Positions 1 to 64,000 of a stretch of 64,000 bases of DNA are shown piece after piece. The notes under the pieces were generated by a model. That model saw only the letters and a list, made by a program, of their open reading frames with translations, was not told where the DNA came from and searched no databases. The stretch comes from Alphaproteobacteria bacterium (lineage in GTDB: Bacteria; Pseudomonadota; Alphaproteobacteria; UBA2966), in contig JASLXG010000071.1 in assembly GCA_030740435.1 (NCBI GenBank), forward strand, positions 1,121-65,120, written 5' to 3'. Numbering within the stretch: the first letter of the stretch is position 1; every line of letters begins with the position of its first letter. The translations under genes were made by a program, and so were the position numbers.

Positions 1-1
1 C

Positions 2-331
2 GATCAGGGCGTGATCCAATCATACGCCGAGAGGCCCTGGTTTCTGATGGGCGTGCCGACGGCCTACGCCGTCTACGTCAACGGCACCAGCATGGAGCCG
101 GTGTTTGGCCACGGCCATCTGCTGTATGTCAATCCGACCCTGCCGCCAGCGCCGGGCGACGATGTCGTGGTGCAGCTCGGCGACGGCCAGGGTTTCGTCA
201 AGCGCCTGGTCCGGCGCAGTGCCGCCCAGCTCCTGCTGGAACAATTCGGCCCGCCCGACAGCCTGGCCTACGACGCCGCCGAGGTGGCCGCCGTGCACCT
301 CGTCGTCGCCGCCCTCAAAGTGCGCGCCTAG
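2..331 (+). CDS. S24/LexA-like peptidase domain protein (5' end outside window)
   Basis: Frame is open to the window edge. It has the LexA/S24 self-cleavage signature, with Ser in 'NGTSMEP' and Lys in 'GFVKRL'. The N-terminal DNA-binding part is not in the window. Confidence 0.7.
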   Translation, partial: DQGVIQSYAERPWFLMGVPTAYAVYVNGTSMEPVFGHGHLLYVNPTLPPAPGDDVVVQLGDGQGFVKRLVRRSAAQLLLEQFGPPDSLAYDAAEVAAVHLVVAALKVRA

Positions 332-414
332 AATTCTCGGCGCCTTGTGGCAGCCGCAGCGGCAAGGCTTTTTGTCTATGCATTATTGCATATTTTTGTC
401 GGAATGCAGCGCCC

Positions 415-978
415 TCAAGGTGCTTCTTCGGCCGCCAACAAGTGGCCCGTCAGGGGCCCAAGCTCGGGCCACAAATAGCAAACCTCGTGCAGCCCGGTAC
501 CGCCGATGGTGATCGTCCGGCGTTCCCCCGCGACACCGCCCAGATGCTCGTAAAAGGCGCAGGCCGGGTTGTCGGCGAGCGCCCAAACCGCCAGCGAGCG
601 AAAGCCCGCGGCCCGCAAGCGCCGGGCCGCCGCCGCCAGTAAACGCCTGCCGCTGCCGCGGCCCTGCCGGGCGGCCAACAGGTAAAGGGTGTAAACCTCG
701 CCGCAATCGCCCGCCTGGCCCTGGCGGGCCGGCCCGAAGGATGCGAAGCCGAACACCCGGCCGGCATCGTCCACAGCCGCCACGGCGCCGCGCCCGGGCT
801 CGGAGCGGCAGAGCACACCCCACCAGTCGCTGGTCTGCTTGAGGGCGTTCATGCCGTCCAGCACGGGCTCGGGTATCAGACCGCGATAGCTGCTGCGCCA
901 GCTTTCGATATAGACCTCGGCGATGGCGCTGGCATCGGCCGGCGAGGCGCTCCTGAGGTGGGCGGCTTGGCGGCTCAT
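415..978 (-). CDS. GNAT family N-acetyltransferase
   Basis: 187-aa ORF with the acetyl-CoA motif 'ARQGRGSGRRLL'. Its start overlaps the stop of the upstream cinA-like gene (ATGA). Confidence 0.85.
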   Translation of the reverse strand: MSRQAAHLRSASPADASAIAEVYIESWRSSYRGLIPEPVLDGMNALKQTSDWWGVLCRSEPGRGAVAAVDDAGRVFGFASFGPARQGQAGDCGEVYTLYLLAARQGRGSGRRLLAAAARRLRAAGFRSLAVWALADNPACAFYEHLGGVAGERRTITIGGTGLHEVCYLWPELGPLTGHLLAAEEAP

Positions 979-1826
979 TTTGCTTCCTGGCCAGCCTCGG
1001 GATTTTCACCCTTTTCGCCGAGGATGGGCTCCCCGCCCTCTTCGCCGAGGATGGGCTCCTCGCCCTCTTCGCCGAGGATGGGCTCTTCGCCCAATGCCCG
1101 GATGATGGCGGCCAACTCGTCGGCGGCGGCACCCAGCGCCGCCGCGTCGGTGCCGCGCAGCACCAGCGAGCAGCCGAACTTGCCCCGGCGGTAAAAGGGG
1201 TAGGAGCCGATGTCGATGCCGGGATAGCGCTCCTGCAAGGCGCCGAGATCGGCCGCGATGGTGCCCTCAGGGAGCGTCGCCGCAACTGTCCTCGAAAGCA
1301 CCGGCGCGCCCCCCGTCAGGCGATGGGCGATGCTTTCGAACATGGCCTGCATGACCGCGGGAATGCCGGCGAAGACGAAGACGTTCTCCAGGCGATAGCC
1401 CGGCGCTTTGCTGATGGGGTTCTCGATGAGCTCGGCGCCCACCGGAGCGTGCGCCATCTTGAGCCGGGCCTCGTTGAGCTCGGCACCGGTCATCTTATAG
1501 TGGCCGGTGAGGATGGCATGGGCCTCGTCGCTGAGCGCCCAGTCGACGCCGAAGGCCTTGGCGATGGCGGCCCCAGTGATATCGTCATGGGTGGGCCCGA
1601 TGCCGCCCGTGGTGAAGACGTAGTCGTAGCGCGCCCGGCACCCGTTGACGGTGGCGACGATGGTCTCCTCGTCGTCGGGTATCACCCGGGCTTCGGTCAG
1701 GCGCACGCCCACTTCGTTGAGGCGGCGCGCCAGAAAGGAGAGGTTGGCATCCACCGTGCGGCCGGAGAGAATTTCGTCGCCGATGATGATCAAACAGCCG
1801 CTTACGATGCGTTCCTCAGCCGCCAT
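975..1826 (-). CDS. CinA-like / MoCF-biosynthesis (molybdopterin-binding) domain protein with repeat-encoded acidic tail
   Basis: Carries 'IIIGDEILSGRTVDAN' and 'TTGGIGPTHDDIT', typical of the CinA N-terminal / MoaB-MogA fold. The C-terminus 'GEEPILGEEGEEPILGEEGGEPILGEKGE' is encoded by 27-bp tandem repeats. Confidence 0.85.
   Translation of the reverse strand: MAAEERIVSGCLIIIGDEILSGRTVDANLSFLARRLNEVGVRLTEARVIPDDEETIVATVNGCRARYDYVFTTGGIGPTHDDITGAAIAKAFGVDWALSDEAHAILTGHYKMTGAELNEARLKMAHAPVGAELIENPISKAPGYRLENVFVFAGIPAVMQAMFESIAHRLTGGAPVLSRTVAATLPEGTIAADLGALQERYPGIDIGSYPFYRRGKFGCSLVLRGTDAAALGAAADELAAIIRALGEEPILGEEGEEPILGEEGGEPILGEKGENPEAGQEAK
1014..1091. repeat. 27-bp tandem repeat, about 2.9 copies, inside the 3' end of the cinA-like CDS
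   Basis: ttcgccgaggatgggctccccgccctc / ttcgccgaggatgggctcctcgccctc / ttcgccgaggatgggctcttcgcc read directly from the sequence. The period is a multiple of 3, so the frame is kept. Confidence 0.9.
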
Positions 1827-1902
1827 GGCCCCTCACCCGTGTGCTTGCGCCGGTTCGCTCCCCCCGTTATAGCATCCCCGCGAAAACCAACGGAATCGAA
1901 CC

Positions 1903-2607
1903 ATGCGCTTTGCCGATCCCCTGATCGCCGGCCGACTGATCCGGCGCTACAAGCGCTTCATGGCCGATGTCGAACTGGCCGACGGCCGGCGGGTGACGGC
2001 GCATTGCGCCAATTCGGGATCGATGCGGGGCCTTTGTGAGGAGGGCGCCGAGGTCTGGCTGTCGCCGGCCCAAAACCCAAAACGCAAGCTCAAATACACC
2101 TGGGAACTGGTGCGCTCGGGCCGCAGCCTGGTGGGCATCAACACGCAGCACCCCAACGCCCTGGTGGCCGAGGCCATCGAGCGGCGAAAAATCCCCGAAC
2201 TGGCGGGCTATGCCGGCTTGCGCCGCGAGGTGCGTTACGGCCGCAACTCGCGCATCGACATCCTGCTCGAGGACGACGCCAAACCGCCCTGCTACGTCGA
2301 AATCAAAAACGTCCACTTCCGCCGCCAGCCCGGGTTGGCCGAATTTCCCGATGCGGTGACGGCACGGGGCACCAAGCACCTCGCCGAGCTTTCCGACATG
2401 GTCAAGGCTGGCCGGCGCGCCGTCATGCTCTATCTGGTTCAGCGCGGCGATTGCCGGCGCCTGGCCATCGCCGCCGACATCGACCCCGTTTACGACGCCG
2501 CCTTGGATCGGGCCTTGGCGGTCGGCGTTGAGGCGATGGCTTATTGCTGTAAACTCACGCCTCGGCAAATCGTCGTCGACAAGGCGATCGAGGGGCCCCT
2601 TCGCTAA
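1903..2607 (+). CDS. sfsA: Sugar fermentation stimulation protein SfsA (DNA/RNA nuclease family)
   Basis: 234 aa. N-terminus 'LIRRYKRFMADVELADGRRVTAHCANSGSM' and 'YVEIKNV' are characteristic of SfsA. Confidence 0.9.
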   Translation: MRFADPLIAGRLIRRYKRFMADVELADGRRVTAHCANSGSMRGLCEEGAEVWLSPAQNPKRKLKYTWELVRSGRSLVGINTQHPNALVAEAIERRKIPELAGYAGLRREVRYGRNSRIDILLEDDAKPPCYVEIKNVHFRRQPGLAEFPDAVTARGTKHLAELSDMVKAGRRAVMLYLVQRGDCRRLAIAADIDPVYDAALDRALAVGVEAMAYCCKLTPRQIVVDKAIEGPLR

Positions 2608-2631
2608 TCTCGAGTGTTGCGAAAGAGCTAG

Positions 2632-3453
2632 ATGAACACCACCGAACAGACCGAGGCGCCACCGCGCCGCACCGGCAGCGTCAGGGTGCATGCTGCCGAG
2701 GACCTGCCCGGTATGCGAAAGGCCGGCGCCCTGGCCGCCGAAACGCTGGATTACGTGGTCCAATTGGTCGAGCCGGGCGTCACCACCGCCTTCCTCGACC
2801 GCCAGTGCTACGACTTCATCCGGGCCGCCGGCGCGGTGCCGGCCCCGCTCAACTACCGCGGCTATCCGGCCTCGATCTGCACCTCGGTCAATCACGTCGT
2901 CTGCCACGGCATTCCCGGCGACAAGGTGCTCAAGAAGGGCGATATCCTGAACATCGACGTCACCGTCATCGTCGACGGCTGGCACGGCGATTCGAGCCGC
3001 ATGTGCTTCGTGGGCCCGGTCGGCGTCAAGGCCAGGCGGCTCTGTGACGTCACCTATGAAGCCATGATGCGCGGCATCGAGGTGATCCGGCCGGGCGCCA
3101 CTTTCGGCGATATCGGCCATGCCGTGCAAAGCTTTGCCGAGGGCCAAAGATGTTCCGTGGTGCGCGATTTCTGCGGCCACGGCCTGGGGCGCCTCTTCCA
3201 CGACGCCCCCAACGTGCTGCACTACGGCGAGCCGCACTCGGGCCCGGAATTCCGCCCCGGCATGTTTTTCACGGTCGAGCCCATGATCAACCTGGGCAAG
3301 TGGCAGGTGAAGCTCTTGAACGACGGCTGGACGGCGGTGACCAAGGACCGCTCGCTCTCGGCCCAGTTCGAACACACCATCGCCGTCACCGAGGCGGGCC
3401 ACGAGATCCTCACGCTCAGCCCGGCCGGCTTGCACAGCCCGCCCTATGGCTGA
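2632..3453 (+). CDS. map: Type I methionine aminopeptidase
   Basis: 273 aa with 'VCHGIPGD', 'LNIDVTVIVDGWHGDSSRM', 'FCGHGLG' and 'FTVEPMIN' metal-ligand blocks. Confidence 0.95.
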   Translation: MNTTEQTEAPPRRTGSVRVHAAEDLPGMRKAGALAAETLDYVVQLVEPGVTTAFLDRQCYDFIRAAGAVPAPLNYRGYPASICTSVNHVVCHGIPGDKVLKKGDILNIDVTVIVDGWHGDSSRMCFVGPVGVKARRLCDVTYEAMMRGIEVIRPGATFGDIGHAVQSFAEGQRCSVVRDFCGHGLGRLFHDAPNVLHYGEPHSGPEFRPGMFFTVEPMINLGKWQVKLLNDGWTAVTKDRSLSAQFEHTIAVTEAGHEILTLSPAGLHSPPYG

Positions 3454-4129
3454 CAAGAAACCCCATTATCTCGGCCATCGCGACCGCCTGAGAAAACGCC
3501 TGGCCAGCGACGCCGGCGGCCTGGCCGATTACGAGCTGCTGGAATTGGTGCTGTTTCTGGCCAAGCCCAGAGGTGACGTCAAGCCGCTGGCCAAGGACCT
3601 GCTGGCGCACTTCAACAAAGATTTCGCCGAGGTGATGAACGCCGATCCCGCCCGCCTCGAGGAAGTCAGTGGCGTCGGCGAAAGCACCATCGCCGCCCTC
3701 AAGACGGTGCGTGCCGCGGCGCTGCGCCTGGGCCAGGCGCAGGTGCTCAACCGCCCGGCGCTGAGCTCATGGCAAGCGCTGCTGGAGTACTGCCGTTCCT
3801 CAATGGCCTACAGCAGGACCGAACGCTTCCGCATACTTTTTCTCGACCGCAAGAACTTCCTCATTGCCGACGAGGAGCAGCAAAAGGGCACCGTCGACCA
3901 CACCCCGGTCTACCCCCGCGAGGTGGTCAAGCGCGCCCTCGAGCTCGAAGCCTCGGCCATCATCATGGTGCACAATCACCCCAGCGGCGACCCGACACCC
4001 TCCAAGGCCGACATCGCAATGACCCGCGAAGTGGCGGCGGCCGGCGAGAAGCTGGGGATTTCGCTGCACGACCATGTGGTCATCGGCAAGAAGGGGGAGG
4101 CCAGCTTCAAGGCGCTGGGGCTGCTTTAG
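3446..4129 (+). CDS. radC: RadC-family JAB/MPN domain protein
   Basis: Has an N-terminal helix-hairpin-helix region and the C-terminal JAMM motif 'HNHPSGDPTPS'. Overlaps the map stop by 8 nt. Confidence 0.9.
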   Translation: MADKKPHYLGHRDRLRKRLASDAGGLADYELLELVLFLAKPRGDVKPLAKDLLAHFNKDFAEVMNADPARLEEVSGVGESTIAALKTVRAAALRLGQAQVLNRPALSSWQALLEYCRSSMAYSRTERFRILFLDRKNFLIADEEQQKGTVDHTPVYPREVVKRALELEASAIIMVHNHPSGDPTPSKADIAMTREVAAAGEKLGISLHDHVVIGKKGEASFKALGLL

Positions 4130-4570
4130 TTAGGCCGCCACCTCGCCCCCTTCCCGCTTCTCGATCAACGCCACCAAATCCGGCCACACCGGCACCGACT
4201 TGTGGCTGGTCTGGTCAGTGTTGACCCAGACGATCTCGCCCGTGCTGAAAAGCCGCTCGCCGCCCTGCTCGAAGATGGCGGCGGCGAAGGTGAGGCTTGA
4301 TCGGCCGATCTTCGATACCCGCACGCCGACCTCGATCACCTGGTCGTAGAGCATGGGTTCCTTGTAATCGACGCTGGCCCGCACGACGTGGAAGTCGGCA
4401 CCGGTGCGCTTGACCTCGGCCATGTAGTCGTAGGGCAGCTCGCGGAAGTATTCGGAAATCGCGGTGTCGTAGTAGATGAGATAATTGCCGTAGAAGACCA
4501 CGCCCTGGCCATCGGTTTCGGCGTAGCGCACGCGGAAGGGAAAGAAGAAGTTGAAGTTTTGGCGGGCCAT
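4130..4570 (-). CDS. Acyl-CoA thioesterase, 4HBT/YbgC hot-dog family
   Basis: 146 aa. 'FPFRVRYAETDGQGVVFYGNYLIYYD' is the typical YbgC-type N-terminus. Confidence 0.85.
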   Translation of the reverse strand: MARQNFNFFFPFRVRYAETDGQGVVFYGNYLIYYDTAISEYFRELPYDYMAEVKRTGADFHVVRASVDYKEPMLYDQVIEVGVRVSKIGRSSLTFAAAIFEQGGERLFSTGEIVWVNTDQTSHKSVPVWPDLVALIEKREGGEVAA

Positions 4571-4575
4571 GGGCG

Positions 4576-6681
<2,106 letters not shown>

Positions 6682-6727
6682 TCCATGAGTTTAGAATTGG
6701 TATGGGGCGGAGCCGCCCGTGGCGGCC

Positions 6728-7426
6728 TCAGGAAACTTCCAGCCATTCCTTGCGCACGTTGTCGTTGGCACGAAACTCGTCGGGCGTGCTCTCGAAGACG
6801 ATACGGCCGTGGCCCATGACGTAGAGGCGATGGGATATCTTGAGCGCGATGGTCAGCTTCTGCTCGACCAGCAGGATGGAGACGCCGCGCTTGGCGATCT
6901 CGTCCAAAAGGTTGGCCACCTGCTCGACGAGCTTGGGCGCCAGGCCCTCGGTCGGCTCGTCGACCATGACCAGCTCCGGGTCCCCCATCAAGGTGCGGCA
7001 CATGGTCAGCATCTGCTGCTCGCCCCCCGAAATGACGCCGCCCGAGGTGTCGGCGCGTTCGCGCAACTGGGGAAAGATACGAAACATGTCGTCGATCGAC
7101 CAGCGCCCGGTCTGCTTGGTGCCCTTCATGCCGAGAATGAGGTTTTGCCGCACCGTCAGGGTGGGAAAGATGTCGCGGTTCTCGGGCACGTAGCCCAGCC
7201 CGAGCCGGGCGATGTCGTGGGTCTTGCGGCCGGCGATTTCGCTGCCGCGGAACTTGATCGAGCCCTGGGGCGGCACATCGCCCATGATGGCCTTGATGGT
7301 GGTCGAGCGGCCCACGCCGTTGCGTCCCAGCAGGCTGACGATCTCGCCCTCGCCGACGCTGAAATTGACGCCCTGCAGGATATGGCTTTTGCCGTAGTAG
7401 GCGTGGAGATCTCTGACCTCAAGCAT
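6728..7426 (-). CDS. Branched-chain amino acid ABC transporter ATP-binding protein, LivF/BraG-like (no partner subunits adjacent)
   Basis: Walker A 'GRNGVGRST', signature 'ISGGEQQML' and Walker B 'LVMVDEPTEGL'. Confidence 0.85.
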   Translation of the reverse strand: MLEVRDLHAYYGKSHILQGVNFSVGEGEIVSLLGRNGVGRSTTIKAIMGDVPPQGSIKFRGSEIAGRKTHDIARLGLGYVPENRDIFPTLTVRQNLILGMKGTKQTGRWSIDDMFRIFPQLRERADTSGGVISGGEQQMLTMCRTLMGDPELVMVDEPTEGLAPKLVEQVANLLDEIAKRGVSILLVEQKLTIALKISHRLYVMGHGRIVFESTPDEFRANDNVRKEWLEVS

Positions 7427-7614
7427 GAACTCTCTCCCTCGGCGGCCTGGGCGGGCGTTTATTTTGGCGACCAGATTTTACGGATGCACGCTGGGGGCGT
7501 CCGCGACTATCATCCCCCCTCTGCCGAAACCGTAGCCGATTGCACCGAGTAATGACAATGGCCGGGGAGGCACTCGGTTTCCAGGATGCGTCAGGATCGA
7601 TCGGGGAGAGAGCC

Positions 7615-8340
7615 ATGAGCCCAATAGCCCTCGTCACCAACGTCCGCCACTTCGTCGGACTGCCGGCCGCCAGCGAACTGGCGCACCAGGGCGCGACCGT
7701 GGTTTGCCATGATGCGAGTTTCGCCGAAGCCACGGCACGAGAGGAATTCGAGGTCGAAAATCCAGGGCTCTCGGCCAGCCCGGAAAGCGACCCCAGAAAA
7801 CTGATTGGTGCGGTGGTAGGCGCTCACGGCCGGCTCGACGCGCTGGTCTGCAACGACGCCTTTCCGGCCATTCGAGCGGCCGTCGAGGAGGCCGACCTCG
7901 ACGACCTGCGGGCCGGCCTGGAGAGCATGCTGGTGGCGCCCTTCGCCATGTCGGCGGCGGCAGTGCCGCAGATGAAGGCGCAGGCAGGCGGCAAGATCAT
8001 CTTCGTCACCTCGGCCGTACCCTTTCACGGCCTGCCCAACTATTCCATGTACGTGGCCGCCCGCGGCGGCGCCAACGCTCTGGCGCTGTCGCTGGCCAAG
8101 GAGCTGGCGCGCCACAACATCCAGGTCAACGCCATCGCCCCCAACTACGTCGAAAGCCCGAGTTACTTTCCGCCCGACCTGTTGGCCAACGCCGAGGCCC
8201 TGGCCAAGATCACCCGCAACATCCCGTTGGGCCGCCTGGGCAAGCCGGCCGAAGCGGCGGCCGCCATCGCCTTCCTGGCGCTGGGCGAAAGCGACTTCAT
8301 CACCGGCCACGTCATGCCGCTGGCCGGCGGCTGGGCCTAG
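7615..8340 (+). CDS. Halohydrin dehalogenase-like SDR-fold protein
   Basis: ATG 7615 preceded by GGGGAGAG. 'VTNVRHFVG' (T-x4-F-x-G) replaces the NAD(P) glycine motif. 'TSAVPFHGLPNYSMYVAARGG' gives S-x12-Y-x3-R. The N-terminus resembles HheC as recalled. Confidence 0.75.
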   Translation: MSPIALVTNVRHFVGLPAASELAHQGATVVCHDASFAEATAREEFEVENPGLSASPESDPRKLIGAVVGAHGRLDALVCNDAFPAIRAAVEEADLDDLRAGLESMLVAPFAMSAAAVPQMKAQAGGKIIFVTSAVPFHGLPNYSMYVAARGGANALALSLAKELARHNIQVNAIAPNYVESPSYFPPDLLANAEALAKITRNIPLGRLGKPAEAAAAIAFLALGESDFITGHVMPLAGGWA

Positions 8341-8379
8341 CCCGGATCTCATTTCATGAGATCCGGGCTAGGTTTTTTT
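8338..8379 (+). terminator. Rho-independent terminator of the HHDH-like gene
   Basis: Perfect 15-bp stem tagcccggatctcat / atgagatccgggcta with loop ttc, followed by ggttttttt. Confidence 0.85.
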
Positions 8380-8380
8380 G

Positions 8381-8502
8381 TCGCTCACGGCAGCGGGTCG
8401 CGGTCGCTCCCGTTGGGTTTTTATCGCTCACGGCGGCTCCGCTACGCTCCGCTGCCTCCGCGGGGGCGCCGCAGTAGCGGCGGGTCGCGGTCGCTCCCGT
8501 TG
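8381..8502. repeat. Intergenic direct repeats (11-nt and 23-nt modules, second copy split by a 45-nt GC-rich insert)
   Basis: tcgctcacggc occurs at 8381 and 8424. gcgggtcgcggtcgctcccgttg occurs at 8393-8415 and 8480-8502. Confidence 0.8.
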
Positions 8503-8516
8503 CACAAAAGGACCAA

Positions 8517-8570
8517 GCAGAAAAAGGAACAAACGGCGGCCGCGCTAAGCCGCCCCCCCAGGGGGGCGGA
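8517..8570 (-). terminator. Candidate terminator of the DMT transporter gene
   Basis: On the minus strand, the GC hairpins ccgcccccc-t-gggggggcgg and ggcggc-ttagcgcg-gccgcc are followed by gtttgttccttttt. Confidence 0.45.
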
Positions 8571-8618
8571 GGCCAAGGGCGCGGATGCGCCCGCCCGGTG
8601 AGGGGCTACAAAAACACG

Positions 8619-9545
8619 CTATTGCTGCACGGCTTCACGGTGAATGATGTAGAGCCCGCTGACCACGATCACCGCCGCACCCAACCAGGTAACGGTGTCT
8701 GGAAAATCCCCGAAGACGCCATAGCCCACCACCGTGGCGCCGATGAGCTGGAAATAGCCAAAGGGCGAAATCACCGAGGCCGGGCCGAATTCGTAGGCCC
8801 TGACCACGAAATAATGACCCACCGCCCCCAACGTGCCGAGGCCGGCAAAAGCCGCCAGGTGGGAGCCGTTTTGCGGCCAGCTGAAATCGAACGGCAGCAC
8901 CGCACTGAGCACCAGAAAGCCCACCAGGGCGGTGTAGAAGTTGCTCGTTTCTGGCGCATCGGCCCCTGAGATCCGGCGTGTGAGAACCTGGTAGAAGCCG
9001 TAGCAAAAAGCCGTTCCGAGCACCAAGATGGCGGCCCAGTGCATCACCCCCAGGCCCGGCCGGATGATGATCACGGCACCGACGAAACCCGCGAACACGG
9101 CCGCCCAGCGCCGCGCGCCCACCTGTTCGCCGAGGATCGGGATGGACAGAATCACCACCACCAGGGGACCGGTGAAGCCGATCACCGCGACCGTGGGCTG
9201 GGAGATGAAATGCAGCGCGATGAAATAGAACACCGTCGCCCCCATGATCAAGGCCGAGCGCGCCAGCTGGATGGCGGGATGTTTGGTTCGCAACAGGCCC
9301 CAGCCATGGCGCGGCCCGAAGAACAGGATCATGACGACCAGATGCCCGGCGAAGCGGGCCCAGATCACCTGCGGAATGGCGTAGCTCTCCATCAGCAGCT
9401 TGGCCAAGGCGTTCATGACCGGAAAGCAAAGCGTCACGCCGAGGCACATGTAGATGATGCCGCGGCGCAAATCGACACCTTGGCCACCCGGCGGCCGGCC
9501 GTTCTCCGTTGCCAAATTCATTATGGGATCCCGGTCCGTCCTCAC
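8619..9545 (-). CDS. EamA/DMT superfamily transporter
   Basis: 308 aa and about 10 hydrophobic segments in two EamA-like halves. The start could alternatively be Met9 at 9521. Confidence 0.8.
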   Translation of the reverse strand: MRTDRDPIMNLATENGRPPGGQGVDLRRGIIYMCLGVTLCFPVMNALAKLLMESYAIPQVIWARFAGHLVVMILFFGPRHGWGLLRTKHPAIQLARSALIMGATVFYFIALHFISQPTVAVIGFTGPLVVVILSIPILGEQVGARRWAAVFAGFVGAVIIIRPGLGVMHWAAILVLGTAFCYGFYQVLTRRISGADAPETSNFYTALVGFLVLSAVLPFDFSWPQNGSHLAAFAGLGTLGAVGHYFVVRAYEFGPASVISPFGYFQLIGATVVGYGVFGDFPDTVTWLGAAVIVVSGLYIIHREAVQQ

Positions 9546-9550
9546 TCGGC

Positions 9551-11989
9551 CTAGCGCAGGACCCTCGCCGCCAGGCGCTGGCAGGCCACCTCGATCTCGT
9601 AGCGGCCCGAGGCGATGAAGTCGCGGGCCTCGTCGGCGCTGGCCGCGCCGCCGGGAAGCTCGACGTAACCCATGCCGATGGCGCTGCCCACGCTGTGGCC
9701 GTAGGCGCCCGATGTGAGACGGCCGACCAGCGCGCCGTCGCGCCAGATCGGTTCGTTGTGATAGAGCATGGGTCCGGGATCATCGAGAGCGAAAAGCACC
9801 AGGCGCCGCCCGACGCCGCTTTCGCGCTGGCGCAGCAAGGCCTCGCGGCCGACGAAATCGGCCGCCTTGTCGAAGGCCACGGCGAAGCCCAGGCCGGCCT
9901 CCAGCGGCGTGTCCTCGTCGGTGATGTCGTGGCCCCAGTGCTTGTAGCCCTTCTCCAGGTGCAGCGAATCCATGGCGTGAAAGCCGGCGTGAAGCAGGCC
10001 GTGGCCGCGGCCGGCGGCGACGATGACGTCGTAGGCCGAGCGTGCGAATTCGGTCGGCAGGTAGATCTCCCAGCCCAATTCGCCGACGTAGGAAATACGC
10101 ATGGCTGTGGCCAGGGCGTAGCCGATTTCGATCTCGCGATGGTGGCCCCGGGGGAAGGCGGCGTCGTCGAGCGCCGTAGGCGTAAGTTCGGCCAGCAACT
10201 GGCGTGATTTGGGGCCCATCAGGCCGATCACCGCCATTCCCGAACTCACGTCGGTGGCCGTGACCCGGGCCTCGGGCGAGAGCGAGGCCTGGAGCCAGGC
10301 AAAATCCCGCACCTGGCTGGCGGCGGCGCTGACGATCAGGTAGGCGGTTTCGCCAAGGCGCGCCACGGTGAGATCGGCCTCGATGCCGCCGCGCACGTTG
10401 AGCCACTGGGTATAGACCACGCGGCCCGGCGCTACCGCCACGTCGCCGGCGCAAATGCGGCCGAGCTCGGCCTCGGCGTCGGGGCCTTCGAGGCGGAACT
10501 TGGCGAACGAGGTCTGGTCGAAGAGCACCACGCCCTGACGCGCCGCCCGATGTTCGGCGGCCGAATATTCGAACCAGTTCTGGCGGCCGTAGCTGTATTC
10601 GTAGCGCGCATCGGCGCCCTCGGGGGCATACCAGTTGGGTCGCTCCCAGCCCGCCGTTTCGCCGAAACAGGCACCGGCCCGCTCGAGCCTCTCGTGCAGG
10701 GGCGAGGTGCGCACCGGCCGTGCCGTCTCGGGCTGGAGGTAGGGCCAATGCATGGCGTACAAGAAGCCCAGCGCTTCCACCGTGCGGTCGTGCAAATACC
10801 GCCGGTTGCCCTGGAAGGGCAGGCAGCGACGCACGTCGACGTCCCAGAGATCCATCGGCGGGTGGCCATCGACCATCCAGTCGGCCAGCACCCGGCCGGC
10901 ACCGCCGGCGGATTGGATACCGATCGAGTTGAAGCCGGCGGCAACGAAGAAATTGCCCAGCTCGGGCGCCTCGCCGAGCAAATAACGGTCGTCGGGCGTG
11001 AAGCTCTCGGGGCCGTTGAAGAAGAGCTGGATACCGGCCTCGGCCAGCGCCGGCACGCGATTGAGGGCGAGTTCCATGATCGGCTCGAAATGCTCCCAGT
11101 CGTCGGGCAGGTGGCCGAATTCGAAGTTCTCGGGGATGCCGTCCATGCCCCAGGGCTTGGCCACCGGCTCGAAGGCGCCAAAGAGCATCTTGCCGGCATC
11201 TTCCTTGAAGTAGGTGCAGCCGCCGGGATCGCGCAACACCGGCAGTTTGCCGTGCATGCCGTCCATGGACTCGGTGACGACGTAGAAGTGCTCGGCCGCG
11301 TGCAGCGGTACGTTGACGCCGACGCTGGCGGCGATTTCGCGCCCCCACATACCGGCACAGTTGACCACGTATTCGGCCGTGATATCGCCCTGGTCGGTGG
11401 CCACGCCGCTGACCTTTCCCGCCTTCGTGTGAACCGCCCTGACGGCAGTGTTCTCGAATATTCGGGCACCGCCATTGCGGGCCCCGCGGGCCAGGGCTTG
11501 CGTCGTGTCGGTGGGATTGCACTGGCCGTCCTTGGGCAGGAAGACGGCGCCCACCAGGTCGTCGATGTTCAAGAGCGGCCACATGCGGCCGGCTTCGGCC
11601 GGCGTCACCACCTCGACCTCGAGGCCGAAGCAGCGCGCCATGGAGGCGCCGCGCCTGAGCTCCTCGAAGCGTTCTTCGTCGGCCGCCACGGCCAGCGAGC
11701 CGTTCTGCTTGAAGCCGGTGGCCTGTTCGGTCTCGGCCTCCAGCGAGGCGTAGAGCTCGGTGGTGTACTGGGCCAGGCGGGTAAGATTATGGGTGGCGCG
11801 CAACTGGCCGACCAGACCGGCGGCGTGCCAGGTGGTACCCGAGGTCAGGCTCTTGCGCTCCAGCAGCACCACGCCCGACCAGCCCCGCTTGACCAGGTGG
11901 TAGGCCACGGAACAGCCGACGATGCCGCCGCCAATGATGACGACCTGGGCCTGATCGGGAAGTTTGCCTGCCATCACAGCACCATCCAT
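9551..11989 (-). CDS. FAD-dependent dimethylglycine/sarcosine dehydrogenase-like oxidoreductase with C-terminal GcvT folate-binding domain
   Basis: DAO Rossmann motif 'VVIIGGGIVGCS' near the N-terminus and a C-terminal aminomethyltransferase-like half. About 812 aa, as in DMGDH. The start was chosen at the ATG sharing one nt with the upstream stop (TGATG). ATG 11974 is also possible. Confidence 0.85.
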   Translation of the reverse strand: MDGAVMAGKLPDQAQVVIIGGGIVGCSVAYHLVKRGWSGVVLLERKSLTSGTTWHAAGLVGQLRATHNLTRLAQYTTELYASLEAETEQATGFKQNGSLAVAADEERFEELRRGASMARCFGLEVEVVTPAEAGRMWPLLNIDDLVGAVFLPKDGQCNPTDTTQALARGARNGGARIFENTAVRAVHTKAGKVSGVATDQGDITAEYVVNCAGMWGREIAASVGVNVPLHAAEHFYVVTESMDGMHGKLPVLRDPGGCTYFKEDAGKMLFGAFEPVAKPWGMDGIPENFEFGHLPDDWEHFEPIMELALNRVPALAEAGIQLFFNGPESFTPDDRYLLGEAPELGNFFVAAGFNSIGIQSAGGAGRVLADWMVDGHPPMDLWDVDVRRCLPFQGNRRYLHDRTVEALGFLYAMHWPYLQPETARPVRTSPLHERLERAGACFGETAGWERPNWYAPEGADARYEYSYGRQNWFEYSAAEHRAARQGVVLFDQTSFAKFRLEGPDAEAELGRICAGDVAVAPGRVVYTQWLNVRGGIEADLTVARLGETAYLIVSAAASQVRDFAWLQASLSPEARVTATDVSSGMAVIGLMGPKSRQLLAELTPTALDDAAFPRGHHREIEIGYALATAMRISYVGELGWEIYLPTEFARSAYDVIVAAGRGHGLLHAGFHAMDSLHLEKGYKHWGHDITDEDTPLEAGLGFAVAFDKAADFVGREALLRQRESGVGRRLVLFALDDPGPMLYHNEPIWRDGALVGRLTSGAYGHSVGSAIGMGYVELPGGAASADEARDFIASGRYEIEVACQRLAARVLR

Positions 11990-13302
11990 CAAAGCTCGGC
12001 GAGGACGCCGCGCACGATGGAGCAAATCTCCTCGATGTGCGATTCCTCGGCGATCAGCGGCGGCGACAACAGGCAACTATCGCCTGTCATCTTGACGTGC
12101 AGGCCGGCCGCAAAGAGGCGCTTGAGGACTTCCAGGCCGCGCAGCCCCGGCATGGCGGCCGGGGCCAGATCGAAGGCCGCCAGCATGCCATAGCCCCGGA
12201 TGTCGGTGATGATGGAGATGTCCTGAAGAGCGAACACGGCGTCGAGGAAAGCCGGCGAGAGCTTGGCGGCGCGCTCGAAGAGCCCTTCTTTCTCGTAGAT
12301 CTCCATGGTGGCGATGCCGGCCGCACAGGCCGCCGGATGGCCGGAATAGGTGTAGCCGTGGAAAAGTTCGACGGCGTTCTCGGGGGCGGCATCGACGATG
12401 GTGTCGTAAATCCCCTCCTTGACCGCCACGGCACCCATGGGCTGGCTGCCGTTGGTCAAGGCCTTGGCCATGGTGATGATGTCGGGGGTGACGCCGAAGC
12501 TGTCGGCGGCGAAGGCCTGGCCGGTGCGGCCAAAGCCGCAGATCACTTCGTCGAAGACCAAGAGGATGCCGTGCCGGTCGCAGATCTGGCGCAAGCGCTC
12601 GAGATAGCCCACGGGCGGCACCAGAACCCCGGTGGAGCCGGCGATGGGCTCGACGAAGCAGGCGGCGATGGTGTCGTGGCCCTGGAGCTCGACGAAACGC
12701 TGGAGATCGTCGGCCAGTTCGGCGCCGGCCGCCGGCTGGCCTTTGGTAAACCTGTTCTCCTCCAGCCAGGTGTGACGCATGTGGAAGACCCCGGGGAGGC
12801 CAAGCCCGAAGGCCTCACGGTTCTTGACCAGCCCGCCCAGCGCCGTGCCCCCGAGATTGACGCCGTGATAGGCCCGTTCGCGCGATACCAGGCGCTGACG
12901 CTGGCCCTCGCCGCGGGCCCGGTGGTAGGCCAGAGAGATCTTGATCGCCGTATCGATGGCCTCGGAGCCGGAATTGCCGAAAAAGATACGATTGAGCGAT
13001 CCCGGCGTCAGAGCCGCCACCCGGCTGGCCAGTTCAAAGGATGCCGGGTGGCCGGTCTGGAAGTGGGGGCCGTAGTCCATTTCCTCGAGCTGTTTGGTCA
13101 CGGCCTCGGTGATCTCCCGCCGGCCGTGCCCGGCGGCACAGCAAAACAGCCCGGCCACGCCGTCGATCAGCTTCTCGCCCTTGTGGTTCCAGTAATACAT
13201 GCCCTCTCCCCGCACCAGGAGGCGGGGATCGGATTTGAAGTCGCGGTTGCCGGTGAAGGGCATCCAGTGGTGTTCGAGGGTGTTGACGGTGTATTGGGCC
13301 AT
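11989..13302 (-). CDS. Class III PLP aminotransferase (omega-amino acid:pyruvate type)
   Basis: Start at 'MAQYTVNTLEHHWMPFT'. Carries 'DEVICGFGRTG' and the PLP-lysine block 'IITMAKALTNG'. The longer track ORF adds an implausible 84-aa leader. Confidence 0.9.
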   Translation of the reverse strand: MAQYTVNTLEHHWMPFTGNRDFKSDPRLLVRGEGMYYWNHKGEKLIDGVAGLFCCAAGHGRREITEAVTKQLEEMDYGPHFQTGHPASFELASRVAALTPGSLNRIFFGNSGSEAIDTAIKISLAYHRARGEGQRQRLVSRERAYHGVNLGGTALGGLVKNREAFGLGLPGVFHMRHTWLEENRFTKGQPAAGAELADDLQRFVELQGHDTIAACFVEPIAGSTGVLVPPVGYLERLRQICDRHGILLVFDEVICGFGRTGQAFAADSFGVTPDIITMAKALTNGSQPMGAVAVKEGIYDTIVDAAPENAVELFHGYTYSGHPAACAAGIATMEIYEKEGLFERAAKLSPAFLDAVFALQDISIITDIRGYGMLAAFDLAPAAMPGLRGLEVLKRLFAAGLHVKMTGDSCLLSPPLIAEESHIEEICSIVRGVLAEL

Positions 13303-13412
13303 GGTCGACGCCTCATCAAGGGAAGCGGCGGCGCTGCAAGCGCCTAACGTCGCTAAATTGGGCCGATTATATCGCCCGCACCCGGATGCGTCACGAGCCG
13401 GACGTCGGAGGG

Positions 13413-14297
13413 TTAGAGCGCCTCGTACATGTTTACCGCCTTGTTCATGGCGCGCAGCAGCGCAAGATTGCGGGAGGCCACTTCCTGCACCGTCCGCGAG
13501 CTTACGTTTTTGCCCTTGGACACCTCCGCCAACAACGGCACGAACGACAGCCAAAGCCGCTTCACGCGCTCGAGCTGGGCCGCGATCTTCTTGCTTGGCG
13601 GTGGCGGCAATCCCAACTGGGCATCGCCTGCCAGCAATCCGTCGAGCGACGTTTCGAAGAGAGCCGCGGACCTTTTCAGGCTTTTTCTGTTCTTGTCCAT
13701 CTCGAAGCCGTAGGCGATGAGCAGAAATTCCTTGGACATCTTCTGCGTCAGCATGCGCTGGCGGCCGGAAACATTAATGGCTACGGCCAGCGCCGGATCC
13801 ACGCCCTGCCGTTTGGCATTGCCCTGGTATGCACTGACGGTCTCGTCCAGGGCTGCCAGCAAAGGCAGGTTGAACCACGCCACGGCGACCAGTCGCTTGC
13901 CGCTGATGGCGCCCGACCGGATTGTTCTACTGATTGCCGCATCGAATTCGCGCCATAACCCATCCACCTTGCCCAGCAGTTTTAAGATGGCCGGCTTCTT
14001 GGTCGGCGGCAGACCCAATTCGAGATCGCCACGGCGCAGCCCCTTGAGGGTGCGGTCGAAAAGGTTGCGGGTCGCTCTCAGGCTTTTCAGGTTCCTCGCC
14101 TGATCGATCTCGAGGGCGATGAGCAGGAATTCCTTGCTCATCTTCTGGGTCAGCATGCGCTGCTTGCCCGCCAGGTTGATGACCCGGTTATGGTTGGCGC
14201 CGGCCGAGGCCGCGCCAGCAGAACCGCTCAACGAGGCAAATGCCAGCACGGCGGCTGCACAGGCCAATGGCCACCTGGCATTCGGGTTTGCAAACAT
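13413..14297 (-). CDS. Secreted protein with two tandem PilJ/NarX-type (P-box-like) sensor domains
   Basis: Signal peptide 'LACAAAVLAFASLSGSAGA'. Two homologous halves each carry 'G(K/R)QRMLTQKMSKEFLLIA'. No transmembrane or output domain. Confidence 0.75.
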   Translation of the reverse strand: MFANPNARWPLACAAAVLAFASLSGSAGAASAGANHNRVINLAGKQRMLTQKMSKEFLLIALEIDQARNLKSLRATRNLFDRTLKGLRRGDLELGLPPTKKPAILKLLGKVDGLWREFDAAISRTIRSGAISGKRLVAVAWFNLPLLAALDETVSAYQGNAKRQGVDPALAVAINVSGRQRMLTQKMSKEFLLIAYGFEMDKNRKSLKRSAALFETSLDGLLAGDAQLGLPPPPSKKIAAQLERVKRLWLSFVPLLAEVSKGKNVSSRTVQEVASRNLALLRAMNKAVNMYEAL

Positions 14298-14557
14298 CTA
14301 AGGGTCCTTCAGATCATCACTGGTGCTTCCAGGCACGGCTCTATGAAAGCACAATCAGGTTACTGATATATGTCTGGAATCTGCATCTAATCAAACGCCC
14401 TTGGCGGATATGACAGGGAACTCAAGCGGGTATTCGGGCCCCAGGGCCACACAATTACCTTGCCGGCGCCGCAAGATCGCCACGATTGGCCGCCAAATCG
14501 CCACCATCGGCCGTTACTCCTGTCTCCCGGAGACTTCAAGGACACGAGGAGACGGAG

Positions 14558-15451
14558 ATGACCAATTTGCGGCCGATCGCCATCGCCTTGGCGGCACTTA
14601 TTCTTGGCGCCTGCGCCCAGGAATTGACGGCCTTGCGGGAAACCGCGCCAACGGGCTCCGAATTCACGCGCCAATTGACGCGTGAGTACCTTTCCTTTGC
14701 CGAGTTCGAGGCCGAGCAAATGATCGACTGGCCCGACGCCCGGCACTTCGCCGCCAAGGGCCTGCAAACGGCGGCAGGAAGTCCCGTCGAGCCTGAGAAC
14801 CCGGTTGATTGGAACCTGCCCGAACACCAGGTCAAAGGCCTGATCGAGGCCCACCAACGCCTGGTCGAGACCTTGCAAAAGGGCGCCCGGGATCGGCTGC
14901 CCAAGGTCGCCGCAATGGCCCAGGCGCGCTTTGACTGCTGGGTCGAGCAGCAGGAGGAAAACTGGCAGCGCCACCACATCGCGGCCTGCCGCCAGGGCTT
15001 CGACGCGGCCATGGAGCAGCTCGACAAACCCGCCCCGCGCACCATCCATTTCGCTTTCGACAGCGCCACCTTAGAGGCTGCCGATCTCGATCTGCTGGTT
15101 GCCCTGGCCGGCAACACCAGGAAACTCCAAGGGGCTATCGAGGTTGCCGGGCATGCCGATCGGGCCGGCAGCGAGGCCCACAACATGGGGCTCTCGAAAC
15201 GCCGGGCCGCCGCCGTCGGCGCGGTATTGCATGGCCTCGGCATCCCCCGCCAGCGCCTGGCGCTCAGCGCCCACGGCGAGGGCCGGCCCCGCATCGCCAC
15301 GCCCGACGGCACCCGGGAGCGGCGCAACCGGCGGGTCGAAATCACCGTCCTGCCGAAGCCCCGCCAGCCGGGCGCCACGGCAAACCTGACGCCGGGCTCC
15401 GCCGGGGGCACTTTTGCCCCCGTCGGCCAGCTCCTGGCGGCGGCGAACTGA
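14558..15451 (+). CDS. OmpA-family lipoprotein
   Basis: ATG 14558 follows AGGAGACGGAG. Lipobox 'LILGAC'. C-terminal OmpA-like peptidoglycan-binding block 'GHADRAGSEAHNMGLSKRRA'. Confidence 0.85.
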   Translation: MTNLRPIAIALAALILGACAQELTALRETAPTGSEFTRQLTREYLSFAEFEAEQMIDWPDARHFAAKGLQTAAGSPVEPENPVDWNLPEHQVKGLIEAHQRLVETLQKGARDRLPKVAAMAQARFDCWVEQQEENWQRHHIAACRQGFDAAMEQLDKPAPRTIHFAFDSATLEAADLDLLVALAGNTRKLQGAIEVAGHADRAGSEAHNMGLSKRRAAAVGAVLHGLGIPRQRLALSAHGEGRPRIATPDGTRERRNRRVEITVLPKPRQPGATANLTPGSAGGTFAPVGQLLAAAN

Positions 15452-15545
15452 AGCCGCCGCCAGAAGCGCCGATTGACGGCTGTGATCCCAGAAGTTAGGA
15501 ATTCGGGACGGGCAATCGGCCCGTCCCAACAGCCGAGGTTACATC

Positions 15546-16724
15546 ATGTCCGAGGCCGCCCAGAGCAACGAAACCGTCGAAGCGTTGCGCGACGAATTGG
15601 TCGAATGGCGTCAGGATTTCCACCGCCATCCCGAACTCGCCTTCGAAGAGGTCAGGACTTCCAAGATCGTCGCCGAAAAGCTCGAGAGCTTCGGCCTCGA
15701 GGTCGAGCGCGGCCTGGCCGGCACCGGCGTCGTCGGCACCCTGCGGCTGGGCTCGTCGCCGCGCACCATCGGCTTGCGCGCCGATATGGATGCGCTGCCG
15801 ATCGTTGAGGCCAACGATTTCGGCCATCGCTCCGTCAACGAGGGCAAGATGCACGCCTGCGGCCACGACGGCCACACCGCCATGTTGCTCGGTGCCGCCA
15901 AATACCTGGCGCGAAGCCAAAGGTTCGACGGCACCATCCAATTCTTCTTCCAGCCGGCCGAGGAAAACGAGGGCGGTGCCCGGGTGATGATCGAAGAGGG
16001 GCTGTTTGAGCGCTTCCCGGTAGACGAGGTCTACGGCCTGCATAACATGCCCAAGCTGCCAGTGGGCTCGTTCGCCGTGCGCCAGGGCCCCATCATGGCC
16101 GCCTTCGACACCTTCGAGGCTGTCATCACCGGCCGCGGCACCCACGCCGCCATGCCCCACACCGGCATCGATCCGGTTCCCATCGCCGCCCAGGCCGTGC
16201 AGGCCTTCCAGACCGTCGTCTCGCGCAACGTCGATCCCCTGGAAGGAGCCGTCATCTCGGTCACCCAGATGACGGCCGGCGAGACCTTCAACGTGATTCC
16301 CGACAGCGTCACACTGCGCGGCTGTACCCGCAGCCTGGAGCCCGCTGTCCAGGATCTGATCGAGGCCGCCATGGAACGCGTGCTGGCGGGCATCTCGGCC
16401 GCCCACGACGCCAGCCACGAATTGGTCTATAAGCGCGGCTATCCGGCAACCATCAACAGCCACCAGGAAACCGCCCACGCCATCGCCGCCGCCCGGGCCG
16501 TGGCCGGGGACGACAACGTCGTGGTCGACACGCCGCCGCTGATGGGATCGGAAGATTTCGCCTTCATGTTGCAAAAGCGGCCGGGCTGTTATCTTTTCAT
16601 CGGCAACGGCGACGGCGAGGGCAGCTGCATGGTTCACAACGCCGGCTACGACTTCAACGACGAGATCCTGACGCAGGGCGTGCGCTACTGGGTGGAATTG
16701 GCCGAGGAGCGCCTGGCGCCATGA
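15546..16724 (+). CDS. M20 family amidohydrolase (hippurate hydrolase / N-acyl-L-amino acid amidohydrolase type)
   Basis: 392 aa with 'HACGHDGH' and 'FQPAEE' metal-binding blocks. The stop overlaps the purB start (ATGA). Confidence 0.9.
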   Translation: MSEAAQSNETVEALRDELVEWRQDFHRHPELAFEEVRTSKIVAEKLESFGLEVERGLAGTGVVGTLRLGSSPRTIGLRADMDALPIVEANDFGHRSVNEGKMHACGHDGHTAMLLGAAKYLARSQRFDGTIQFFFQPAEENEGGARVMIEEGLFERFPVDEVYGLHNMPKLPVGSFAVRQGPIMAAFDTFEAVITGRGTHAAMPHTGIDPVPIAAQAVQAFQTVVSRNVDPLEGAVISVTQMTAGETFNVIPDSVTLRGCTRSLEPAVQDLIEAAMERVLAGISAAHDASHELVYKRGYPATINSHQETAHAIAAARAVAGDDNVVVDTPPLMGSEDFAFMLQKRPGCYLFIGNGDGEGSCMVHNAGYDFNDEILTQGVRYWVELAEERLAP

Positions 16725-18019
16725 TCCCGCGCTACAGCAGGCCCGAGATGGTCGCCATTTGGGAGCCCGAAAGCCGCTTTCAAATCTGGCTCGATATCGA
16801 GACCTTTGCCTGCGAGGCCCAGGCCGAATTGGGCGTCATCCCGGCCCAGGCCGCCGAGGCCGTGCGCCAAAAAGGCGCCTTCGAAATCGCCCGCATCGAC
16901 GAGATCGAACGTGAAACCAAGCACGATGTCATCGCCTTTTTGACCAATCTGGCCGAGCATGTGGGCGAGCCCGCCCGCTTCGTCCACCAGGGCATGACCT
17001 CGTCCGACGTCCTGGACACCTGCCTGGCTGTGCAGCTCACGCGCGCCTCGGACATCCTGCTGGCCAACCTCGACGAGTTGCTATTGGTCCTGAAACGGCG
17101 CGCCATCGAGCACAAGGACACGGTTTGCATAGGCCGCAGCCACGGCATCCACGCCGAACCCACCACCTTCGGCCTCAAGCTGGCCCAGGCCTATGCCGAA
17201 TTCGAACGCAACCGCCAGCGCCTGGTGACGGCCCGGGCCGAGATCTCCACCTGTGCCATTTCCGGCGCCGTCGGCAGCTTCGCCAACATCGATCCCCGGG
17301 TCGAGGAATACGTCGCATCCAAGCTCGGCCTGGCGCCCGAGCCAATCTCGACCCAGGTCATTCCTCGCGACCGCCACGCCGCCTTTTTCGCCGCGCTGGG
17401 CGTCATCGCCTCGTCGATCGAGCGCCTGGCCACCGAGATCCGCCACCTGCAGCGTAGCGAGGTGCGCGAGGCGGAGGAGTTCTTTTCCCAGGGCCAGAAG
17501 GGCTCTTCGGCCATGCCCCACAAGCGCAACCCGATCCTCACCGAGAACCTCACCGGACTGGCCCGCGTGGTGCGGGCCGCCGTGGTGCCGGCGCTGGAGA
17601 ACGTGGCGCTTTGGCACGAACGCGACATCTCGCATTCCTCGGTGGAACGCATGTTCGGGCCCGATGCCACGGTGACGCTGGACTTCGCCCTGGCGCGCCT
17701 CAGCGGCGTCATCGACAAGCTGCTGGTCTACCCCGAAGCCATGCAGCAAAACCTCGAGAGCCTGCACGGCTTGATCCATTCCCAGCGCGTCCTGCTGGCC
17801 TTGACCCAGGCCGGCACGAGCCGCGAAGAGGCCTACCTCATCGTCCAGGAAAACGCCCTGCGGGTGTGGCAGGAAGGGGCCGATTTCCAGACCCTGCTGG
17901 AGGCCGACGAGCGCGTCGGCAAATCCCTTCCGGCGGCCGATTTGGCGGCGCTTTTCGACCTCGGCTATCATACCGCCCAGGTCGACACCATTTTCCGGCG
18001 GGTCTTCGGGGAGTTTTAG
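16721..18019 (+). CDS. purB: Adenylosuccinate lyase
   Basis: 432 aa with the fumarate-lyase signature 'GSSAMPHKRNP' and N-terminus 'MIPRYSRPEM'. Confidence 0.95.
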   Translation: MIPRYSRPEMVAIWEPESRFQIWLDIETFACEAQAELGVIPAQAAEAVRQKGAFEIARIDEIERETKHDVIAFLTNLAEHVGEPARFVHQGMTSSDVLDTCLAVQLTRASDILLANLDELLLVLKRRAIEHKDTVCIGRSHGIHAEPTTFGLKLAQAYAEFERNRQRLVTARAEISTCAISGAVGSFANIDPRVEEYVASKLGLAPEPISTQVIPRDRHAAFFAALGVIASSIERLATEIRHLQRSEVREAEEFFSQGQKGSSAMPHKRNPILTENLTGLARVVRAAVVPALENVALWHERDISHSSVERMFGPDATVTLDFALARLSGVIDKLLVYPEAMQQNLESLHGLIHSQRVLLALTQAGTSREEAYLIVQENALRVWQEGADFQTLLEADERVGKSLPAADLAALFDLGYHTAQVDTIFRRVFGEF

Positions 18020-18345
18020 CCCGCGCTCTCGTTATCGATCTGCTCGCGGGCCTCGTCGAGCAGACCCTCCATCTGGTTGCGCAAACGGTGTTCCGAGACA
18101 TCGGCGTCGGCAGCGCTGAGATCGGCCGAAACCTTTTCGAAAACGTCCTCGTCGCCGGGCCGGTCGAAGTCGGACTTGACCACCTCGAGGGCGTAGGCCT
18201 TGGCATCGTCGCCGGCCAGGCCGAGAAATTCCGCCGCCCACAAGCCCAACAGCTTGTTGCGCCGGGCATTGGCCTTGAATTCGAATTCCTGATCACGGGC
18301 AAACTTCGCCTCGTGGGCCTTCTTGCGTTTGTCAAAGCTGGTCAT
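18016..18345 (-). CDS. DUF1476 protein (alphaproteobacterial F1-ATPase inhibitor zeta-subunit family)
   Basis: Start at 'MTSFDKRKKAHEAKFARDQEFEFKANARRNKL'. About 109 aa. Placement next to purC is common in Alphaproteobacteria. Confidence 0.8.
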   Translation of the reverse strand: MTSFDKRKKAHEAKFARDQEFEFKANARRNKLLGLWAAEFLGLAGDDAKAYALEVVKSDFDRPGDEDVFEKVSADLSAADADVSEHRLRNQMEGLLDEAREQIDNESAG

Positions 18346-18570
18346 GCCGCCCGAATCCCCTGAAATAATGGCGGCCCCAGGCATAGCCCCTCGAGGGGCC
18401 GGAATCAACCGTCCATCGGCAGCCCAGGCTGTGCCCCGGCGGCGGCTGCAAATCGTTGTAAGGCGAGAGCAATTCGGTTATGGTCCGCTCGTCAATTCGC
18501 GGGCCGCCGAGGGCGCCCGCCGCCCCGGGCTCGCCCCAGGCGCTCCCTCAAGACAATCCGGACAAATTTC

Positions 18571-19335
18571 ATGTCGCGCCGCAGACAGATCTATGAAGGC
18601 AAGGCCAAGGTGCTGTTCGAAGGGCCCGAGCCCGGCACCTTGGTGCAGTATTTCAAGGACGACGCCAGCGCCTTCAACAACCAGAAACGCGGCACCATCA
18701 CCGGCAAGGGCGTGCTCAACAACCGCATCTCGGAATACCTGATGATGCGCATCGCTGAGATCGGCATCCCGACCCATTTCGTGCGCCGCCTCAATATGCG
18801 CGAGCAGCTCGTCAAGGAGGTCGAGATCATCCCCATCGAGGTGATCGTGCGCAACGTCGCCGCCGGTGCCTTTTCCGAGCGCCTGGGCATCGCCGAGGGC
18901 ACGGTTCTGCCGCGCTCGATCGTCGAGTTCTGCCTCAAGTCGGACGAGCTCGGCGATCCCCTGATCACCGAGGAGCACATCACCGCCTTCGGCTGGGCGG
19001 CACCCCACGAGATCGATGAAATGATGTCCATGAGCCTGCGCATCAACGACTTTCTCTCCGGCGTCTTTCTCGGCATCGGCATCAAGCTGGTCGACTTCAA
19101 GCTCGAGTTCGGCCGCTATTTCGACAACGAAGAGCAGCGCACCATCCTGGCCGACGAAATCAGCCCCGATAATTGCCGGCTGTGGGACCTGCAAACCAAC
19201 GAGAAGATGGACAAGGACCGCTTCCGCCGCGATCTTGGCGGCGCCGCCGAAGCCTACCAGGAAGTGGCCCGCCGGCTCGGTATCATGCCCGAGTCCGGGC
19301 CCCGCGACTTCCAGGGCCCGACGGTGATGCAATAG
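18571..19335 (+). CDS. purC: SAICAR synthetase
   Basis: 254 aa. '[25 protein letters not shown]' is the typical PurC N-terminus. Confidence 0.95.
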
Positions 19336-19347
19336 CGGTTTTCTGCG

Positions 19348-19617
19348 GTGTTGGCTCGGGTTCACGTGACGCTGAAGAAGGGGGTCCTTGACCCCCAGGG
19401 CAAGGCCATCGCCCGGGCCCTGGAGGCCCTTGGCTTCAGTGGCGTGGAGGGCGTCCGCCAGGGCAAGTACATCGAACTGGACCTAACCGACACGGATGCC
19501 GGCGAGGCCCGTCAACGGGTCGAGGAGATGTGCGGCAAATTGCTCGCCAACACCGTCATCGAGGACTATTCCATCGAGGTCGAGGCTGGGGCCGGGGGGA
19601 CCGCCCGGCGGCCATGA
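19348..19617 (+). CDS. purS: FGAM synthase subunit PurS
   Basis: 89 aa with '[19 protein letters not shown]'. GTG/TTG start. The stop overlaps the purQ ATG. Confidence 0.9.
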
Positions 19618-20299
19618 AGTCCGTCGTCATCATCTTTCCCGGCAGCAATCGCGACAGCGACGTTTGCTACGCCCTGGCGCAGGTCAGTGGCCGGCCACCG
19701 GCGACGGTTTGGCATCGCGACACCGAGCTTCCGGATTGCGATCTGATCGTGCTGCCCGGCGGCTTCTCCTACGGCGACTATCTGCGTTCCGGCGCCATGG
19801 CCGCAGGCTCACCCATCATGCGCCAGGTGGTGGCTCGGGCCACAACCGGCGTGGCCGTGCTGGGCATCTGCAACGGTTTTCAGACCCTCACCGAAGCGGG
19901 CCTCCTGCCCGGCGCCCTGATGCCCAACCGCGACCTCAAGTTCATCTGCCGCAACGTCCACCTACAGGCCGGGGCCGGCCGCGGCCCCTTCGCTGGTGGT
20001 TATGCCGAAGGCCAGGTGATCTCGATCCCAGTAGCCCACCACGACGGCAATTATTTCGCCGACCCAGAGACGCTCGACGAGTTGGAGGGCGAGGGCCGCG
20101 TTGCCTTCCGCTACTGCGATGCCGAGGGCGGCGTGGCCGCGAGCAGCAATCCCAACGGCTCGGCCCGCTCCATCGCCGGCATCTTCAACACTGCTGGCAA
20201 CGTGCTGGGCCTGATGCCGCACCCGGAGAACCACATCGAAGAGGCTCAGGGCTCGAGCGACGGCCGGGCGCTGTTCGAGAATCTGGCCCGGAGCCTGGC

Positions 20300-20303
<4 letters not shown>
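19614..20303 (+). CDS. purQ: FGAM synthase glutaminase subunit PurQ
   Basis: Start at '[16 protein letters not shown]'. Nucleophile block 'GICNGFQ' and 'MPHPE'. Confidence 0.95.
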
Positions 20304-22519
<2,216 letters not shown>

Positions 22520-22537
22520 CGCTGGAAGGAAAACACC

Positions 22538-22771
22538 ATGGCGATGGAATCTGCCGACATCGAGCGGCTCATCAAGGAGAGCATTCCCGGGGCCCAAGTG
22601 ACCATCGAGGACTTGCGCGGCGACGGCGACCATTACGCCGCCCTGGTGGTGGCGCAGGAATTCGTGGGCAAATCCCGGGTACAACAGCACCAAATGGTCT
22701 ACAAGGCCTTGAAAGGACGCATGGGCGACACACTTCATGCTCTGGCACTGCAGACGGCGGTCCCGGAATAG
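22538..22771 (+). CDS. BolA family protein
   Basis: 77 aa with 'DGDHYAALVVAQEFVGKSRVQQHQMVYKAL', typical of BolA. Sits directly upstream of a monothiol glutaredoxin. Confidence 0.85.
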   Translation: MAMESADIERLIKESIPGAQVTIEDLRGDGDHYAALVVAQEFVGKSRVQQHQMVYKALKGRMGDTLHALALQTAVPE

Positions 22772-22794
22772 CAAACATATAGAGGATAGATGGC

Positions 22795-23133
22795 ATGAGC
22801 GACAATCCGGTCTCCGAGCGCATCCAGCAGGAAATCGACGACAACTCGGTGGTGCTTTTCATGAAGGGCACGCCGGTCTTTCCCCAGTGCGGCTTCTCCG
22901 CCGCCGTGGTCCAGGTGCTGACCAATCTGGGTGTCAAGTTCAAGGGCATCGACGTGCTCATGGACCCGGCGTTGCGTGAAGGCATCAAGGAGTTTTCCGA
23001 CTGGCCGACCATTCCCCAGCTTTATCTCAAGGGCGAATTCGTGGGCGGCTGCGACATCATCCGCGAGATGTACGAAAACGGCGAGCTCTCGGCCCTGGTG
23101 GCGGAAAAAGGCGTCGAAGTCGAAGCCGCCTGA
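22795..23133 (+). CDS. grxD: Monothiol glutaredoxin (Grx4 family)
   Basis: 112 aa with the active site 'CGFS' and 'WPTIPQLY'. Confidence 0.9.
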   Translation: MSDNPVSERIQQEIDDNSVVLFMKGTPVFPQCGFSAAVVQVLTNLGVKFKGIDVLMDPALREGIKEFSDWPTIPQLYLKGEFVGGCDIIREMYENGELSALVAEKGVEVEAA

Positions 23134-23149
23134 GCCGGTCACCGGCACC

Positions 23150-23470
23150 ATCCGCGACTATCACGTCCACGTCTATTTCGGAGCGGCCAGCCGCGATCCT
23201 GCGCGCAGCTTGCGCGCAGAGGTCGAGCGGCATTTCGACGTGGTCATGGGGCGCTGGCACGAGCAACTTGTCGGGCCCCATCCGCGCTGGATGTATCTCT
23301 TCGTTTTCCAGCCCGATCTCTTTGCCGAGATCGTGCCCTGGCTGATGCGGAACCGCCAGGGGCTGGTGCTGCTGCTTCACCCCAGCACCGGCAACCACAT
23401 CGCCGACCACACGGATTATGCCGTCTGGATGGGCGAGGTGCTTGAACTGGACCTTAGCGTCCTGCCCTGA
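23150..23470 (+). CDS. DOPA 4,5-dioxygenase (DODA)-family protein, start codon unresolved
   Basis: 'IRDYHVHVYFGA...GRWHEQLVGPHPRWMY...HPSTGNHIADHTDYAVWMG' matches the small DODA-like family. There is no in-frame ATG/GTG/TTG between the grxD stop and the conserved 'YHVHVYF'. The 5' limit is set provisionally at ATC 23150. Confidence 0.6.
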   Translation: MRDYHVHVYFGAASRDPARSLRAEVERHFDVVMGRWHEQLVGPHPRWMYLFVFQPDLFAEIVPWLMRNRQGLVLLLHPSTGNHIADHTDYAVWMGEVLELDLSVLP

Positions 23471-23517
23471 AAGCGCTATACACTGGGCGCCGTCCGCCAG
23501 CCCCGGAGGAACGCCCC

Positions 23518-24579
23518 ATGACCGGCCCCGGCCCGGCCCCCAGCTTCAATCCCGAGATCATGGCCATGTTGGCCCGCGGCCCCGGCCTCTTTGCCGGCCT
23601 CAGCCACATCGGCCGGCGCATCACCATCGACGGCAACACGCTGGACAGCCGAGCCCAGACCATCAGCGCCCTGGCCGGCTCCAACGTGCCCTCCGACGAC
23701 CCGCTGGAGGCGCGGGTGCAACTGGCCAACGCCCTGGCGCCCTTCCGCGGTGGACCCACGCCGATCTATGCCAGCCAGGACCGGACCATAGCGGGACCGG
23801 GCGGCGACGTTCCCATACGCATCTATCAGCCCGGTGCCGGCGGCGCGCCGCGGCCGGTCCTGCTCTGGTTCCACGGCGGCGGTTTTGCGTTGGGCAGCGT
23901 CGACAGCCACGACGAGCCATGCCGCCGCATGGCCCGGGCGGCCGATGCCGTGGTGATCTCGGTCGATTACCGCCTGGCGCCCGAGGACAAGTTCCCGGCC
24001 GGCCTCGACGATTGCCGCGCCGCTTTCGCCTGGGCCGCCAACAACGCCGCCGAGATCGGCGGCGATGCGGCGCGGCTGGCGGTGGGCGGTGATTCGGCGG
24101 GCGGCAACTTCGCCGCCGCGCTGGCACTGGCGTGTCGCGATGATGGCGGCCCGCAGCCCGGTTTCCAGCTTCTGGTCTACCCGGTGGTTGATGCCGCCAT
24201 GACGCAAAAGTCCTACGAGCTTTTCGCCGAGGGTTTTTTCCTCACCCGTGAGCGCATGGCATGGTTCTTTGACAAGTATTTGGCATCGCCCGAGCAAGCC
24301 GCCGACCCCCTGGTCTCGCCACTCCGGGCCGAGGATCTTTCGGGCCTGCCGCCGGCCCACATCATAACGGCCGGCTTCGATCCCCTGCGCGACGAGGGCC
24401 GGGCTTATGCGGCCCGCCTGGAAGAGGCAGGCGTGGCGGTCGAACTGGCCGAATACCCCACCATGATCCACGCCTTCTTCTCCATGGCCGGCGTCTTCGG
24501 CGAGGCCGCCGTGGCCACCGAACGCGCCGCCCGGAGCTTGCGCGCGGCTTTCGCGGACAAGCGCCAAACGGCGGCCTGA
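23518..24579 (+). CDS. Alpha/beta hydrolase, HSL/Aes-type esterase
   Basis: Oxyanion motif 'HGGGF', nucleophile 'GDSAGG', and a C-terminal 'DPLRDE...H' block. Confidence 0.85.
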   Translation: MTGPGPAPSFNPEIMAMLARGPGLFAGLSHIGRRITIDGNTLDSRAQTISALAGSNVPSDDPLEARVQLANALAPFRGGPTPIYASQDRTIAGPGGDVPIRIYQPGAGGAPRPVLLWFHGGGFALGSVDSHDEPCRRMARAADAVVISVDYRLAPEDKFPAGLDDCRAAFAWAANNAAEIGGDAARLAVGGDSAGGNFAAALALACRDDGGPQPGFQLLVYPVVDAAMTQKSYELFAEGFFLTRERMAWFFDKYLASPEQAADPLVSPLRAEDLSGLPPAHIITAGFDPLRDEGRAYAARLEEAGVAVELAEYPTMIHAFFSMAGVFGEAAVATERAARSLRAAFADKRQTAA

Positions 24580-24672
24580 GGGGGGGGGGCGGAAAAAGAC
24601 TTCAACGGCCTGTGCGTTTGGCATTTCCCTGTTTTGCGCCTATCATCAGGGAACGAACTCAGGAATTTGAAA

Positions 24673-24909
24673 ATGGTTGCCAAACCCGCCCGCCCCGAAA
24701 TCTACAAGGGGTGCGAACTTCCCCCCGACTTGGCGCGGAAGGCTGGTGTGCGCCCGGACGAAGAGGTGCGCCTTTTGATCCTCGAGTCACGAGATACGGC
24801 AGGGCGGAAGATTGCCGCCGTCATGGACGCGGCCAGCGCCGAAGCGGAAGCAGCGGGCCTCGACGACGAGAAACTCGGCGACTTGATGGATGCCAACCGA
24901 ATTACGTAG
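24673..24909 (+). CDS. Putative antitoxin partner of the PIN toxin (family not recognised)
   Basis: 78-aa ORF whose 3' end overlaps the PIN gene start by 20 nt. The call rests on position only. Confidence 0.5.
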   Translation: MVAKPARPEIYKGCELPPDLARKAGVRPDEEVRLLILESRDTAGRKIAAVMDAASAEAEAAGLDDEKLGDLMDANRIT

Positions 24910-25324
24910 CGTCCTCGATACCAATCTGATCGTTTCCGCGCTCCTCGTTTCCCGCACGCCGCCGCGCAAAGCCTTTGACCACGCTGCCGACAACGGCTTG
25001 ATCCTCTCTTCCCCAGCAACCTACGGCGAATTAGAGGACGTTCTCGAGCGCCGCAAATTCGACCGTTATGTCGACCTATCCAGGCGCCGTGAATTCCTGC
25101 GATTGTTCGCCTCCGTCGTCCATTGGGTTCAGGTTTCATCGACGATTGACGCCAGCAGGGACCCGAAAGACAACATGTTCCTGGAACTCGCCGCTGACGG
25201 AAAAGCCGATTATTTGGTTACCGGAGATCACGATTTGCTGGCCTTGGCCGCGCCGGCCGCCACGACATGGGGTTTCCGCATCGTGACACCGGAAGAATTC
25301 CTCGCGGCCGAAGTCCGGACTTGA
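24890..25324 (+). CDS. PIN-domain toxin (TIGR00305-like)
   Basis: 'VLDTNLIVSALL', 'SRDPKDNMFLELA' and 'ADYLVTGDHDLL' supply the conserved acidic residues of this PIN subfamily. Confidence 0.8.
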   Translation: MPTELRSVLDTNLIVSALLVSRTPPRKAFDHAADNGLILSSPATYGELEDVLERRKFDRYVDLSRRREFLRLFASVVHWVQVSSTIDASRDPKDNMFLELAADGKADYLVTGDHDLLALAAPAATTWGFRIVTPEEFLAAEVRT

Positions 25325-25429
25325 TACTACCCGCAGAACGTTGAGATTGTCGCCAAACGCCCGGCCTTCACATTGATCCACCCTGTCAACCGACATCGAT
25401 TGCCCCGTTCCGGCACCGATGTTAGTCGT

Positions 25430-26224
25430 ATGGCCATGCGAGACACGTTTGACATCACCCAGGCGCTGATCGGCAAGGACGGCGAGGCGCGGTTCGAGGA
25501 TCAAAGTCGGCCTTATGGGCGCGACTCGTCGCCCTTCAACATCACCGAGCGCCAGGCGGCCGCGGCGATCCGCTTCGGCTGGGCCCCGGCCGGATTCGCC
25601 TCGGCCCCCGAGGGCGAGGGCCCCGATCGCCTGATCGTGGTTCTGGAAGGCAGCCTCGACGTCACCCTGGCAGCGGGGGCCAGGCGCCAATTCGGCCTTG
25701 GCGAGCTACTGCTGATGACCGCCTCCGGCACCGCCGGCGCCGTGCGCCGGGCCGAAAGTCCGGTCCATTGGCCTGAATTCAGGCTCTCGGGCCCAGCCGC
25801 GCCGGACACCGGGGCGTTGCAGCCGGCGGCTGAAGCCACGGCGGATCGCCTAGACCAGGCCGCGGACGATCCAAACGGGGCCGCCTTCCTGCGCACCTGG
25901 ACCGACGACGACCGTTCGCGCACGAAATCCGACCTGCTGCCCTATACCGAGACAGCCGGCGAACGCCTGACGGCCGAGATCCCGCTGGTCGGTTTGCAGT
26001 ACGTGTTGGCACCGACCAGTTTGAACTACTACTGGCACCGCGCACCGCAGCGCCAGTTGGTACTCTTCATTACAGGCGGTGCCGAAATCGAGAACGGGTT
26101 GGGCGAGCGCCATCGTGTGCTGCCCGGAGGCATCTATCTGGGCGAGGACGAAACCGGCCCCGGCCACATCACCCGCGCCATCGAGGGCCAGGAACGGTTT
26201 TCCATCTTCGCGCACTTGCGTTGA
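25430..26224 (+). CDS. Hypothetical protein with two cupin-like halves
   Basis: 264 aa. The C-terminal half 'HRAPQRQLVLFITGGAEIENGLGERHRVLPGGIYLGEDETGPGHITR' resembles a small cupin family. The N-terminal half repeats the pattern more weakly ('RLIVVLEGSLDVTL...GELLLM'). Confidence 0.55.
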   Translation: MAMRDTFDITQALIGKDGEARFEDQSRPYGRDSSPFNITERQAAAAIRFGWAPAGFASAPEGEGPDRLIVVLEGSLDVTLAAGARRQFGLGELLLMTASGTAGAVRRAESPVHWPEFRLSGPAAPDTGALQPAAEATADRLDQAADDPNGAAFLRTWTDDDRSRTKSDLLPYTETAGERLTAEIPLVGLQYVLAPTSLNYYWHRAPQRQLVLFITGGAEIENGLGERHRVLPGGIYLGEDETGPGHITRAIEGQERFSIFAHLR

Positions 26225-26238
26225 GTCGGTCTCCAACC

Positions 26239-26541
26239 ATGAGCAAATTGCCCCCCATTCATCCCGGCGAAATCCTGGGCGAAGAATTCCTCAAGCCCAT
26301 GGGCATCAGCCAGTCGCGCCTGGCCCGGGACATCAACGTACCGCCCCGGCGCATCAACGAGATCCGCCTGGGCAAGCGGGGCATCACGGCCGACACGGCG
26401 CTGCGACTTGAACACTATTTCGGGGTCTCGGCGGAATTTTGGATGAACCTGCAGCAGCGCTACGATCTGGAATCCCTCGAGGATCGTATCGGCGACCAGC
26501 TCGAGCGGGAAATCCGCAGCCGCCCGCAATCCGCGGCTTAA
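26239..26541 (+). CDS. higA: HigA-family antitoxin (XRE-type HTH), no HigB adjacent
   Basis: 'IHPGEILGEEFLKPMGISQSRLARDINVPPRRINEIRLGKRGITADTALRL' is the canonical HigA/VapI N-terminus. Confidence 0.85.
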   Translation: MSKLPPIHPGEILGEEFLKPMGISQSRLARDINVPPRRINEIRLGKRGITADTALRLEHYFGVSAEFWMNLQQRYDLESLEDRIGDQLEREIRSRPQSAA

Positions 26542-27050
26542 CCCAGCCCCGCCACCACAACGCCCTCGTGTTCGAGCAGCCAGCGTTTGCGCTCGATGCC
26601 GCCAGCGTAGCCGGTTAGCGAGCCGTCGGCGCCGATGACGCGGTGGCAAGGGACAGCGATGCCGACCGGGTTGAGGGCGTTGGCGCGGCCCACGGCGCGG
26701 GCCGCGCCGGGCCGGCCAAGGCCGGCCGCCAGTTCGCCGTAGGTCGTGGTTGCGCCGACCGGGATCGAGCGCAGGGCGGCCCAGACGGTCTCCTGAAAGG
26801 GCGTGCCGGCGAGACGAACCGGCAGTTCGGCAACGGCACCAAGGTCGCCAGCAAAATAACGCCGAACGGCGCTGGAAAACCCGCCGGGATCGGCCGCGGG
26901 CCGCAATTCAAAGGGCCCGAAACGGCGCGCCAACGATCCCTCGAGGCGCTGGCGGCAGTCGGCGAAGTCTAACGTCACTACCGCCGCACCGTCGCTGACC
27001 AGAAGCATGGTGCCCATCGGCGAGGTGATTTCGTCGACCAGCAATTTCAT
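26538..27050 (-). CDS. ogt: Methylated-DNA--protein-cysteine methyltransferase
   Basis: Active site 'PCHRV'. Start at 'MKLLVDEITSPMG', preceded by GGAGAAAGA and abutting the upstream stop. Confidence 0.9.
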   Translation of the reverse strand: MKLLVDEITSPMGTMLLVSDGAAVVTLDFADCRQRLEGSLARRFGPFELRPAADPGGFSSAVRRYFAGDLGAVAELPVRLAGTPFQETVWAALRSIPVGATTTYGELAAGLGRPGAARAVGRANALNPVGIAVPCHRVIGADGSLTGYAGGIERKRWLLEHEGVVVAGLG

Positions 27051-28510
27051 TCTTTCTCCCCCTTCCCAGCCGTCCACAACAGTAATGCCGCATAAGCCCG
27101 CCAGGGCCGCCAGGCCTGCGAAAGCTCCACCAGGCCCTTGGCATCAATCGGCCCGCCACGGGCAGCGGACGCCTTTCGCAAGCCCAGATCGCCGGCGGGA
27201 AAGGCGTCGGGGTCGCCGAGCGCCCGCATGGCGATGTAGTCCGCCGTCCAGGCGCCGATGCCGGGCAACGCCAGCAGGCGGGCCCGGGCCTCGTCCGGCG
27301 GCAGCGCCCCGTCGAAGCTCAGCTCGCCGCTGGCCACGGCGGCGGCCAGGGCCGAAATCGTGGCGGCCCGGGCCCGCGGCAGGCCGATGCCGGTGAGGTC
27401 GGCGTCGGCCAGCCGGGCGGCTTCGGGAAAGACGTGGCCAAGGCCGCCGCAAGCGGTCGGCCGGCCGTTGAGCGTCAGCGGCTCGCCCCACCTCGCCACC
27501 AGGCGGCCGGCCAGCGTCGTCGCCCCCTTGACCGTCACCTGCTGGCCCAGGATGGCGCGCACGCCGAGCTCGAAGCCGTCCCAGGCGCCAGGCAGGCGCA
27601 AGCCGGGAAGCCGCTCCACGTCGGCGCCGATCACCGGGTCTTGGCCAAGCTGGGCCGCCACTTCGGCGGGATCGAGGTCGAGATCGAAAAGGCGCCTCAG
27701 GCGCTGGGCGATACCGATGATCGGCATCGGACGGGCGAGCTTGATGCGGGCCACCAGCGCCCCGGGTGCCCCGGGCGCCACCTCGACCACACCGTGGCTG
27801 CCGGCGACGGCAATGCTGCGGCGGTAGCTCTCGGTCACCTCCTCGACGCCAGGGATGGCGCGGCGGCCGAGGAAATCGCGGATCGCCGGCCAGTGGTAGG
27901 GCTGGCGCAAGCCGAGCTGCAGGCGCAAGTCCGTGGCGCCTCCGGACCAGCCGCCCTGGCGGCGCAAGCTCCCGGGCGGCCGGCCGTAGGCGCCGCGCAT
28001 GGCACCATTGAAGCGGCGCAGGCTGGCAAAGCCCGCCGCCAGCGCCACCTCGGTCATGGCCAGATCGCTCTCGTCCAAGAGTTTTTTGGCAAACAGCAGC
28101 CGCCGGTTCTGAGCCACGGCCAGCGGCGAGGCGCCGACGTGGCTGGCAAAGAGCCGGCGCAAATGGCGTTCGCCCACACCCAGGCGGCCGGCCAGTTGGG
28201 CTACCCCTGCCCCGTCCAGGGCGCCCTCGGCGATCAGCCTGAGCGCCCGTGCCACCGTCGTCGAGGTACCGGCCCAGGCCGGCGTGCCCGGCGCCGCCTC
28301 GGGACGGCAGCGCAGGCAGGGTCGAAATCCGGCCTCTTGCGCCGCCGCGGCCAGCGGGAAGAATTCGCAGTTCTCGAGCTTCGGCGTCCTAGCCGGGCAG
28401 ATCGGACGGCAGTAGATGCCGGTGCTTCGTACGGCGGTAAAGAAGCGTCCGTCGAAGCGGCTGTCGCGGGTGAGTAGCGCCCGGTAGCAGATGTCGCGAT
28501 CGAGATCCAT
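27047..28510 (-). CDS. Ada N-terminal (Zn/AraC) regulator fused to AlkA DNA-3-methyladenine glycosylase II
   Basis: N-terminal Cys4 methylphosphotriester-acceptor region ('RPICPAR...CLRCRP'), an AraC HTH region, then a HhH-GPD glycosylase domain. Confidence 0.85.
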   Translation of the reverse strand: MDLDRDICYRALLTRDSRFDGRFFTAVRSTGIYCRPICPARTPKLENCEFFPLAAAAQEAGFRPCLRCRPEAAPGTPAWAGTSTTVARALRLIAEGALDGAGVAQLAGRLGVGERHLRRLFASHVGASPLAVAQNRRLLFAKKLLDESDLAMTEVALAAGFASLRRFNGAMRGAYGRPPGSLRRQGGWSGGATDLRLQLGLRQPYHWPAIRDFLGRRAIPGVEEVTESYRRSIAVAGSHGVVEVAPGAPGALVARIKLARPMPIIGIAQRLRRLFDLDLDPAEVAAQLGQDPVIGADVERLPGLRLPGAWDGFELGVRAILGQQVTVKGATTLAGRLVARWGEPLTLNGRPTACGGLGHVFPEAARLADADLTGIGLPRARAATISALAAAVASGELSFDGALPPDEARARLLALPGIGAWTADYIAMRALGDPDAFPAGDLGLRKASAARGGPIDAKGLVELSQAWRPWRAYAALLLWTAGKGEKE

Positions 28511-28606
28511 GGCGCCATTATGGCGCCGGCAACCATCGCCGTCTGGCCATTTTCGGACTCGGCACCTCGGGTGCGCTTTAGGGTTGCTCCGCCTGAGCCC
28601 CGCGCC

Positions 28607-30973
28607 TCACCCCCTCGCCCGACGCAGCGCGGCGGCGGCGGCGGCGTCAACCACGGCGTCGGCGTCGATGCCGTATTCGCGGTAGAGGTCGACGATATCG
28701 CCGGACTGGCCGAAGCGCTCGACACCCAACGGCACCACGCGCTGGCCGGCCACCGAACCGAGCCAGTCGAGCGCCGCGGGATGGCCGTCGATCAGCGTCA
28801 CCAGGCCGGCATCAGGGGCCAGTGGCGCCAGAAGCTGTTCGGCGTGGCTGGGGGCCCCAAGTTCAGCCCCGCGCCCGGCCGCCAGCCAGCCGGCGTGCAG
28901 GCGGTCGGCCGACGTCACCGCCAAGAGGCCGGCACCGGGGATGTCCTGGCAGACCTTGGCGTGGCCGGCCCTGGCCTCGGGCGCCACGGCGCCTGAGTAG
29001 ACGACGGCCAGTTCCGCACCCGGCGCCGGTGGCACCAGCCAATAGCCGCCGGCCACGATCTGGGCGCCAAGCTCGGGCGTCATCTGGCGCTCGGGCTGCT
29101 CCAGGGTGCGGGTAGACAGGCGCAGGTAAACCGCGCCGCCATCGTCGGCCTGCATGTGCTCGAAGCCCCAACTCATGAGCAGCGCCAGCTCGTCGGCAAA
29201 GGCCGGTTCGAAGGCGCTGAGCCCGTCCTGGCCCAGGCCGATCAGCGGGGTGAGGAAGGACTGGTGGGCGCCGCCCTCAGGCGCCAGCGAGATGCCCGAC
29301 GGCGTGCCGATCACCATGAATCTGGCGCCCTGGGAGCAGCCGTAATTGAGAGCATCCAGGCCGCGGCTGACGAAGGGATCGTAGAGCGTGCCGATGGGCA
29401 ACAGCGGCGCCCCGAAGAGCTCGCCCGAGAGGCCGAGCGCGGTGAGCAGCAAGAAAAGATTGTTCTCGGCGATACCCAGCTCGATATGGCGGCCGCGCGG
29501 CGACAGCGTCCAGCGCTGGGCCGACGGCAGGTGTTCCTGGCGGAAGATGTCGGCCTTTTCGTGGCGGTGGAAGACCTCGCGCTGGTTGACCCAGCCGCCC
29601 AGGTTGGTCGAGACGGTAACGTCGGGTGAGGTGGTGACGATGCGCCGAGCGAGCTCGTCGTCGGCCTTGCCGAGCTCGCTCATGATGCGCCCGAAGGCTT
29701 CCTGGGTGGATTGGGCGCCGGGGGCGCCACCCTCGGGCGAAAGCGCCGCCGAGGTAACCAGCGGCGCCAAGCGCCCGTCCGGCCGGCGGCGCGCCATGGG
29801 TGCCGCTTCGATCAGTTCGGCCAGCGCCTCGGCCGTCAGCTCGAGGCCAGCCAGCGGCTGCCACTCGTCACCGTCGGGAATGCCCATGGCGGCCTTGAAC
29901 TCGGCCATCTGGTCGGGCGTCATCATGCCGGCGTGGTTGTCCTTGTGGCCCGCAATCGGCAGGCCGTAGCCCTTGACGGTGTAGGCCACGAAGCAGTGCG
30001 GCCGGTCGCCCTCGGCCTCGCGGAAGGCATCGAGCACGGTCTCCATGTCATGGCCGGCGAGGTTGGTCATCAGGGTGTGCAAACTCTCGTCGTCGTGGCC
30101 GTCGAGGAGTTCCTTGAGGCCGGAGACACCGCGCAAGTCGTGTTTGAGGTGCTGGCGCCAGCCCTCGGCGCCCTTGAAGCAAAGCGCCGAATAGAGCTGG
30201 TTGGGGCAATCATCGATCCATTGCCTGAGCGCCCCGCCAGCCGGCCCCTCGAAGGCCTGGCGCAGTCGGTTGCCGTACTTCAGCGTCACCACTTGCCAAT
30301 CGACCGTGGCGAAGAAGTCCTTGATCTTGGCGAACAGGTAATCGTTGACCACGCCGTCCAGGCTTTGGCGGTTGTAGTCGATGATCCACCAGAGGTCCCT
30401 GACGTCGTGCTTCCAGCCCTCCAGCAGCGCCTCGAAGACGTTGCCCTCGTCGAGTTCGGCATCGCCCATCAGCGCCACCAGCCGCCCCCGCGGCCGGTCG
30501 GCCGGCACCAGGCCGTGAAGATGCACGTAATCCTGCACCAGCGAGGCAAACAGCGTGGCGCCCACGCCCAGCCCGACCGAGCCCGTCGAGAGATCGACGC
30601 CGTCGCGGTCCTTGCTGCGCGAGGGATAGCTTTGGGCCCCGCCCAGGGCGCGAAAGGCCTTCAGCGCCTCCAGGTCCTGGTTGCCCATGAGGTACTGGAT
30701 GGCGTGGAAGACCGGCGCCGCGTGGGGCTTGACGGCAACCCGGTCGGCGGCCTCGAGCTGGTGGAAGTAAAGCGCCGTCAGCAGTGTCGTGGCCGAGGCA
30801 CACGAGGCCTGGTGGCCGCCCACCTTGAGGCCGTCGCGCGAGGGCCGCACATGGTTGGCATGGTGGATCATCCAACAGGCCAGCCACAGCACCTTCCGTT
30901 CGATCTGGCTCAGCCCGGCCACGAGCTCGGGCGCCAGGCGGTTGGAAATAGCGGCTGGTGACGTATCGTTCAT
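28607..30973 (-). CDS. Homodimeric-type 2-oxoacid dehydrogenase E1 / transketolase-like ThDP enzyme
   Basis: 788 aa. The N-terminal region 'VGGHQASCASATTLLTALYF' and 'GSVGLGV' resembles AceE-type E1. No E2 or E3 nearby. Confidence 0.75.
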   Translation of the reverse strand: MNDTSPAAISNRLAPELVAGLSQIERKVLWLACWMIHHANHVRPSRDGLKVGGHQASCASATTLLTALYFHQLEAADRVAVKPHAAPVFHAIQYLMGNQDLEALKAFRALGGAQSYPSRSKDRDGVDLSTGSVGLGVGATLFASLVQDYVHLHGLVPADRPRGRLVALMGDAELDEGNVFEALLEGWKHDVRDLWWIIDYNRQSLDGVVNDYLFAKIKDFFATVDWQVVTLKYGNRLRQAFEGPAGGALRQWIDDCPNQLYSALCFKGAEGWRQHLKHDLRGVSGLKELLDGHDDESLHTLMTNLAGHDMETVLDAFREAEGDRPHCFVAYTVKGYGLPIAGHKDNHAGMMTPDQMAEFKAAMGIPDGDEWQPLAGLELTAEALAELIEAAPMARRRPDGRLAPLVTSAALSPEGGAPGAQSTQEAFGRIMSELGKADDELARRIVTTSPDVTVSTNLGGWVNQREVFHRHEKADIFRQEHLPSAQRWTLSPRGRHIELGIAENNLFLLLTALGLSGELFGAPLLPIGTLYDPFVSRGLDALNYGCSQGARFMVIGTPSGISLAPEGGAHQSFLTPLIGLGQDGLSAFEPAFADELALLMSWGFEHMQADDGGAVYLRLSTRTLEQPERQMTPELGAQIVAGGYWLVPPAPGAELAVVYSGAVAPEARAGHAKVCQDIPGAGLLAVTSADRLHAGWLAAGRGAELGAPSHAEQLLAPLAPDAGLVTLIDGHPAALDWLGSVAGQRVVPLGVERFGQSGDIVDLYREYGIDADAVVDAAAAAALRRARG

Positions 30974-31074
30974 CGCTGGCCCGAAGCTAGCACGTTTGGA
31001 ATTACGACTCGAATTTCGACTCCGGCCCTATTCTACTACCTTGGCGCCTCCAACCCCCACCCGGGAGACCGAAT

Positions 31075-32205
31075 ATGACCATGAACTTCGCCCTCTCCGA
31101 GGAACAAATCCTCTACCGCGAACAGATGCGCCGCTTCGGCCGCGAGGTCATCGCGCCCAGGCGCGCCGAATGGGATGGCGGCGCGCTGCCGCGTCCAATC
31201 ATCGAGGCGGCCGTGGCGGCCGGCTTGGTGAGCCGCGAGATGGACTTCATCAGCCGGGGAATCCTGGTCGAGGAAGCGGGGTACGCGGATTTCAACACGG
31301 CGCTGCCGCTGCTCATCGCCACTGAGCCTTATGAGCTCTACCGCCTGCCCGGCCTGCCCGACGAGATCGGCATCCCGGCCCGCCAGGCCGTGGCGGCGGG
31401 CCAGGCCATCATCGCCGTCGGTTTCACCGAGCCCGAAAGCGGCAGCGACATGGCCGCTTTCAAGGGCCGCGCCGTCCGGGAGGGCAACCAGTGGCGCCTG
31501 AACGCCGTCAAGAACTCGATCTCCTGGGTCGATGCCGATTATTTCATCATCACCTGTCGCTCCGAGGAAGGCAGCACGGGGGTCAGGGGTCTGAGCAATT
31601 TTTTCATTCCCAAAGAGACGCCGGGCGTGGGCCAGGCGCGCATCTGGGCCGACATCGGCAGCCGCGGCGCCAAGCGCGGAAGCGTGGCTTTCGACGACGT
31701 GCGCGTGCCGGCCGACCACCTGATCGGCAAAGAGGGCGAGGGCTATTTCATGGTGGCCGATTTCTTCGACACCAACCGGGCCTACATCGCGCTCAAGTGC
31801 CTGGGAGCGGCCCAAGCCTCGGTCGACGAAACTTGCGAATTCGTGCAGCAGCGCCGCTCCATGGGCCGCCCGATCTCGCAATACCAGGGCATCAGCTTTC
31901 CCCTGGCGGAGGCCGAAACCCAACTCGAGGCGGCCCGCCTGCTCTGCTACAAGACCTTGTGGATGCGCCAGACCGGCCAGCGCCACAGCCGCGAGGGCGC
32001 CATGTGCAAATGGTGGGTGCCGGAACTCACTTTCGAGATCGTGCGCAAGTGCCTGACCATCCACGGCCACTACGGCTACACCCAGGAGCTGCCCTTCGAA
32101 CAGCGCCTGCGCGATATCCTGGGCTGGCAAATCGGCGACGGCACGGCGGAGATCTCCAAGCTGCTGATCGCCCGGGCGATGATGGGCAAGGAAGCGGTTG
32201 GGTGA
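31075..32205 (+). CDS. Acyl-CoA dehydrogenase
   Basis: 376 aa with the ACAD three-domain pattern ('GFTEPESGSD', C-terminal 'ILGWQIGDGTAEI'). GGGAGA lies upstream of the ATG. Confidence 0.9.
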   Translation: MTMNFALSEEQILYREQMRRFGREVIAPRRAEWDGGALPRPIIEAAVAAGLVSREMDFISRGILVEEAGYADFNTALPLLIATEPYELYRLPGLPDEIGIPARQAVAAGQAIIAVGFTEPESGSDMAAFKGRAVREGNQWRLNAVKNSISWVDADYFIITCRSEEGSTGVRGLSNFFIPKETPGVGQARIWADIGSRGAKRGSVAFDDVRVPADHLIGKEGEGYFMVADFFDTNRAYIALKCLGAAQASVDETCEFVQQRRSMGRPISQYQGISFPLAEAETQLEAARLLCYKTLWMRQTGQRHSREGAMCKWWVPELTFEIVRKCLTIHGHYGYTQELPFEQRLRDILGWQIGDGTAEISKLLIARAMMGKEAVG

Positions 32206-32283
32206 TAAGGGACATGATCCGAATTGCAGAGCAATTCGGTTCGTGTCCCATTTAGGCACGAGCGACCCGAAAACGCCTTCCCT

Positions 32284-32403
32284 AAACTGGGGTCGGAGTG
32301 GGTTTTACCAAACTGGGGTCGGAGTGGGTTTTACCCGTAAAACTGGGGTCGGAGTGGGGTGGGTTTACCCGTAAAACTGGGGTCGGAGTGGGTTTTACCC
32401 GTA
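32284..32403. repeat. Four direct tandem repeats (period 26-34 bp) of aaactggggtcggagtgggttttacc(cgt)
   Basis: Copies start at 32284, 32310, 32339 (with a gggtggg variant) and 32373. The last copy overlaps the stop of the ABM-like gene. Confidence 0.9.
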
Positions 32404-32718
32404 GTTTCTCACTTCCTTGACCTCGAAGTGATCCGAGACCTGGTCCCAGCGCTTGAGAATAGCTTGCGCGGCGTCGGGCACATAGCAGCGCTGGTAGTCC
32501 TCGCCCTGAAAGTCGATGACGCTTTGCAGCGAATCGAAGGTCATGATGGTGACGAACTCGACCTCGTCGCCGAGGTCGCGGCGCAAAAGCTCGATACTGC
32601 GGTAGCCGGCGATACCCTTGGCCTCGATCCCGGGGAACACCTCGCCCAGCAACAGCCGCTCGTAATCGTCGGCCCGCTCGGGTGTTGTCCAGCCATGCCA
32701 GATGCGTTTGGTCGTCAT
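32395..32718 (-). CDS. ABM/Dabb-like (antibiotic biosynthesis monooxygenase fold) small protein
   Basis: Start at 'MTTKRIWHGWTTPERADDYE', preceded by GGAGAACCCTCG. 107 aa. The longer track ORF has an implausible leader. Confidence 0.65.
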   Translation of the reverse strand: MTTKRIWHGWTTPERADDYERLLLGEVFPGIEAKGIAGYRSIELLRRDLGDEVEFVTIMTFDSLQSVIDFQGEDYQRCYVPDAAQAILKRWDQVSDHFEVKEVRNYG

Positions 32719-32912
32719 CGAGGGTTCTCCTGTCACGCTACCGGCTTGGGTTTTAGCGCGTAAATAGGTCCCTGTCCCCAGTTTAAGCCTCTGCCGCACA
32801 ACGATTTTTTTGGAAAAATGCGTTCCTGCCCCGCTTTTTCCCGCTTTTTCGCCACCTGAGAGCGACGCAGGCCATGACCAGGGTGAGAAATGAGGGCTCC
32901 TGCCTTCCCGCT

Positions 32913-34532
32913 TCACCGCCTCACCACAATGCCCTCTCTCTCCCGGTCCCAAACCTCCCCCAGCCGCGCCTCAGCCGCCTCGCGGAGTTTGTATTTTTGT
33001 ACCTTCTCGCTCATGGTGCGTGGCAGGTCCGGCACGAACTCGACGTATCTCGGCACCATGTAATAGGCCATGTTGGCCTGGCAGAAATCGATCAGCGCCT
33101 CGGGGGTGAGGTTCGAGCCCGGGCGCAGCACGACGCTGGCCATGACCTCGTCTTCGCTGGTCTCGGCCGCCACGGCGAAGGCGGCGACGTCTTCGACGGT
33201 TTCGTTCTTGAGGATGATTTGTTCGACCTCGTAGGACGAAATGTTTTCGCCGCGGCGCCTAATAGCGTCTTTTTTGCGGTCGACGAAGTACAAGTACCCG
33301 TCTTCGTCGACCCGGCCGCGGTCGCCGGTGTGGAACCAGAGATTGCGGAAAGCCTCCGCCGTAGCCTCGGGTTTGTTGTAGTAGCCCAGCGCCAGGTGCC
33401 AGGGGTCGCGGCCGCGCAGCACGATCTCGCCGACCTCGCCCGCCGGCAATTCAATGTCGTCGTCGACGACGATTCGAACCTCGACCTCGGGGCGCGTGCG
33501 GCCGGCGGAGGCCCATTTTTCCGGCGGGTCGGTGGGGCCGCGCAGCGTCACCATGCAGGTATCCGTCATGGCAAACAGCGAGGTGAACTCGAGGCCGAAG
33601 CGGTTTTGGAAGTCGTCGTAGAACTCGGTGGGCGTCGGCACGACCATGCATTGGCGCACGGGATTTTGGGCGTCATCGGGGCGGGCCGGCTGGGCCCAAA
33701 TGAAATTCGTCATGGCGCCCAGCGAATTGAACTGCGTCGCGCCGTGCTGGCGGATTTCGTCCCAGAACGTCGAGACCGAAAAGCGCCGCGAGAGCGCGAT
33801 CCCGGCGCCCGCCACCAGGGCCGGCATCAGGCTGGTGAGAAGGGCGTTGCCGTGCAGGAGCGGTAGGCAAACGAACAAGACATCGTCGGCGGTGTAACCA
33901 TAGGCCGGCACGATATCCAGGCCGGACGTGATGATGGTGGCTTGGGCCCACATGTTGCCTTTCGAGGGGCCGGTGGTGCCCGAGGTGTAGAGCAGAAAGG
34001 CGAGATCGCTGAAGCGGGGCTCGCTTTCGGGGGGCTCGGGGGAGGCCCGCTCCAGCTCGGCGTAGTCGCTTACGGGGACCTTCAGGCGGCTGGCATGATC
34101 GGCAGCGAGCTCGCCCTGCTCGTCGAACACGATGACGTGCTCCAGGCCCTCGATGTCGCCCGCCACCTCGGCCAGGCGGTCGAAAAGCGCCGCCTCGACG
34201 ATCACCGCCCGGGCGTCGGACTGGCGGATGTAATAGGCCAGGAGTTCCCCTTTGGCGGCCGTGTTGACCGGCACCGTCACGGCGCCCAGCTTGGCCAGGC
34301 CGAAATAGCACCAGAGGATCTCGGGGCAGTTGTTGAGCAGCGTCGCCACGTGATCGCCGTGCTTGACGCCGAGTTCCGCCAGGCCGTTGGCAAGGCGGTT
34401 GGATATCTTCTCCGTTTCGCCGTAAGTAAAGCTGCGCTCTTCGAAGCTCAGGAACTTCTGCTCGCCTCGTTCGGCGGCCAGCCTGCCCAGCAGGTTCTTG
34501 AAGGTGCGCTCATGGATTGGCAGGTCAATCAT
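32913..34532 (-). CDS. AMP-dependent acyl-CoA synthetase/ligase
   Basis: AMP-binding motif 'LLYTSGTTGPSKG' and 'WFHTGDRGRVDEDGYLYFVDRKKD'. Start at 'MIDLPIHERTF', overlapping the upstream gene by 8 nt. Confidence 0.9.
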   Translation of the reverse strand: MIDLPIHERTFKNLLGRLAAERGEQKFLSFEERSFTYGETEKISNRLANGLAELGVKHGDHVATLLNNCPEILWCYFGLAKLGAVTVPVNTAAKGELLAYYIRQSDARAVIVEAALFDRLAEVAGDIEGLEHVIVFDEQGELAADHASRLKVPVSDYAELERASPEPPESEPRFSDLAFLLYTSGTTGPSKGNMWAQATIITSGLDIVPAYGYTADDVLFVCLPLLHGNALLTSLMPALVAGAGIALSRRFSVSTFWDEIRQHGATQFNSLGAMTNFIWAQPARPDDAQNPVRQCMVVPTPTEFYDDFQNRFGLEFTSLFAMTDTCMVTLRGPTDPPEKWASAGRTRPEVEVRIVVDDDIELPAGEVGEIVLRGRDPWHLALGYYNKPEATAEAFRNLWFHTGDRGRVDEDGYLYFVDRKKDAIRRRGENISSYEVEQIILKNETVEDVAAFAVAAETSEDEVMASVVLRPGSNLTPEALIDFCQANMAYYMVPRYVEFVPDLPRTMSEKVQKYKLREAAEARLGEVWDREREGIVVRR

Positions 34533-35142
34533 CGTTCTCGCCGGCCGCGGCCGTCTCACGGCGCTTGAGCGTCATCATCTCGAAGCGCAGCTCGCGCGGG
34601 CCAAAGAGAACCAATACCGTTTCCAGCCAGACGGCGATGCCCGCCAGCAGGGCCACGACCAGACCAATGAGCAGCACCGACTTGATCAGCCAGCGGTGCG
34701 AAAGCCCGACCAGGGAGGCCGAGATCTCGCCGATGGCGTAGGATTCGTAGGTGTAGATGAAGGCGAAATAGACCACCAGCGCAGCGAACGGCAGCAAAAA
34801 GAAGGAACACCCCAGGAACTCGACCCAGGCCTGGCTGCGAAAGGTCAGGCGCTCGTGCAAGAGATCGACACGGACGTGGCGGTTGTTGACGTAGCCCATG
34901 CCCAGCACCAGGGCAAACAGCCCCGTGTGCAGATGCCATTCCATCTCCTGCAGGATGGTGGACTGGAAGATCGCGCCTGCGTTCTCGATCAGCCACAACT
35001 GAATCCACACCAGCTTGCGAGCGAAGATGTCCCAGGCCGTGACCAGGATCAGCGGTATGATCAGCAGCGAGCCCCAACGGCCCACGCGGTCGCAAAAAAC
35101 CCTCAGGAATTTTATTGTTAGCAGAGTGGCTTTGACCGGCAT
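34525..35142 (-). CDS. TRAP transporter small permease (DctQ-like), no DctM/DctP adjacent
   Basis: 205 aa and 4 hydrophobic segments, with 'NRHVRVDLL' typical of DctQ. Confidence 0.75.
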   Translation of the reverse strand: MPVKATLLTIKFLRVFCDRVGRWGSLLIIPLILVTAWDIFARKLVWIQLWLIENAGAIFQSTILQEMEWHLHTGLFALVLGMGYVNNRHVRVDLLHERLTFRSQAWVEFLGCSFFLLPFAALVVYFAFIYTYESYAIGEISASLVGLSHRWLIKSVLLIGLVVALLAGIAVWLETVLVLFGPRELRFEMMTLKRRETAAAGENDD

Positions 35143-35285
35143 CCCCTCGCCCTACGCCAGTTCGTAGTGGAAATCCGTGGCCCGGCCCTCGGGCTCGGCT
35201 TTGAACACCACGCGCATCCGCGCCCTGGGCCGCCGCCTCAACGGCGGCTCGGAAGCGAACCCGAATTGATCGTTCGGATTCGGTA

Positions 35286-35498
35286 TTACTCGTCTTCGAA
35301 CCTGAATGAGATGTTGAGCCGCACGCGATAGCCCACGACCTTGCCGTCCTCGAGTTGCACGTCCTGCTTGACAACCTCGGCAACACGCAGATCGCGCAAC
35401 GTCTTGCTGGCCCGTTCGATGGCGGCGGCGGCCGCCCTCTCCCAGGACTCCGAACTCGTGCCAACGATCTCAATCACTTTGTAGACGCTCTCGACCAT
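35286..35498 (-). CDS. Dodecin (flavin-binding) family protein
   Basis: Start at 'MVESVYKVIEIVGTSSESWERAAAAAIERASKTLRDLRVAEV'. 70 aa, the typical dodecin size and sequence. Confidence 0.85.
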   Translation of the reverse strand: MVESVYKVIEIVGTSSESWERAAAAAIERASKTLRDLRVAEVVKQDVQLEDGKVVGYRVRLNISFRFEDE

Positions 35499-35829
35499 GA
35501 CAACCTCCCTATCTGAGATGTCCCGATGGCCGGTGCCGGGGCCGGCCATCCCCTATCGGGATCGGCGCGCGGCACCAAGCATCACGGATGCAGGCATCAC
35601 AGTCGATTGTAGCGATTTTTCCCGCAGGCGTCAGCAAACCGGTGGGCGGGCAGAGGGACGCATTTATTCCTGTTTTTTCGCCTGCCGCGGTCTGGCGGGG
35701 GCTCGTGGGGGAGATCTGGCCTGTCTCCGCACCCCTTGATTTCTGCGACTTGATGACCTAGATACCGGGTTGCCGAATTGGCGAGGCTGTTGTGGGCCAG
35801 GGAGCCCAGCGACCTAGCAGAGTAGGACC

Positions 35830-36048
35830 ATGAGCGAAACCAGCGCCGAGACCACCTCTTCCCCGACGCCCAGCAAGCCCGACTGTGCCTCTTGCCCGAT
35901 GGCATCCTCTGACGGCGATAGCGGCGGCGACAAAGACAGCAAAGGCGGCAAAGACAGCAAAGGCGCTGGCCGCGGCGAGCGCCAGAAGCTGGTGACCCAG
36001 CGCTACCGCAGCAACTGGGACTCGATCTTCGGCAAGAAGCGCCGTTAG
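35830..36048 (+). CDS. Small hypothetical protein (Ser/Asp/Lys-rich, basic C-terminus)
   Basis: 72-aa ORF with GC-rich third codon positions and a weak RBS. No family recognised. Contains the internal duplication 'KDSKGGKDSKG'. Confidence 0.4.
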   Translation: MSETSAETTSSPTPSKPDCASCPMASSDGDSGGDKDSKGGKDSKGAGRGERQKLVTQRYRSNWDSIFGKKRR

Positions 36049-36095
36049 GCGCGGCCCGCAGGGCGCGGTCCGCAGGGCCGGCCAGAAGCCTGGCG

Positions 36096-36497
36096 CTACT
36101 CCTCGGAAAACTCTTCCAGCCAACTGGCGGCGGTGAGATTCTTGATCTCTTCGTCGAGCCTGGCGTTGGCCACCGCGGCGTCGCCGTTGCCGACGCCGCT
36201 TTTTCTTGTCATATGCTGGTGCAGGAAATCGGCCACGAGGCTGCCCACGGCATGGATGGCGTCGTGCCGGTCCAGGCCCTCCCGCATCAGGCGTCCGATG
36301 GTCTCGCCGGTGGAAATCTCGCCGCCCATCAGGATCTGGTTTTCCACCACCGCATGAATTGCCGCGTGCAGCAACTCGTTGGGCAGCTCCACCCCGGCCC
36401 GGCGATGGTAAGCCGCCACCAGATCTAGACATTCCTGCTCGTCCAAGGACTGCCAGGCCTCCGGATCGGGTGCCTGATGAGGATCGTAGCTATCCAT
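36096..36497 (-). CDS. DUF1841-like hypothetical protein
   Basis: 133 aa. 'LHAAIHAVVENQIL' resembles the DUF1841 core. Confidence 0.65.
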   Translation of the reverse strand: MDSYDPHQAPDPEAWQSLDEQECLDLVAAYHRRAGVELPNELLHAAIHAVVENQILMGGEISTGETIGRLMREGLDRHDAIHAVGSLVADFLHQHMTRKSGVGNGDAAVANARLDEEIKNLTAASWLEEFSEE

Positions 36498-36514
36498 GTC
36501 GCTCTCCCGCGCCG

Positions 36515-37525
36515 TTAGCCCGATTGCTCCGCCGCCACCTCGATCATGCGTTTACCGCGGTTCTCGCCGGCCAGCAGTCCGATCAGTGCCGCCGGGGCAT
36601 TTTCCAGGCCGGGGATGACGTCTTCCACCACCACCAAGTCACCCGCTTCGGCCCAGGCCGAGAGCTCGGCCACGGCCTCGGCGTCGTGGGCGGCAAAATC
36701 CATGACGATGAAGCCTTGCAGCTTGAGACGCTTGACCACGATCAGGCCGGGGACGCCGCGGGGGCTCGACATATCCATGGTGTCGTATTGCGAGACGGCG
36801 CCGCAGCAAACCACGCGGCCGCCCTGGTTCATCTGGAAAAGCGCGGCCTCGAGCACGGCGCCGCCGGTGTTGTCGAAGTAGACGTCGATGCCGCCCGGGC
36901 AGGCCGCCGCCAGACGCTTGGCGAAGCCCCTTTCCCGGTAGTCGACCGCCTCGGCAAAGCCGAGCTCTTCGACCAGCCAGCGGCATTTGTCCGGGCCGCC
37001 GGCGATGCCCACGGCGCGGGCACCCTTTAGCCTGGCGATCTGGCCCACCAGCGAGCCCACCGAACCGGCGGCGGCGGAAACCGCCACGGTCTCGCCGGGA
37101 CGCGGCGCGCCGATCCGCATGAGGCCGTGGTAGGCCGTCTTGCCGGCGATGCCAAAGACCGAAATATGATGGCTGAGCGGCCGCTCGGGCGGCACCGGGC
37201 TGGCCTCGGCCGCCGCCATGGTGGCGAATTCGGCCCAGCCGCCCTCGCCCGCCACCACGTCGCCGGCGGCGAAGGCTTGGGCCCTCGATTGCACCACTTG
37301 GCCGATGACGTAGCCATGCATGACGTCGCCCGCCTTGACCGCCCGGCGGTAGGTCGGGCCCTGCATCCAGGCGCGGTTGGCGGCATCGAGCGAGATCAGC
37401 AGCGTCCGCACCAGCAGCTCGCCGGCGGCCGGTCTCGGGACCTCGCTTTGCTGCAGCTCGAAATGCCCCTCCGCGAGCGCGCCCCGGGGGATTTCCCGGA
37501 CAATTATCTGGCTGTGTTTAGGCAT
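36515..37525 (-). CDS. NADP-dependent oxidoreductase, MDR family (YncB / alkenal reductase type)
   Basis: 336 aa with the cofactor motif 'AAAGSVGSLVGQIARLKG'. No zinc ligands. Confidence 0.9.
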   Translation of the reverse strand: MPKHSQIIVREIPRGALAEGHFELQQSEVPRPAAGELLVRTLLISLDAANRAWMQGPTYRRAVKAGDVMHGYVIGQVVQSRAQAFAAGDVVAGEGGWAEFATMAAAEASPVPPERPLSHHISVFGIAGKTAYHGLMRIGAPRPGETVAVSAAAGSVGSLVGQIARLKGARAVGIAGGPDKCRWLVEELGFAEAVDYRERGFAKRLAAACPGGIDVYFDNTGGAVLEAALFQMNQGGRVVCCGAVSQYDTMDMSSPRGVPGLIVVKRLKLQGFIVMDFAAHDAEAVAELSAWAEAGDLVVVEDVIPGLENAPAALIGLLAGENRGKRMIEVAAEQSG

Positions 37526-37603
37526 GATGCCGGCGATCCTAACCCGGATTGCCGAGACGCGCCCAGCACGCTTAGACTAGTCACGCAGCAGAAGGAGAAC
37601 CCC

Positions 37604-38476
37604 ATGCCGCCTTTTGACTACATCGCTTCCATCACCGACCGCTACCAGCGGCTGGGTTATCAGACCTATCGCTGGTTCCAGGCGGACGAGCCGCCGGCCT
37701 TCGCGCCCATGACCAAGCCGCTGGCCGAATGCAAGCTCGGCGTGCTCTCGACGGCGGGCGTCTACGTCAAGGGCCAGGTGGCCTACTATTACAAGGACGA
37801 CACCTCGTTCCGGGCCATCCCCAAGACCACGCCGACCTCCGAGATCCGCTTCTCGCACCTCACCGAGCACTACCTGCCCGACGCCCGGCGCGACGCCAAC
37901 TGCGTCTTTCCCATCGAGCCCCTGCGCCGGCTCGAGGCCGAGGGCGTGATCGGCGAGCTGGCGGAGGAGCTATATTCGTGCATGGGCGCCGTCTATTCGC
38001 AACGCCGCGCGCGCGAGGAGCTGATCCCCGCGCTGGCCGCCGAGTTCGCCCGCCAAGAGGTCGACGTGGTGGCGCTGGTGCCGTTGTGACCGGTCTGCCA
38101 TCAGACCGTGAGTCTGATCGCCCGACACATCGAAGCCCAAGGCACGCCGACAGTGTGCCTGGCCAGCGCCCGCGACATCATCGCCGCCGGCAACTCGCCG
38201 CGCGCCGTCTTCGTCGACTATCCGCTGGGCCACACCACCGGGCGCCCCTTCGAGCCCGAAGAGCAAACCGCCATCGTACGCGCCGGCCTCGAGGCGCTGG
38301 AGGGCATCAAGGAGCCCGGCACCATCCTCGATCTCGGCTATAGTTGGCCCGACCCGGGCTGGCAGCGCGCCGAGGACGACATGGACAGCGGCGACGAGCG
38401 CGAGCCCCGCGGCGACCAGCCAGTCTACCAGTTCGAGGAAGACCGGCTGGCCGCCGAGGCGGCTTTGGCAGGGTAA
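37604..38476 (+). CDS. GrdB/PrdB-family (selenoprotein B-like) reductase with in-frame TGA 38087-38089, candidate selenocysteine
   Basis: ATG 37604 follows GAAGGAGA. Two same-frame ORFs are separated only by TGA. The junction 'VALVPL-U-PVCHQTVSLIARHIEAQGTPTV...YPLGH' parallels the Sec region of GrdB. The downstream ORF has only a GTG with no SD. Confidence 0.65.
38090..38116 (+). promoter_or_regulatory. Candidate bacterial SECIS-like stem-loops immediately 3' of the TGA
   Basis: cggtctg(38091-97)-ccat-cagaccg(38102-08). The alternative is cagac(38102-06)-cgtga-gtctg(38112-16). Confidence 0.4.
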
Positions 38477-39250
38477 CTAACGCCAGGGACTGAAGTCGGG
38501 CGCGCGCTTTTCCAGGAAGGCGTTGGCCCCTTCCTGCTGCTCGCCGGTCTCGAAATACTTCGGGATGACGCGCGCCACCACGTCGTTGACGGTCGAGTCG
38601 ATGAAGGGGTCGAGGTCGTCGCGGAAGGTCTGCTTGATGACGCGGAGACAGCTCGGGCTCAGGGCCAGGAGCTCCTGGCACCAGCGGGCCACCTCGGCGT
38701 CGAGCTCGGCGTAGGGCACCACAGCGTTGATCAGGCCCCAATCCATCATCTCGGCGGCGGTGTATTGGCGGCACATCATCCACATCTCGCGGGCCCGCTT
38801 GTGGCCCACCACGTGGGCCAGGTGCTGCACGATATGGCCCGAGGCCGGCGAGCCGACGCGCGGGCCGGTCTGGCCGAAGCGGGCATGGTCGGCGGCGATG
38901 GAGAAATCGCAGAAATAGGCGATGTGGTTGCCGGCGCCGATGGAATAGCCGTTGATGCGGGCGATCACCGGCTTGGGGCAATCGACGACCATGCGGTTGA
39001 CCTTGAAGTCGAGGCCGTCGAGGCCACCGTCGGCCTCCCACTTGACGTCGCCGCCGACGCAGAAGGCCCGCTCGCCAACTCCGGTGAGCACCAGCACGCC
39101 GACCTCGGGGTTGGTGCTGGCGTCCTCGATGGCGTCCTGCATCTCCATGATGGTGTCGCCGGTGAAGGAGTTCAGCGACTTGGGCCGGTTGATGGTCATG
39201 GTGGCCACCTGGTCCTTGATCTCGTAGAAAATGTCCTTGTACTCAGCCAT
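38477..39250 (-). CDS. Crotonase superfamily protein, MenB/BadI-like
   Basis: Start at 'MAEYKDIFYEIKDQVATMTINRPKSLNSF'. 'FCVGGDVK' and 'INGYSIGAGNHIAYFCD' are typical of the MenB/BadI branch. Confidence 0.85.
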   Translation of the reverse strand: MAEYKDIFYEIKDQVATMTINRPKSLNSFTGDTIMEMQDAIEDASTNPEVGVLVLTGVGERAFCVGGDVKWEADGGLDGLDFKVNRMVVDCPKPVIARINGYSIGAGNHIAYFCDFSIAADHARFGQTGPRVGSPASGHIVQHLAHVVGHKRAREMWMMCRQYTAAEMMDWGLINAVVPYAELDAEVARWCQELLALSPSCLRVIKQTFRDDLDPFIDSTVNDVVARVIPKYFETGEQQEGANAFLEKRAPDFSPWR

Positions 39251-39299
39251 CTCGGAGGGTCCTTCTCGGTTGCCGGTTGGGGGGGGCTGCCGCCGCCGT

Positions 39300-39668
39300 T
39301 CAGGCGGCAGCGCTGGTGTAGGTAGCAAGATCGAAGTAGTCGCGCCAGACCTTGATTTTGCCCTCGGACATTTCGAAAAGCCCGAAGCAAGGCAGATCGA
39401 CGCCCTTGTCACCGAGCCGCGTGCGGTCGACACGCTCGACGGCGACGCGGTCGTCTTGAGAGGTCAGGCTGACGATCTCCCACTCGGTGGCTGTCCAGTC
39501 CTTGATGAAGCCGGCGATGAAGCGCTCGACCTTGTCGCGGCCCTGGACCGGTTGGAACGGCATGTTGTGGTAGCAGCCGTCGTCGGTGAAATAGCCCGCC
39601 AACTCGGCCGCATCGAGGCGCGACCAGGCGGCGATGAAGTCGCGTACCAGGTTTTCGTTTTCGTTCAT
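39300..39668 (-). CDS. SnoaL/NTF2-fold protein, limonene-1,2-epoxide hydrolase-like
   Basis: 122 aa with 'LVRDFIAAWSRLDAAELAGYFTDDGCYHNMP' and 'KIKVWRDYFD'. Confidence 0.7.
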   Translation of the reverse strand: MNENENLVRDFIAAWSRLDAAELAGYFTDDGCYHNMPFQPVQGRDKVERFIAGFIKDWTATEWEIVSLTSQDDRVAVERVDRTRLGDKGVDLPCFGLFEMSEGKIKVWRDYFDLATYTSAAA

Positions 39669-39750
39669 GATGGGTTCCCCGTGTGGCGGAGATTTGGCGA
39701 TCGTCAGACTAACCCGTTAAGCTCGCCGCCCCCAGCTTTGAGGCACAATC

Positions 39751-40206
39751 ATGGGTCTTTATTTCGAGGAGTTCGAGCTCGGCCACAGCATCACCACCGG
39801 CGCCCGCACGGTGACCGAGGCTGACGTGACTATGTTCGCCGGGCTCTCGGGCGACTTCAATCCGCTGCACTGCGACGCCGCCTTTGCTGCCCAGAGCCCT
39901 TTCGGCGAGCGCATCGCGCACGGCCCGCTGGCGCTGGGCATGGCTATCGGGCTGATGTCGCAGCAAAATCTGATCGATGGCACGGCGCTGGCGCTGCTTA
40001 ACGTGAATTGGGACTTTCAGGGCGCGGTAAGGCTCGGCGACACCATCCACGCCCTGGTCACGCCGCTGGAGAAGCGGCCCAGCGCCAAGCCCGACCGCGG
40101 TGTCGTGAAGCTCGGTTTCGAGGTCGTGAACCAGGCCAGCGAGACGGTGCAGACCGGCAGCGCGACGTTGTTGATGCAGACGCGGGAGGGCCGAGGCGGG
40201 CCCTAG
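39751..40206 (+). CDS. MaoC-like (R)-specific enoyl-CoA hydratase/dehydratase
   Basis: 151-aa hot-dog fold with '[14 protein letters not shown]...FGERIAHG'. Confidence 0.9.
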
Positions 40207-41159
40207 AACGCGACCCCGCGTTCCTCCAGAAACCGGGTCATGATATCGACGCAGACGTCCGGCTTTTCCAGCTGCAAGAGGTGCCCGGTGCCCGGCACGA
40301 CCTCATACGGATACCCGAATTCGGCATGCAACGCAGCGTTCGAAAGCGCCGTCACGGCCGGGCTGGGCATCTCCGGGTCGCCGCAGATCATCTTCGCGGG
40401 ACCGCCGTAACGGTCGATGCGGTAGGCGAACGTGGTCGGCGTCACGTCGAGGTAGACGGCGGCTTCGCGTTCGGGGCGGCAGACCAGGCGCCATTCGCCT
40501 GCCGAGACATCCAAACGCAGTACCGAGCGCGCCATCAGGTCGTGGGCGCCTGGCTGCCAGGAGCGGTTGGCCCGGGTTCCGGCGAAGACCTCGGCCAGTT
40601 CGCCGGGATCGTCGAAGCGGGTCCGGCGCGCCGTGGCCCAGGCCGCCAGCTTGCGTTGCGTCGCGGCGGCGGCCTCGTAGACCTCGTGCCCGGGCAAGGG
40701 CGGCAGCGGCGGGTCGAAGAGAAAAAGCGCATCCCAGCGCCAGCCGAAATCGGCGGCGTGCATCATGGCCGCCAGCGCCGACAGCGAATGAAAGGCACCG
40801 ATGTTGGTGCCTGGGCCCAGGCGCTCGTCGACGGCCGCGATGATGGCCTCGAGATCGCGGGCGAAGCGGGGGAAATCGTGGGCCCCGGCGTGCAGCGGGT
40901 TGAGGCCGTGGTTGCGCTGGTCGAAGACGATAACCTCGAAACGATCGAGCAGCAGCCGCCAGAAGGGAAAGTAGCCGTCGCTGGCAAAGCCGTTGCCGTG
41001 GCTGACGAAGAGGCGGGCGCCACCGGCCCGGCCGTGGCGGCGCAGGCGGATTTGGGCACCGTCATCCATCATCAGCTCGAAGCTCTCCAGCGGCGCCGGT
41101 GGTTCGAGGGGCAGGACGGGGCTTGGGCTGGTCAACGAAGGCGTACAATCGATCGACAC
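40203..41159 (-). CDS. Alpha/beta hydrolase fold protein
   Basis: GTG 41159 preceded by AGGAG. 'HGNGF...FDQRNHG' and the nucleophile-elbow-like 'AFHSLSA'. ATG 41072 is an alternative start. Confidence 0.7.
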
Positions 41160-41208
41160 GCGGGACTCCTGGTTCAGCCGAGTTTGAACGGTGCCGCAAG
41201 CATAGCAA

Positions 41209-41856
41209 CTACTGTTCGGGCTGGTCCTCGCCCTCATCAGCCACCAGGTCGGCGACCTCCGCCGGAGGCCCAGGCTCGCCCTGGGGCGTGGTGTCGCTCT
41301 CACGCAGCACGCTATCGCGCCTGTCGTGATGATCCTTGAAGACCGCTTTGAGTTCGAATACCGCCTCGTCGATGCGCTCCAGGTGGGCCACGGCCAGGTC
41401 GCTGACCGCTTCGCCGCCGGGCGTATTGAGGTAGTCGCCCAGGCCGGCGAGAAAGAAGTCGACGGCGCCCAGGTAGTCGTCGATGCTGCGGGCTCGGCGC
41501 ATGTAGGACTGGTGGACGTTGCGCAGATTGGCCACCAGGATCTTGATCAGGCCCCTGACGAACTTGTCCGAGCGGTCCAATTTGGAGTCCAGCACGGCGC
41601 GGGGAAGGACCACGATGCTGGCAGCCTCCGTCGCCTGGGCGCCGGCCATGCGGGGGCTCTGGTCGATCAGGGCCATTTCGCCGAACATCTCGCCCTTGCC
41701 CAGATGGGCCAGGCTGACGCGTTCGCCGTCGACCGTTTTGAAGACCTCGACGCTGCCCGATTCGATGAGGAAGGCGGTATTTCCTTCGCTCCCCTCGTCG
41801 AAGACGATCTCGCCTTTGCGATAGAGTTTCTTGTTCAGGAATTCGGGGCTGCTCAT
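41209..41856 (-). CDS. Cyclic nucleotide-binding domain protein with uncharacterised C-terminal half
   Basis: CAP_ED motif 'GEMFGEMALI...PRMAGAQA'. The start overlaps the stop of the GMC oxidoreductase gene by 4 nt. Confidence 0.8.
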   Translation of the reverse strand: MSSPEFLNKKLYRKGEIVFDEGSEGNTAFLIESGSVEVFKTVDGERVSLAHLGKGEMFGEMALIDQSPRMAGAQATEAASIVVLPRAVLDSKLDRSDKFVRGLIKILVANLRNVHQSYMRRARSIDDYLGAVDFFLAGLGDYLNTPGGEAVSDLAVAHLERIDEAVFELKAVFKDHHDRRDSVLRESDTTPQGEPGPPAEVADLVADEGEDQPEQ

Positions 41857-43493
41857 CTACTGGTATCCTCACGCGGAACGCCGCGGCCACGGATGTGATC
41901 GGCCATCTTCTCGGCGATCATTATAGTCGGCGCGTTGATATTGCCGTTGGTTATCTGGGGCATGATCGAGCTGTCGACGACGCGCAAGCCCCCAACGCCG
42001 CGGACCCGGCCGGCGGCATCGACAACGGACGCGGGATCGCCGGCCTGGGCGCCCATGCGGCAGGTGCCGCAAGGGTGGTAGGCGGTTTCCACGGCGCCCC
42101 GGATGAAGGCGTCGATTTCGTCGTCCGATGTTACCTCGGCGCCCGGCGAAAGCTCGGCACCGCGATAGGGCGCGAAAGCCTCCTGGGCCAGCACCTCGCG
42201 GGTCAGCCGAAGGGCCTGGCGCATGGCCAGGATATCGTCCTCGTGGCTGAGGTAGTTGAACAGCAGGCTGGGGTGCTCGTGAGGATCACTTGAACGCAGC
42301 CTGAGGCGGCCGCGGCTCTGGGGGCGGTTGGGGCCGACGTGAACCTGGTAGCCCCAGCCCGGGGCGGCGGAGGAGCCGTCGTAGGCAATGGCGCCGGGCA
42401 GAAAATGGTATTGCAGATCGGCATAGTCGAGATCGGGACGGGAGCGGATGAAGGCACCGGATTCGAAATGGTTGGTGGCACCGAGACCTTGCTTGAAGAG
42501 AAGCCAACGCAAACCGATCGCCAGCTTGCGCCAGGGCGCAAGCTGGCGGTTCAGCGACACCGGCCGGGTGCATTCGACCTGCAGGAAGAATTCCAGGTGG
42601 TCCTGCAGGTTTTGGCCCACTCCCGGCAGGTGGTGGCGCACGGGCAAGCCGAATTCGGCCAAATGTTCGCCGTCGCCGATGCCGGCCAGCATCAGCAATT
42701 GCGGCGAGGCGAAGGGGCCGGCTGAAAGAATAATTTCGCGCCGCGCCCGGGCACGGTGGCGAACGCCGCCCTTTTCGTATTCGAGGCCCACCGCCCGGCC
42801 CTCGTCGAAAAGAATTTCCCGCGTCGTGGCAAAAGTCTCCAGCGCCAGGTTGGGGCGCCCCAGCGCCGGCTTCAGGTAGGCGCCGGCGGCCGAACAGCGC
42901 CGGCCCTTGCGCACCGTCATCTGCATCGGGCCGAAGCCTTCCTGCTGGCGGCCGTTGGGATCTTCGGTCGAGCCATAGCCGGCCTGGCGGCCGGCTTCGG
43001 CAAAGGCCCGGTAGAGCGGGTTTCGCATGCTGCCGGCGCTGATGCCCAAGGGACCATCGTGCCCCCGGAAGGCCGCGTCGCCTCCGGCGAAGCTTTCGGC
43101 CCGGCGGAAATAGGGCAGCACCTCGGCGAAGCTCCAGCCCTCGGCGCCGGCCTGGGCCCAGGCGTCGAAGTCGCCGGCATGGCCGCGCACGTAGACCATG
43201 CCGTTGATGGCCGAGGAGCCGCCGATGACCTTGCCCCGGGCCTGCTTGATGCGCCGCCCGTCGAGGCCCGGCTCAGGCTCGCTCAGGTAGCCCCAGTTGA
43301 AGCGCGGCAGATTCATGGCCAACGAAAAGGCCGTCGGCATGTGGAGCAAGAGGTTGTTGTCGCGGCCACCCGCCTCCAGCACCAGGACACTGTCGCGGCC
43401 GGATTCGCTCAAACGATTGGCCAGCACGCAGCCGGCCGACCCGGCGCCCACGACGAGATAATCGAAGCTGCGTTCGCCAACCATATCCTGCAT
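41853..43493 (-). CDS. GMC family oxidoreductase, choline dehydrogenase-like
   Basis: 546 aa with FAD motif 'DYLVVGAGSAGCVLANRLSE' and the GMC signatures. Assignment to BetA is by overall resemblance only. Confidence 0.85.
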   Translation of the reverse strand: MQDMVGERSFDYLVVGAGSAGCVLANRLSESGRDSVLVLEAGGRDNNLLLHMPTAFSLAMNLPRFNWGYLSEPEPGLDGRRIKQARGKVIGGSSAINGMVYVRGHAGDFDAWAQAGAEGWSFAEVLPYFRRAESFAGGDAAFRGHDGPLGISAGSMRNPLYRAFAEAGRQAGYGSTEDPNGRQQEGFGPMQMTVRKGRRCSAAGAYLKPALGRPNLALETFATTREILFDEGRAVGLEYEKGGVRHRARARREIILSAGPFASPQLLMLAGIGDGEHLAEFGLPVRHHLPGVGQNLQDHLEFFLQVECTRPVSLNRQLAPWRKLAIGLRWLLFKQGLGATNHFESGAFIRSRPDLDYADLQYHFLPGAIAYDGSSAAPGWGYQVHVGPNRPQSRGRLRLRSSDPHEHPSLLFNYLSHEDDILAMRQALRLTREVLAQEAFAPYRGAELSPGAEVTSDDEIDAFIRGAVETAYHPCGTCRMGAQAGDPASVVDAAGRVRGVGGLRVVDSSIMPQITNGNINAPTIMIAEKMADHIRGRGVPREDTSR

Positions 43494-43563
43494 GTCGATT
43501 TCGTCCCCGACCCGATAGCGGCCATCTTGCCCCTCTCGGGTACAGCGGCATAGGTTAGTTCGC

Positions 43564-43788
43564 GTGTCGGATGATGGCGAATTTCTCGACCGCCTGGCGG
43601 CCGCCGTGCGCCGTCATTTCGGCGCCGACGCCCGGGCGCCGGTCTTCGAGCTTGAGGAAGGCGACGATTTGGAGCGGGGCTTCGTCATGCCCTTCATCGC
43701 CGGCGAGACCCTGCCGCGGCACATCGTACGCGATCCGGCCCTGGCCGAGGCCCGGTGGGAAATGCGGGCCAGTCGTCATTCATATTGA
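43564..43788 (+). pseudogene. Probable remnant of an APH-like phosphotransferase gene
   Basis: The 74-aa ORF contains 'FVMPFIAGETLPRHIVRDPALAEAR', resembling an internal segment of about 350-aa phosphotransferase-family kinases. It lacks the rest of the protein and ends in an AT-rich patch. Confidence 0.35.
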
Positions 43789-43807
43789 TAAATAACAACT
43801 ATTCTTC

Positions 43808-43836
43808 CGAGTTCAGCGCTGAACTCGTTTCTTTTG
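43808..43836. terminator. Perfect 20-nt palindrome plus T-run between the remnant ORF and the mttB-like gene
   Basis: cgagttcagc|gctgaactcg followed by tttctttt on the + strand. It lies 40 nt past the mttB-like stop on the - strand. Confidence 0.45.
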
Positions 43837-43875
43837 GCCAACCGAGGGGCCTCAAGACAAAACGGCGCCGCCGCG

Positions 43876-45339
43876 CTATTCGAGTTCCGTTACCGGTAGC
43901 TGGTCCATGCCGTGTTGGGCGGCGTAGGCGGCGATGATGCGGTCGGCTTCGCGTTTGCGTTCGGGGTCGATCTGGCGGGGCGTGTAGTCGGCCAGGATCT
44001 CAGCCACGCGCGCCCGGGCCCGGCCGAAGGCGTCCTTGCTGCCTTGGGCCTCGAATTCCCGGCGCTGGCCGCGGTCGATGAGGTCGGAGGGCAGGAAACA
44101 TTCGTCCTTGAACCACTTCAGTGTATGGGGGGAAGAGAGAAAACCCGTGGTAGTGGCACCGCGTTCGATGATGACATCGAGCGCCAGGGCCTCGTCGCCG
44201 GTGTCGATGGGCCGGATCAGGCGCTTGGCCATGCCGCAGATCTCGTTGTCGATGAGCAGTTTCTCGGTGCTGATGACGTTGGCGTACTCCAGCGTGCCCG
44301 AGCCGCGGATGAGGTTGATGCGCGCCAGCGCCATGGCATTGAGCGCCGCCCCGGTTTCCTCGCCGGCCTGGTAGTCGACGCATTTGCTGTCGGCACGGCC
44401 GGTATTGGTCGACGAAGGCAAGCCGAGCCGCTTGGCGATCTGGCCGATGGCGGCGCCCATGATGATGGCCTCGCTGGCGGCCTGGCAGGCCGTGCCCTTG
44501 CGCATGTCCATGATCGAGGGGCCGCCGCCGAAAATCACCGGCGCGCCCGCCCGCACGGTCTGGCTGACCACGATGGTGGCCAGGTTCTCGGCCGTGTGCT
44601 GGACCAACGTTCCGGCCAGTGTCACCGGCGACGAGCCGCCGGCCAGCGGGATCGGAATCATCAGGGTGGGAAAGTTCTTCTCGGCCAAAAAGACGGCGTT
44701 CTCGGCCACCACGTCGGTCAGGCCCAGCGGCGACGAGGGATTGACGCAGAGGAGCGCGATGGGCCGCTGCGAGAGAGCCTTGTCGCCACCGGCCAGCGCC
44801 GCCATGACGCCCCAGATGACGGCGATGTCGTCAGTGCCGAAGGCGCCGCTGAACATGGGTTTCGGGGAATAGAGCAGCGCCAGGTAATAGCGGTAGGCGC
44901 TGACGATGGGCTTGGGCACGTCCGAGGGCACGAAAGAGCCGCTTTGCAGATCGATGTGGTCGCAGCGGTCGATGATCTTGGTGTGGTTGACGAGATCTCG
45001 CGAGGTGGCTTCGCGCAGGCCCTCGGTGTCCGGATCGTAAACGTAGGGCACCGTCGAGCCGGCCACGAAATTGACCTCGTCGCCGGCCAAGACGATGGGG
45101 GCGTCGCGGTCCTGGCGGTAGAGCCTGACCTCCGAGGGGCAGGTCTTGAGACAGCCTTCCAGCAAATCGCGGCCCAGCCGCAGGCGCTCGCCATCGCGTT
45201 CGACGCCGGATTGGCCGGTCAGCATGTCGAGCACCCGGTCGCTGCCCACATGGACGCCGACGCGGCCCAGCACCTCGAAGGCGCCGTCGATGATGCGGTC
45301 GGTTTCCGCCTCGCTCAGGAACGTCAGTCGCGGTTGCAT
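43876..45339 (-). CDS. MttB-superfamily methyltransferase (non-pyrrolysine member)
   Basis: 487 aa resembling trimethylamine methyltransferase family proteins throughout. There is no in-frame TAG. Lies directly downstream of a corrinoid protein gene. Confidence 0.85.
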   Translation of the reverse strand: MQPRLTFLSEAETDRIIDGAFEVLGRVGVHVGSDRVLDMLTGQSGVERDGERLRLGRDLLEGCLKTCPSEVRLYRQDRDAPIVLAGDEVNFVAGSTVPYVYDPDTEGLREATSRDLVNHTKIIDRCDHIDLQSGSFVPSDVPKPIVSAYRYYLALLYSPKPMFSGAFGTDDIAVIWGVMAALAGGDKALSQRPIALLCVNPSSPLGLTDVVAENAVFLAEKNFPTLMIPIPLAGGSSPVTLAGTLVQHTAENLATIVVSQTVRAGAPVIFGGGPSIMDMRKGTACQAASEAIIMGAAIGQIAKRLGLPSSTNTGRADSKCVDYQAGEETGAALNAMALARINLIRGSGTLEYANVISTEKLLIDNEICGMAKRLIRPIDTGDEALALDVIIERGATTTGFLSSPHTLKWFKDECFLPSDLIDRGQRREFEAQGSKDAFGRARARVAEILADYTPRQIDPERKREADRIIAAYAAQHGMDQLPVTELE

Positions 45340-45361
45340 GCCCTACTCCCGGAAAACGCAT

Positions 45362-46012
45362 TCATTCGTTGATGCCGACCAGAACACGAACCTTGTCCAG
45401 TGCGTCGATGGCGTCGGCGCCGTAGGCATCGGCGCCGATCTCGTCGGCCCAGCGCTGGTTGGCCACGGCACCGCCGATCAGCACCCGCACCTGGTGGCGC
45501 AAGCCGGCCTGGGCCAACGCCTCGACGACGTCGGCCTGCACCTGCATGGTGGTGGTGAGCAACGCCGACAGCCCGACCACCTGGGCCCCGCTGCGTTTGA
45601 CCTCGTCGACGAAGCGTTCGGGCGCCACGTCACAGCCCAGGTTGACGACCTCGAAGCCGGCCGCCGAGAGGGTGACAGCCACCAGCTTCTGGCCCAGATC
45701 ATGCAGATCTCCCTTGACCGTACCGATGACCACGGTGCCGCGTTTTTTCAGTGTGCTGCCGCTGGCCTCGAGCGCCGGGGTCAGCAGCTCGACGGCCTTG
45801 GCGAAGAGCTCGCCGCCGATCACCAGTTCGGGAATGAAAACGCTGCCCTCGGCGAAGCGCGCACCCAGTTGCTCGAGACCGGCGGCCAGGGCATCGGCGA
45901 TCTCCAACGGCGGCACTTCGGCCGCCAGTTCGGCACCGACCCAGGCCAAAACCTCGGCTTCGCGGAGCCCGCAGACCGCCTCGACAACGTCGAAATCGGG
46001 ATCCTTCGCCAT
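45362..46012 (-). CDS. Cobalamin-binding corrinoid protein (MtbC/MttC-like)
   Basis: 216 aa. A B12-binding_2 cap precedes a Rossmann-like domain with 'GDLHDLG' (DxHxxG), 'GLSALLTTT' (SxL) and 'LIGGAV' (GG). Confidence 0.9.
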   Translation of the reverse strand: MAKDPDFDVVEAVCGLREAEVLAWVGAELAAEVPPLEIADALAAGLEQLGARFAEGSVFIPELVIGGELFAKAVELLTPALEASGSTLKKRGTVVIGTVKGDLHDLGQKLVAVTLSAAGFEVVNLGCDVAPERFVDEVKRSGAQVVGLSALLTTTMQVQADVVEALAQAGLRHQVRVLIGGAVANQRWADEIGADAYGADAIDALDKVRVLVGINE

Positions 46013-46027
46013 ACCACGCCCTCCTGA

Positions 46028-46822
46028 TCAAGAACCCGTAAATTTGGGCGCACGCTTTTCCTTGAAAGCCAACCGTCCCTCGGCGTAATCGGCGCTGTCG
46101 AAGCAGGCCGCAACCATGGCCTCGAGCGCCGCCAGGTCGCGATCCTGGGGATCCCTGCAAGCCTCGCCGACGGCGCGTTTGGCGGCCCGGATGGTGAGCG
46201 GTGCGTTGGCGGCGATGCTTTCGGCCAGCTCGCGAACCGTGGTTTCCAATTCGGCCGGCGGCACCAGGCGGTTGATGAGCCCGATGCGCAGCGCCTCTTC
46301 GGCCGAAAGCCTGCGCGCCGTATACAGGATCTCGCGGGCCAGGGCCGGGCCCACCAGGTCGTTGAGCACCTTGACGCCGGCAAAGCCATAGCCCAGCCCC
46401 AGCCGCGCCGCCGGAATGGCGAACTGGGCGCCCTCGGCGGCGATGCGGATGTCGGCCGCCAAGGCCGTGGCCAGGCCGCCGCCCAGGCAGTAGCCCCGGA
46501 TCATGGCAATCAGCGGTTTTTCGAAATTGGCCAGCGCCGTACGGCCGCCCTCCGAGACCCGGGCGTATTCCTCGGCCGCCTCGGCCGAGGAGCGCTTGTC
46601 GTCGAACTCGGAGATGTCGGCCCCCGAGACGAAGGCCTTGTCGCCGGCCCCCGTCATGACCACCAAGCGCACCGCCGGGTCCTGTTGAAAGGCCGGCAGG
46701 ATCTCACCCATGGCCTGCCACATTTCCAGCGAAAGGGCGTTGTGGCGCTGGGGGTTGTTGAAGGTCATCCAGCCGATGGCGCCTTCCCGGCGGGCGAGCA
46801 TTTTCTCCGTTGCCAGCTTCAT
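46028..46822 (-). CDS. Enoyl-CoA hydratase/isomerase family protein
   Basis: 264-aa crotonase fold with 'MTFNNPQRHNAL', 'FVSGADISEF' and 'GYCLGGGLATALAADIRIA'. Confidence 0.9.
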   Translation of the reverse strand: MKLATEKMLARREGAIGWMTFNNPQRHNALSLEMWQAMGEILPAFQQDPAVRLVVMTGAGDKAFVSGADISEFDDKRSSAEAAEEYARVSEGGRTALANFEKPLIAMIRGYCLGGGLATALAADIRIAAEGAQFAIPAARLGLGYGFAGVKVLNDLVGPALAREILYTARRLSAEEALRIGLINRLVPPAELETTVRELAESIAANAPLTIRAAKRAVGEACRDPQDRDLAALEAMVAACFDSADYAEGRLAFKEKRAPKFTGS

Positions 46823-46824
46823 TC

Positions 46825-47091
46825 AGTACCCACTTTCACATTAGGATGGCACGTCTGACGGCCAGGAAGGACCACCGGCCAGGAGCGCGGCCCGCCGTGA
46901 TGGTGGTCCATCACAAGGGCCGCGGGACGACGTCCGATGGTCCTTCATGGCCGCCTTTCGGGTCGCTTTTCCGGCGCTGTGGAGGGCGTCAGCAGCGCTT
47001 GCCGATGGCCCCGCATCGGCGGCCCGCTGCTTCCTACCCACAGCGCCGGCTAAGCGATCAGACGTACCATCCTAATGTGAAAGTGGGTACT
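46825..47091. mobile_element. MITE-like element or structured intergenic insert bounded by 34-bp inverted repeats
   Basis: Left arm 46825-46858 (agtacccactttcacattaggatggcacgtctga) is the reverse complement of right arm 47058-47091, with 33/34 matching. The interior has further nested stems. No ORF with coding character. Confidence 0.55.
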
Positions 47092-48286
47092 AAATCACCC
47101 TTCGAGCGCGCAAGTCGGCCAGGGCGGCGCTGTCGTAGCCCAGGGCGCTGAGGATCTCGTCGTTGTGCTGGCCCGCTGCCGGGGTCGCGAGGCGCGCCTG
47201 TTGCGGTCTTTCGGCGCCCTCCAGATGCACCGGCTGGCCGACGATGGCGAGCTTGCCTCGTACCGGGTGCTGCATCTCCCAGGCAATGCCCAGGTGTTGG
47301 ACCTGGGGATCGTTGAAGGTTTGGTCGATGCTGTTGATGGGCCCGCAGGGCACACCACGGGCGTTGAGTTCCTCGACCCATTCGGCGCTGGAGCGTGTCG
47401 CCGTGATGGCGCCGATCTCGGCATTCAGGAGTTGGCGGTTCTTGGACCGAGCGCCGGCCGTGGCAAAGCGTTCGTCCTGGGCCAGCTCAGTGGCGCCGAT
47501 GTGGTCGAGCAGGCGCTCCCACAAGCGGCCGCCCGGCGCCGCGATGTTGATGGCACCGTCGGCCGTGGGAAAGACGCCCATGGGGATGCCGGTGGGATGG
47601 TCGTTGCCGGCCTGGCCGGGCACGTCGTGGTCGATCAGCCAGCGCGCCGCCTGGAAATCGAGCATGCTGATCATGGCCTCCAACAGTGAGGTGTGGACCC
47701 ATTGCCCTTTTCCCGTGCGGCCGCGTTCGATCATGGCCAGCAAAATGCCCTGGGCCAGGTACATGCCGGCGGCGAGGTCGGCGATGGGGATGCCGACGCG
47801 CACCGGTCCCTGGCCCGGGAGACCAGTGATCGACATCAGGCCGCCCATGCCCTGGGCGATCTGGTCGACGCCGGCGCGGCTGCTGTAGGGGCCATCCTGG
47901 CCAAAGCCCGAGATGGAGCCGTAGATGAGCCTGGGATTGTGGGCCTGGAGGCTGTCGTAGTCGACGCCGAGCCGGTGCTTGACCTCGGCCCGGAAGTTCT
48001 CCACCACGACGTCGGCCTGGGCCACCAGTTCGAGAAAGATGCGGTGGCCGTCGGGGTTCTTGAGGTCCAGCGTCAGGCTGCGCTTGTTGCGATGCAGGTT
48101 GAGGAAATCGGGTGCCGCGCGCGAGCCGCCGACGCCGTCGTTGTCGCTGCCGGGATCGGGCGGCACCTCGATCTTGATGACGTCGGCGCCCCAGTCGGCG
48201 AGCTGGCGCACCGCCGTGGGCCCGGCCCGGGCGTGGGTCAGGTCGAGCACGCGGATATCGGCAAGCGGCAGGGGGGTATCTGTCAT
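47090..48286 (-). CDS. Family III CoA-transferase (CaiB/BaiF family)
   Basis: 398 aa. N-terminus 'IRVLDLTHARAGPTAVRQLADWGADVIKIE' is diagnostic of the family. Confidence 0.9.
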   Translation of the reverse strand: MTDTPLPLADIRVLDLTHARAGPTAVRQLADWGADVIKIEVPPDPGSDNDGVGGSRAAPDFLNLHRNKRSLTLDLKNPDGHRIFLELVAQADVVVENFRAEVKHRLGVDYDSLQAHNPRLIYGSISGFGQDGPYSSRAGVDQIAQGMGGLMSITGLPGQGPVRVGIPIADLAAGMYLAQGILLAMIERGRTGKGQWVHTSLLEAMISMLDFQAARWLIDHDVPGQAGNDHPTGIPMGVFPTADGAINIAAPGGRLWERLLDHIGATELAQDERFATAGARSKNRQLLNAEIGAITATRSSAEWVEELNARGVPCGPINSIDQTFNDPQVQHLGIAWEMQHPVRGKLAIVGQPVHLEGAERPQQARLATPAAGQHNDEILSALGYDSAALADLRARRVI

Positions 48287-48304
48287 GGGATTCTTGTCTG
48301 TTGT

Positions 48305-49166
48305 TCAGTTTTCGACGGTTCGGGATTCGATGTCCAAGAGGCGCTGGAGATCGATGGTGGCATGTTGGGCTTCCTGCAGCTCGCTCCAATCCTGCGGCGG
48401 CCGCGAGGTGATGGCGAATCCGTCAGCCATTTCGGCATAGACGGCGCGCATGGCTTCATAAGCCGCCAGCAGCGGCGTCGACGGATCGACCAGGATACGA
48501 AATCCCAGCGCCCCCATGTCGGCCGGCGTCATGTCCATGCCGGCCAGCCAGCCCGGCCGCAAGAACAGCATCAGCGGCCCCTCCAGGCGCTCGCCGACAA
48601 AGCGCACGTCGTCGGCCGTTAAAGGGCAGCGGCAACAGCACGTCGGCACCGGCGGCACGGTAGGCCTCGAGGCGGCGCAGCGCATCGTCCATGGAACTGG
48701 CGCGCACGCCGTTGGTGCGGGCGATGATCAGGGTATCCGGATGGCGCCGTGCCGCCACCGCCTCGCGCACCTTGTCGACCATCTCTTCGAGCGTCACCAT
48801 GTGCTCGATGCCGACGTGGTGATGGGCCCGCTTGGGCAGGATCTGGTCCTCGATCTCCAGGGCCGCGAAGCCGGCCGCCTCGGCCAGCGACACGGTGCGG
48901 TGCATGTGCATGGGATCGCCCCAGCCGGCGGCCGCGTCGAGGATCAGCGGCAGCTCGCAGGCACTGCGGATCTCCAGCCCGGCCTGGGCCATCTCGGTCA
49001 GCGTGAGATTCGCCTCGAGGTGGGTGTTGAGGTAGCCCGAGGCACCGCCGCCGAGGTAGAGCGCGCGAAAGCCCGCCTCGGCGGCCATCCTGGCCATCAG
49101 CGGATTGAGCACCAGCGGCGCGCAAACCGGTTCGTCAGCCTCGATCATCTGGCGCAAATTTGACAC
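48305..49166 (-). pseudogene. PEP mutase / isocitrate lyase superfamily gene with a +1 frameshift near 48621-48626
   Basis: Track ORF 48456..49166 reads correctly up to 'AGADVLLPLP'. The continuation 'LTADDVRFVGERLEGPLMLFL...' is in ORF 48305..48685, one frame over. The total of 862 nt is not divisible by 3. Confidence 0.75.
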
Positions 49167-49196
49167 GTCCGGTGTTCCTTCATGCTGCGGTCGATT

Positions 49197-50228
49197 CTAA
49201 TGCGCCACGCCCAGGTCCGGCTCCTGGAGATTGAGCCGCACCATGTTGCCGAGCAACTGGACGATGGCCTGGGAGCTTTCGCCCTCGCAGTTGTCGATAC
49301 TGAAGGCGGTGGAACAGTTCATGGCCTCCAGGCCGCCGGCGGCCAGGCAATCCCTGAGAAGGCGGCCCTCCATCTCGGGCCCGTGCATGAGGTCGGGATT
49401 ACCGAGCAGGAAAGCCAGCGCCGCCTCGACGCCGTAGGCGCCCCAGTTCGAGATCATGGCCGGAATCAGCACGTCGGTCTTGACCGCACAGACGTTGCCG
49501 CCCGGGCTGCCCTCGGTCTGGCTCTCGCGGCCGAAAGGCATGATCTCCTTGGCCTCATCGTGGATGCGGCCGAAGCCGACCTCGTTGCCATAGTCGCCGA
49601 TGCCGACGCTGAAGACGCCGCGTGCCGCCGCCTCGTCGACGACCGGGCTAAGGTCGAGAAGCTCAAGCTCGGGCCCCAGGACCCAGCCCGTGGCCGAATG
49701 CACGATGCCGTGCTCGCTGGGCCCCACGCGCTCGATCGAGATCACCGCCTTGGGCTGGAATTCGTCGCAGATCGCGGCGGCCCAGGCCGCCACCTCTGAG
49801 GCCTGCGTGGGCGCCACGGCCAGCGCCGCACCCAAGCGCTGGCGGGCCTCGTCGGGGCTGCGCACCATGATATGGGCGGCCTCGCTGCTGGCCACGATGG
49901 GGTCTCTGTGGTTGGCCTCGCAGACGTAGACGGGAACTGCCCCCAGCCCCTTGTGGAGCGCCCGGGCCAGAGCCGCGGCGCCGGGCGGGCCGTCGTTCTC
50001 GCCCTTGGGCAACCAGGGCGGGCAACCGGCACCGGTCATGATGAAAACCACATCGCCCTTGCCCACCGCCGCCACCAACCCCTCGGCGGCCCGCAGGCAG
50101 AGCGGCCGGCCGCCGCCCTCGCGTCGCGCCGCCTCGTAGAGCGGCAGAAGCGTGTCATAGGGCACGGCCCGGTTCTTGAACTCGATGGAGATCAGGCGGT
50201 CGATATTGTTGCCGATGGTCTCGGGCAT
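49197..50228 (-). CDS. DUF4392 / D-glutamate cyclase-like protein
   Basis: ATG 50228 follows GGAGGAACAGCC. The 343 aa resemble the DUF4392 family. The upstream half of the 632-aa track ORF is an out-of-frame shadow of the next gene. Confidence 0.75.
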   Translation of the reverse strand: MPETIGNNIDRLISIEFKNRAVPYDTLLPLYEAARREGGGRPLCLRAAEGLVAAVGKGDVVFIMTGAGCPPWLPKGENDGPPGAAALARALHKGLGAVPVYVCEANHRDPIVASSEAAHIMVRSPDEARQRLGAALAVAPTQASEVAAWAAAICDEFQPKAVISIERVGPSEHGIVHSATGWVLGPELELLDLSPVVDEAAARGVFSVGIGDYGNEVGFGRIHDEAKEIMPFGRESQTEGSPGGNVCAVKTDVLIPAMISNWGAYGVEAALAFLLGNPDLMHGPEMEGRLLRDCLAAGGLEAMNCSTAFSIDNCEGESSQAIVQLLGNMVRLNLQEPDLGVAH

Positions 50229-50245
50229 GGCTGTTCCTCCAGCGC

Positions 50246-51037
50246 CTACTCTCCGCGGAACTGGGGTTTGCGCTTTTCCGTCATGGCGGCAACGCCCTCG
50301 GCGAAGTCGGCGGAATCGATGAGCATGCTTTGGACGTAGACGTTGTGTTCCCACTCCGCCGCCAGGGTCGATTCGAGGCCGCGCCGGATGCCCTCCTTCA
50401 TGGCCCGGAGCGCCAGCGGCGGCCCGGCGGCGAGCTTGGCGGCGAGCTTGCCGGCGGCCTCCATCAGCGCGTCCGCCGCCACCACCTCGCGCACCAGGCC
50501 GATCTCCTGGGCCTCGGCCGCCGCCACCCGGCTCCCCAGCATCAGCATCTCGTTGGCCTTGGCCAGGCCCACCAGGCGGGGCAGCAGGTACATGCCGCCG
50601 AGCGGCGAGAGCAGGCCGAGATCGATCCAGGATTCGCGAAAGACGGCGTCTTCCGAGGCAATGCGGAAATCGCAGGCCAGGGCAATCTCGCAGCCCGCCC
50701 CGGCGGCCGGGCCATTGACGGCGGCCACGGTCGGCTTGGGACAGAGCTTGACGGCGCGCACGCCGGCGCCAAAGAAGCTGTAGACGGTGTTCTTCACCTC
50801 GAAGGGCCGGGCTTCGGTGAGCTCGACCAGGAAATCGTAATCGCCGCCGGCGGAGAAACCCTTGCCGGCGCCGGTAATCACCACCACCCGCACGGCATCG
50901 TCGCCGCCCAAGTCCTCGAAGGCCTCGATAATTTCCTCCATCATCGGCGGGATCAGGGCGTTGAGCACGTCGGGCCGGTCGAAGGTGAGCCAGCCGATGC
51001 CGTCTTTCTTTTCGACACGGATGTACTTGTAGGTCAT
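50246..51037 (-). CDS. Enoyl-CoA hydratase/isomerase family protein
   Basis: 263-aa crotonase fold with 'LTFDRPDVLNAL', 'FSAGGDYDF' and 'NGPAAGAGCEIALACDFRIA'. Confidence 0.9.
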   Translation of the reverse strand: MTYKYIRVEKKDGIGWLTFDRPDVLNALIPPMMEEIIEAFEDLGGDDAVRVVVITGAGKGFSAGGDYDFLVELTEARPFEVKNTVYSFFGAGVRAVKLCPKPTVAAVNGPAAGAGCEIALACDFRIASEDAVFRESWIDLGLLSPLGGMYLLPRLVGLAKANEMLMLGSRVAAAEAQEIGLVREVVAADALMEAAGKLAAKLAAGPPLALRAMKEGIRRGLESTLAAEWEHNVYVQSMLIDSADFAEGVAAMTEKRKPQFRGE

Positions 51038-51217
51038 GGAACCTCGCTGCTTTTGGAAATGTCCGTCTGGAGACCTCGGGGACCATCATGCACAATCTGG
51101 GCGGCGGGCACGAGTCGGCGGGCCGGTGGCGCGGCCAAGCAGATCATTAGCCCGCATTTGCCGCCTGTTCCGATCCGCCACTGGGTTTGGTCACCATCCT
51201 GCGTCGCTTCACGGCTT

Positions 51218-52804
51218 TTAGTTCACCAACATTCTTGGCGACATGGATTTTGCGAAGCGTTTTCGCAATCTTAGACTGGCATCAGAAAACAACACGGAAA
51301 AAACGTTATGATCATCGGAATAGGGCTCCGAATCACCAAGAAGAAATGGATTGATCTTCCGGACCTCTGTGACTGAAATATTAACCATACTGGCCACCCG
51401 GGCATGCACATCAGTTGATTCCATTTGGTATTTTTCGGGTCTTTCACCAGCAGTTCCAACGATGAAAATATTGCCCCCCTGAATACCGGAAAGAAATATG
51501 TTGGGAAAAGCATAGGCCACGGTTGCCATCAGTCGAAAATTTGGCTCTTTGTTAAATTCATCAAAACCAGTATTCATTATCACAGGCCCTTTGTCTTTCA
51601 AGCAATTTCGCAAATCCAGAAAAAACCCCTTTGTCATTAGATAGTCCGAGACATTATCCCCCCAAAACAAATCGACTATTATGACATCGAATTTGTTGTT
51701 ACATCTACGAACGAATGTTCGTGCATCTTCAAGGTAGATATTCACTCGATTGCGGTCAAATCCAAAATTTTCAGTTGCGGCCCGCAGCGCTGTTGGATTT
51801 ATTTCCATAACCGACACCTCAAGACCGTGTTGACTCAGGTGCCGCGGGACAATACCCGCACCAAGTCCCAATACCAAGGCATCACGCGCCTTCGGTGCGT
51901 AGATATGAGCAAAGGACTCGAGAACGTAGGTGTACATGGTTGCTGATTGATAATTCAGAGTCGTTTGATTTTGAATTAATCCATCTTGAACAAGGTATCT
52001 TTCGGTGGTGTCCGGCGCCTTTCTGGATTGCACATCCGCCACCTTGATATTACCGAACACCGATGTGTACTCGGCGCGAATTTTGAATTCGAGATCTGCG
52101 GAGGATGATGAGTCTATTAGTTCCAAATAGAGATTTCTTCCCATGAAAAACAACCCGACAAATACCGTCATGGCTAGACCGCCAATCAGAAGACGCCGCT
52201 TATCTATCCGAGGGAGTGAATTTGAAAGTAACACCAAAATCATGGCCGCACCGCACATTATCAAACCCAACAACAGAACTGCCCGGTGATTCGTCATATT
52301 AGGAATGAAAACAAAGGCCGTCACAATGACACCCAGCACCGAACCCAAGGTGCTGATGAAGAAAACTCTTCCGGCGCCCGCATCCCCGGTCCTGTCTTCG
52401 CGACGTTGCAAGCATATCAGCAGAGGATTCATCGCCGACAATGCGACCAACGGCAGCGCCAGGAGCAAGGTGGCGCCGAGGAAGCTTCCGACAATCAAGT
52501 TTCCCTCGGCCAGAATCTTGAATGTAATCGGATAGATCGCGGCGGCGACGACGATCGAGGCCGTCGAGAGCAATGGCGCCGCCAGGAAGCGGGTCTCGAG
52601 GGTTTGCTCGCCATGGCGCTGGGATAGACGTCCGCCGAAATGATAGCCGACTGCCAGGAACAACAACGTTGTCGAGAGAATGCCCGACCAGATATACAGG
52701 CTGACCCCGAAATAGGGGGTCATGATGCGTGACGCCAGCACCTCCAGCGAGAGCGTCACCGCACCGGTCAGGAACACCAGGGCCTCGTTGCGATTTATCG
52801 TCAA
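51218..52804 (-). CDS. Membrane-fused spermidine/spermine synthase-like methyltransferase-fold protein (low-GC gene)
   Basis: The N-terminal half has about 7 hydrophobic segments. The C-terminal half has 'LVLGLGAGIVPRHL...VMEINP...FDVIIVDLF'. The TTG 52804 start is provisional. GC is about 43% against about 67% in the flanks. Confidence 0.7.
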   Translation of the reverse strand: MTINRNEALVFLTGAVTLSLEVLASRIMTPYFGVSLYIWSGILSTTLLFLAVGYHFGGRLSQRHGEQTLETRFLAAPLLSTASIVVAAAIYPITFKILAEGNLIVGSFLGATLLLALPLVALSAMNPLLICLQRREDRTGDAGAGRVFFISTLGSVLGVIVTAFVFIPNMTNHRAVLLLGLIMCGAAMILVLLSNSLPRIDKRRLLIGGLAMTVFVGLFFMGRNLYLELIDSSSSADLEFKIRAEYTSVFGNIKVADVQSRKAPDTTERYLVQDGLIQNQTTLNYQSATMYTYVLESFAHIYAPKARDALVLGLGAGIVPRHLSQHGLEVSVMEINPTALRAATENFGFDRNRVNIYLEDARTFVRRCNNKFDVIIVDLFWGDNVSDYLMTKGFFLDLRNCLKDKGPVIMNTGFDEFNKEPNFRLMATVAYAFPNIFLSGIQGGNIFIVGTAGERPEKYQMESTDVHARVASMVNISVTEVRKINPFLLGDSEPYSDDHNVFSVLFSDASLRLRKRFAKSMSPRMLVN

Positions 52805-52836
52805 ATCAGGAATTCCCTTGCCAGGTCGTTCACTTG

Positions 52837-53472
52837 TCAGGAAATCTCGGCCGCCGTCACGATGCGCACACCGGCCTCGGTCATGGCCTGGTGCGCCGCC
52901 GCCCTCGAGCCCTCGAGGTCGATGTAGCGGGTGGCGTCGTCGATGACGAAGGTCTCGAAGCCGGCCGCCACCGCATCCAGGGCCGAATAAAGGACGCAAT
53001 AATCGCCGGCCAGGCCGCCGATGAAGAGGCGCTTGAAACCGCGTTCGCGCAGGTAGCCCTCGAGGCCTGTCCGGGTCGTACGGTCGTTCTCGGCGAAGGC
53101 CGAATAAGAATCGATTTCAGGGTGAAAGCCCTTGCGCACCACCAGCTCGAAATGATCTGTCTCGAGCTCAGCATGAAACTCAGCGCCCACCGTGCCCTGG
53201 ACGCAGTGGTCGGGCCACAGCGTTTGCGGGCCATAAGGGAATTCCATGCTGCTGTAGGGCTCTGCTCCATGGACCGAGGCGAAGGAGCGATGGCCGGCCG
53301 GGTGCCAGTCCTGGGCCGCCACGGCGCTGGAGAAGCGTTCGGCCAGGCGGTTGAACACGGCCACCACGGCCGAACCCTCGGGCACCGCCAGGTTGCCCTG
53401 TTCGCAAAAATCGTTCTGCACGTCGACGACCAGAAGAACGTCGCCCTGGGTCGGCTTGATGATCTCGCTCAT
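52837..53472 (-). CDS. pncA: Nicotinamidase/pyrazinamidase (isochorismatase family)
   Basis: Start at 'MSEIIKPTQGDVLLVVDVQNDFC', with the catalytic Cys block 'GGLAGDYCV'. Confidence 0.85.
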   Translation of the reverse strand: MSEIIKPTQGDVLLVVDVQNDFCEQGNLAVPEGSAVVAVFNRLAERFSSAVAAQDWHPAGHRSFASVHGAEPYSSMEFPYGPQTLWPDHCVQGTVGAEFHAELETDHFELVVRKGFHPEIDSYSAFAENDRTTRTGLEGYLRERGFKRLFIGGLAGDYCVLYSALDAVAAGFETFVIDDATRYIDLEGSRAAAHQAMTEAGVRIVTAAEIS

Positions 53473-53491
53473 GGCACCCGGTCCTTCCCCA

Positions 53492-55027
53492 TCATATGTT
53501 GCGACCGGTGCCCTGCCAGTATGGATCGCGCAGCCGGCGTTTGAAGATCTTGCCCGAGTCCTCGCGAGGAAGGTCGCCCTGAAATTCGATGACCCGCGGG
53601 ATCTTGAAGGCTGCCACGTGCTCGCCGAGGTGCTGGCGCACCGCCTCGGCGCTGAGTTCGGCGCCGGCCTCGGGCTCGATGTAGGCGCACAGCTCCTCGC
53701 CGAATTCCTCATGGGGAATGCCGAAGACGGCACAGTCATGGACACCCGCCAGCGAGCCCAGAGCCGCCTCGATCTCGGCCGGGTAGATGTTGACGCCGCC
53801 CGAGATCACCATGTCGTTCTTGCGATCGCAGAGGAACAGATAGCGGTCCTCGTCCAGGTAGCCCATGTCGCCCACGGTGACCAGGTCGTCCCAGCCGATC
53901 TCGCGGCGTTTGTCGTCCTTGCCGTGGTAGGTGAAGTCGGGGTAGGCGTGGATGTTGAGATAGATCTCGCCGACCTCTCCGACCGGCAACTCCTTGCCGT
54001 CGTCGCCGCGGATGCGCACCTGGCCGCCGCGCACCGGGGTGCCCACGGTGCCGGGCTTGGCCAGGGCCTGGTGGCTGTCGTTGAAGATGACGATGCCGGT
54101 TTCGGTGGCGCCGTAGTATTCGCCGATCACCGGCCCCCACCAGTCGATCATGCGCCGCTTGACCTCGGGCGGACAGGGCGCGGCGCCGTGGACCACGAAT
54201 TCCAGCGAGGAGACGTCGTAGCGCGACCGAACCTCGGCCGGCAGCTTTAGGAGCCGCATGAACATGGTCGGCACCATGTGCATGTGGCTGAGGCGGTGGA
54301 TATCGATCAGACGCAGCAGTTCCTCGGCGTCGAAGCGCGGCTGCAGCACCACCAGGCCCGGCTGCTGCACCGCCCTGAGGCCGTAGGAGTTGGGCGCCGA
54401 GTGGTACATGGGCCCGGTGATGGCCGCGCGGATTTCCTGGCCGGGAAGGAATCCGAAGCCATGGGCCACGGTCTCGGTGATGCGGGCGGCGTTTTCCGGG
54501 GTGGCGGGCCGGCGCCGCACGCCCTTGGGCCGGCCGGTGGTGCCCGAGGTATAGATGATGTTGGCTCGCAGGCGCTGGAGCGGCCCGCTCCAGGGTTCGT
54601 GGCCGCTGCTCCAAGCGTTCCAGTCGAGCGTGCCCGGCGGTAGCACGCAGGCCTCAGCCGCCAAGCCGTATGCGGCTGTGACCTCGGGCGGTGTCGGCAT
54701 CAGTAGCGCCGTCACCCCTGCCGGCAGGTCGCCGGCGAGGACGGGATAGAGGTCGGCGTGCATCACGATGACCCGGGCGCCGCAGTCCTCGAGCATGTAG
54801 AGCGCCTCCTCGGTCACCGAATGCCAGTTGATGGGCACGGCATAGGCGCCCAGGAGCGCGGCCGCGGCGGCGACCTCGAAAAGGGCGAAATCGTTGCGCA
54901 ACATCATGGCGATGGTGTCGTTCTCGCCGATACCCAGATCACTGAACGCCGTTGCCGCGCTGGCCGCACGCTGGGCCAGTTCGTCCTGGGTCAATTGGCG
55001 TTCGCCGCTGATGATCAATCCCGCCAT
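53492..55027 (-). CDS. AMP-dependent acyl-CoA synthetase/ligase
   Basis: Start at '[13 protein letters not shown]'. Carries '[14 protein letters not shown]' and '[21 protein letters not shown]'. Confidence 0.9.
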
Positions 55028-55132
55028 GGCCGAATTCTGCCGTGCTTTGGCGCATTTTCCCAGCGCTGCTTGACCCGGACGCCCCGGCGCAATAGGTCTC
55101 GGGGTCGCAACCTGGTAGACCGAGAGAATATC

Positions 55133-56308
55133 ATGGCCGACAAGAGCTTTCTCGAGTGGCCCTTTTTCGCCCACCACCACCGCGATCTGGCCCAGCGCAT
55201 CGAGGCCTTTGCGGCCAGCGAGCTGGCGCCGCTGCTGGAGCTCGCCGACGACAGCGAGGCCACCCTCGATGCCACCTGCCGCGAGCTGGTGGCAACGCTC
55301 GGCCGGGCCGGCTTCCTGGCGCCCTGCGTGGTGGCCGACGAGGGCGGGCGTTTCGACGTGCGCAGCCTGTGTCTCAGCCGCGAGATTTTGGCCCGTCTGG
55401 GCGGCCTCGCGGATTTCTCCTTTGCCATGCAGGGCCTCGGTTCAGCACCGATCTCGTTATTCGGCACGGCGGAGCAGAAGGCGCACTACCTGCCGCCGGT
55501 GGCAGGCGGCGAACACGTCGCCGCCTTCGCGCTCTCGGAGCAGAACGCGGGCTCCGACGTGGCTGCCATGGCCACCACGGCTGAGGCCGACGGCGCCGAC
55601 TACGTGCTCAATGGCTCGAAGACCTGGATTTCCAACGGCGGCATCGCCGACACCTACGTGGTCTTCGCGCGTTCGGGCGAGGCCGGCGGCGCACGCGGGC
55701 TTTCGGCCTTCATCGTCGAGGCCGGAACGCCGGGCTTCGAGATCGCCGGGCGCATCCCGCTGATGGCGCCCCATCCCATCGCCACCTTGGCCTTCACGGA
55801 CTGCCGGGTGCCGGCCGCCAACCGCCTGGGGGGGCCGGGCGAGGGCTTCAAGATCGCCATGGCGACGCTCGACGTCTTCCGCACCACGGTGGGCGCAGCG
55901 GCGCTGGGCTTTGCCCGGCGTGCCTTCGACGAGGCCCTGGGGCGCACGCGTGAACGCGAGATGTTCGGCCAGCAGCTGGTCGATTTCCAGCTCACCCAGG
56001 CCGCCATCGGCGACATGGCGGTGGGCATAGATACCTCGGCGCTGGCCGTCTATCGCGCCGCCTGGACCCGGGACACGACGGGGCGGCGCATCAGCCGCGA
56101 GGCCTCGGTGGCCAAGTTCCACGCCACCGAGACGGCGCAACACGTGATCGACACGGCGCTGCAACTCCACGGCGGCCTGGGCGTGGTCAAGGGCCAGGCC
56201 GTCGAGGCGCTCTATCGCGACATCCGGGCGCTGCGCATCTACGAAGGTGCCTCGGAGGTGCAGAAACTGATCATCGCCGGGGCGATTTTGAAGGGCGACG
56301 GGCAGTAG
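55133..56308 (+). CDS. Acyl-CoA dehydrogenase
   Basis: Start at '[12 protein letters not shown]'. Carries '[11 protein letters not shown]' and the C-terminal '[13 protein letters not shown]'. Divergent from the synthetase gene. Confidence 0.9.
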
Positions 56309-56353
56309 GGACAAAGAGAAGCTGCCCGGCTCCCATTTTGACGTTCGGCGTCT

Positions 56354-56809
56354 TTAACATTTGTAGGCTGCACGGAGCGCATCTGAAATACCCGTGTATA
56401 CGTCTGATTGCCACGCCTTTTGGTTCTCGTCCGCCCAATTCAGAAACAATTGCGCAAGCTGACTTGTGGTAATTTCTTCATGATTACAGGCGCCAAGAAA
56501 CAACCTGCTGCCTTTCAACAAATTGTCAACATCCAAAGCTATCTTTGGTTCGAGATTGGCCGCAAAAACCTTCTCCATCACGGCAGCGTTTACACTATTG
56601 AGAAAATCAGCATTGAACCTCATTATTTCGTACATCCCCCTAAGCAACCCAAGGCACTCGCCCATCGCGAACATCAACTTCGGAGTGGTCGCCTGAGAGG
56701 GAGTTTTCACCAAGCGACAACCTTCAAGGGCTTGTTGCACGGTTGCGGCCTGGCTGTCGGCTACAGCCGGCACCAACAGAAGAAAGACCGACAGAAAGGC
56801 TACCCTCAT
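56354..56809 (-). CDS. Secreted hypothetical protein, Rap1a/Tai4-like immunity-protein pattern (low-GC gene)
   Basis: Signal peptide 'MRVAFLSVFLLLVPAVADS'. The C-terminal 'GACNHEEITTSQLAQLFLNWADENQKAWQSDVYTGISDALRAAYKC' resembles the Cys...Cys-terminated helical motif of Rap1a/Tai4 proteins. GC is about 45-50%. Confidence 0.45.
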   Translation of the reverse strand: MRVAFLSVFLLLVPAVADSQAATVQQALEGCRLVKTPSQATTPKLMFAMGECLGLLRGMYEIMRFNADFLNSVNAAVMEKVFAANLEPKIALDVDNLLKGSRLFLGACNHEEITTSQLAQLFLNWADENQKAWQSDVYTGISDALRAAYKC

Positions 56810-57061
56810 CGACCTACCCTTTCCATATTTCCGCAAATCCTGTCACACCCTATCCCCGACGAAAGTTGGGCGCGCGATGGTACGCGATCTTTGGCAGCCG
56901 GGCGAATCCGTGAGGCTGCGTGACATCCGCTCGGAGAATGGCAGAGCCCGTGGCTGCCTCTTGCTTCTCTCAATGGCTTGACCCCGAACGCAACCTGCTG
57001 TCTCATCACTGGATTGGGGAACGCTCCCCCATCTTCACCTTCGCTCCGGCCCTCCTGAACT

Positions 57062-58282
57062 TTGGATAGCCGCTCCCTGCACGGTTTCGCGATTATCAGC
57101 CAGCTCGACAAACGCTATCTCACCGTGTTGGGCGCCTGCCTCACCCAGTTCACGGTCGTGGGACTGCTTTTCTCCTACGCTTTGTTCTTCAAAGCCTTCG
57201 AAGTGGAATACGGCTGGTCGCGTACGCTGCTGTCGAGCGGCACTTCCTTCGCCTTTATCGTGATGGGCGTTTTGGGCTTCTTCGCTGGCCAGCTGAACGA
57301 TCGCTACGGCCCCCGAACGGTTCTTGCCGTGGCCGGGACTTTGTGCGGCATGGGGTATGTGCTTTTGTCCCAAGTGACCGAGCCTTGGCAGCTATTTGCT
57401 ATTTTCGGCCTGTTTATCGGCGTCGGCTTGGCCACCCATGATGTGGTAACGCTCTCGACGATCGCGCGACAGTTTCGCCAACGCCGCGGCATCGTGACCG
57501 GTGTGGTGAAGGTGGGGACCGCGGCTGGCCAGATTGCCGTTCCGCCCGGCGCTGCGATTCTCATTGCGATTTATGATTGGCGGCTGGCCTTGACGATTCT
57601 GGGAATCGCCGGCGTCGTATTGTTGGTATTTGCCGCCCTGATGGTGCAGAACCCATTGGCCAGCGGCGAGTCGGACGACCGCACCGACGCAGACGGTTCG
57701 GGAATTCAGGAGGCGCGCCGCAGCCGCACTTTCTGGATGTTCTGTGCCATACAATTTTCCTTCTTTACGACCCTGACGACCATCCCGCTGCACATTGTGG
57801 TGCACGGCATGGATCTCGGCATGACCCCCGCCTTAGCCGCCATGCTGCTCTCGGTAATGGGCGCGGCCAGCGTGGCGGGGCGCTTGTCGGTGGGGGCGCT
57901 TGTCGATCGACTTGGCGGCAGGCGTGCGCTTCTGCTTTGTCTTGTGCCGCTCATTGCCAGCCTGCTCGCGTTCCTTTCCACCTCGACGCCATGGCTCTTG
58001 TTTGTCGCTGTCGGTGTCTATGGCATTGCCCATGGTGGCCTCTTCACCGTCATGTCGCCCACCGTCGCCGAGTATTTCGGATTGAAGGCGCATGGCGCGA
58101 TCTTCGGGATCGTGGTGTTTTTCGGCACCATCGGAGGCGCCTCCGGACCGATCCTGGCGGGACGTATTTTCGATCTGACGGATAGCTATACCCTGGCCTT
58201 TGCCAGCCTCGCGGCACTGGCAACATTGGGGCTCGTGCTTGCTCTGAGGCTACCCTTATCAAGTCCGGGCCTACATCGCTAA
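57062..58282 (+). CDS. MFS transporter (oxalate/formate antiporter-like family)
   Basis: 406 aa and about 12 hydrophobic segments, with 'GQLNDRYGPR' between TM2 and TM3. The TTG start is provisional. Confidence 0.8.
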   Translation: MDSRSLHGFAIISQLDKRYLTVLGACLTQFTVVGLLFSYALFFKAFEVEYGWSRTLLSSGTSFAFIVMGVLGFFAGQLNDRYGPRTVLAVAGTLCGMGYVLLSQVTEPWQLFAIFGLFIGVGLATHDVVTLSTIARQFRQRRGIVTGVVKVGTAAGQIAVPPGAAILIAIYDWRLALTILGIAGVVLLVFAALMVQNPLASGESDDRTDADGSGIQEARRSRTFWMFCAIQFSFFTTLTTIPLHIVVHGMDLGMTPALAAMLLSVMGAASVAGRLSVGALVDRLGGRRALLLCLVPLIASLLAFLSTSTPWLLFVAVGVYGIAHGGLFTVMSPTVAEYFGLKAHGAIFGIVVFFGTIGGASGPILAGRIFDLTDSYTLAFASLAALATLGLVLALRLPLSSPGLHR

Positions 58283-58303
58283 GGATGCCAGGTTTGATAG
58301 GAA

Positions 58304-58738
58304 TCACTCGGCCAGCGCCGCCCGCAAACGTTCGGCCTCGGCCGCCAGTTCCTCCTGGGGCGGATGCTTGGCCGGCCAGGTGAGCTCGACGCCATCGTTA
58401 TCATGGCGGGGCAGAACGTGCAGGTGAAAATGCCCGACGGTCTGGAAGCCGGCCGGGCGGTTGGCCTGGAGGATGGTCTGACCGGCCGGGGCGTAGGTCC
58501 GCTCGAGGACCCGGGCGATGCGGTTGGCGATGCGGAAGGCTTGGGCCGCGGTGTCCTCGTCGAGGTCCATCATGGTTTCGGCGTGGTGGCGCGCCAGCAC
58601 CAGGGTGTGACCCGGGTTGACGTGGCCCAGATCCATGATGGCCATCACCCGGTCGTCCTGGTAGACCACATGGGCCGGTAGCTCGCCGGCGGCGATGCGG
58701 CAGAAGACACAATCGGGGTTGTCGTTCACGGAGTCTTC
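58304..58738 (-). CDS. HIT family hydrolase
   Basis: GTG 58738 follows GGAAG. Carries 'CVFCRIAAGE' and the histidine triad 'HFHLHVLPR'. Confidence 0.85.
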   Translation of the reverse strand, partial: EDSVNDNPDCVFCRIAAGELPAHVVYQDDRVMAIMDLGHVNPGHTLVLARHHAETMMDLDEDTAAQAFRIANRIARVLERTYAPAGQTILQANRPAGFQTVGHFHLHVLPRHDNDGVELTWPAKHPPQEELAAEAERLRAALAE

Positions 58739-59340
58739 CGTGCCAGTGCCAGGCCCAGCGCCGCGGCGATGAGGAAGGTGCCGCTGAGACGCCGGCGCAG
58801 GCGGGCCTTTCGGGCATCGGCGAGAGCGCCGCTGAAGCGCCCGGCCAAGAGACCGTAGGCGCCGTCGATCAGCGTGGCGATGACCAGGAACGTCACCGAC
58901 AGCACCATGAGCTGCGACCCGGGCGCCAGGCCGGGGTCGATAAACTGGGGCAGGAAGGCAACATAAAAAAGCAGCGTCTTGGGATTGGTGGCGGAAACCA
59001 CGAAACCCTGCCAGAAAATCCGCTGTCGGCCCGGCGGCGGTGCGGCGGGGTCCGGCGGACGCCGCCACTGCTGCAGCCCGAGATAGAGCAGGTACGCCAC
59101 GCCGGCCCAGCGCAACCAGGCGAAGCCCTCGGCCAGCAGGGAGATCAGCGAGCTCATGCCCAGCGCCGCCACGGCCAGCAGCAGCGCCGTGGCGGCGCTG
59201 GTGCCGGCCACGGTCAAGAGCCCGGCCCGGGCTCCGGCGGCCAGGCTGTTGGCCACGATCAGCGTCACATTAGGCCCCGGCAACACGATCAGAACGATGG
59301 TCGCCAGCACGAAGGCAAGATAAAGTTCATTATCGACCAT
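58726..59340 (-). CDS. LysE/RhtB family amino acid exporter
   Basis: Start at 'MVDNELYLAFVLATIVLIVLPGPNV'. 204 aa with 'NPKTLLFYVAFLPQF'. Confidence 0.85.
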   Translation of the reverse strand: MVDNELYLAFVLATIVLIVLPGPNVTLIVANSLAAGARAGLLTVAGTSAATALLLAVAALGMSSLISLLAEGFAWLRWAGVAYLLYLGLQQWRRPPDPAAPPPGRQRIFWQGFVVSATNPKTLLFYVAFLPQFIDPGLAPGSQLMVLSVTFLVIATLIDGAYGLLAGRFSGALADARKARLRRRLSGTFLIAAALGLALARKTP

Positions 59341-59427
59341 TACTATCGAACTCCAGAGGTTCGCGGGCGCGGCACAATTTAGCCACATCCGCGGCCAGGG
59401 GCCAAGGCAGAGGAAGGTGGCTCGGGC

Positions 59428-60561
59428 ATGGCACTGATCAATTATCTGACCAGGATCCAATTCGACTTCGGCGCGCTGGGCATGCTGGCCGAGGAACTCA
59501 AGGAACTCGGCGTCACGCGGCCGCTGGTGGTCACCGACGAAGGCGTGGTAGCGGCCGGCGTGCTCGACAAGGTGCGCGAGCGGCTGCCCACGGCGATCTG
59601 GTCGGCGGTCTTCGACCAGAGTCCGGCCAACCCTACCGAGGCCGCCGTCAAGCAGGCGCTGGAGGTCTACCAGAACCAGGAATGCGACGGCATCGTGGCG
59701 GTCGGCGGCGGCTCGCCCATCGACCTGGCCAAGGGCGTGGCGTTGCTCGCCACCCACCCCGAGCCCTTGGGCCAATATGCCTTCATCCTCGGCGGCGCGC
59801 CCAAAATCACCGTGCCCAGCGCGCCGCTGGCCGCCGTGCCGACCACCGCCGGCACCGGCAGCGAGGTCGGCCGGGCGGCGCTCTTGACGCTGGACGACGG
59901 CCGCAAGCTCGCCTTCATCGGCTCCCACGTCATTCCCAATGTGGCGGTCTGCGACCCCGAACTGACCATGGGCCTGCCGCCCTACCTGACCGCCGCCACC
60001 GGCATGGACGCGCTGACGCATTGCATCGAGGTCTATCTTTCGCCCCGGGTCAATCCGCCGGCCGACGCCATCGCGCTAGACGGTGCCGGCCGCGCCATGG
60101 CCCACATCGAGCGCGCCACCAATGAGGGCGACGACCGCGATGCGCGCTGGCAGATGATGATGGCCTCGCTGCAGGGCGGCATGGGGTTCCAGAAGGGCCT
60201 GGGCGCGGTGCATGCCATGTCGCACCCGCTGGGCGGGCTGGCCCAGCCGGTGCTGCACCACGGCACTCTCAACGCCCTCATCCTGCCGGCCGTCTTGCGT
60301 TTCAACGCCGATTATTGCGACGACAAGTACCAGCGCCTGGCCGCCGTCATGGGGCTTTCGTCCGAGGCCGATCTGGCCGCCACCATCGAGGACCTCAACA
60401 GCCGCCTCGGCCTGCCCGCGAGCTTGCGCGAAGTGGGCGTCGGCGACGACGTCATCCCGCGCATGATCGAAGGTGCCGTGGCCGACCACAGCGGCGCCAG
60501 CAACCCCCGCCCGGCCTCGGCCGAGGACTACCAGGCCCTGTTCGCCGCCGCCATGGGATAA
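59428..60561 (+). CDS. Iron-containing (group III) alcohol dehydrogenase
   Basis: 377 aa with 'AVGGGSPIDLAKG', 'PTTAGTGSEV' and His-rich metal ligands in 'AVHAMSHPLGG...HHG'. Confidence 0.9.
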   Translation: MALINYLTRIQFDFGALGMLAEELKELGVTRPLVVTDEGVVAAGVLDKVRERLPTAIWSAVFDQSPANPTEAAVKQALEVYQNQECDGIVAVGGGSPIDLAKGVALLATHPEPLGQYAFILGGAPKITVPSAPLAAVPTTAGTGSEVGRAALLTLDDGRKLAFIGSHVIPNVAVCDPELTMGLPPYLTAATGMDALTHCIEVYLSPRVNPPADAIALDGAGRAMAHIERATNEGDDRDARWQMMMASLQGGMGFQKGLGAVHAMSHPLGGLAQPVLHHGTLNALILPAVLRFNADYCDDKYQRLAAVMGLSSEADLAATIEDLNSRLGLPASLREVGVGDDVIPRMIEGAVADHSGASNPRPASAEDYQALFAAAMG

Positions 60562-60571
60562 GGGGGAATCA

Positions 60572-60832
60572 GTGAAGCGCTCGGTCACGGGCACCATCGT
60601 CAAATTGCTGATCGCCAGCCTGCTGGTGGGATTGGCGTTGTCGATCGTCGATGTCTCGCCCGAGGAGATTCTGCGCGGTTTGGGTGGCTGGGTGCAGCGC
60701 ATCTTTTCCGTCTTCGTGCGCACGGTGCAGTGGGCCGTGCCCTACGCGCTGTTGGGTGCCGTCATCGTGGTGCCGCTGTGGGCCGTCAACAAGCTCTGGC
60801 GCCTGCTGCGCGGCCGCACGGCAAAATCATGA
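60572..60832 (+). CDS. Small integral membrane protein, uncharacterised
   Basis: GTG 60572 follows AGGGGGAA. 86 aa with two hydrophobic segments. No family recognised. Confidence 0.5.
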   Translation: MKRSVTGTIVKLLIASLLVGLALSIVDVSPEEILRGLGGWVQRIFSVFVRTVQWAVPYALLGAVIVVPLWAVNKLWRLLRGRTAKS

Positions 60833-60850
60833 GGTAGGGGACGGTCCATC

Positions 60851-62365
60851 ATGCGCCGCTTTCTCGTCCTGGCCATCGTCGTCGTCGCCGGCGCCACCGC
60901 GGCCTACCACTATTGGCGCACGCAAACGGGCGAGGAAGCACCGCAATACCGCCTGGCCCGGGTGGAAAAGGGCGCCATCGAAATGACGGTGTCGGCCACC
61001 GGTCAGGTCAACCCGGTGACCACGGTGCAGGTGGGCTCGCAGGTCTCGGGCCAGATCGCCGAGCTTTTGGCCGACTTCAACACCGAGGTGACGGCCGGCC
61101 AGGTCATCGCCCGCATCGATCCCCAGAGCTTCGAGGCGCGCCTGGCGGCGGCCCGCGCCGACCTGGCCTTTGCCGGCGCCAACCTGGCCGTGCAGCAGGC
61201 GGCGCTGGCCGAACACCGGGCCGATATCGCCGGCGCCCAGGCGGCGTTGAAGGACGCCGCCGCCGAGCACGCCCGCCAAGGCATCCTCTTGGGCCGGCGC
61301 GTGGTATCGCAAAGCGCTGTCGACCGGGCCCTGGCGACCCGCGACCAGGCCCGGGCCCGCAAGTTGAGCGCCGAGGCCAAGCTGGCCAAGCAACAGGCCC
61401 AGATCGGCTCGGCCCGGGCCCAGGTGCAGTCGCGCCGGGCGGCGCTCAACGAACGCCGGCTCGACCTCGAACGCACCGTCATCCGCTCGCCGGTGGCCGG
61501 CGTGGTGATCGGCCGCAACGTCGAGCTGGGCCAGACCGTGGCCGCCAGCCTGCAAGCGCCGGTGCTGTTTACCATCGCCGAGGACCTAAAGCGCATGCAG
61601 GTCGAGGTCAGCGTCGACGAAGCCGACATCGGCCGCCTGCGGGAGCGCCAGCGTGTGCGCTTCACGGTCGACGCCTATGCCCGGCGCAACTTCACTGGCC
61701 AGGTGCGGCAGATCCGCAAGGCACCCAACGTGGTTTCCAACGTCGTCACCTACACCGTCATCGTCGGCGCCGAAAATCCCGACCTGGCGCTGCTGCCCGG
61801 CATGACGGCCAACGTCGAGGTCATCGTCGGTGCGCGCAAGGACGTGCTCAAGGTGCCCAGCGCCGCCTTGCGATTCCGGCCCAAAGCTGGCGCGGCGGCG
61901 AGCCAGGCTTCAAGTGGCGGTGGCGGCGGCGGCCGCGAAGCGGCACGGGCGCGGGGCCGGGCGCTGTTTCAGCGACTGAACAAAACCCTTGGCCTCAACG
62001 AGGAGCAGCAGTCTGTTATCGGCGCCATCTTCCGCAAGACCGGCCAGGCCATCGGCGCCCTGCGCCAGGCCGGCGGCCAGCCCGAAACGATGCGCCAGGC
62101 GGTGCGCGGCCTCAGGGCCCAGGCCTCGCGCCGCATCGCGGCGCTGCTCGACGACGAACAAAAGCGCCGCTACGCCGAGATGCTGGCCGAGGCTGCCGTG
62201 ACCACCAGCCGCGGCCAAGTCTGGCGGCTTGGCCCCAACGGCCAGCCGCTAGCCATCCCGGTCGTCAGCGGCATCTCCGACAGCAGCATGACCGAAATCG
62301 TTCGGGGCGAACTAAAAGCCGGCCAGCCGGTCATCGTCGGCCGCGCCTTCGGCAGCGGGCGCTAG
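60851..62365 (+). CDS. HlyD/MacA-type periplasmic adaptor (membrane fusion protein)
   Basis: N-terminal anchor, a coiled-coil hairpin (Ala/Gln/Arg-rich), and '[20 protein letters not shown]'. An extra helical insert ('[10 protein letters not shown]...') precedes the last beta-domain. Confidence 0.85.
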
Positions 62366-62368
62366 CGC

Positions 62369-63088
62369 GTGCCCGCCTTCATCGAAACCGAAGGCCTGGG
62401 CAGGGACTACCGCGTCGGCCCCAGCCAGGTGCGGGCGCTCCGCGACTTCACGGTGAGCATCGACCAGGGGGAATTCCTGGCCATCATGGGCCCCTCGGGC
62501 TCGGGCAAGTCGACCTGTATGCATCTGCTGGGCTGCCTCGATACACCCACGGCGGGGCGCTACCTGCTGGCCGGCCAGGACGTCTCGCGGCTGGACCGCG
62601 ACAGCCTGGCCAAGACGCGCAACCGCCAGATCGGCTTCGTCTTCCAGTCCTTCAATCTGCTGCCCCGGGCGACGGCCCTGCAAAACGTCGAGCTGCCGTT
62701 GCTCTATGGCGCCACACCGCGCCAGCAGCGCCGGACCCGGGCCGCCGAGGCGCTCGAGGCGGTGGGCCTGGCGGATCGCGCCGAGCATTTGCCGAGCCAG
62801 CTTTCGGGCGGCCAGATGCAGCGCGTGGCCATCGCCCGGGCCATCGTCAACCGGCCGCTTTTGCTGCTCGCCGACGAGCCCACGGGCGCCCTGGACAGCC
62901 GTACCGGGATCGAGATCCTGACGCTATTCCAGCGCCTCAACGGCGACGGCATCAACGTCATCGTGGTTACCCACGAGGCCGATGTGGCGGGCTTTGCCCG
63001 GCGTGTGCTGCGCTTTCACGATGGCCGCCTGGAGGCCGACGAGGCGACGCCCACAGGGCGCCACGAGGGCGCCACGAGAGCGCCATGA
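62369..63088 (+). CDS. MacB-type ABC transporter ATP-binding protein
   Basis: GTG start. Walker A 'GPSGSGKST', signature 'LSGGQMQRV' and Walker B '[12 protein letters not shown]'. Confidence 0.9.
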
Positions 63089-63094
63089 GAGCCT

Positions 63095-64000
63095 CATGAA
63101 GAGCGTCGATGCGCTGCTGACGGCGCTCGATTCGTTGCGCACCAACATCCTGCGCACGGCGCTGACGACGCTCGGCATCATCATCGGCGTGGCGGCGGTG
63201 ATCGCCATGGTGGCGGTCGGCGCCGGGGCCGAGCGGCGCGTCCAGGCCCTGATCCAGAGCCTGGGTTCGAACGTTCTCATCGTGCTCAACGGCACCTCCG
63301 TCTCGGGTGGCGCCCGCGGCGGCTCGGGCAGCGTGGTCTCGCTGACCACGGCCGACGCCCGGGCCTTGGAGTTGGAAATCCCGGCGGTACGCATCGCCGC
63401 CCCCATGGTGCGCGGCACGGGCCAGATCATCTTCGGCAACGCCAACTGGTTCACCACCATCTACGGCGCGCCGCAAAGCTACCTCGAGGCCCGCGACTGG
63501 GTTGTCGCCCGTGGCCGCGGCTTCACGGCGGCCGACGAGCGCGGCGCCCGCAAGGTGGCGCTGGTGGGCCAGTCGGTGGTGAACGAGCTGTTTGCCGGCT
63601 CAGATCCCATCGGCGCCGGCATCCGCATCAAGCGCGTGCCCTTCACGGTGGTCGGCGTCACCGCCGTCAAGGGCCAGACGCCCTTTGGCCGCGACCAGGA
63701 CGACGTCGTCTTCATTCCCCTGGCGACGGCCAAGAAGCGGGTGCTGGGGGGGCGCAAGGTGCGGGCCGACTTCGTCGGCGCCATCACCGTCAAGGCGCGC
63801 ACGGCCGAGCTTGTCGCCGAGGCCGAGGCCCGTGTCAGCGAGACGCTCAGGCGGCGCCACCGCATCCGGCCCGGCCAGCCCGACGACTTCGTGGTGCGCA
63901 ACATCGCCCAGATCCTCGAGGCCCGGGCCGAATCGCAGCGCACCATGGCCTTTCTGCTGGCCGCCGTGGCCGGGGTCTCGCTGATCGTCGGGGGCATCGG
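63095..64000 (+). CDS. MacB/FtsX-type ABC transporter permease (3' end outside window)
   Basis: ATG 63095. 'LRTNILRTALTTLGIIIGVAAVIAMV' (TM1), then the MacB periplasmic domain. The frame is open to the window end. Confidence 0.85.

Follow-up and report, generated by a model that had tools for sequence, protein, structure and literature searches.

The stretch of DNA that we analysed (64 kb, hereafter the window) carries at 37604-38476 what we read, with high confidence, as one single gene for a PrdB-like selenoprotein. Its in-frame UGA would be decoded as selenocysteine (Sec) with the help of a SECIS hairpin, and the protein, rather than being a subunit of proline reductase, would take part in a chemistry linked to CoA. 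The features on which this reading is built are the following:

37591-37598, forward strand: Shine-Dalgarno sequence GAAGGAGA, read directly, 5 nt upstream of ATG 37604.
37604-38476, forward strand: coding sequence of the PrdB-like selenoprotein, from ATG 37604 to TAA 38474-38476, 290 codons, with Sec as residue 162.
38087-38089, forward strand: UGA predicted to encode selenocysteine (U162) at the head of a U-P-V-C redox motif, from the homologue column, its alternation with Cys and the alignment to PrdB.
38096-38098, forward strand: TGC codon of Cys165, probable resolving Cys of the UxxC motif; the second and third bases double as partners in the outer pairs of the SECIS.
38097-38121, forward strand: predicted SECIS element, from covariation, RNAalifold and the single-sequence MFE fold.
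38336-38473, forward strand: clade-specific C-terminal extension of ~45 aa, from alignments A3 and A5, with conserved W, R, P and D (...W...W...R.PR..P.YQ..DR..AE).

Translation of 37604-38476 encounters only one stop inside the frame, the TGA at 38087-38089, and gives a product of 290 aa when this codon is decoded. The preliminary description of the locus was accurate on this layout: ORFs 37127..38089 and 38108..38476 are in a common frame, separated by the TGA and six codons, the peptide around the TGA reads as quoted there, and no Shine-Dalgarno sequence precedes the in-frame GTG at 38108. The same initiator Met is found in P0023, a homologue with 86% identity. GC3 is 0.91 on the 5' side of the TGA and 0.87 on the 3' side. 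Taking GC3 > 0.82 and GC2 < 0.58 as a strong coding signature, this is the only TGA in the 64-kb window to show it on both sides in one frame, and the interrupted frame is therefore more than a chance occurrence. The gene is monocistronic: the MDR oxidoreductase gene upstream of it is divergent, and the crotonase gene that follows is convergent.

Public gene callers split the gene, in all the assemblies examined, into an ORF of 161 aa and another of 107-124 aa, and the exact 161-aa ORF is recorded in 93 blocks of public assemblies. This is what one would expect if the TGA were a true stop, i.e. if a nonsense mutation had made the locus a pseudogene, or if there were two distinct genes with products of 161 and 122 aa, and the GTG six codons downstream also fits that scenario. 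Comparison with related DNA speaks strongly against it. TGA occupies the same column in 83 of 85 related loci from three proteobacterial classes and alternates only with Cys codons (TGT or TGC in the other two); TAA and TAG are never found. The codon is always followed directly by P[VI]CHQ, and nowhere is the protein more conserved than in PVCHQT, encoded by the six codons that separate the TGA from the GTG. Adding the lack of a Shine-Dalgarno sequence before the GTG and the covariation of the hairpin described below, we consider a true stop extremely unlikely.

At the protein level, about 27 of the best 120 matches are full-length (~290 aa), while most of the others measure 160-169 aa. The full-length homologues that we aligned (n=14) have Cys at the TGA column in 13 cases and Thr in one (P0027), and all nine truncated homologues aligned end precisely at ...VPL/VPM. 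Cys165 is invariant in an alignment of 27 full-length sequences. In genomes, tblastn matches cover residues ~3-287 in 80 cases, running across the TGA, and 78 of the 80 GTDB species genomes retrieved have the TGA form. Overall, we counted 385 loci for relatives of the protein in GTDB species genomes, distributed over hundreds of Alpha-, Beta- and Gammaproteobacteria. Carriers of the TGA form include Vineibacter terrae CC-CFT640 (NZ_VDUZ01, locus L076), a species available in culture, with the junction ...VPM-U-PVCHQTVSLAAR, and the closed MAG chromosomes OY282368.1 and OZ251449.1; OZ219856.1 is a further carrier genome. The window TGA also aligns with Cys151 of a genuine PrdB (P0186), and residue 151 is the Sec of C. 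difficile PrdB (PMC11229817).

A sequencing or assembly error turning TGC or TGT into TGA is always a general possibility, and nothing more specific points to it. It is refuted by three contigs assembled from independent samples that keep the TGA and show 1-2 SNPs relative to the window in 873 nt, as well as by the recurrence of the exact 161-aa ORF and of the TGA form in the public genomes counted above; the chance that it explains the codon is close to nil.

The preliminary description had pointed to two mutually exclusive hairpins after the TGA. Both exist in the sequence and only the second is conserved: the first (38091-38108), which we evaluated as part of a SECIS, loses two pairs in 41 of the 78 homologues without any covariation, and was discarded. 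The second, placed originally at 38102-38116, is real, yet two pairs longer than proposed. Its core stem AUCAGAC (38100-38106) pairs with GUCUGAU (38112-38118) around an apical loop, CGUGA (38107-38111), whose G residues are invariant. The outer pairs G38097-C38121 and C38098-G38120 flank a C·C mismatch, and correspond in alignment A2 to columns 17-18 (the Cys165 codon) pairing with columns 41 and 40. RNAalifold gave the same helix independently, and the single-sequence MFE fold includes it.

Among 78 distinct sequences, 98.6% of the hairpin cells are paired, a value matched by none of 500 shuffles, and slid controls reach 22-36%. Two pairs are compensatory (UA to CG, 46/28, and GC to AU, 70/7). 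Synonymous sites within the hairpin are frozen: Thr is encoded by ACC and Leu by YTG in 78/78 sequences, and the NGT codon in the region always ends in T although GC3 is ~0.9. Loci of the Cys form (n=6 tested) retain just 4-7 of the 9 pairs. We also observed that the covarying positions sit in codons, so that conservation is partly at the protein level. The single-sequence folding energy is unexceptional (z = -1.4). The hairpin consensus, AYCARAC-CGKGN-GUYUGRU, is specific to the family; no Rfam family matched the hairpin at gathering thresholds in a scan of the whole window, and a permissive scan of 37900-38300 gave a chance match only. In the SECIS of E. coli fdhF the stem begins 11 nt after the UGA and contains a bulged U. 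The hairpin in the window is similarly located inside the coding sequence and immediately 3' of the UGA, with a core stem starting 10 nt downstream, but it has no bulged U.

A stem-loop in this position brings up a different scenario, in which the UGA is read through without selenium, by a near-cognate Trp or Cys tRNA or through an altered code, and the hairpin merely stimulates the process. Downstream hairpins can in general stimulate read-through. The Sec machinery is also missing from the 64-kb window: tblastn with the E. coli proteins found no selA, selB or selD, and ARAGORN no tRNA-Sec. The same searches in all related loci gave a single result, a selD gene next to the PrdB-like gene in one locus (L045), which instead favours selenium. 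So does the fact that TGA is the ordinary stop of four other Pfam-validated genes of the window, encoding an acyl-CoA synthetase, DctQ, a SnoaL protein and a GMC oxidoreductase. Moreover, the residue at stake is Cys in the members that lack the TGA and the catalytic Sec in PrdB. [quoted passage not shown] Selenium-free read-through hence seems highly improbable.

The pairing of Sec with Cys among homologues, the alignment to residue 151 of PrdB, the covarying hairpin and the independent assemblies lead us to a Sec-encoding gene of the GrdB/PrdB superfamily, as had been proposed. Judging from these comparisons, we are almost certain that selenocysteine is what the in-frame TGA encodes. We found in the searchable literature no experimental report of selenium incorporation in any member of the clade.

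Profile and alignment comparisons show the PrdB subunit of D-proline reductase to be the closest characterised relative. The best NCBIfam match is the PrdB equivalog model TIGR04483 (E = 1.5e-43), aligned over profile positions 17-233 of 238, with a score of 149 bits that amounts to half of the cut-off of 300; by comparison, P0186, a genuine PrdB of 241 aa by NCBIfam, scores 453 bits. Identity between the window protein and genuine PrdB is ~30%. The Pfam GRDB family (PF07355) is matched with 28.4 bits for a cut-off of 22, partially, over residues 94-158, ending just before the Sec. GrdB-type models (TIGR01917, TIGR01918, NF040794 and NF040795) score 42-44 bits, below cut-offs of 65-800, and only the C-terminal ~150-230 positions of their 431-435-position profiles are matched by the 290-aa protein. 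The likeness to PrdB of Clostridioides difficile and Acetoanaerobium sticklandii consists in the same superfamily fold, by profile, and in a Sec at the column equivalent to U151 followed by xxC-H. Protein B of glycine, sarcosine and betaine reductases (GrdB, GrdF and GrdH) has in common with it the Pfam GRDB superfamily and, according to reviews, UxxC at the Sec site. The PrdB-like clade and PrdB probably perform the same kind of selenol/thiol chemistry.

We then have to weigh whether the protein could be a genuine B subunit of D-proline (or glycine/betaine) reductase, with its PrdA or GrdE partner and the electron-transfer proteins encoded elsewhere in the genome. The best NCBIfam match and the Sec column with its UxxC are those of PrdB, and the selenoproteome literature files the family under "proline reductase PrdB". 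Against these stand the score at half the cut-off and the low identity to genuine PrdB, together with several traits of the clade itself. It has its own C-terminal extension, which P0186 lacks since it stops before this segment, and a conserved Cys126 in a SCMGG motif where PrdB has F. Its hosts are Alpha-, Beta- and Gammaproteobacteria, which are not known as Stickland fermenters. Its neighbours are enzymes of CoA metabolism instead of reductase subunits: neither prdA, the prdH-like ORF nor prdC adjoins the window gene, whereas a genuine prdB, used as a control, sits in a prdA-orf-prdB operon. Unlike for GrdB, GrdF and GrdH, there is no GrdE-type gene nearby either. Homologues of the PrdA/GrdE type (PF09338) were absent from the 64-kb window and from 85 loci of different species, with tblastn matches never better than E = 3.7. 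Taken together, we deem a genuine reductase subunit very unlikely. Scores below the PrdB and GrdB cut-offs and the absence of a PrdA/GrdE-type gene from the window and the 85 loci indicate a stand-alone protein that is not a classical Stickland reductase, in agreement with the preliminary description; as far as these loci show, the PrdB-like protein would not be a proline reductase subunit.

Structure gave complementary information on the Sec site. The AlphaFold2 model of P0002, a 59%-identical Cys homologue, has a pLDDT of 90.6 and places residue 162 between a strand (155-159) and a helix (163-178). No PDB entry was matched by sequence, in single-sequence or profile searches, and Foldseek with this high-confidence model returned nothing significant (best E = 0.03, TM <= 0.32), hence structure provides no functional hint.

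The novelty implied by the preliminary description was too high, because the same motif and hairpin DNA were already present in ocean selenoproteomes. The Sargasso Sea survey (Zhang, Fomenko & Gladyshev 2005, PMC1088965) and the GOS survey (Zhang & Gladyshev 2008, PMC2398784) list genes with the uPVCHQT motif as "proline reductase PrdB". The former reports 42 Sec genes of the PrdB family, making it the third most abundant family (PMC1088965), and the latter 235 Sec and 110 Cys homologues (PMC2398784). The window gene shows the traits by which that marine family is described: pfam07355 homology, a Sec in UxxC, and a SECIS-like hairpin after the TGA. Thirteen of the Sargasso sequences there bear the identical uPVCHQT motif, and AACY01353529 has the same hairpin DNA following its TGA (TGA CCAGTTTGCCACCAGACCGTGAGTTTGGTTGCT). 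AACY01190956 is 47% identical to the C-terminal half of the window protein, with the clade-specific extension present. We see no essential difference between the marine "PrdB" family and the window gene, which is one further member. The family was listed as a selenoprotein in 2005 and 2008; the selenoprotein is real but not new, and our result is mostly confirmatory. Both surveys treat the family as proline reductase and, in the text available, do not mention the missing PrdA nor the CoA-enzyme neighbourhood.

The neighbours of the window gene had been correctly named: Pfam assigns the divergent MDR oxidoreductase, the crotonase, SnoaL and MaoC, and additionally a hydrolase and GMC. This arrangement is common only to the closest relatives (L010, L001 and L002), and we rejected it as a family-wide operon on these grounds. 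Weaker, scattered matches to the neighbours occur elsewhere, such as crotonase-family proteins in 17 loci.

A different association recurs across the family. In about one third of loci, a CoA-transferase, acyl-CoA dehydrogenase or CoA ligase gene is directly adjacent and co-oriented; the remaining two thirds, the window included, have no CoA enzyme directly co-transcribed. The adjacent, co-oriented genes in 87 loci comprise CoA_transf_3 (11), acyl-CoA dehydrogenase (9), acetyl-CoA hydrolase/transferase (7), AMP-binding ligase (2) and enoyl-CoA hydratase (1), compared to 0 for five control families. Of the Cys-form loci, seven were fetched with annotation; each has a CoA-type gene adjacent or one gene off, and in three of them it lies within 20 nt or overlaps. 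The CoA-transferases are closer to succinate-glutarate, mesaconate and formyl-CoA transferases than to CaiB, and the acyl-CoA dehydrogenases are similar to PimC or glutaryl-CoA dehydrogenase; all these matches score below the NCBIfam cut-offs. As no neighbour reaches an equivalog cut-off, no substrate can be named. A role in carnitine, betaine or DMSP metabolism was considered for the resemblance of neighbours to CaiABCD and DmdBCD/DddD, and dropped for want of specific support from NCBIfam. Our literature search found nothing on a "PrdB-like" protein or on a link between GRDB proteins and CoA-transferases, and the linkage to CoA enzymes would be a new lead on the family. The recurrent and often translationally coupled class III CoA-transferases, acyl-CoA dehydrogenases and CoA ligases suggest that the substrate or pathway may involve a CoA-activated carboxylic acid.

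From these elements a mechanism can be sketched. During translation, the UGA at 38087-38089 would be decoded as selenocysteine, with the hairpin at 38100-38118 serving as a bacterial SECIS that recruits SelB carrying Sec-tRNA(Sec) to the ribosome. By homology and modelling, residue 162 lies in the column of the catalytic Sec151 of PrdB, and as Sec it would make up with Cys165 a selenol/thiol redox pair (U-x-x-C) where the helix that follows a beta-strand begins. Sec162 could then act as the nucleophile or reductant attacking the substrate, Cys165 would resolve the adduct giving a selenenylsulfide, and a general thiol system would re-reduce it.

A more specific and decidedly speculative version, which we think has an outside chance of being right, is that the clade is a PrdA-independent selenoenzyme working on CoA thioesters. 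Here a class III CoA-transferase or CoA ligase would activate the acid, probably dicarboxylic or substituted; an attack of Sec162 on the activated carbon would lead to the reductive loss of a substituent (C-N, C-S or C-O); and Cys165 would resolve the selenoether. The thioester would replace the pyruvoyl-iminium of Stickland reductases as the electron sink.

The consequences for the family are several. Because gene callers split the gene in every assembly examined, the family is under-annotated, and the SECIS consensus would permit an automatic repair. According to the ocean surveys, it is among the most abundant predicted selenoproteins of the surface ocean. Its name comes from a clostridial Stickland enzyme, and the partner obligatory for that enzyme is missing near the genes of the family. 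Its linkage to CoA-transferases, acyl-CoA dehydrogenases and CoA ligases offers a testable route to the real substrate. If true, the CoA-thioester reading would mean a new reaction class for this abundant predicted selenoprotein family, which has carried the label "proline reductase" for two decades.

From the start codon ATG at 37604, preceded by GAAGGAGA at 37591-37598, one frame extends to TAA 38474-38476, and its sole interruption is TGA 38087-38089. The ORFs 37127..38089 and 38108..38476 lie in this frame with just the TGA and six codons between them, so that the window sequence bears out the preliminary description on all of these points. GC3 of the PrdB-like gene is 0.91 upstream of the TGA and 0.87 downstream, and a scan across all 64 kb of the window found this to be its only TGA with such a coding signature on both sides. 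Four Pfam-validated genes of the window (acyl-CoA synthetase, DctQ, SnoaL, and GMC oxidoreductase) are terminated by TGA, which is therefore an ordinary stop in the host organism. Public gene callers cut the PrdB-like gene into ORFs of 161 aa and 107-124 aa in every assembly examined (window 37604-38089 and 38108-38476; related loci L001-L005 and L094-L096), and the family is thus systematically mis-annotated as two hypothetical proteins. At 64 loci (e.g. L076:5845-7260, minus strand), ORF clustering also recovered an antisense ORF of ~180 aa opposite the gene, most likely a shadow ORF, i.e. a high-GC artefact opposite a conserved gene and no real gene.

We queried 5.8 billion proteins with the stitched product. 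Among the best 120 matches, ~27 were full-length homologues (~290 aa, 43-59% identity) and the others were mostly of 160-169 aa; the truncated homologues that were aligned all end exactly at the TGA column, with ...VPL or ...VPM. In the 14 aligned full-length proteins this column holds Cys, with one exception (P0027, Thr). At the DNA level, a scan that took one genome from each GTDB species located relatives at 385 loci, and tblastn matches cross the TGA, spanning residues ~3 to 287. The codon at the column is TGA in 83 of the 85 loci compared, TGT or TGC in 2, and TAA or TAG in none, and P[VI]CHQ follows directly in 85/85. Such alternation of TGA and Cys at one column is the classical Sec/Cys signature. 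A sequencing error, with a sense codon as the true state, is ruled out by three independent contigs that keep the TGA and differ from the window by 1-2 SNPs across 873 nt. An ORF identical to the 161-aa N-terminal one is recorded in 93 blocks of public assemblies.

We then considered the RNA around the TGA in alignment A2, which comprises 78 distinct sequences with TGA at the Sec column and covers 6 nt upstream and 45 nt downstream of it. It contains a conserved hairpin of consensus AYCARAC / CGKGN / GUYUGRU, placed in the window as follows.

Elements of the candidate SECIS hairpin (alignment A2)
38100-38106 with 38112-38118, (+): core stem
38107-38111, (+): apical loop CGUGA
38097-38121 and 38098-38120, (+): outer pairs flanking a C·C mismatch

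Counting pairs on this structure, 98.6% of cells are paired across the 78 sequences, and two pairs vary in a compensatory way (U-A to C-G, 46 vs 28 sequences; G-C to A-U, 70 vs 7). None of 500 shuffles reached these pairing values, and shifting the 3' arm by 1-3 columns as a control gave 22-36% of cells paired. RNAalifold, run independently, predicted the same helix. The core stem begins 10 nt downstream of the UGA, and the G residues of the 5-nt loop are invariant; both features agree with how PMC1088965 describes a bacterial SECIS. Synonymous sites in the hairpin region are frozen despite a GC3 of ~0.9: Thr is ACC and Leu is YTG in 78/78 sequences, and the next codon is invariably NGT. Six loci with a Cys codon at the column were checked; they retain 4-7 of the 9 pairs and have different 3'-arm residues. 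The fold of the single sequence is statistically unexceptional (z = -1.4), and the argument for a SECIS is carried by the comparative evidence. Of the two mutually exclusive hairpins initially proposed, the one at 38102-38116 is the conserved element, two pairs longer than first described, whereas the one at 38091-38108 was rejected: two of its seven pairs are broken in 41/78 sequences, and it shows no covariation. We consider it very probable that the window gene is PrdB-like, encodes Sec and has a functional SECIS.

No selA, selB, selD or tRNA-Sec gene was found in the 64-kb window, nor in the flanks of related loci except for one selD. This homologue (L045:3654-4655, minus strand) shares 35% identity with E. 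coli SelD. It comes from a groundwater gammaproteobacterial MAG, where it is divergent from the PrdB-like gene (6001-6846) and ~1.3 kb upstream of it, and is the sole sel gene seen among related loci.

The protein scores 28.4 bits against Pfam GRDB (PF07355; gathering score 22). Its top NCBIfam match is D-proline reductase PrdB (TIGR04483; E = 1.5e-43, profile positions 17-233 of 238), but its 149 bits are only half the equivalog cut-off of 300; against cut-offs of 65-800, GrdB-type models give ~43 bits. The superfamily is large: a profile search through 1.84 billion representatives yielded 2801 clusters with E <= 0.001 and 155 with E <= 1e-30. One representative, P0186 (241 aa), qualifies as a genuine PrdB in NCBIfam (453 bits to TIGR04483); it was aligned jointly, and the window TGA falls on its Cys151, within G-C-G-T-C-H. 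The catalytic selenocysteine of C. difficile PrdB is its residue 151 (PMC11229817), and the alignment thus confirms the preliminary placement of the TGA at the family's Sec column. An AlphaFold2 model of P0002, a 59% identical Cys homologue (pLDDT 90.6, pTM 0.92), puts residue 162 between strand 155-159 and helix 163-178, which in the model is a location typical for a redox-active pair. No solved structure in the PDB resembled the protein by sequence, and none was a significant structural neighbour of the model (best Foldseek E = 0.03, TM <= 0.32); the PDB copy searched appears to contain no solved example of the GrdB/PrdB fold. In distant relatives of ~250 aa (105-168 bits to TIGR04483; alignment A5), the Sec column holds Cys, Ser, Thr, Gly or Trp and the second Cys is missing in some, so part of the superfamily lacks selenol/thiol chemistry there.

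The preliminary description had suggested that this would not be a classical Stickland reductase. The genuine prdB (P0186) served as positive control: its operon reads prdA (PF09338, 601 aa) - orf149 - prdB. With the PrdA of that operon as query, tblastn gave no match below E = 3.7 in either the window or 85 related loci, and we conclude that the PrdB-like protein is not a proline reductase subunit. Unlike PrdB, its clade has a conserved C-terminal extension of ~45 aa and a conserved Cys126 in SCMGG, where PrdB has Phe. The genuine operon is found in L088 (887-3896) and L089; its PrdB has Cys at residue 151 and no Sec, and the 149-aa ORF between prdA and prdB has no Pfam match on record. Carriers of the PrdB-like gene in the GTDB species scan are Alpha-, Beta- and Gammaproteobacteria, almost throughout MAGs, with Vineibacter terrae CC-CFT640 as a cultured carrier. 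The closest relative of the window (84% identity, locus L010) is a Red Sea Rhodospirillaceae MAG. One ENA sample contributes three contigs (L003, L004 and L005) that have the PrdB-like gene and its core surroundings in common (HTH_24, NusG-like and sugar-nucleotide genes upstream; rplU-rpmA-obg-proB downstream) and diverge in flanking IS66, IS110 and IS1595 insertions, a pattern that suggests a mix of strain variants whose insertion sequences are active.

The window gene is monocistronic, with a divergent MDR oxidoreductase on one side and a convergent MenB/BadI-like crotonase on the other; LEH/SnoaL, MaoC hydratase, alpha/beta hydrolase, GMC oxidoreductase, acyl-CoA synthetase, DctQ and dodecin genes lie nearby. 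The neighbours agree with the earlier account. The listed hydrolase ORF (40203-41303, minus strand) overlaps by 95 nt the 3' end of an upstream, unverified ORF (41209-41856, minus strand, 215 aa), and its true start is probably further downstream because its Pfam match begins only at residue 99. The window's arrangement is kept in the closest relatives only, and de novo clustering of flanking ORFs in related loci gave no universal partner. The same clustering, confirmed with Pfam, revealed a recurrent theme of CoA enzymes.

Adjacent, co-oriented neighbours of PrdB-like genes (loci of 87)
Class III CoA-transferase: 11
Acyl-CoA dehydrogenase: 9
Acetyl-CoA hydrolase/transferase: 7
AMP-binding CoA ligase: 2
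Enoyl-CoA hydratase: 1
Five controls (ABC ATPase, ABC permease, LysR, MDR dehydrogenase, GMC oxidoreductase): 0

At least one CoA-family gene lies within 6.5 kb in 56/87 loci; loci sharing synteny are non-independent in these counts, which involve at least three enzyme families and different lineages. In all seven Cys-form loci fetched with annotation, such a gene is adjacent or one gene off, and in three of them the neighbour ends 20 nt or less from the PrdB-like start codon or overlaps it. None of the CoA-family neighbours reached an NCBIfam equivalog cut-off; below it, the transferases most resemble succinate-glutarate or mesaconate CoA-transferases, and the dehydrogenases PimC or glutaryl-CoA dehydrogenase. 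We infer for the PrdB-like protein a role in a pathway that handles acids activated with CoA, possibly dicarboxylic ones.

A Cys-form operon (L092:4850-10545) encodes an IclR regulator, an acyl-CoA dehydrogenase whose stop codon is overlapped by the PrdB-like start, the PrdB-like protein, a 258-aa protein without Pfam or NCBIfam match, and a 964-aa molybdopterin/4Fe-4S oxidoreductase; CoA-transferase, alcohol dehydrogenase and flavoprotein genes lie divergently upstream. This operon could serve as a system for finding the substrate. Just 3' of two other Cys-form genes (L090:6967-9423 and L099:2668-5124) lies a gene whose 818-aa product has two class III CoA-transferase domains, and L090 also has an NMT1_2-type ABC transporter.

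What the sequence comparison shows is a UGA at the predicted catalytic column, followed at SECIS distance by a hairpin with covarying pairs. By analogy with established bacterial Sec insertion, SelB carrying Sec-tRNA(Sec) would bind the hairpin and decode UGA 38087-38089. In PrdB, Sec attacks a substrate carbon and the complex is re-reduced later (PMC11229817); by homology, Sec162 would be the nucleophile. The UxxC motif suggests to us that Cys165 would resolve the adduct into a selenenylsulfide, which a cellular thiol system may reduce. More speculatively, the substrate could be a CoA thioester, with the thioester replacing the missing pyruvoyl partner as electron sink.

Earlier surveys already list the family. 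In the Sargasso Sea survey, 'proline reductase PrdB' (UxxC, pfam07355) is the third most abundant selenoprotein family, with 42 genes, and the supplement gives the motif uPVCHQT in 13 sequences (PMC1088965); the GOS survey counts 235 Sec genes and 110 Cys homologues (PMC2398784). In one of the 13 Sargasso sequences, AACY01353529, the DNA shows the same hairpin past the TGA as the window gene, and AACY01190956 is 47% identical to its C-terminal half, clade-specific extension included. Later reviews still have only the entry 'D-proline reductase, TIGR04483, UxxC', and some database records already call members 'glycine/betaine/sarcosine/D-proline family reductase selenoprotein B'. The family is therefore already known as a predicted selenoprotein: the initial call of a Sec-encoding GrdB/PrdB-type gene is sound, but its estimated novelty does not hold. 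Our literature search, of incomplete coverage, found no paper that remarks on the missing PrdA or connects the family with CoA enzymes. The value of these results lies mainly in annotation repair and in a lead to a CoA pathway for a very abundant, functionally mislabelled marine selenoprotein family.

Follow-up and report, generated by a model that had tools for sequence, protein, structure and literature searches.

A non-pyrrolysine MttB-family methyltransferase and its corrinoid protein within a gene array confined to one alphaproteobacterial genus

Several described systems bear on the gene array analyzed here. In D. hafniense MtgB/MtgC, mutagenesis and a crystal structure have established that Y97, R312, H348 and F356 of MtgB bind glycine betaine (PDB 2QNE, 9YCE; PMC13080624). 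In aerobic marine bacteria, Ruegeria pomeroyi MtgBCD(E) constitutes a split methionine synthase and GBT demethylase, with several MtgB sharing one MtgC (PMC12478193). The founding enzyme of the superfamily, a trimethylamine methyltransferase, belongs to the M. barkeri MttB/MttC system (PDB 7XCL-7XCN) and carries pyrrolysine encoded by UAG. The E. coli cai pathway was invoked by an initial annotation, which read the array as a module coupling CoA activation to corrinoid-dependent demethylation. The window, meaning the whole 64-kb stretch of an alphaproteobacterial genome that was analyzed, contains the following features, several of which we compared with locus L003 of a second genome from the same genus.

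55133..56308, plus strand: acyl-CoA dehydrogenase (best model acryloyl-CoA reductase, 292 bits)
53492..55027, minus strand: generic acyl-CoA synthetase (PRK12406; NF009071 776, cut-off 701)
51218..52999, minus strand: low-GC islet with a fused MFS/spermidine-synthase-like gene (NF037959, 153 bits)
50246..51037, minus strand: crotonase ECH1 (PF00378 (ECH_1), 215.5 bits)
49197..50228, minus strand: DUF4392/D-glutamate-cyclase-like C-terminal domain protein (GLUCM-like_C; PF14336, 176.8 bits)
48305..49166, minus strand: PEP-mutase/isocitrate-lyase family gene (PEPm), frameshifted (PF13714, N-terminal part only)
47090..48286, minus strand: family III CoA-transferase, CoAT (PF02515 (CoA_transf_3), 395.6 bits)
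46823..47089, unstranded: MITE-like inverted-repeat element (~34-bp terminal inverted repeats)
46028..46822, minus strand: crotonase ECH2 (ECH_1; NF004781 384 bits, cut-off 291)
45362..46012, minus strand: corrinoid protein (CorP), 216 aa (PF02607 (B12-binding_2) and PF02310 (B12-binding))
43876..45339, minus strand: MttB-superfamily methyltransferase (MT1), 487 aa (PF06253 (MTTB), 295.7 bits)
43808..43827, unstranded: perfect 20-nt palindrome with T-run, 3' of MttB
43638..43755, unstranded: APH-family phosphotransferase gene remnant (80.5% to L003 12618-12735)
41853..43493, minus strand: choline dehydrogenase BetA (TIGR01810 774.6, cut-off 732.1)

All seven co-directional gene calls on the minus strand, from 51037 to 43876, were borne out together with their coordinates, and the genes are separated by 17, 30, 18, 267, 15 and 22 nt. 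Also present are the ligase, acyl-CoA dehydrogenase and dimethylglycine-dehydrogenase-like (DMGDH) genes reported elsewhere in the window, the last having DMGDH domain architecture, and the flanking choline-dehydrogenase-like product exceeds the TIGR01810 equivalog cut-off for BetA. BetA is a separate unit, 383 nt downstream of MttB. Terminator-like sites are located near the MttB 3' end at 43808-43827 (+) and 43874-43862 (-), and the palindrome and T-run of the former likely mark the end of the transcription unit. For the CoA enzymes, the proposed likeness to CaiB, CaiD, CaiC and CaiA held at the superfamily level, with the same four enzyme superfamilies as in E. coli lying within 12 kb, but specific identity did not, as the Cai models score far under their cut-offs and are outscored by other family models for each protein. 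CoAT reached 116 bits as CaiB (cut-off 413), crotonase 156 bits as CaiD (cut-off 500) and the acyl-CoA dehydrogenase 135 as CaiA (cut-off 540), while the ligase's 25 best models included none for CaiC. The nearest NCBIfam model for CoAT is succinate-glutarate CoA-transferase (307 bits, cut-off 750), and ECH1 exceeded no equivalog cut-off in the Pfam/NCBIfam profile search.

The pair was correctly identified as a non-Pyl methyltransferase of the MttB superfamily and a corrinoid protein dedicated to it. The MttB gene was said to lack an amber codon, and there is no in-frame stop in 43876-45339; TIGR02369 scores 340, under its cut-off of 525 and unlike M. barkeri MttB. The AF2 model (pLDDT 95) is a TIM barrel with a TM score of 0.93 to both M. 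barkeri MttB (7xcl) and D. hafniense MtgB (9yce). MtgB superimposes with an rmsd of 1.8-1.9 Å at 29% identity and is also the closest solved relative by sequence (208 bits). The pyrrolysine (X) of 7xcl aligns with Arg315, so that an Arg codon stands where M. barkeri uses UAG and where MtgB has Leu. At the positions of Y97, R312, H348 and F356 of MtgB, the enzyme has S95, S310, R345 and A353. None of the four glycine-betaine-binding residues is kept, and R312, which is retained in every characterized non-Pyl member, is among those lost. In our phylogeny, MttB belongs to a monophyletic clade (100/99 support) outside the MtgB clade, in which Arg315 is near-invariant, Arg345 is invariant and a TNxGRADSK motif is near-invariant. 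D. hafniense MtgB instead groups with S. meliloti 4yyc and with two paralogs from the window's own genome, C233 and C48. The phylogenetic placement suggested earlier thereby covers MtgB but not E. limosum MtpB, MtcB, MtyB and MthB. The enzyme is a member of a rare, uncharacterized branch with arginine at the founding enzyme's pyrrolysine position.

The corrinoid protein carries the reported DxHxxG motif as GDLHDLG, consistent with His-on cobalamin binding. Its closest solved relative is M. barkeri MttC (7xcn_M, 160 bits), and TIGR02370 scores 179, under the cut-off of 215. In all contexts examined, the gene immediately upstream of the MttB orthologue encodes CorP, at a distance of 7-193 nt, and of ~22 nt in most alphaproteobacterial-type loci. 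As in D. hafniense, a cognate His-on corrinoid protein is adjacent to the methyltransferase, and its Co(I) is expected to attack an N-methyl group here too, but the pair has no pterin methyltransferase or RamA gene nearby. Both were said to be missing from the window, and they are indeed absent from the 64 kb. The recommended genome search located both on contig C38, which encodes a corrinoid protein, a URO-D methyltransferase, DUF1638, a MetF C-terminal domain plus MTHFR, a pterin methyltransferase and RamA, a match to the MtgC/MtgD/MetF2/RamA/DUF1638 components described for aerobic marine bacteria (PMC12478193). The second methyltransferase and activase must act in trans on the MttB/CorP pair. 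This resembles Ruegeria, where the host is likewise an aerobic-type marine alphaproteobacterium and MT1 relies on a pterin methyltransferase, MetF paralog, RamA and DUF1638 encoded elsewhere, whereas the dedicated corrinoid protein of MT1 does not (PMC12478193). Judged by residue pattern and not by Ruegeria sequences, C233 and C48, rather than MttB, appear to be the counterparts of Ruegeria MtgB.

The most likely function of MttB/CorP is methyl donation from an acidic methylated onium compound, a substrate class to which the pocket residues point. The TIM barrel would bind this substrate in its central pocket, with the acidic group held by Arg315 and by Arg345 at the H348 position of MtgB, and the methyl group would pass to Co(I) of His-on CorP. 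The 292-aa pterin-binding methyltransferase of C38 may then unload methyl-Co(III) CorP in trans, yielding methyl-THF, which could be handled by the adjacent MetF-like reductase. Co(II) would be re-reduced by RamA, for which there are candidates on C38 or C7.

How the methyltransferase pair relates to the CoA genes is addressed by synteny, and we consider it probable that the array is a mosaic of units inherited separately and specific to this genus as a whole, with MttB/CorP as an autonomous methyl-donor module. Absence of conserved synteny in related genomes had been named as refuting the coupled module, and the full array is kept only in same-genus L003/G001. Six other contexts of orthologous MttB (60-88% identity; 87, 82, 88, 60, 64 and 63%) share CorP alone, amid mutually unrelated neighbors (AtuA/TRAP/MFS; Na/H exchanger; radical SAM/FAD oxidase; LysR/SSF/PhyH; GGR/AAA-OmpA). 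The MttB clade is present in one of 401 sampled Alphaproteobacteria, the window's own genome, and CoAT homologues (54-70% identity) are present in 72 of them. An ECH2 homologue (46-68% identity) adjoins the CoAT orthologue in most of 29 short loci, and a crotonase is directly downstream in 9/9 enlarged loci, none of which contains MttB, CorP, PEPm or DUF4392. Neighbors at the inspected enlarged loci include TRAP and TTT carboxylate transporters, acyl-CoA dehydrogenase, GntR and, at one locus, an HpcH/HpaI lyase; unlike the cai genes, the CoAT-crotonase pair is a widespread alphaproteobacterial unit. DUF4392 homologues (59-69% identity) sit with Opp/Dpp-type peptide ABC transporters, amidase or hydantoinases, and among 60 relatives DUF4392 is matched in the same-genus genome only, plus one distant 36% match. 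Because the CorP-MttB and CoAT-ECH two-gene modules are joined in one genus only, a combined pathway is not supported. Of the overall interpretation, the non-Pyl MttB/CorP pair and its trans partners therefore stand, and the CoA-demethylation coupling and Cai specificity are not supported. Under the mosaic reading, CoAT-crotonase, here after an ICL/PEP-mutase-family lyase gene, would be an ordinary CoA-dependent catabolic unit for carboxylic acids, and the CorP-MttB pair would have arrived 15 nt behind ECH2 in the genus ancestor. Given this spacing, the pair is probably co-transcribed with CoAT-ECH2 without sharing one pathway. As a counterweight, tight packing and purifying selection within the genus resemble a working operon, and genus-specific functional recruitment of the array is possible.

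Such recruitment could take the form of a genus-restricted new pathway, in which MttB/CorP demethylates an acidic quaternary amine or sulfonium, CoAT activates the product, the crotonase(s) hydrate it and the ICL-family lyase cleaves the skeleton. We regard this as unlikely, although it would fit the co-directional genes with 15-30-nt gaps and the five-gene core PEPm-CoAT-ECH2-CorP-MttB retained in L003 with gaps of ~18, 0, 14 and 22 nt. It would also fit the dN/dS of 0.12-0.21 for all array genes between window and L003, which indicates that they are functional. Moreover, the two pocket arginines suit an acidic substrate that would yield a carboxylate on demethylation, and in a second lineage (L081/L001) a family III CoA-transferase, 36% identical to CoAT, lies two genes downstream of MttB. 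Besides the lack of synteny beyond the genus and the low Cai model scores, it is opposed by the frameshift in the window's lyase gene, by the highly structured MITE-like element that parts CoAT from ECH2 and by the 1.7 kb with two opposite-strand ORFs that cuts ECH1 and DUF4392 off from the remaining run in L003. In addition, adjacency is cheap in a genome with ~180 CoA-enzyme loci (~56 crotonase, 20 CoA-transferase, 65 ligase and 40 acyl-CoA dehydrogenase).

Decidedly improbable is that the pair is an MtgB/MtgC-type glycine betaine methyltransferase working with BetA from choline through glycine betaine to dimethylglycine. The proximity of BetA, which is nearby in L003 too, the DMGDH-architecture gene and the sequence relationship to MtgB all favor it, but outside the genus BetA was not found beside any other MttB orthologue (six contexts), and the MtgC NCBIfam models give CorP 146-150 against cut-offs of 310-370. 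The replacements Y97→S, R312→S, H348→R and F356→A and the position outside the MtgB clade also argue against it. Paralog C233 has the MtgB-type Y/R/L/H residues and is therefore a better glycine betaine candidate than MttB, which probably has another substrate.

Within the genus, the region is unstable: window and L003 differ by the MITE-like element, the islet, a cNMP-binding gene, the APH remnant and the 1.7-kb insert. The islet gene (GC 0.58-0.60) is replaced by 18 bp in L003, where the segment matching the APH remnant falls inside an intact 332-aa APH gene (PF01636) convergent on MttB. These differences in gene content, together with the frameshifted lyase gene, could suggest a decaying accessory island with the methyltransferase pair out of use, but this is very improbable given intact MttB and CorP genes with host-like GC3 (0.88 and 0.84) and dN/dS of 0.16 and 0.12, respectively, and the trans machinery in the genome. 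The frameshift noted earlier comes from a 1-bp indel when the gene is compared with its L003 counterpart, which is intact (286 aa); this indel is the one gap in a 2076-nt alignment. It lies near 48621-48626; the PEP_mutase frame covers 48456-49166 and the other frame continues to 48305. Since both halves have dN/dS of 0.12-0.19, the frameshift is recent or a sequencing error. The 267-bp inverted-repeat element was confirmed, with ~34-bp arms, and has inserted after the CoAT stop codon, ahead of the ECH2 start codon. This site is empty in L003, where the ATG directly abuts the CoAT TGA. An Rfam search gave no match to the element, which has seven genome copies (80-93% identity) that mostly sit between genes on the same strand. 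Its RNA is predicted to fold at -202 kcal/mol (z = -16), with a predicted closing stem that takes in the nucleotides immediately before the ECH2 ATG.

Seven minus-strand genes run from 51037 down to 43876 in the window, whose G+C content is 66%, and are separated by gaps of 17, 30, 18, 267, 15 and 22 nt. The gene inventory claimed by the initial annotation for this array was borne out by Pfam and NCBIfam, and that observation stands.

The gene array and the BetA gene beside it, with supporting models
50246-51037, minus strand: ECH1, a crotonase (Pfam/NCBIfam)
49197-50228, minus strand: GLUCM-like_C/DUF4392 protein (Pfam/NCBIfam)
48305-49166, minus strand: PEPm, a PEP-mutase/ICL-family gene, split across two frames (Pfam/NCBIfam)
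47090-48286, minus strand: CoAT, a family III CoA-transferase (Pfam/NCBIfam)
46028-46822, minus strand: ECH2, a second crotonase, above the cut-off of NF004781
45362-46012, minus strand: CorP, a corrinoid protein with the motif GDLHDLG (Pfam/NCBIfam)
43876-45339, minus strand: MttB-family protein, internal stop absent (Pfam/NCBIfam)
41853-43493: BetA, equivalog cut-off passed

Genes for a ligase and, on the opposite strand, an acyl-CoA dehydrogenase also lie in the window, as does one with DMGDH domain architecture. Terminator-like sites were seen 3′ of MttB, and a promoter scan found no convincing internal promoter upstream of CorP, its counts not rising above those of shuffled sequence. At 27047-28510 the window carries a fused Ada Zn-binding/AraC HTH/AlkA glycosylase gene of 487 aa, which equals MttB in length and is unrelated to it.

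The MttB-family protein matches PF06253 (MTTB) over its full length, scoring 295.7 bits against a cut-off of 25, with residues 3-470 aligned to positions 29-493 of the 500-position profile. Its AF2 model (pLDDT 95.1) has the MttB/MtgB-type TIM-barrel fold, superimposing on 7xcl and 9yce with a TM of 0.93 and an rmsd of 1.8 Å. By sequence, the closest solved relative is D. hafniense MtgB at 208 bits, followed by S. meliloti 4yyc at 156 and M. barkeri MttB at 144. A true trimethylamine methyltransferase MttB was rejected on two counts: the score of 340 bits against TIGR02369 lies under the equivalog cut-off of 525, and the gene has no in-frame UAG or other stop, Arg315 aligning with the pyrrolysine (X) of 7xcl. 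In MtgB, mutagenesis and a substrate-bound crystal structure have identified Y97, R312, H348 and F356 as the glycine-betaine-binding residues, and R312 is reported as conserved in every member whose function is known (PMC13080624). The corresponding positions in the window's enzyme are S95, S310, R345 and A353 (chain numbering +2). The R312-equivalent arginine that would mark MtpB, MtcB, MtyB or MthB is therefore absent, with Ser310 in its place. An alignment of ~120 homologues sets apart a clade at 48-100% identity that shows the motif TNxGRADSK together with Arg345. Across this Arg clade, a rare MttB branch with Arg at the pyrrolysine position, the four binding positions are occupied by S/T, S/A/G, R and A/C (rarely K/G). 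The sole exception at position 315 is the homologue P0020, which has Cys for Arg there and also Lys for Ala at 353. With two arginines in its pocket, the enzyme may act on an acidic onium substrate.

The tree separates the enzyme from MtgB as well, the solved relative to which it is closest by sequence score. In a maximum-likelihood tree that left out E. limosum MtpB, MtcB, MtyB and MthB, the Arg clade was recovered with support of 100/99 and was placed on the opposite side from MtgB, among uncharacterised metagenome proteins. MtgB itself grouped at 100/99 on a separate branch with 4yyc and two paralogs from the window's own genome, on contigs C233 and C48; the C233 paralog and 4yyc hold the MtgB-type Y/R/L/H residues. 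The initial annotation had set the gene beside MtgB and other characterised members; because both the binding residues and the tree position differ, an MtgB identity is rejected and, judged on these sequence characters, the window's MttB is placed in a distinct, rare branch. Among 5.8 billion proteins, the Arg clade amounts to ~40 clusters at 90% identity.

CorP carries both the B12-binding_2 cap (PF02607) and the Rossmann B12-binding domain (PF02310), its DxHxxG motif reading GDLHDLG. It scored 179.1 bits against TIGR02370, under the cut-off of 215.3, and 146-150 bits against MtgC models with cut-offs of 310-370. The initial annotation had found neither the methyltransferase that passes methyl groups to THF nor a corrinoid activase in the window, and our genome search located both on contig C38: a pterin-binding methyltransferase (C38:2592-3470, Pterin_bind, 292 aa) and a full RACo/RamA reductive activase (C38:621-2576), with a second RamA at C7:28818-30749. 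On one strand, C38:621-7506 encodes a corrinoid protein, a URO-D family methyltransferase, DUF1638, a MetF C-terminal domain protein, MTHFR, the pterin methyltransferase and RamA. This cluster resembles the Ruegeria MtgC/MtgD/MetF2/RamA/DUF1638 set, on which MttB-family demethylation of glycine betaine relies in aerobic marine bacteria (PMC12478193). With these components on C38, the methyl group could pass to THF in trans, and we infer that the window's MttB-family methyltransferase uses the C38 machinery as its partner. The genome totals six MttB loci, 25 B12-binding domain matches, four pterin-binding domains and two RamA genes; for a marine alphaproteobacterium, this is an unusually large complement of corrinoid genes. 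The five further MttB loci (C233, C48, C227, C35 and C92) are 29-35% identical to the window's; that on C35 is apparently split, and that on C92 is truncated by the contig end.

Comparison with other genomes indicates how far the array holds together. In a search with one genome per species, MttB was found at 82-90% identity in four genomes, all marine Alphaproteobacteria/Rhodospirillaceae MAGs, and the next matches, from anaerobic bacteria and archaea, were at most 40% identical. Among those contexts the array was kept only in L003, a same-genus locus whose MttB is 90% identical. Among 60 relatives the MttB gene occurred in the same-genus genome alone, and it was found in 0/400 evenly drawn Alphaproteobacteria. 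In six more contexts of MttB orthologues (87, 82, 88, 60, 64 and 63% identity), CorP lay directly upstream, usually at ~22 nt, and the other neighbours were unrelated. CoAT homologues at 54-70% identity occurred in 72/401 Alphaproteobacteria. An ECH2 homologue adjoined CoAT in most of 29 short loci, and all nine enlarged loci (9/9) had the CoAT-ECH pair without MttB, CorP, PEPm or DUF4392. Three CoAT-ECH loci were inspected, and their neighbours included TRAP and TTT carboxylate transporters, an HpcH/HpaI lyase, an acyl-CoA dehydrogenase, an SDR and GntR. For DUF4392, the homologues (59-69% identical) lay beside genes for peptide ABC transport, an amidase or hydantoinases, and on these neighbours a larger conserved CoA cluster that includes DUF4392 was rejected. 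Because the MttB/CorP pair and the CoA genes keep separate contexts, the array is a concatenation of independent modules, conserved within one genus only.

The initial annotation had proposed a single module for quaternary amines in which CoA activation is coupled with corrinoid-dependent demethylation, and had named conservation of synteny in related genomes as one measure of it. That integrated pathway is not borne out, as the synteny is limited to the same-genus genome and is missing from the six MttB contexts and the nine CoAT-ECH loci. With ~56 crotonase, 20 CoA-transferase, 65 ligase and 40 acyl-CoA dehydrogenase loci in the genome, ~180 CoA-enzyme loci in all, tight co-directional packing says little about whether genes share a pathway. 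The reading that we consider probable is an autonomous module of methyltransferase and corrinoid protein, belonging to a new MttB subclade with an acidic substrate, that lies behind an ordinary carboxylate CoA-transferase/hydratase unit. Genus-specific recruitment into an integrated CoA/demethylation pathway, for which the conserved array in L003 speaks, seems unlikely. We give still less credence to a combination of recruitment with a new catabolic route, in which the Arg-clade pair stands at the end of a CoA-transferase/hydratase/lyase operon in one genus and the Arg clade has a new specificity. Under this combination, the substrate would be an osmolyte of the acidic onium type, perhaps a dicarboxylic betaine, a long-chain betaine or a sulfonium like DMSP; demethylation on cobalamin would come first, and breakdown of its carbon skeleton as a CoA thioester would follow. 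A DMSP demethylation pathway with DmdB/C/D-like neighbours, prompted by the nearby ligase, dehydrogenase and crotonases, was rejected, since the hits listed included no model specific to Dmd proteins; our literature search also found no link between the Arg clade and DMSP, which is retained solely as an example substrate in the new-route reading. The Cai-like labels of the initial annotation hold at superfamily level and fail beyond it, the NCBIfam scores for CaiB (116 bits against a cut-off of 413), CaiD (156 against 500) and CaiA (135 against 540) ruling out a carnitine (cai) pathway; CaiC is not among the best 25 NCBIfam models for the ligase, which is a generic PRK12406 synthetase.

Differences between the window and L003 show recent change around the array. 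The 267-nt gap (46823-47089), described initially as an inverted-repeat element, does have ~34-bp terminal inverted repeats. The genome holds seven copies at 80-93% identity, at window 46823-47089, C233:3785-4049, C175:2399-2675, C171:5982-6258, C98:4176-4428, C33:5213-5501 and C99:1-170. Family members are ~265-290 bp long and mostly occupy the short space between same-strand genes, one of them just upstream of the MttB paralog on C233. In L003 the site is empty, the CoAT stop TGA directly abutting the ECH2 ATG, and in the window the copy provides a new stop codon for CoAT. The RNA fold of the element is -202 kcal/mol (z = -16), and its closing stem extends to the bases immediately 5′ of the ECH2 start codon. 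An Rfam search of the gap and of all of 43400-51400 gave no match below E = 0.99, and a riboswitch or other known RNA was rejected for both. The multi-copy sequence in the gap is a MITE-like insertion and does not belong to the regulation of the cluster. Also present in the window only are a low-GC MFS/spermidine-synthase islet and a cNMP-binding gene; the latter (41209-41856) overlaps the BetA stop codon and is mostly missing from L003, so it reflects a recent indel. Between DUF4392 and PEPm, L003 alone has a 1.7-kb stretch with two ORFs on the opposite strand, so that ECH1-DUF4392 is detached from the remaining genes; the ORFs (L003:4781-6207) encode 280 and 169 aa, and neither has a Pfam match. 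An intact APH gene converges on MttB in L003, and the window keeps a remnant only. PEPm is intact in L003 (286 aa) and differs in the window by one indel. Since dN/dS is 0.12-0.21 for all genes, both PEPm halves included, the array genes are in use and the PEPm frameshift is recent or an error.

Non-pyrrolysine MttB enzymes govern the fate of methylated osmolytes in the oceans and the gut, and only a handful of substrates have been assigned. Every characterised non-pyrrolysine member retains the MtgB R312; because the Arg clade is without it and has Arg at the pyrrolysine position, its substrate is likely new, which makes it a well-defined target for biochemistry. Independently of the operon, the new-route reading doubted above would make the Arg clade a new specificity in the MttB superfamily, with Arg for pyrrolysine and the acid-binding site relocated. 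The closest public relatives of this marine alphaproteobacterium carry the label Rhodospirillaceae, and its corrinoid-rich genome agrees with the recent view that cobalamin-dependent demethylation is widespread in aerobic marine bacteria. The clade neighbouring the Arg clade carries H, L or M, S and E at the corresponding positions, and its genomic relatives come from anaerobic bacteria and archaea. This nearest outgroup (homologues P0042-P0120, loci L005-L080) is large and occurs in Zixibacteria, Aminicenantes, Syntrophomonadaceae, Bathyarchaeia and Asgard archaea. Like the Arg clade, it is missing the R312 of characterised members, its signature being His at that position, Leu/Met at the pyrrolysine position and Glu at the F356 position, and an adjacent corrinoid gene is frequent.
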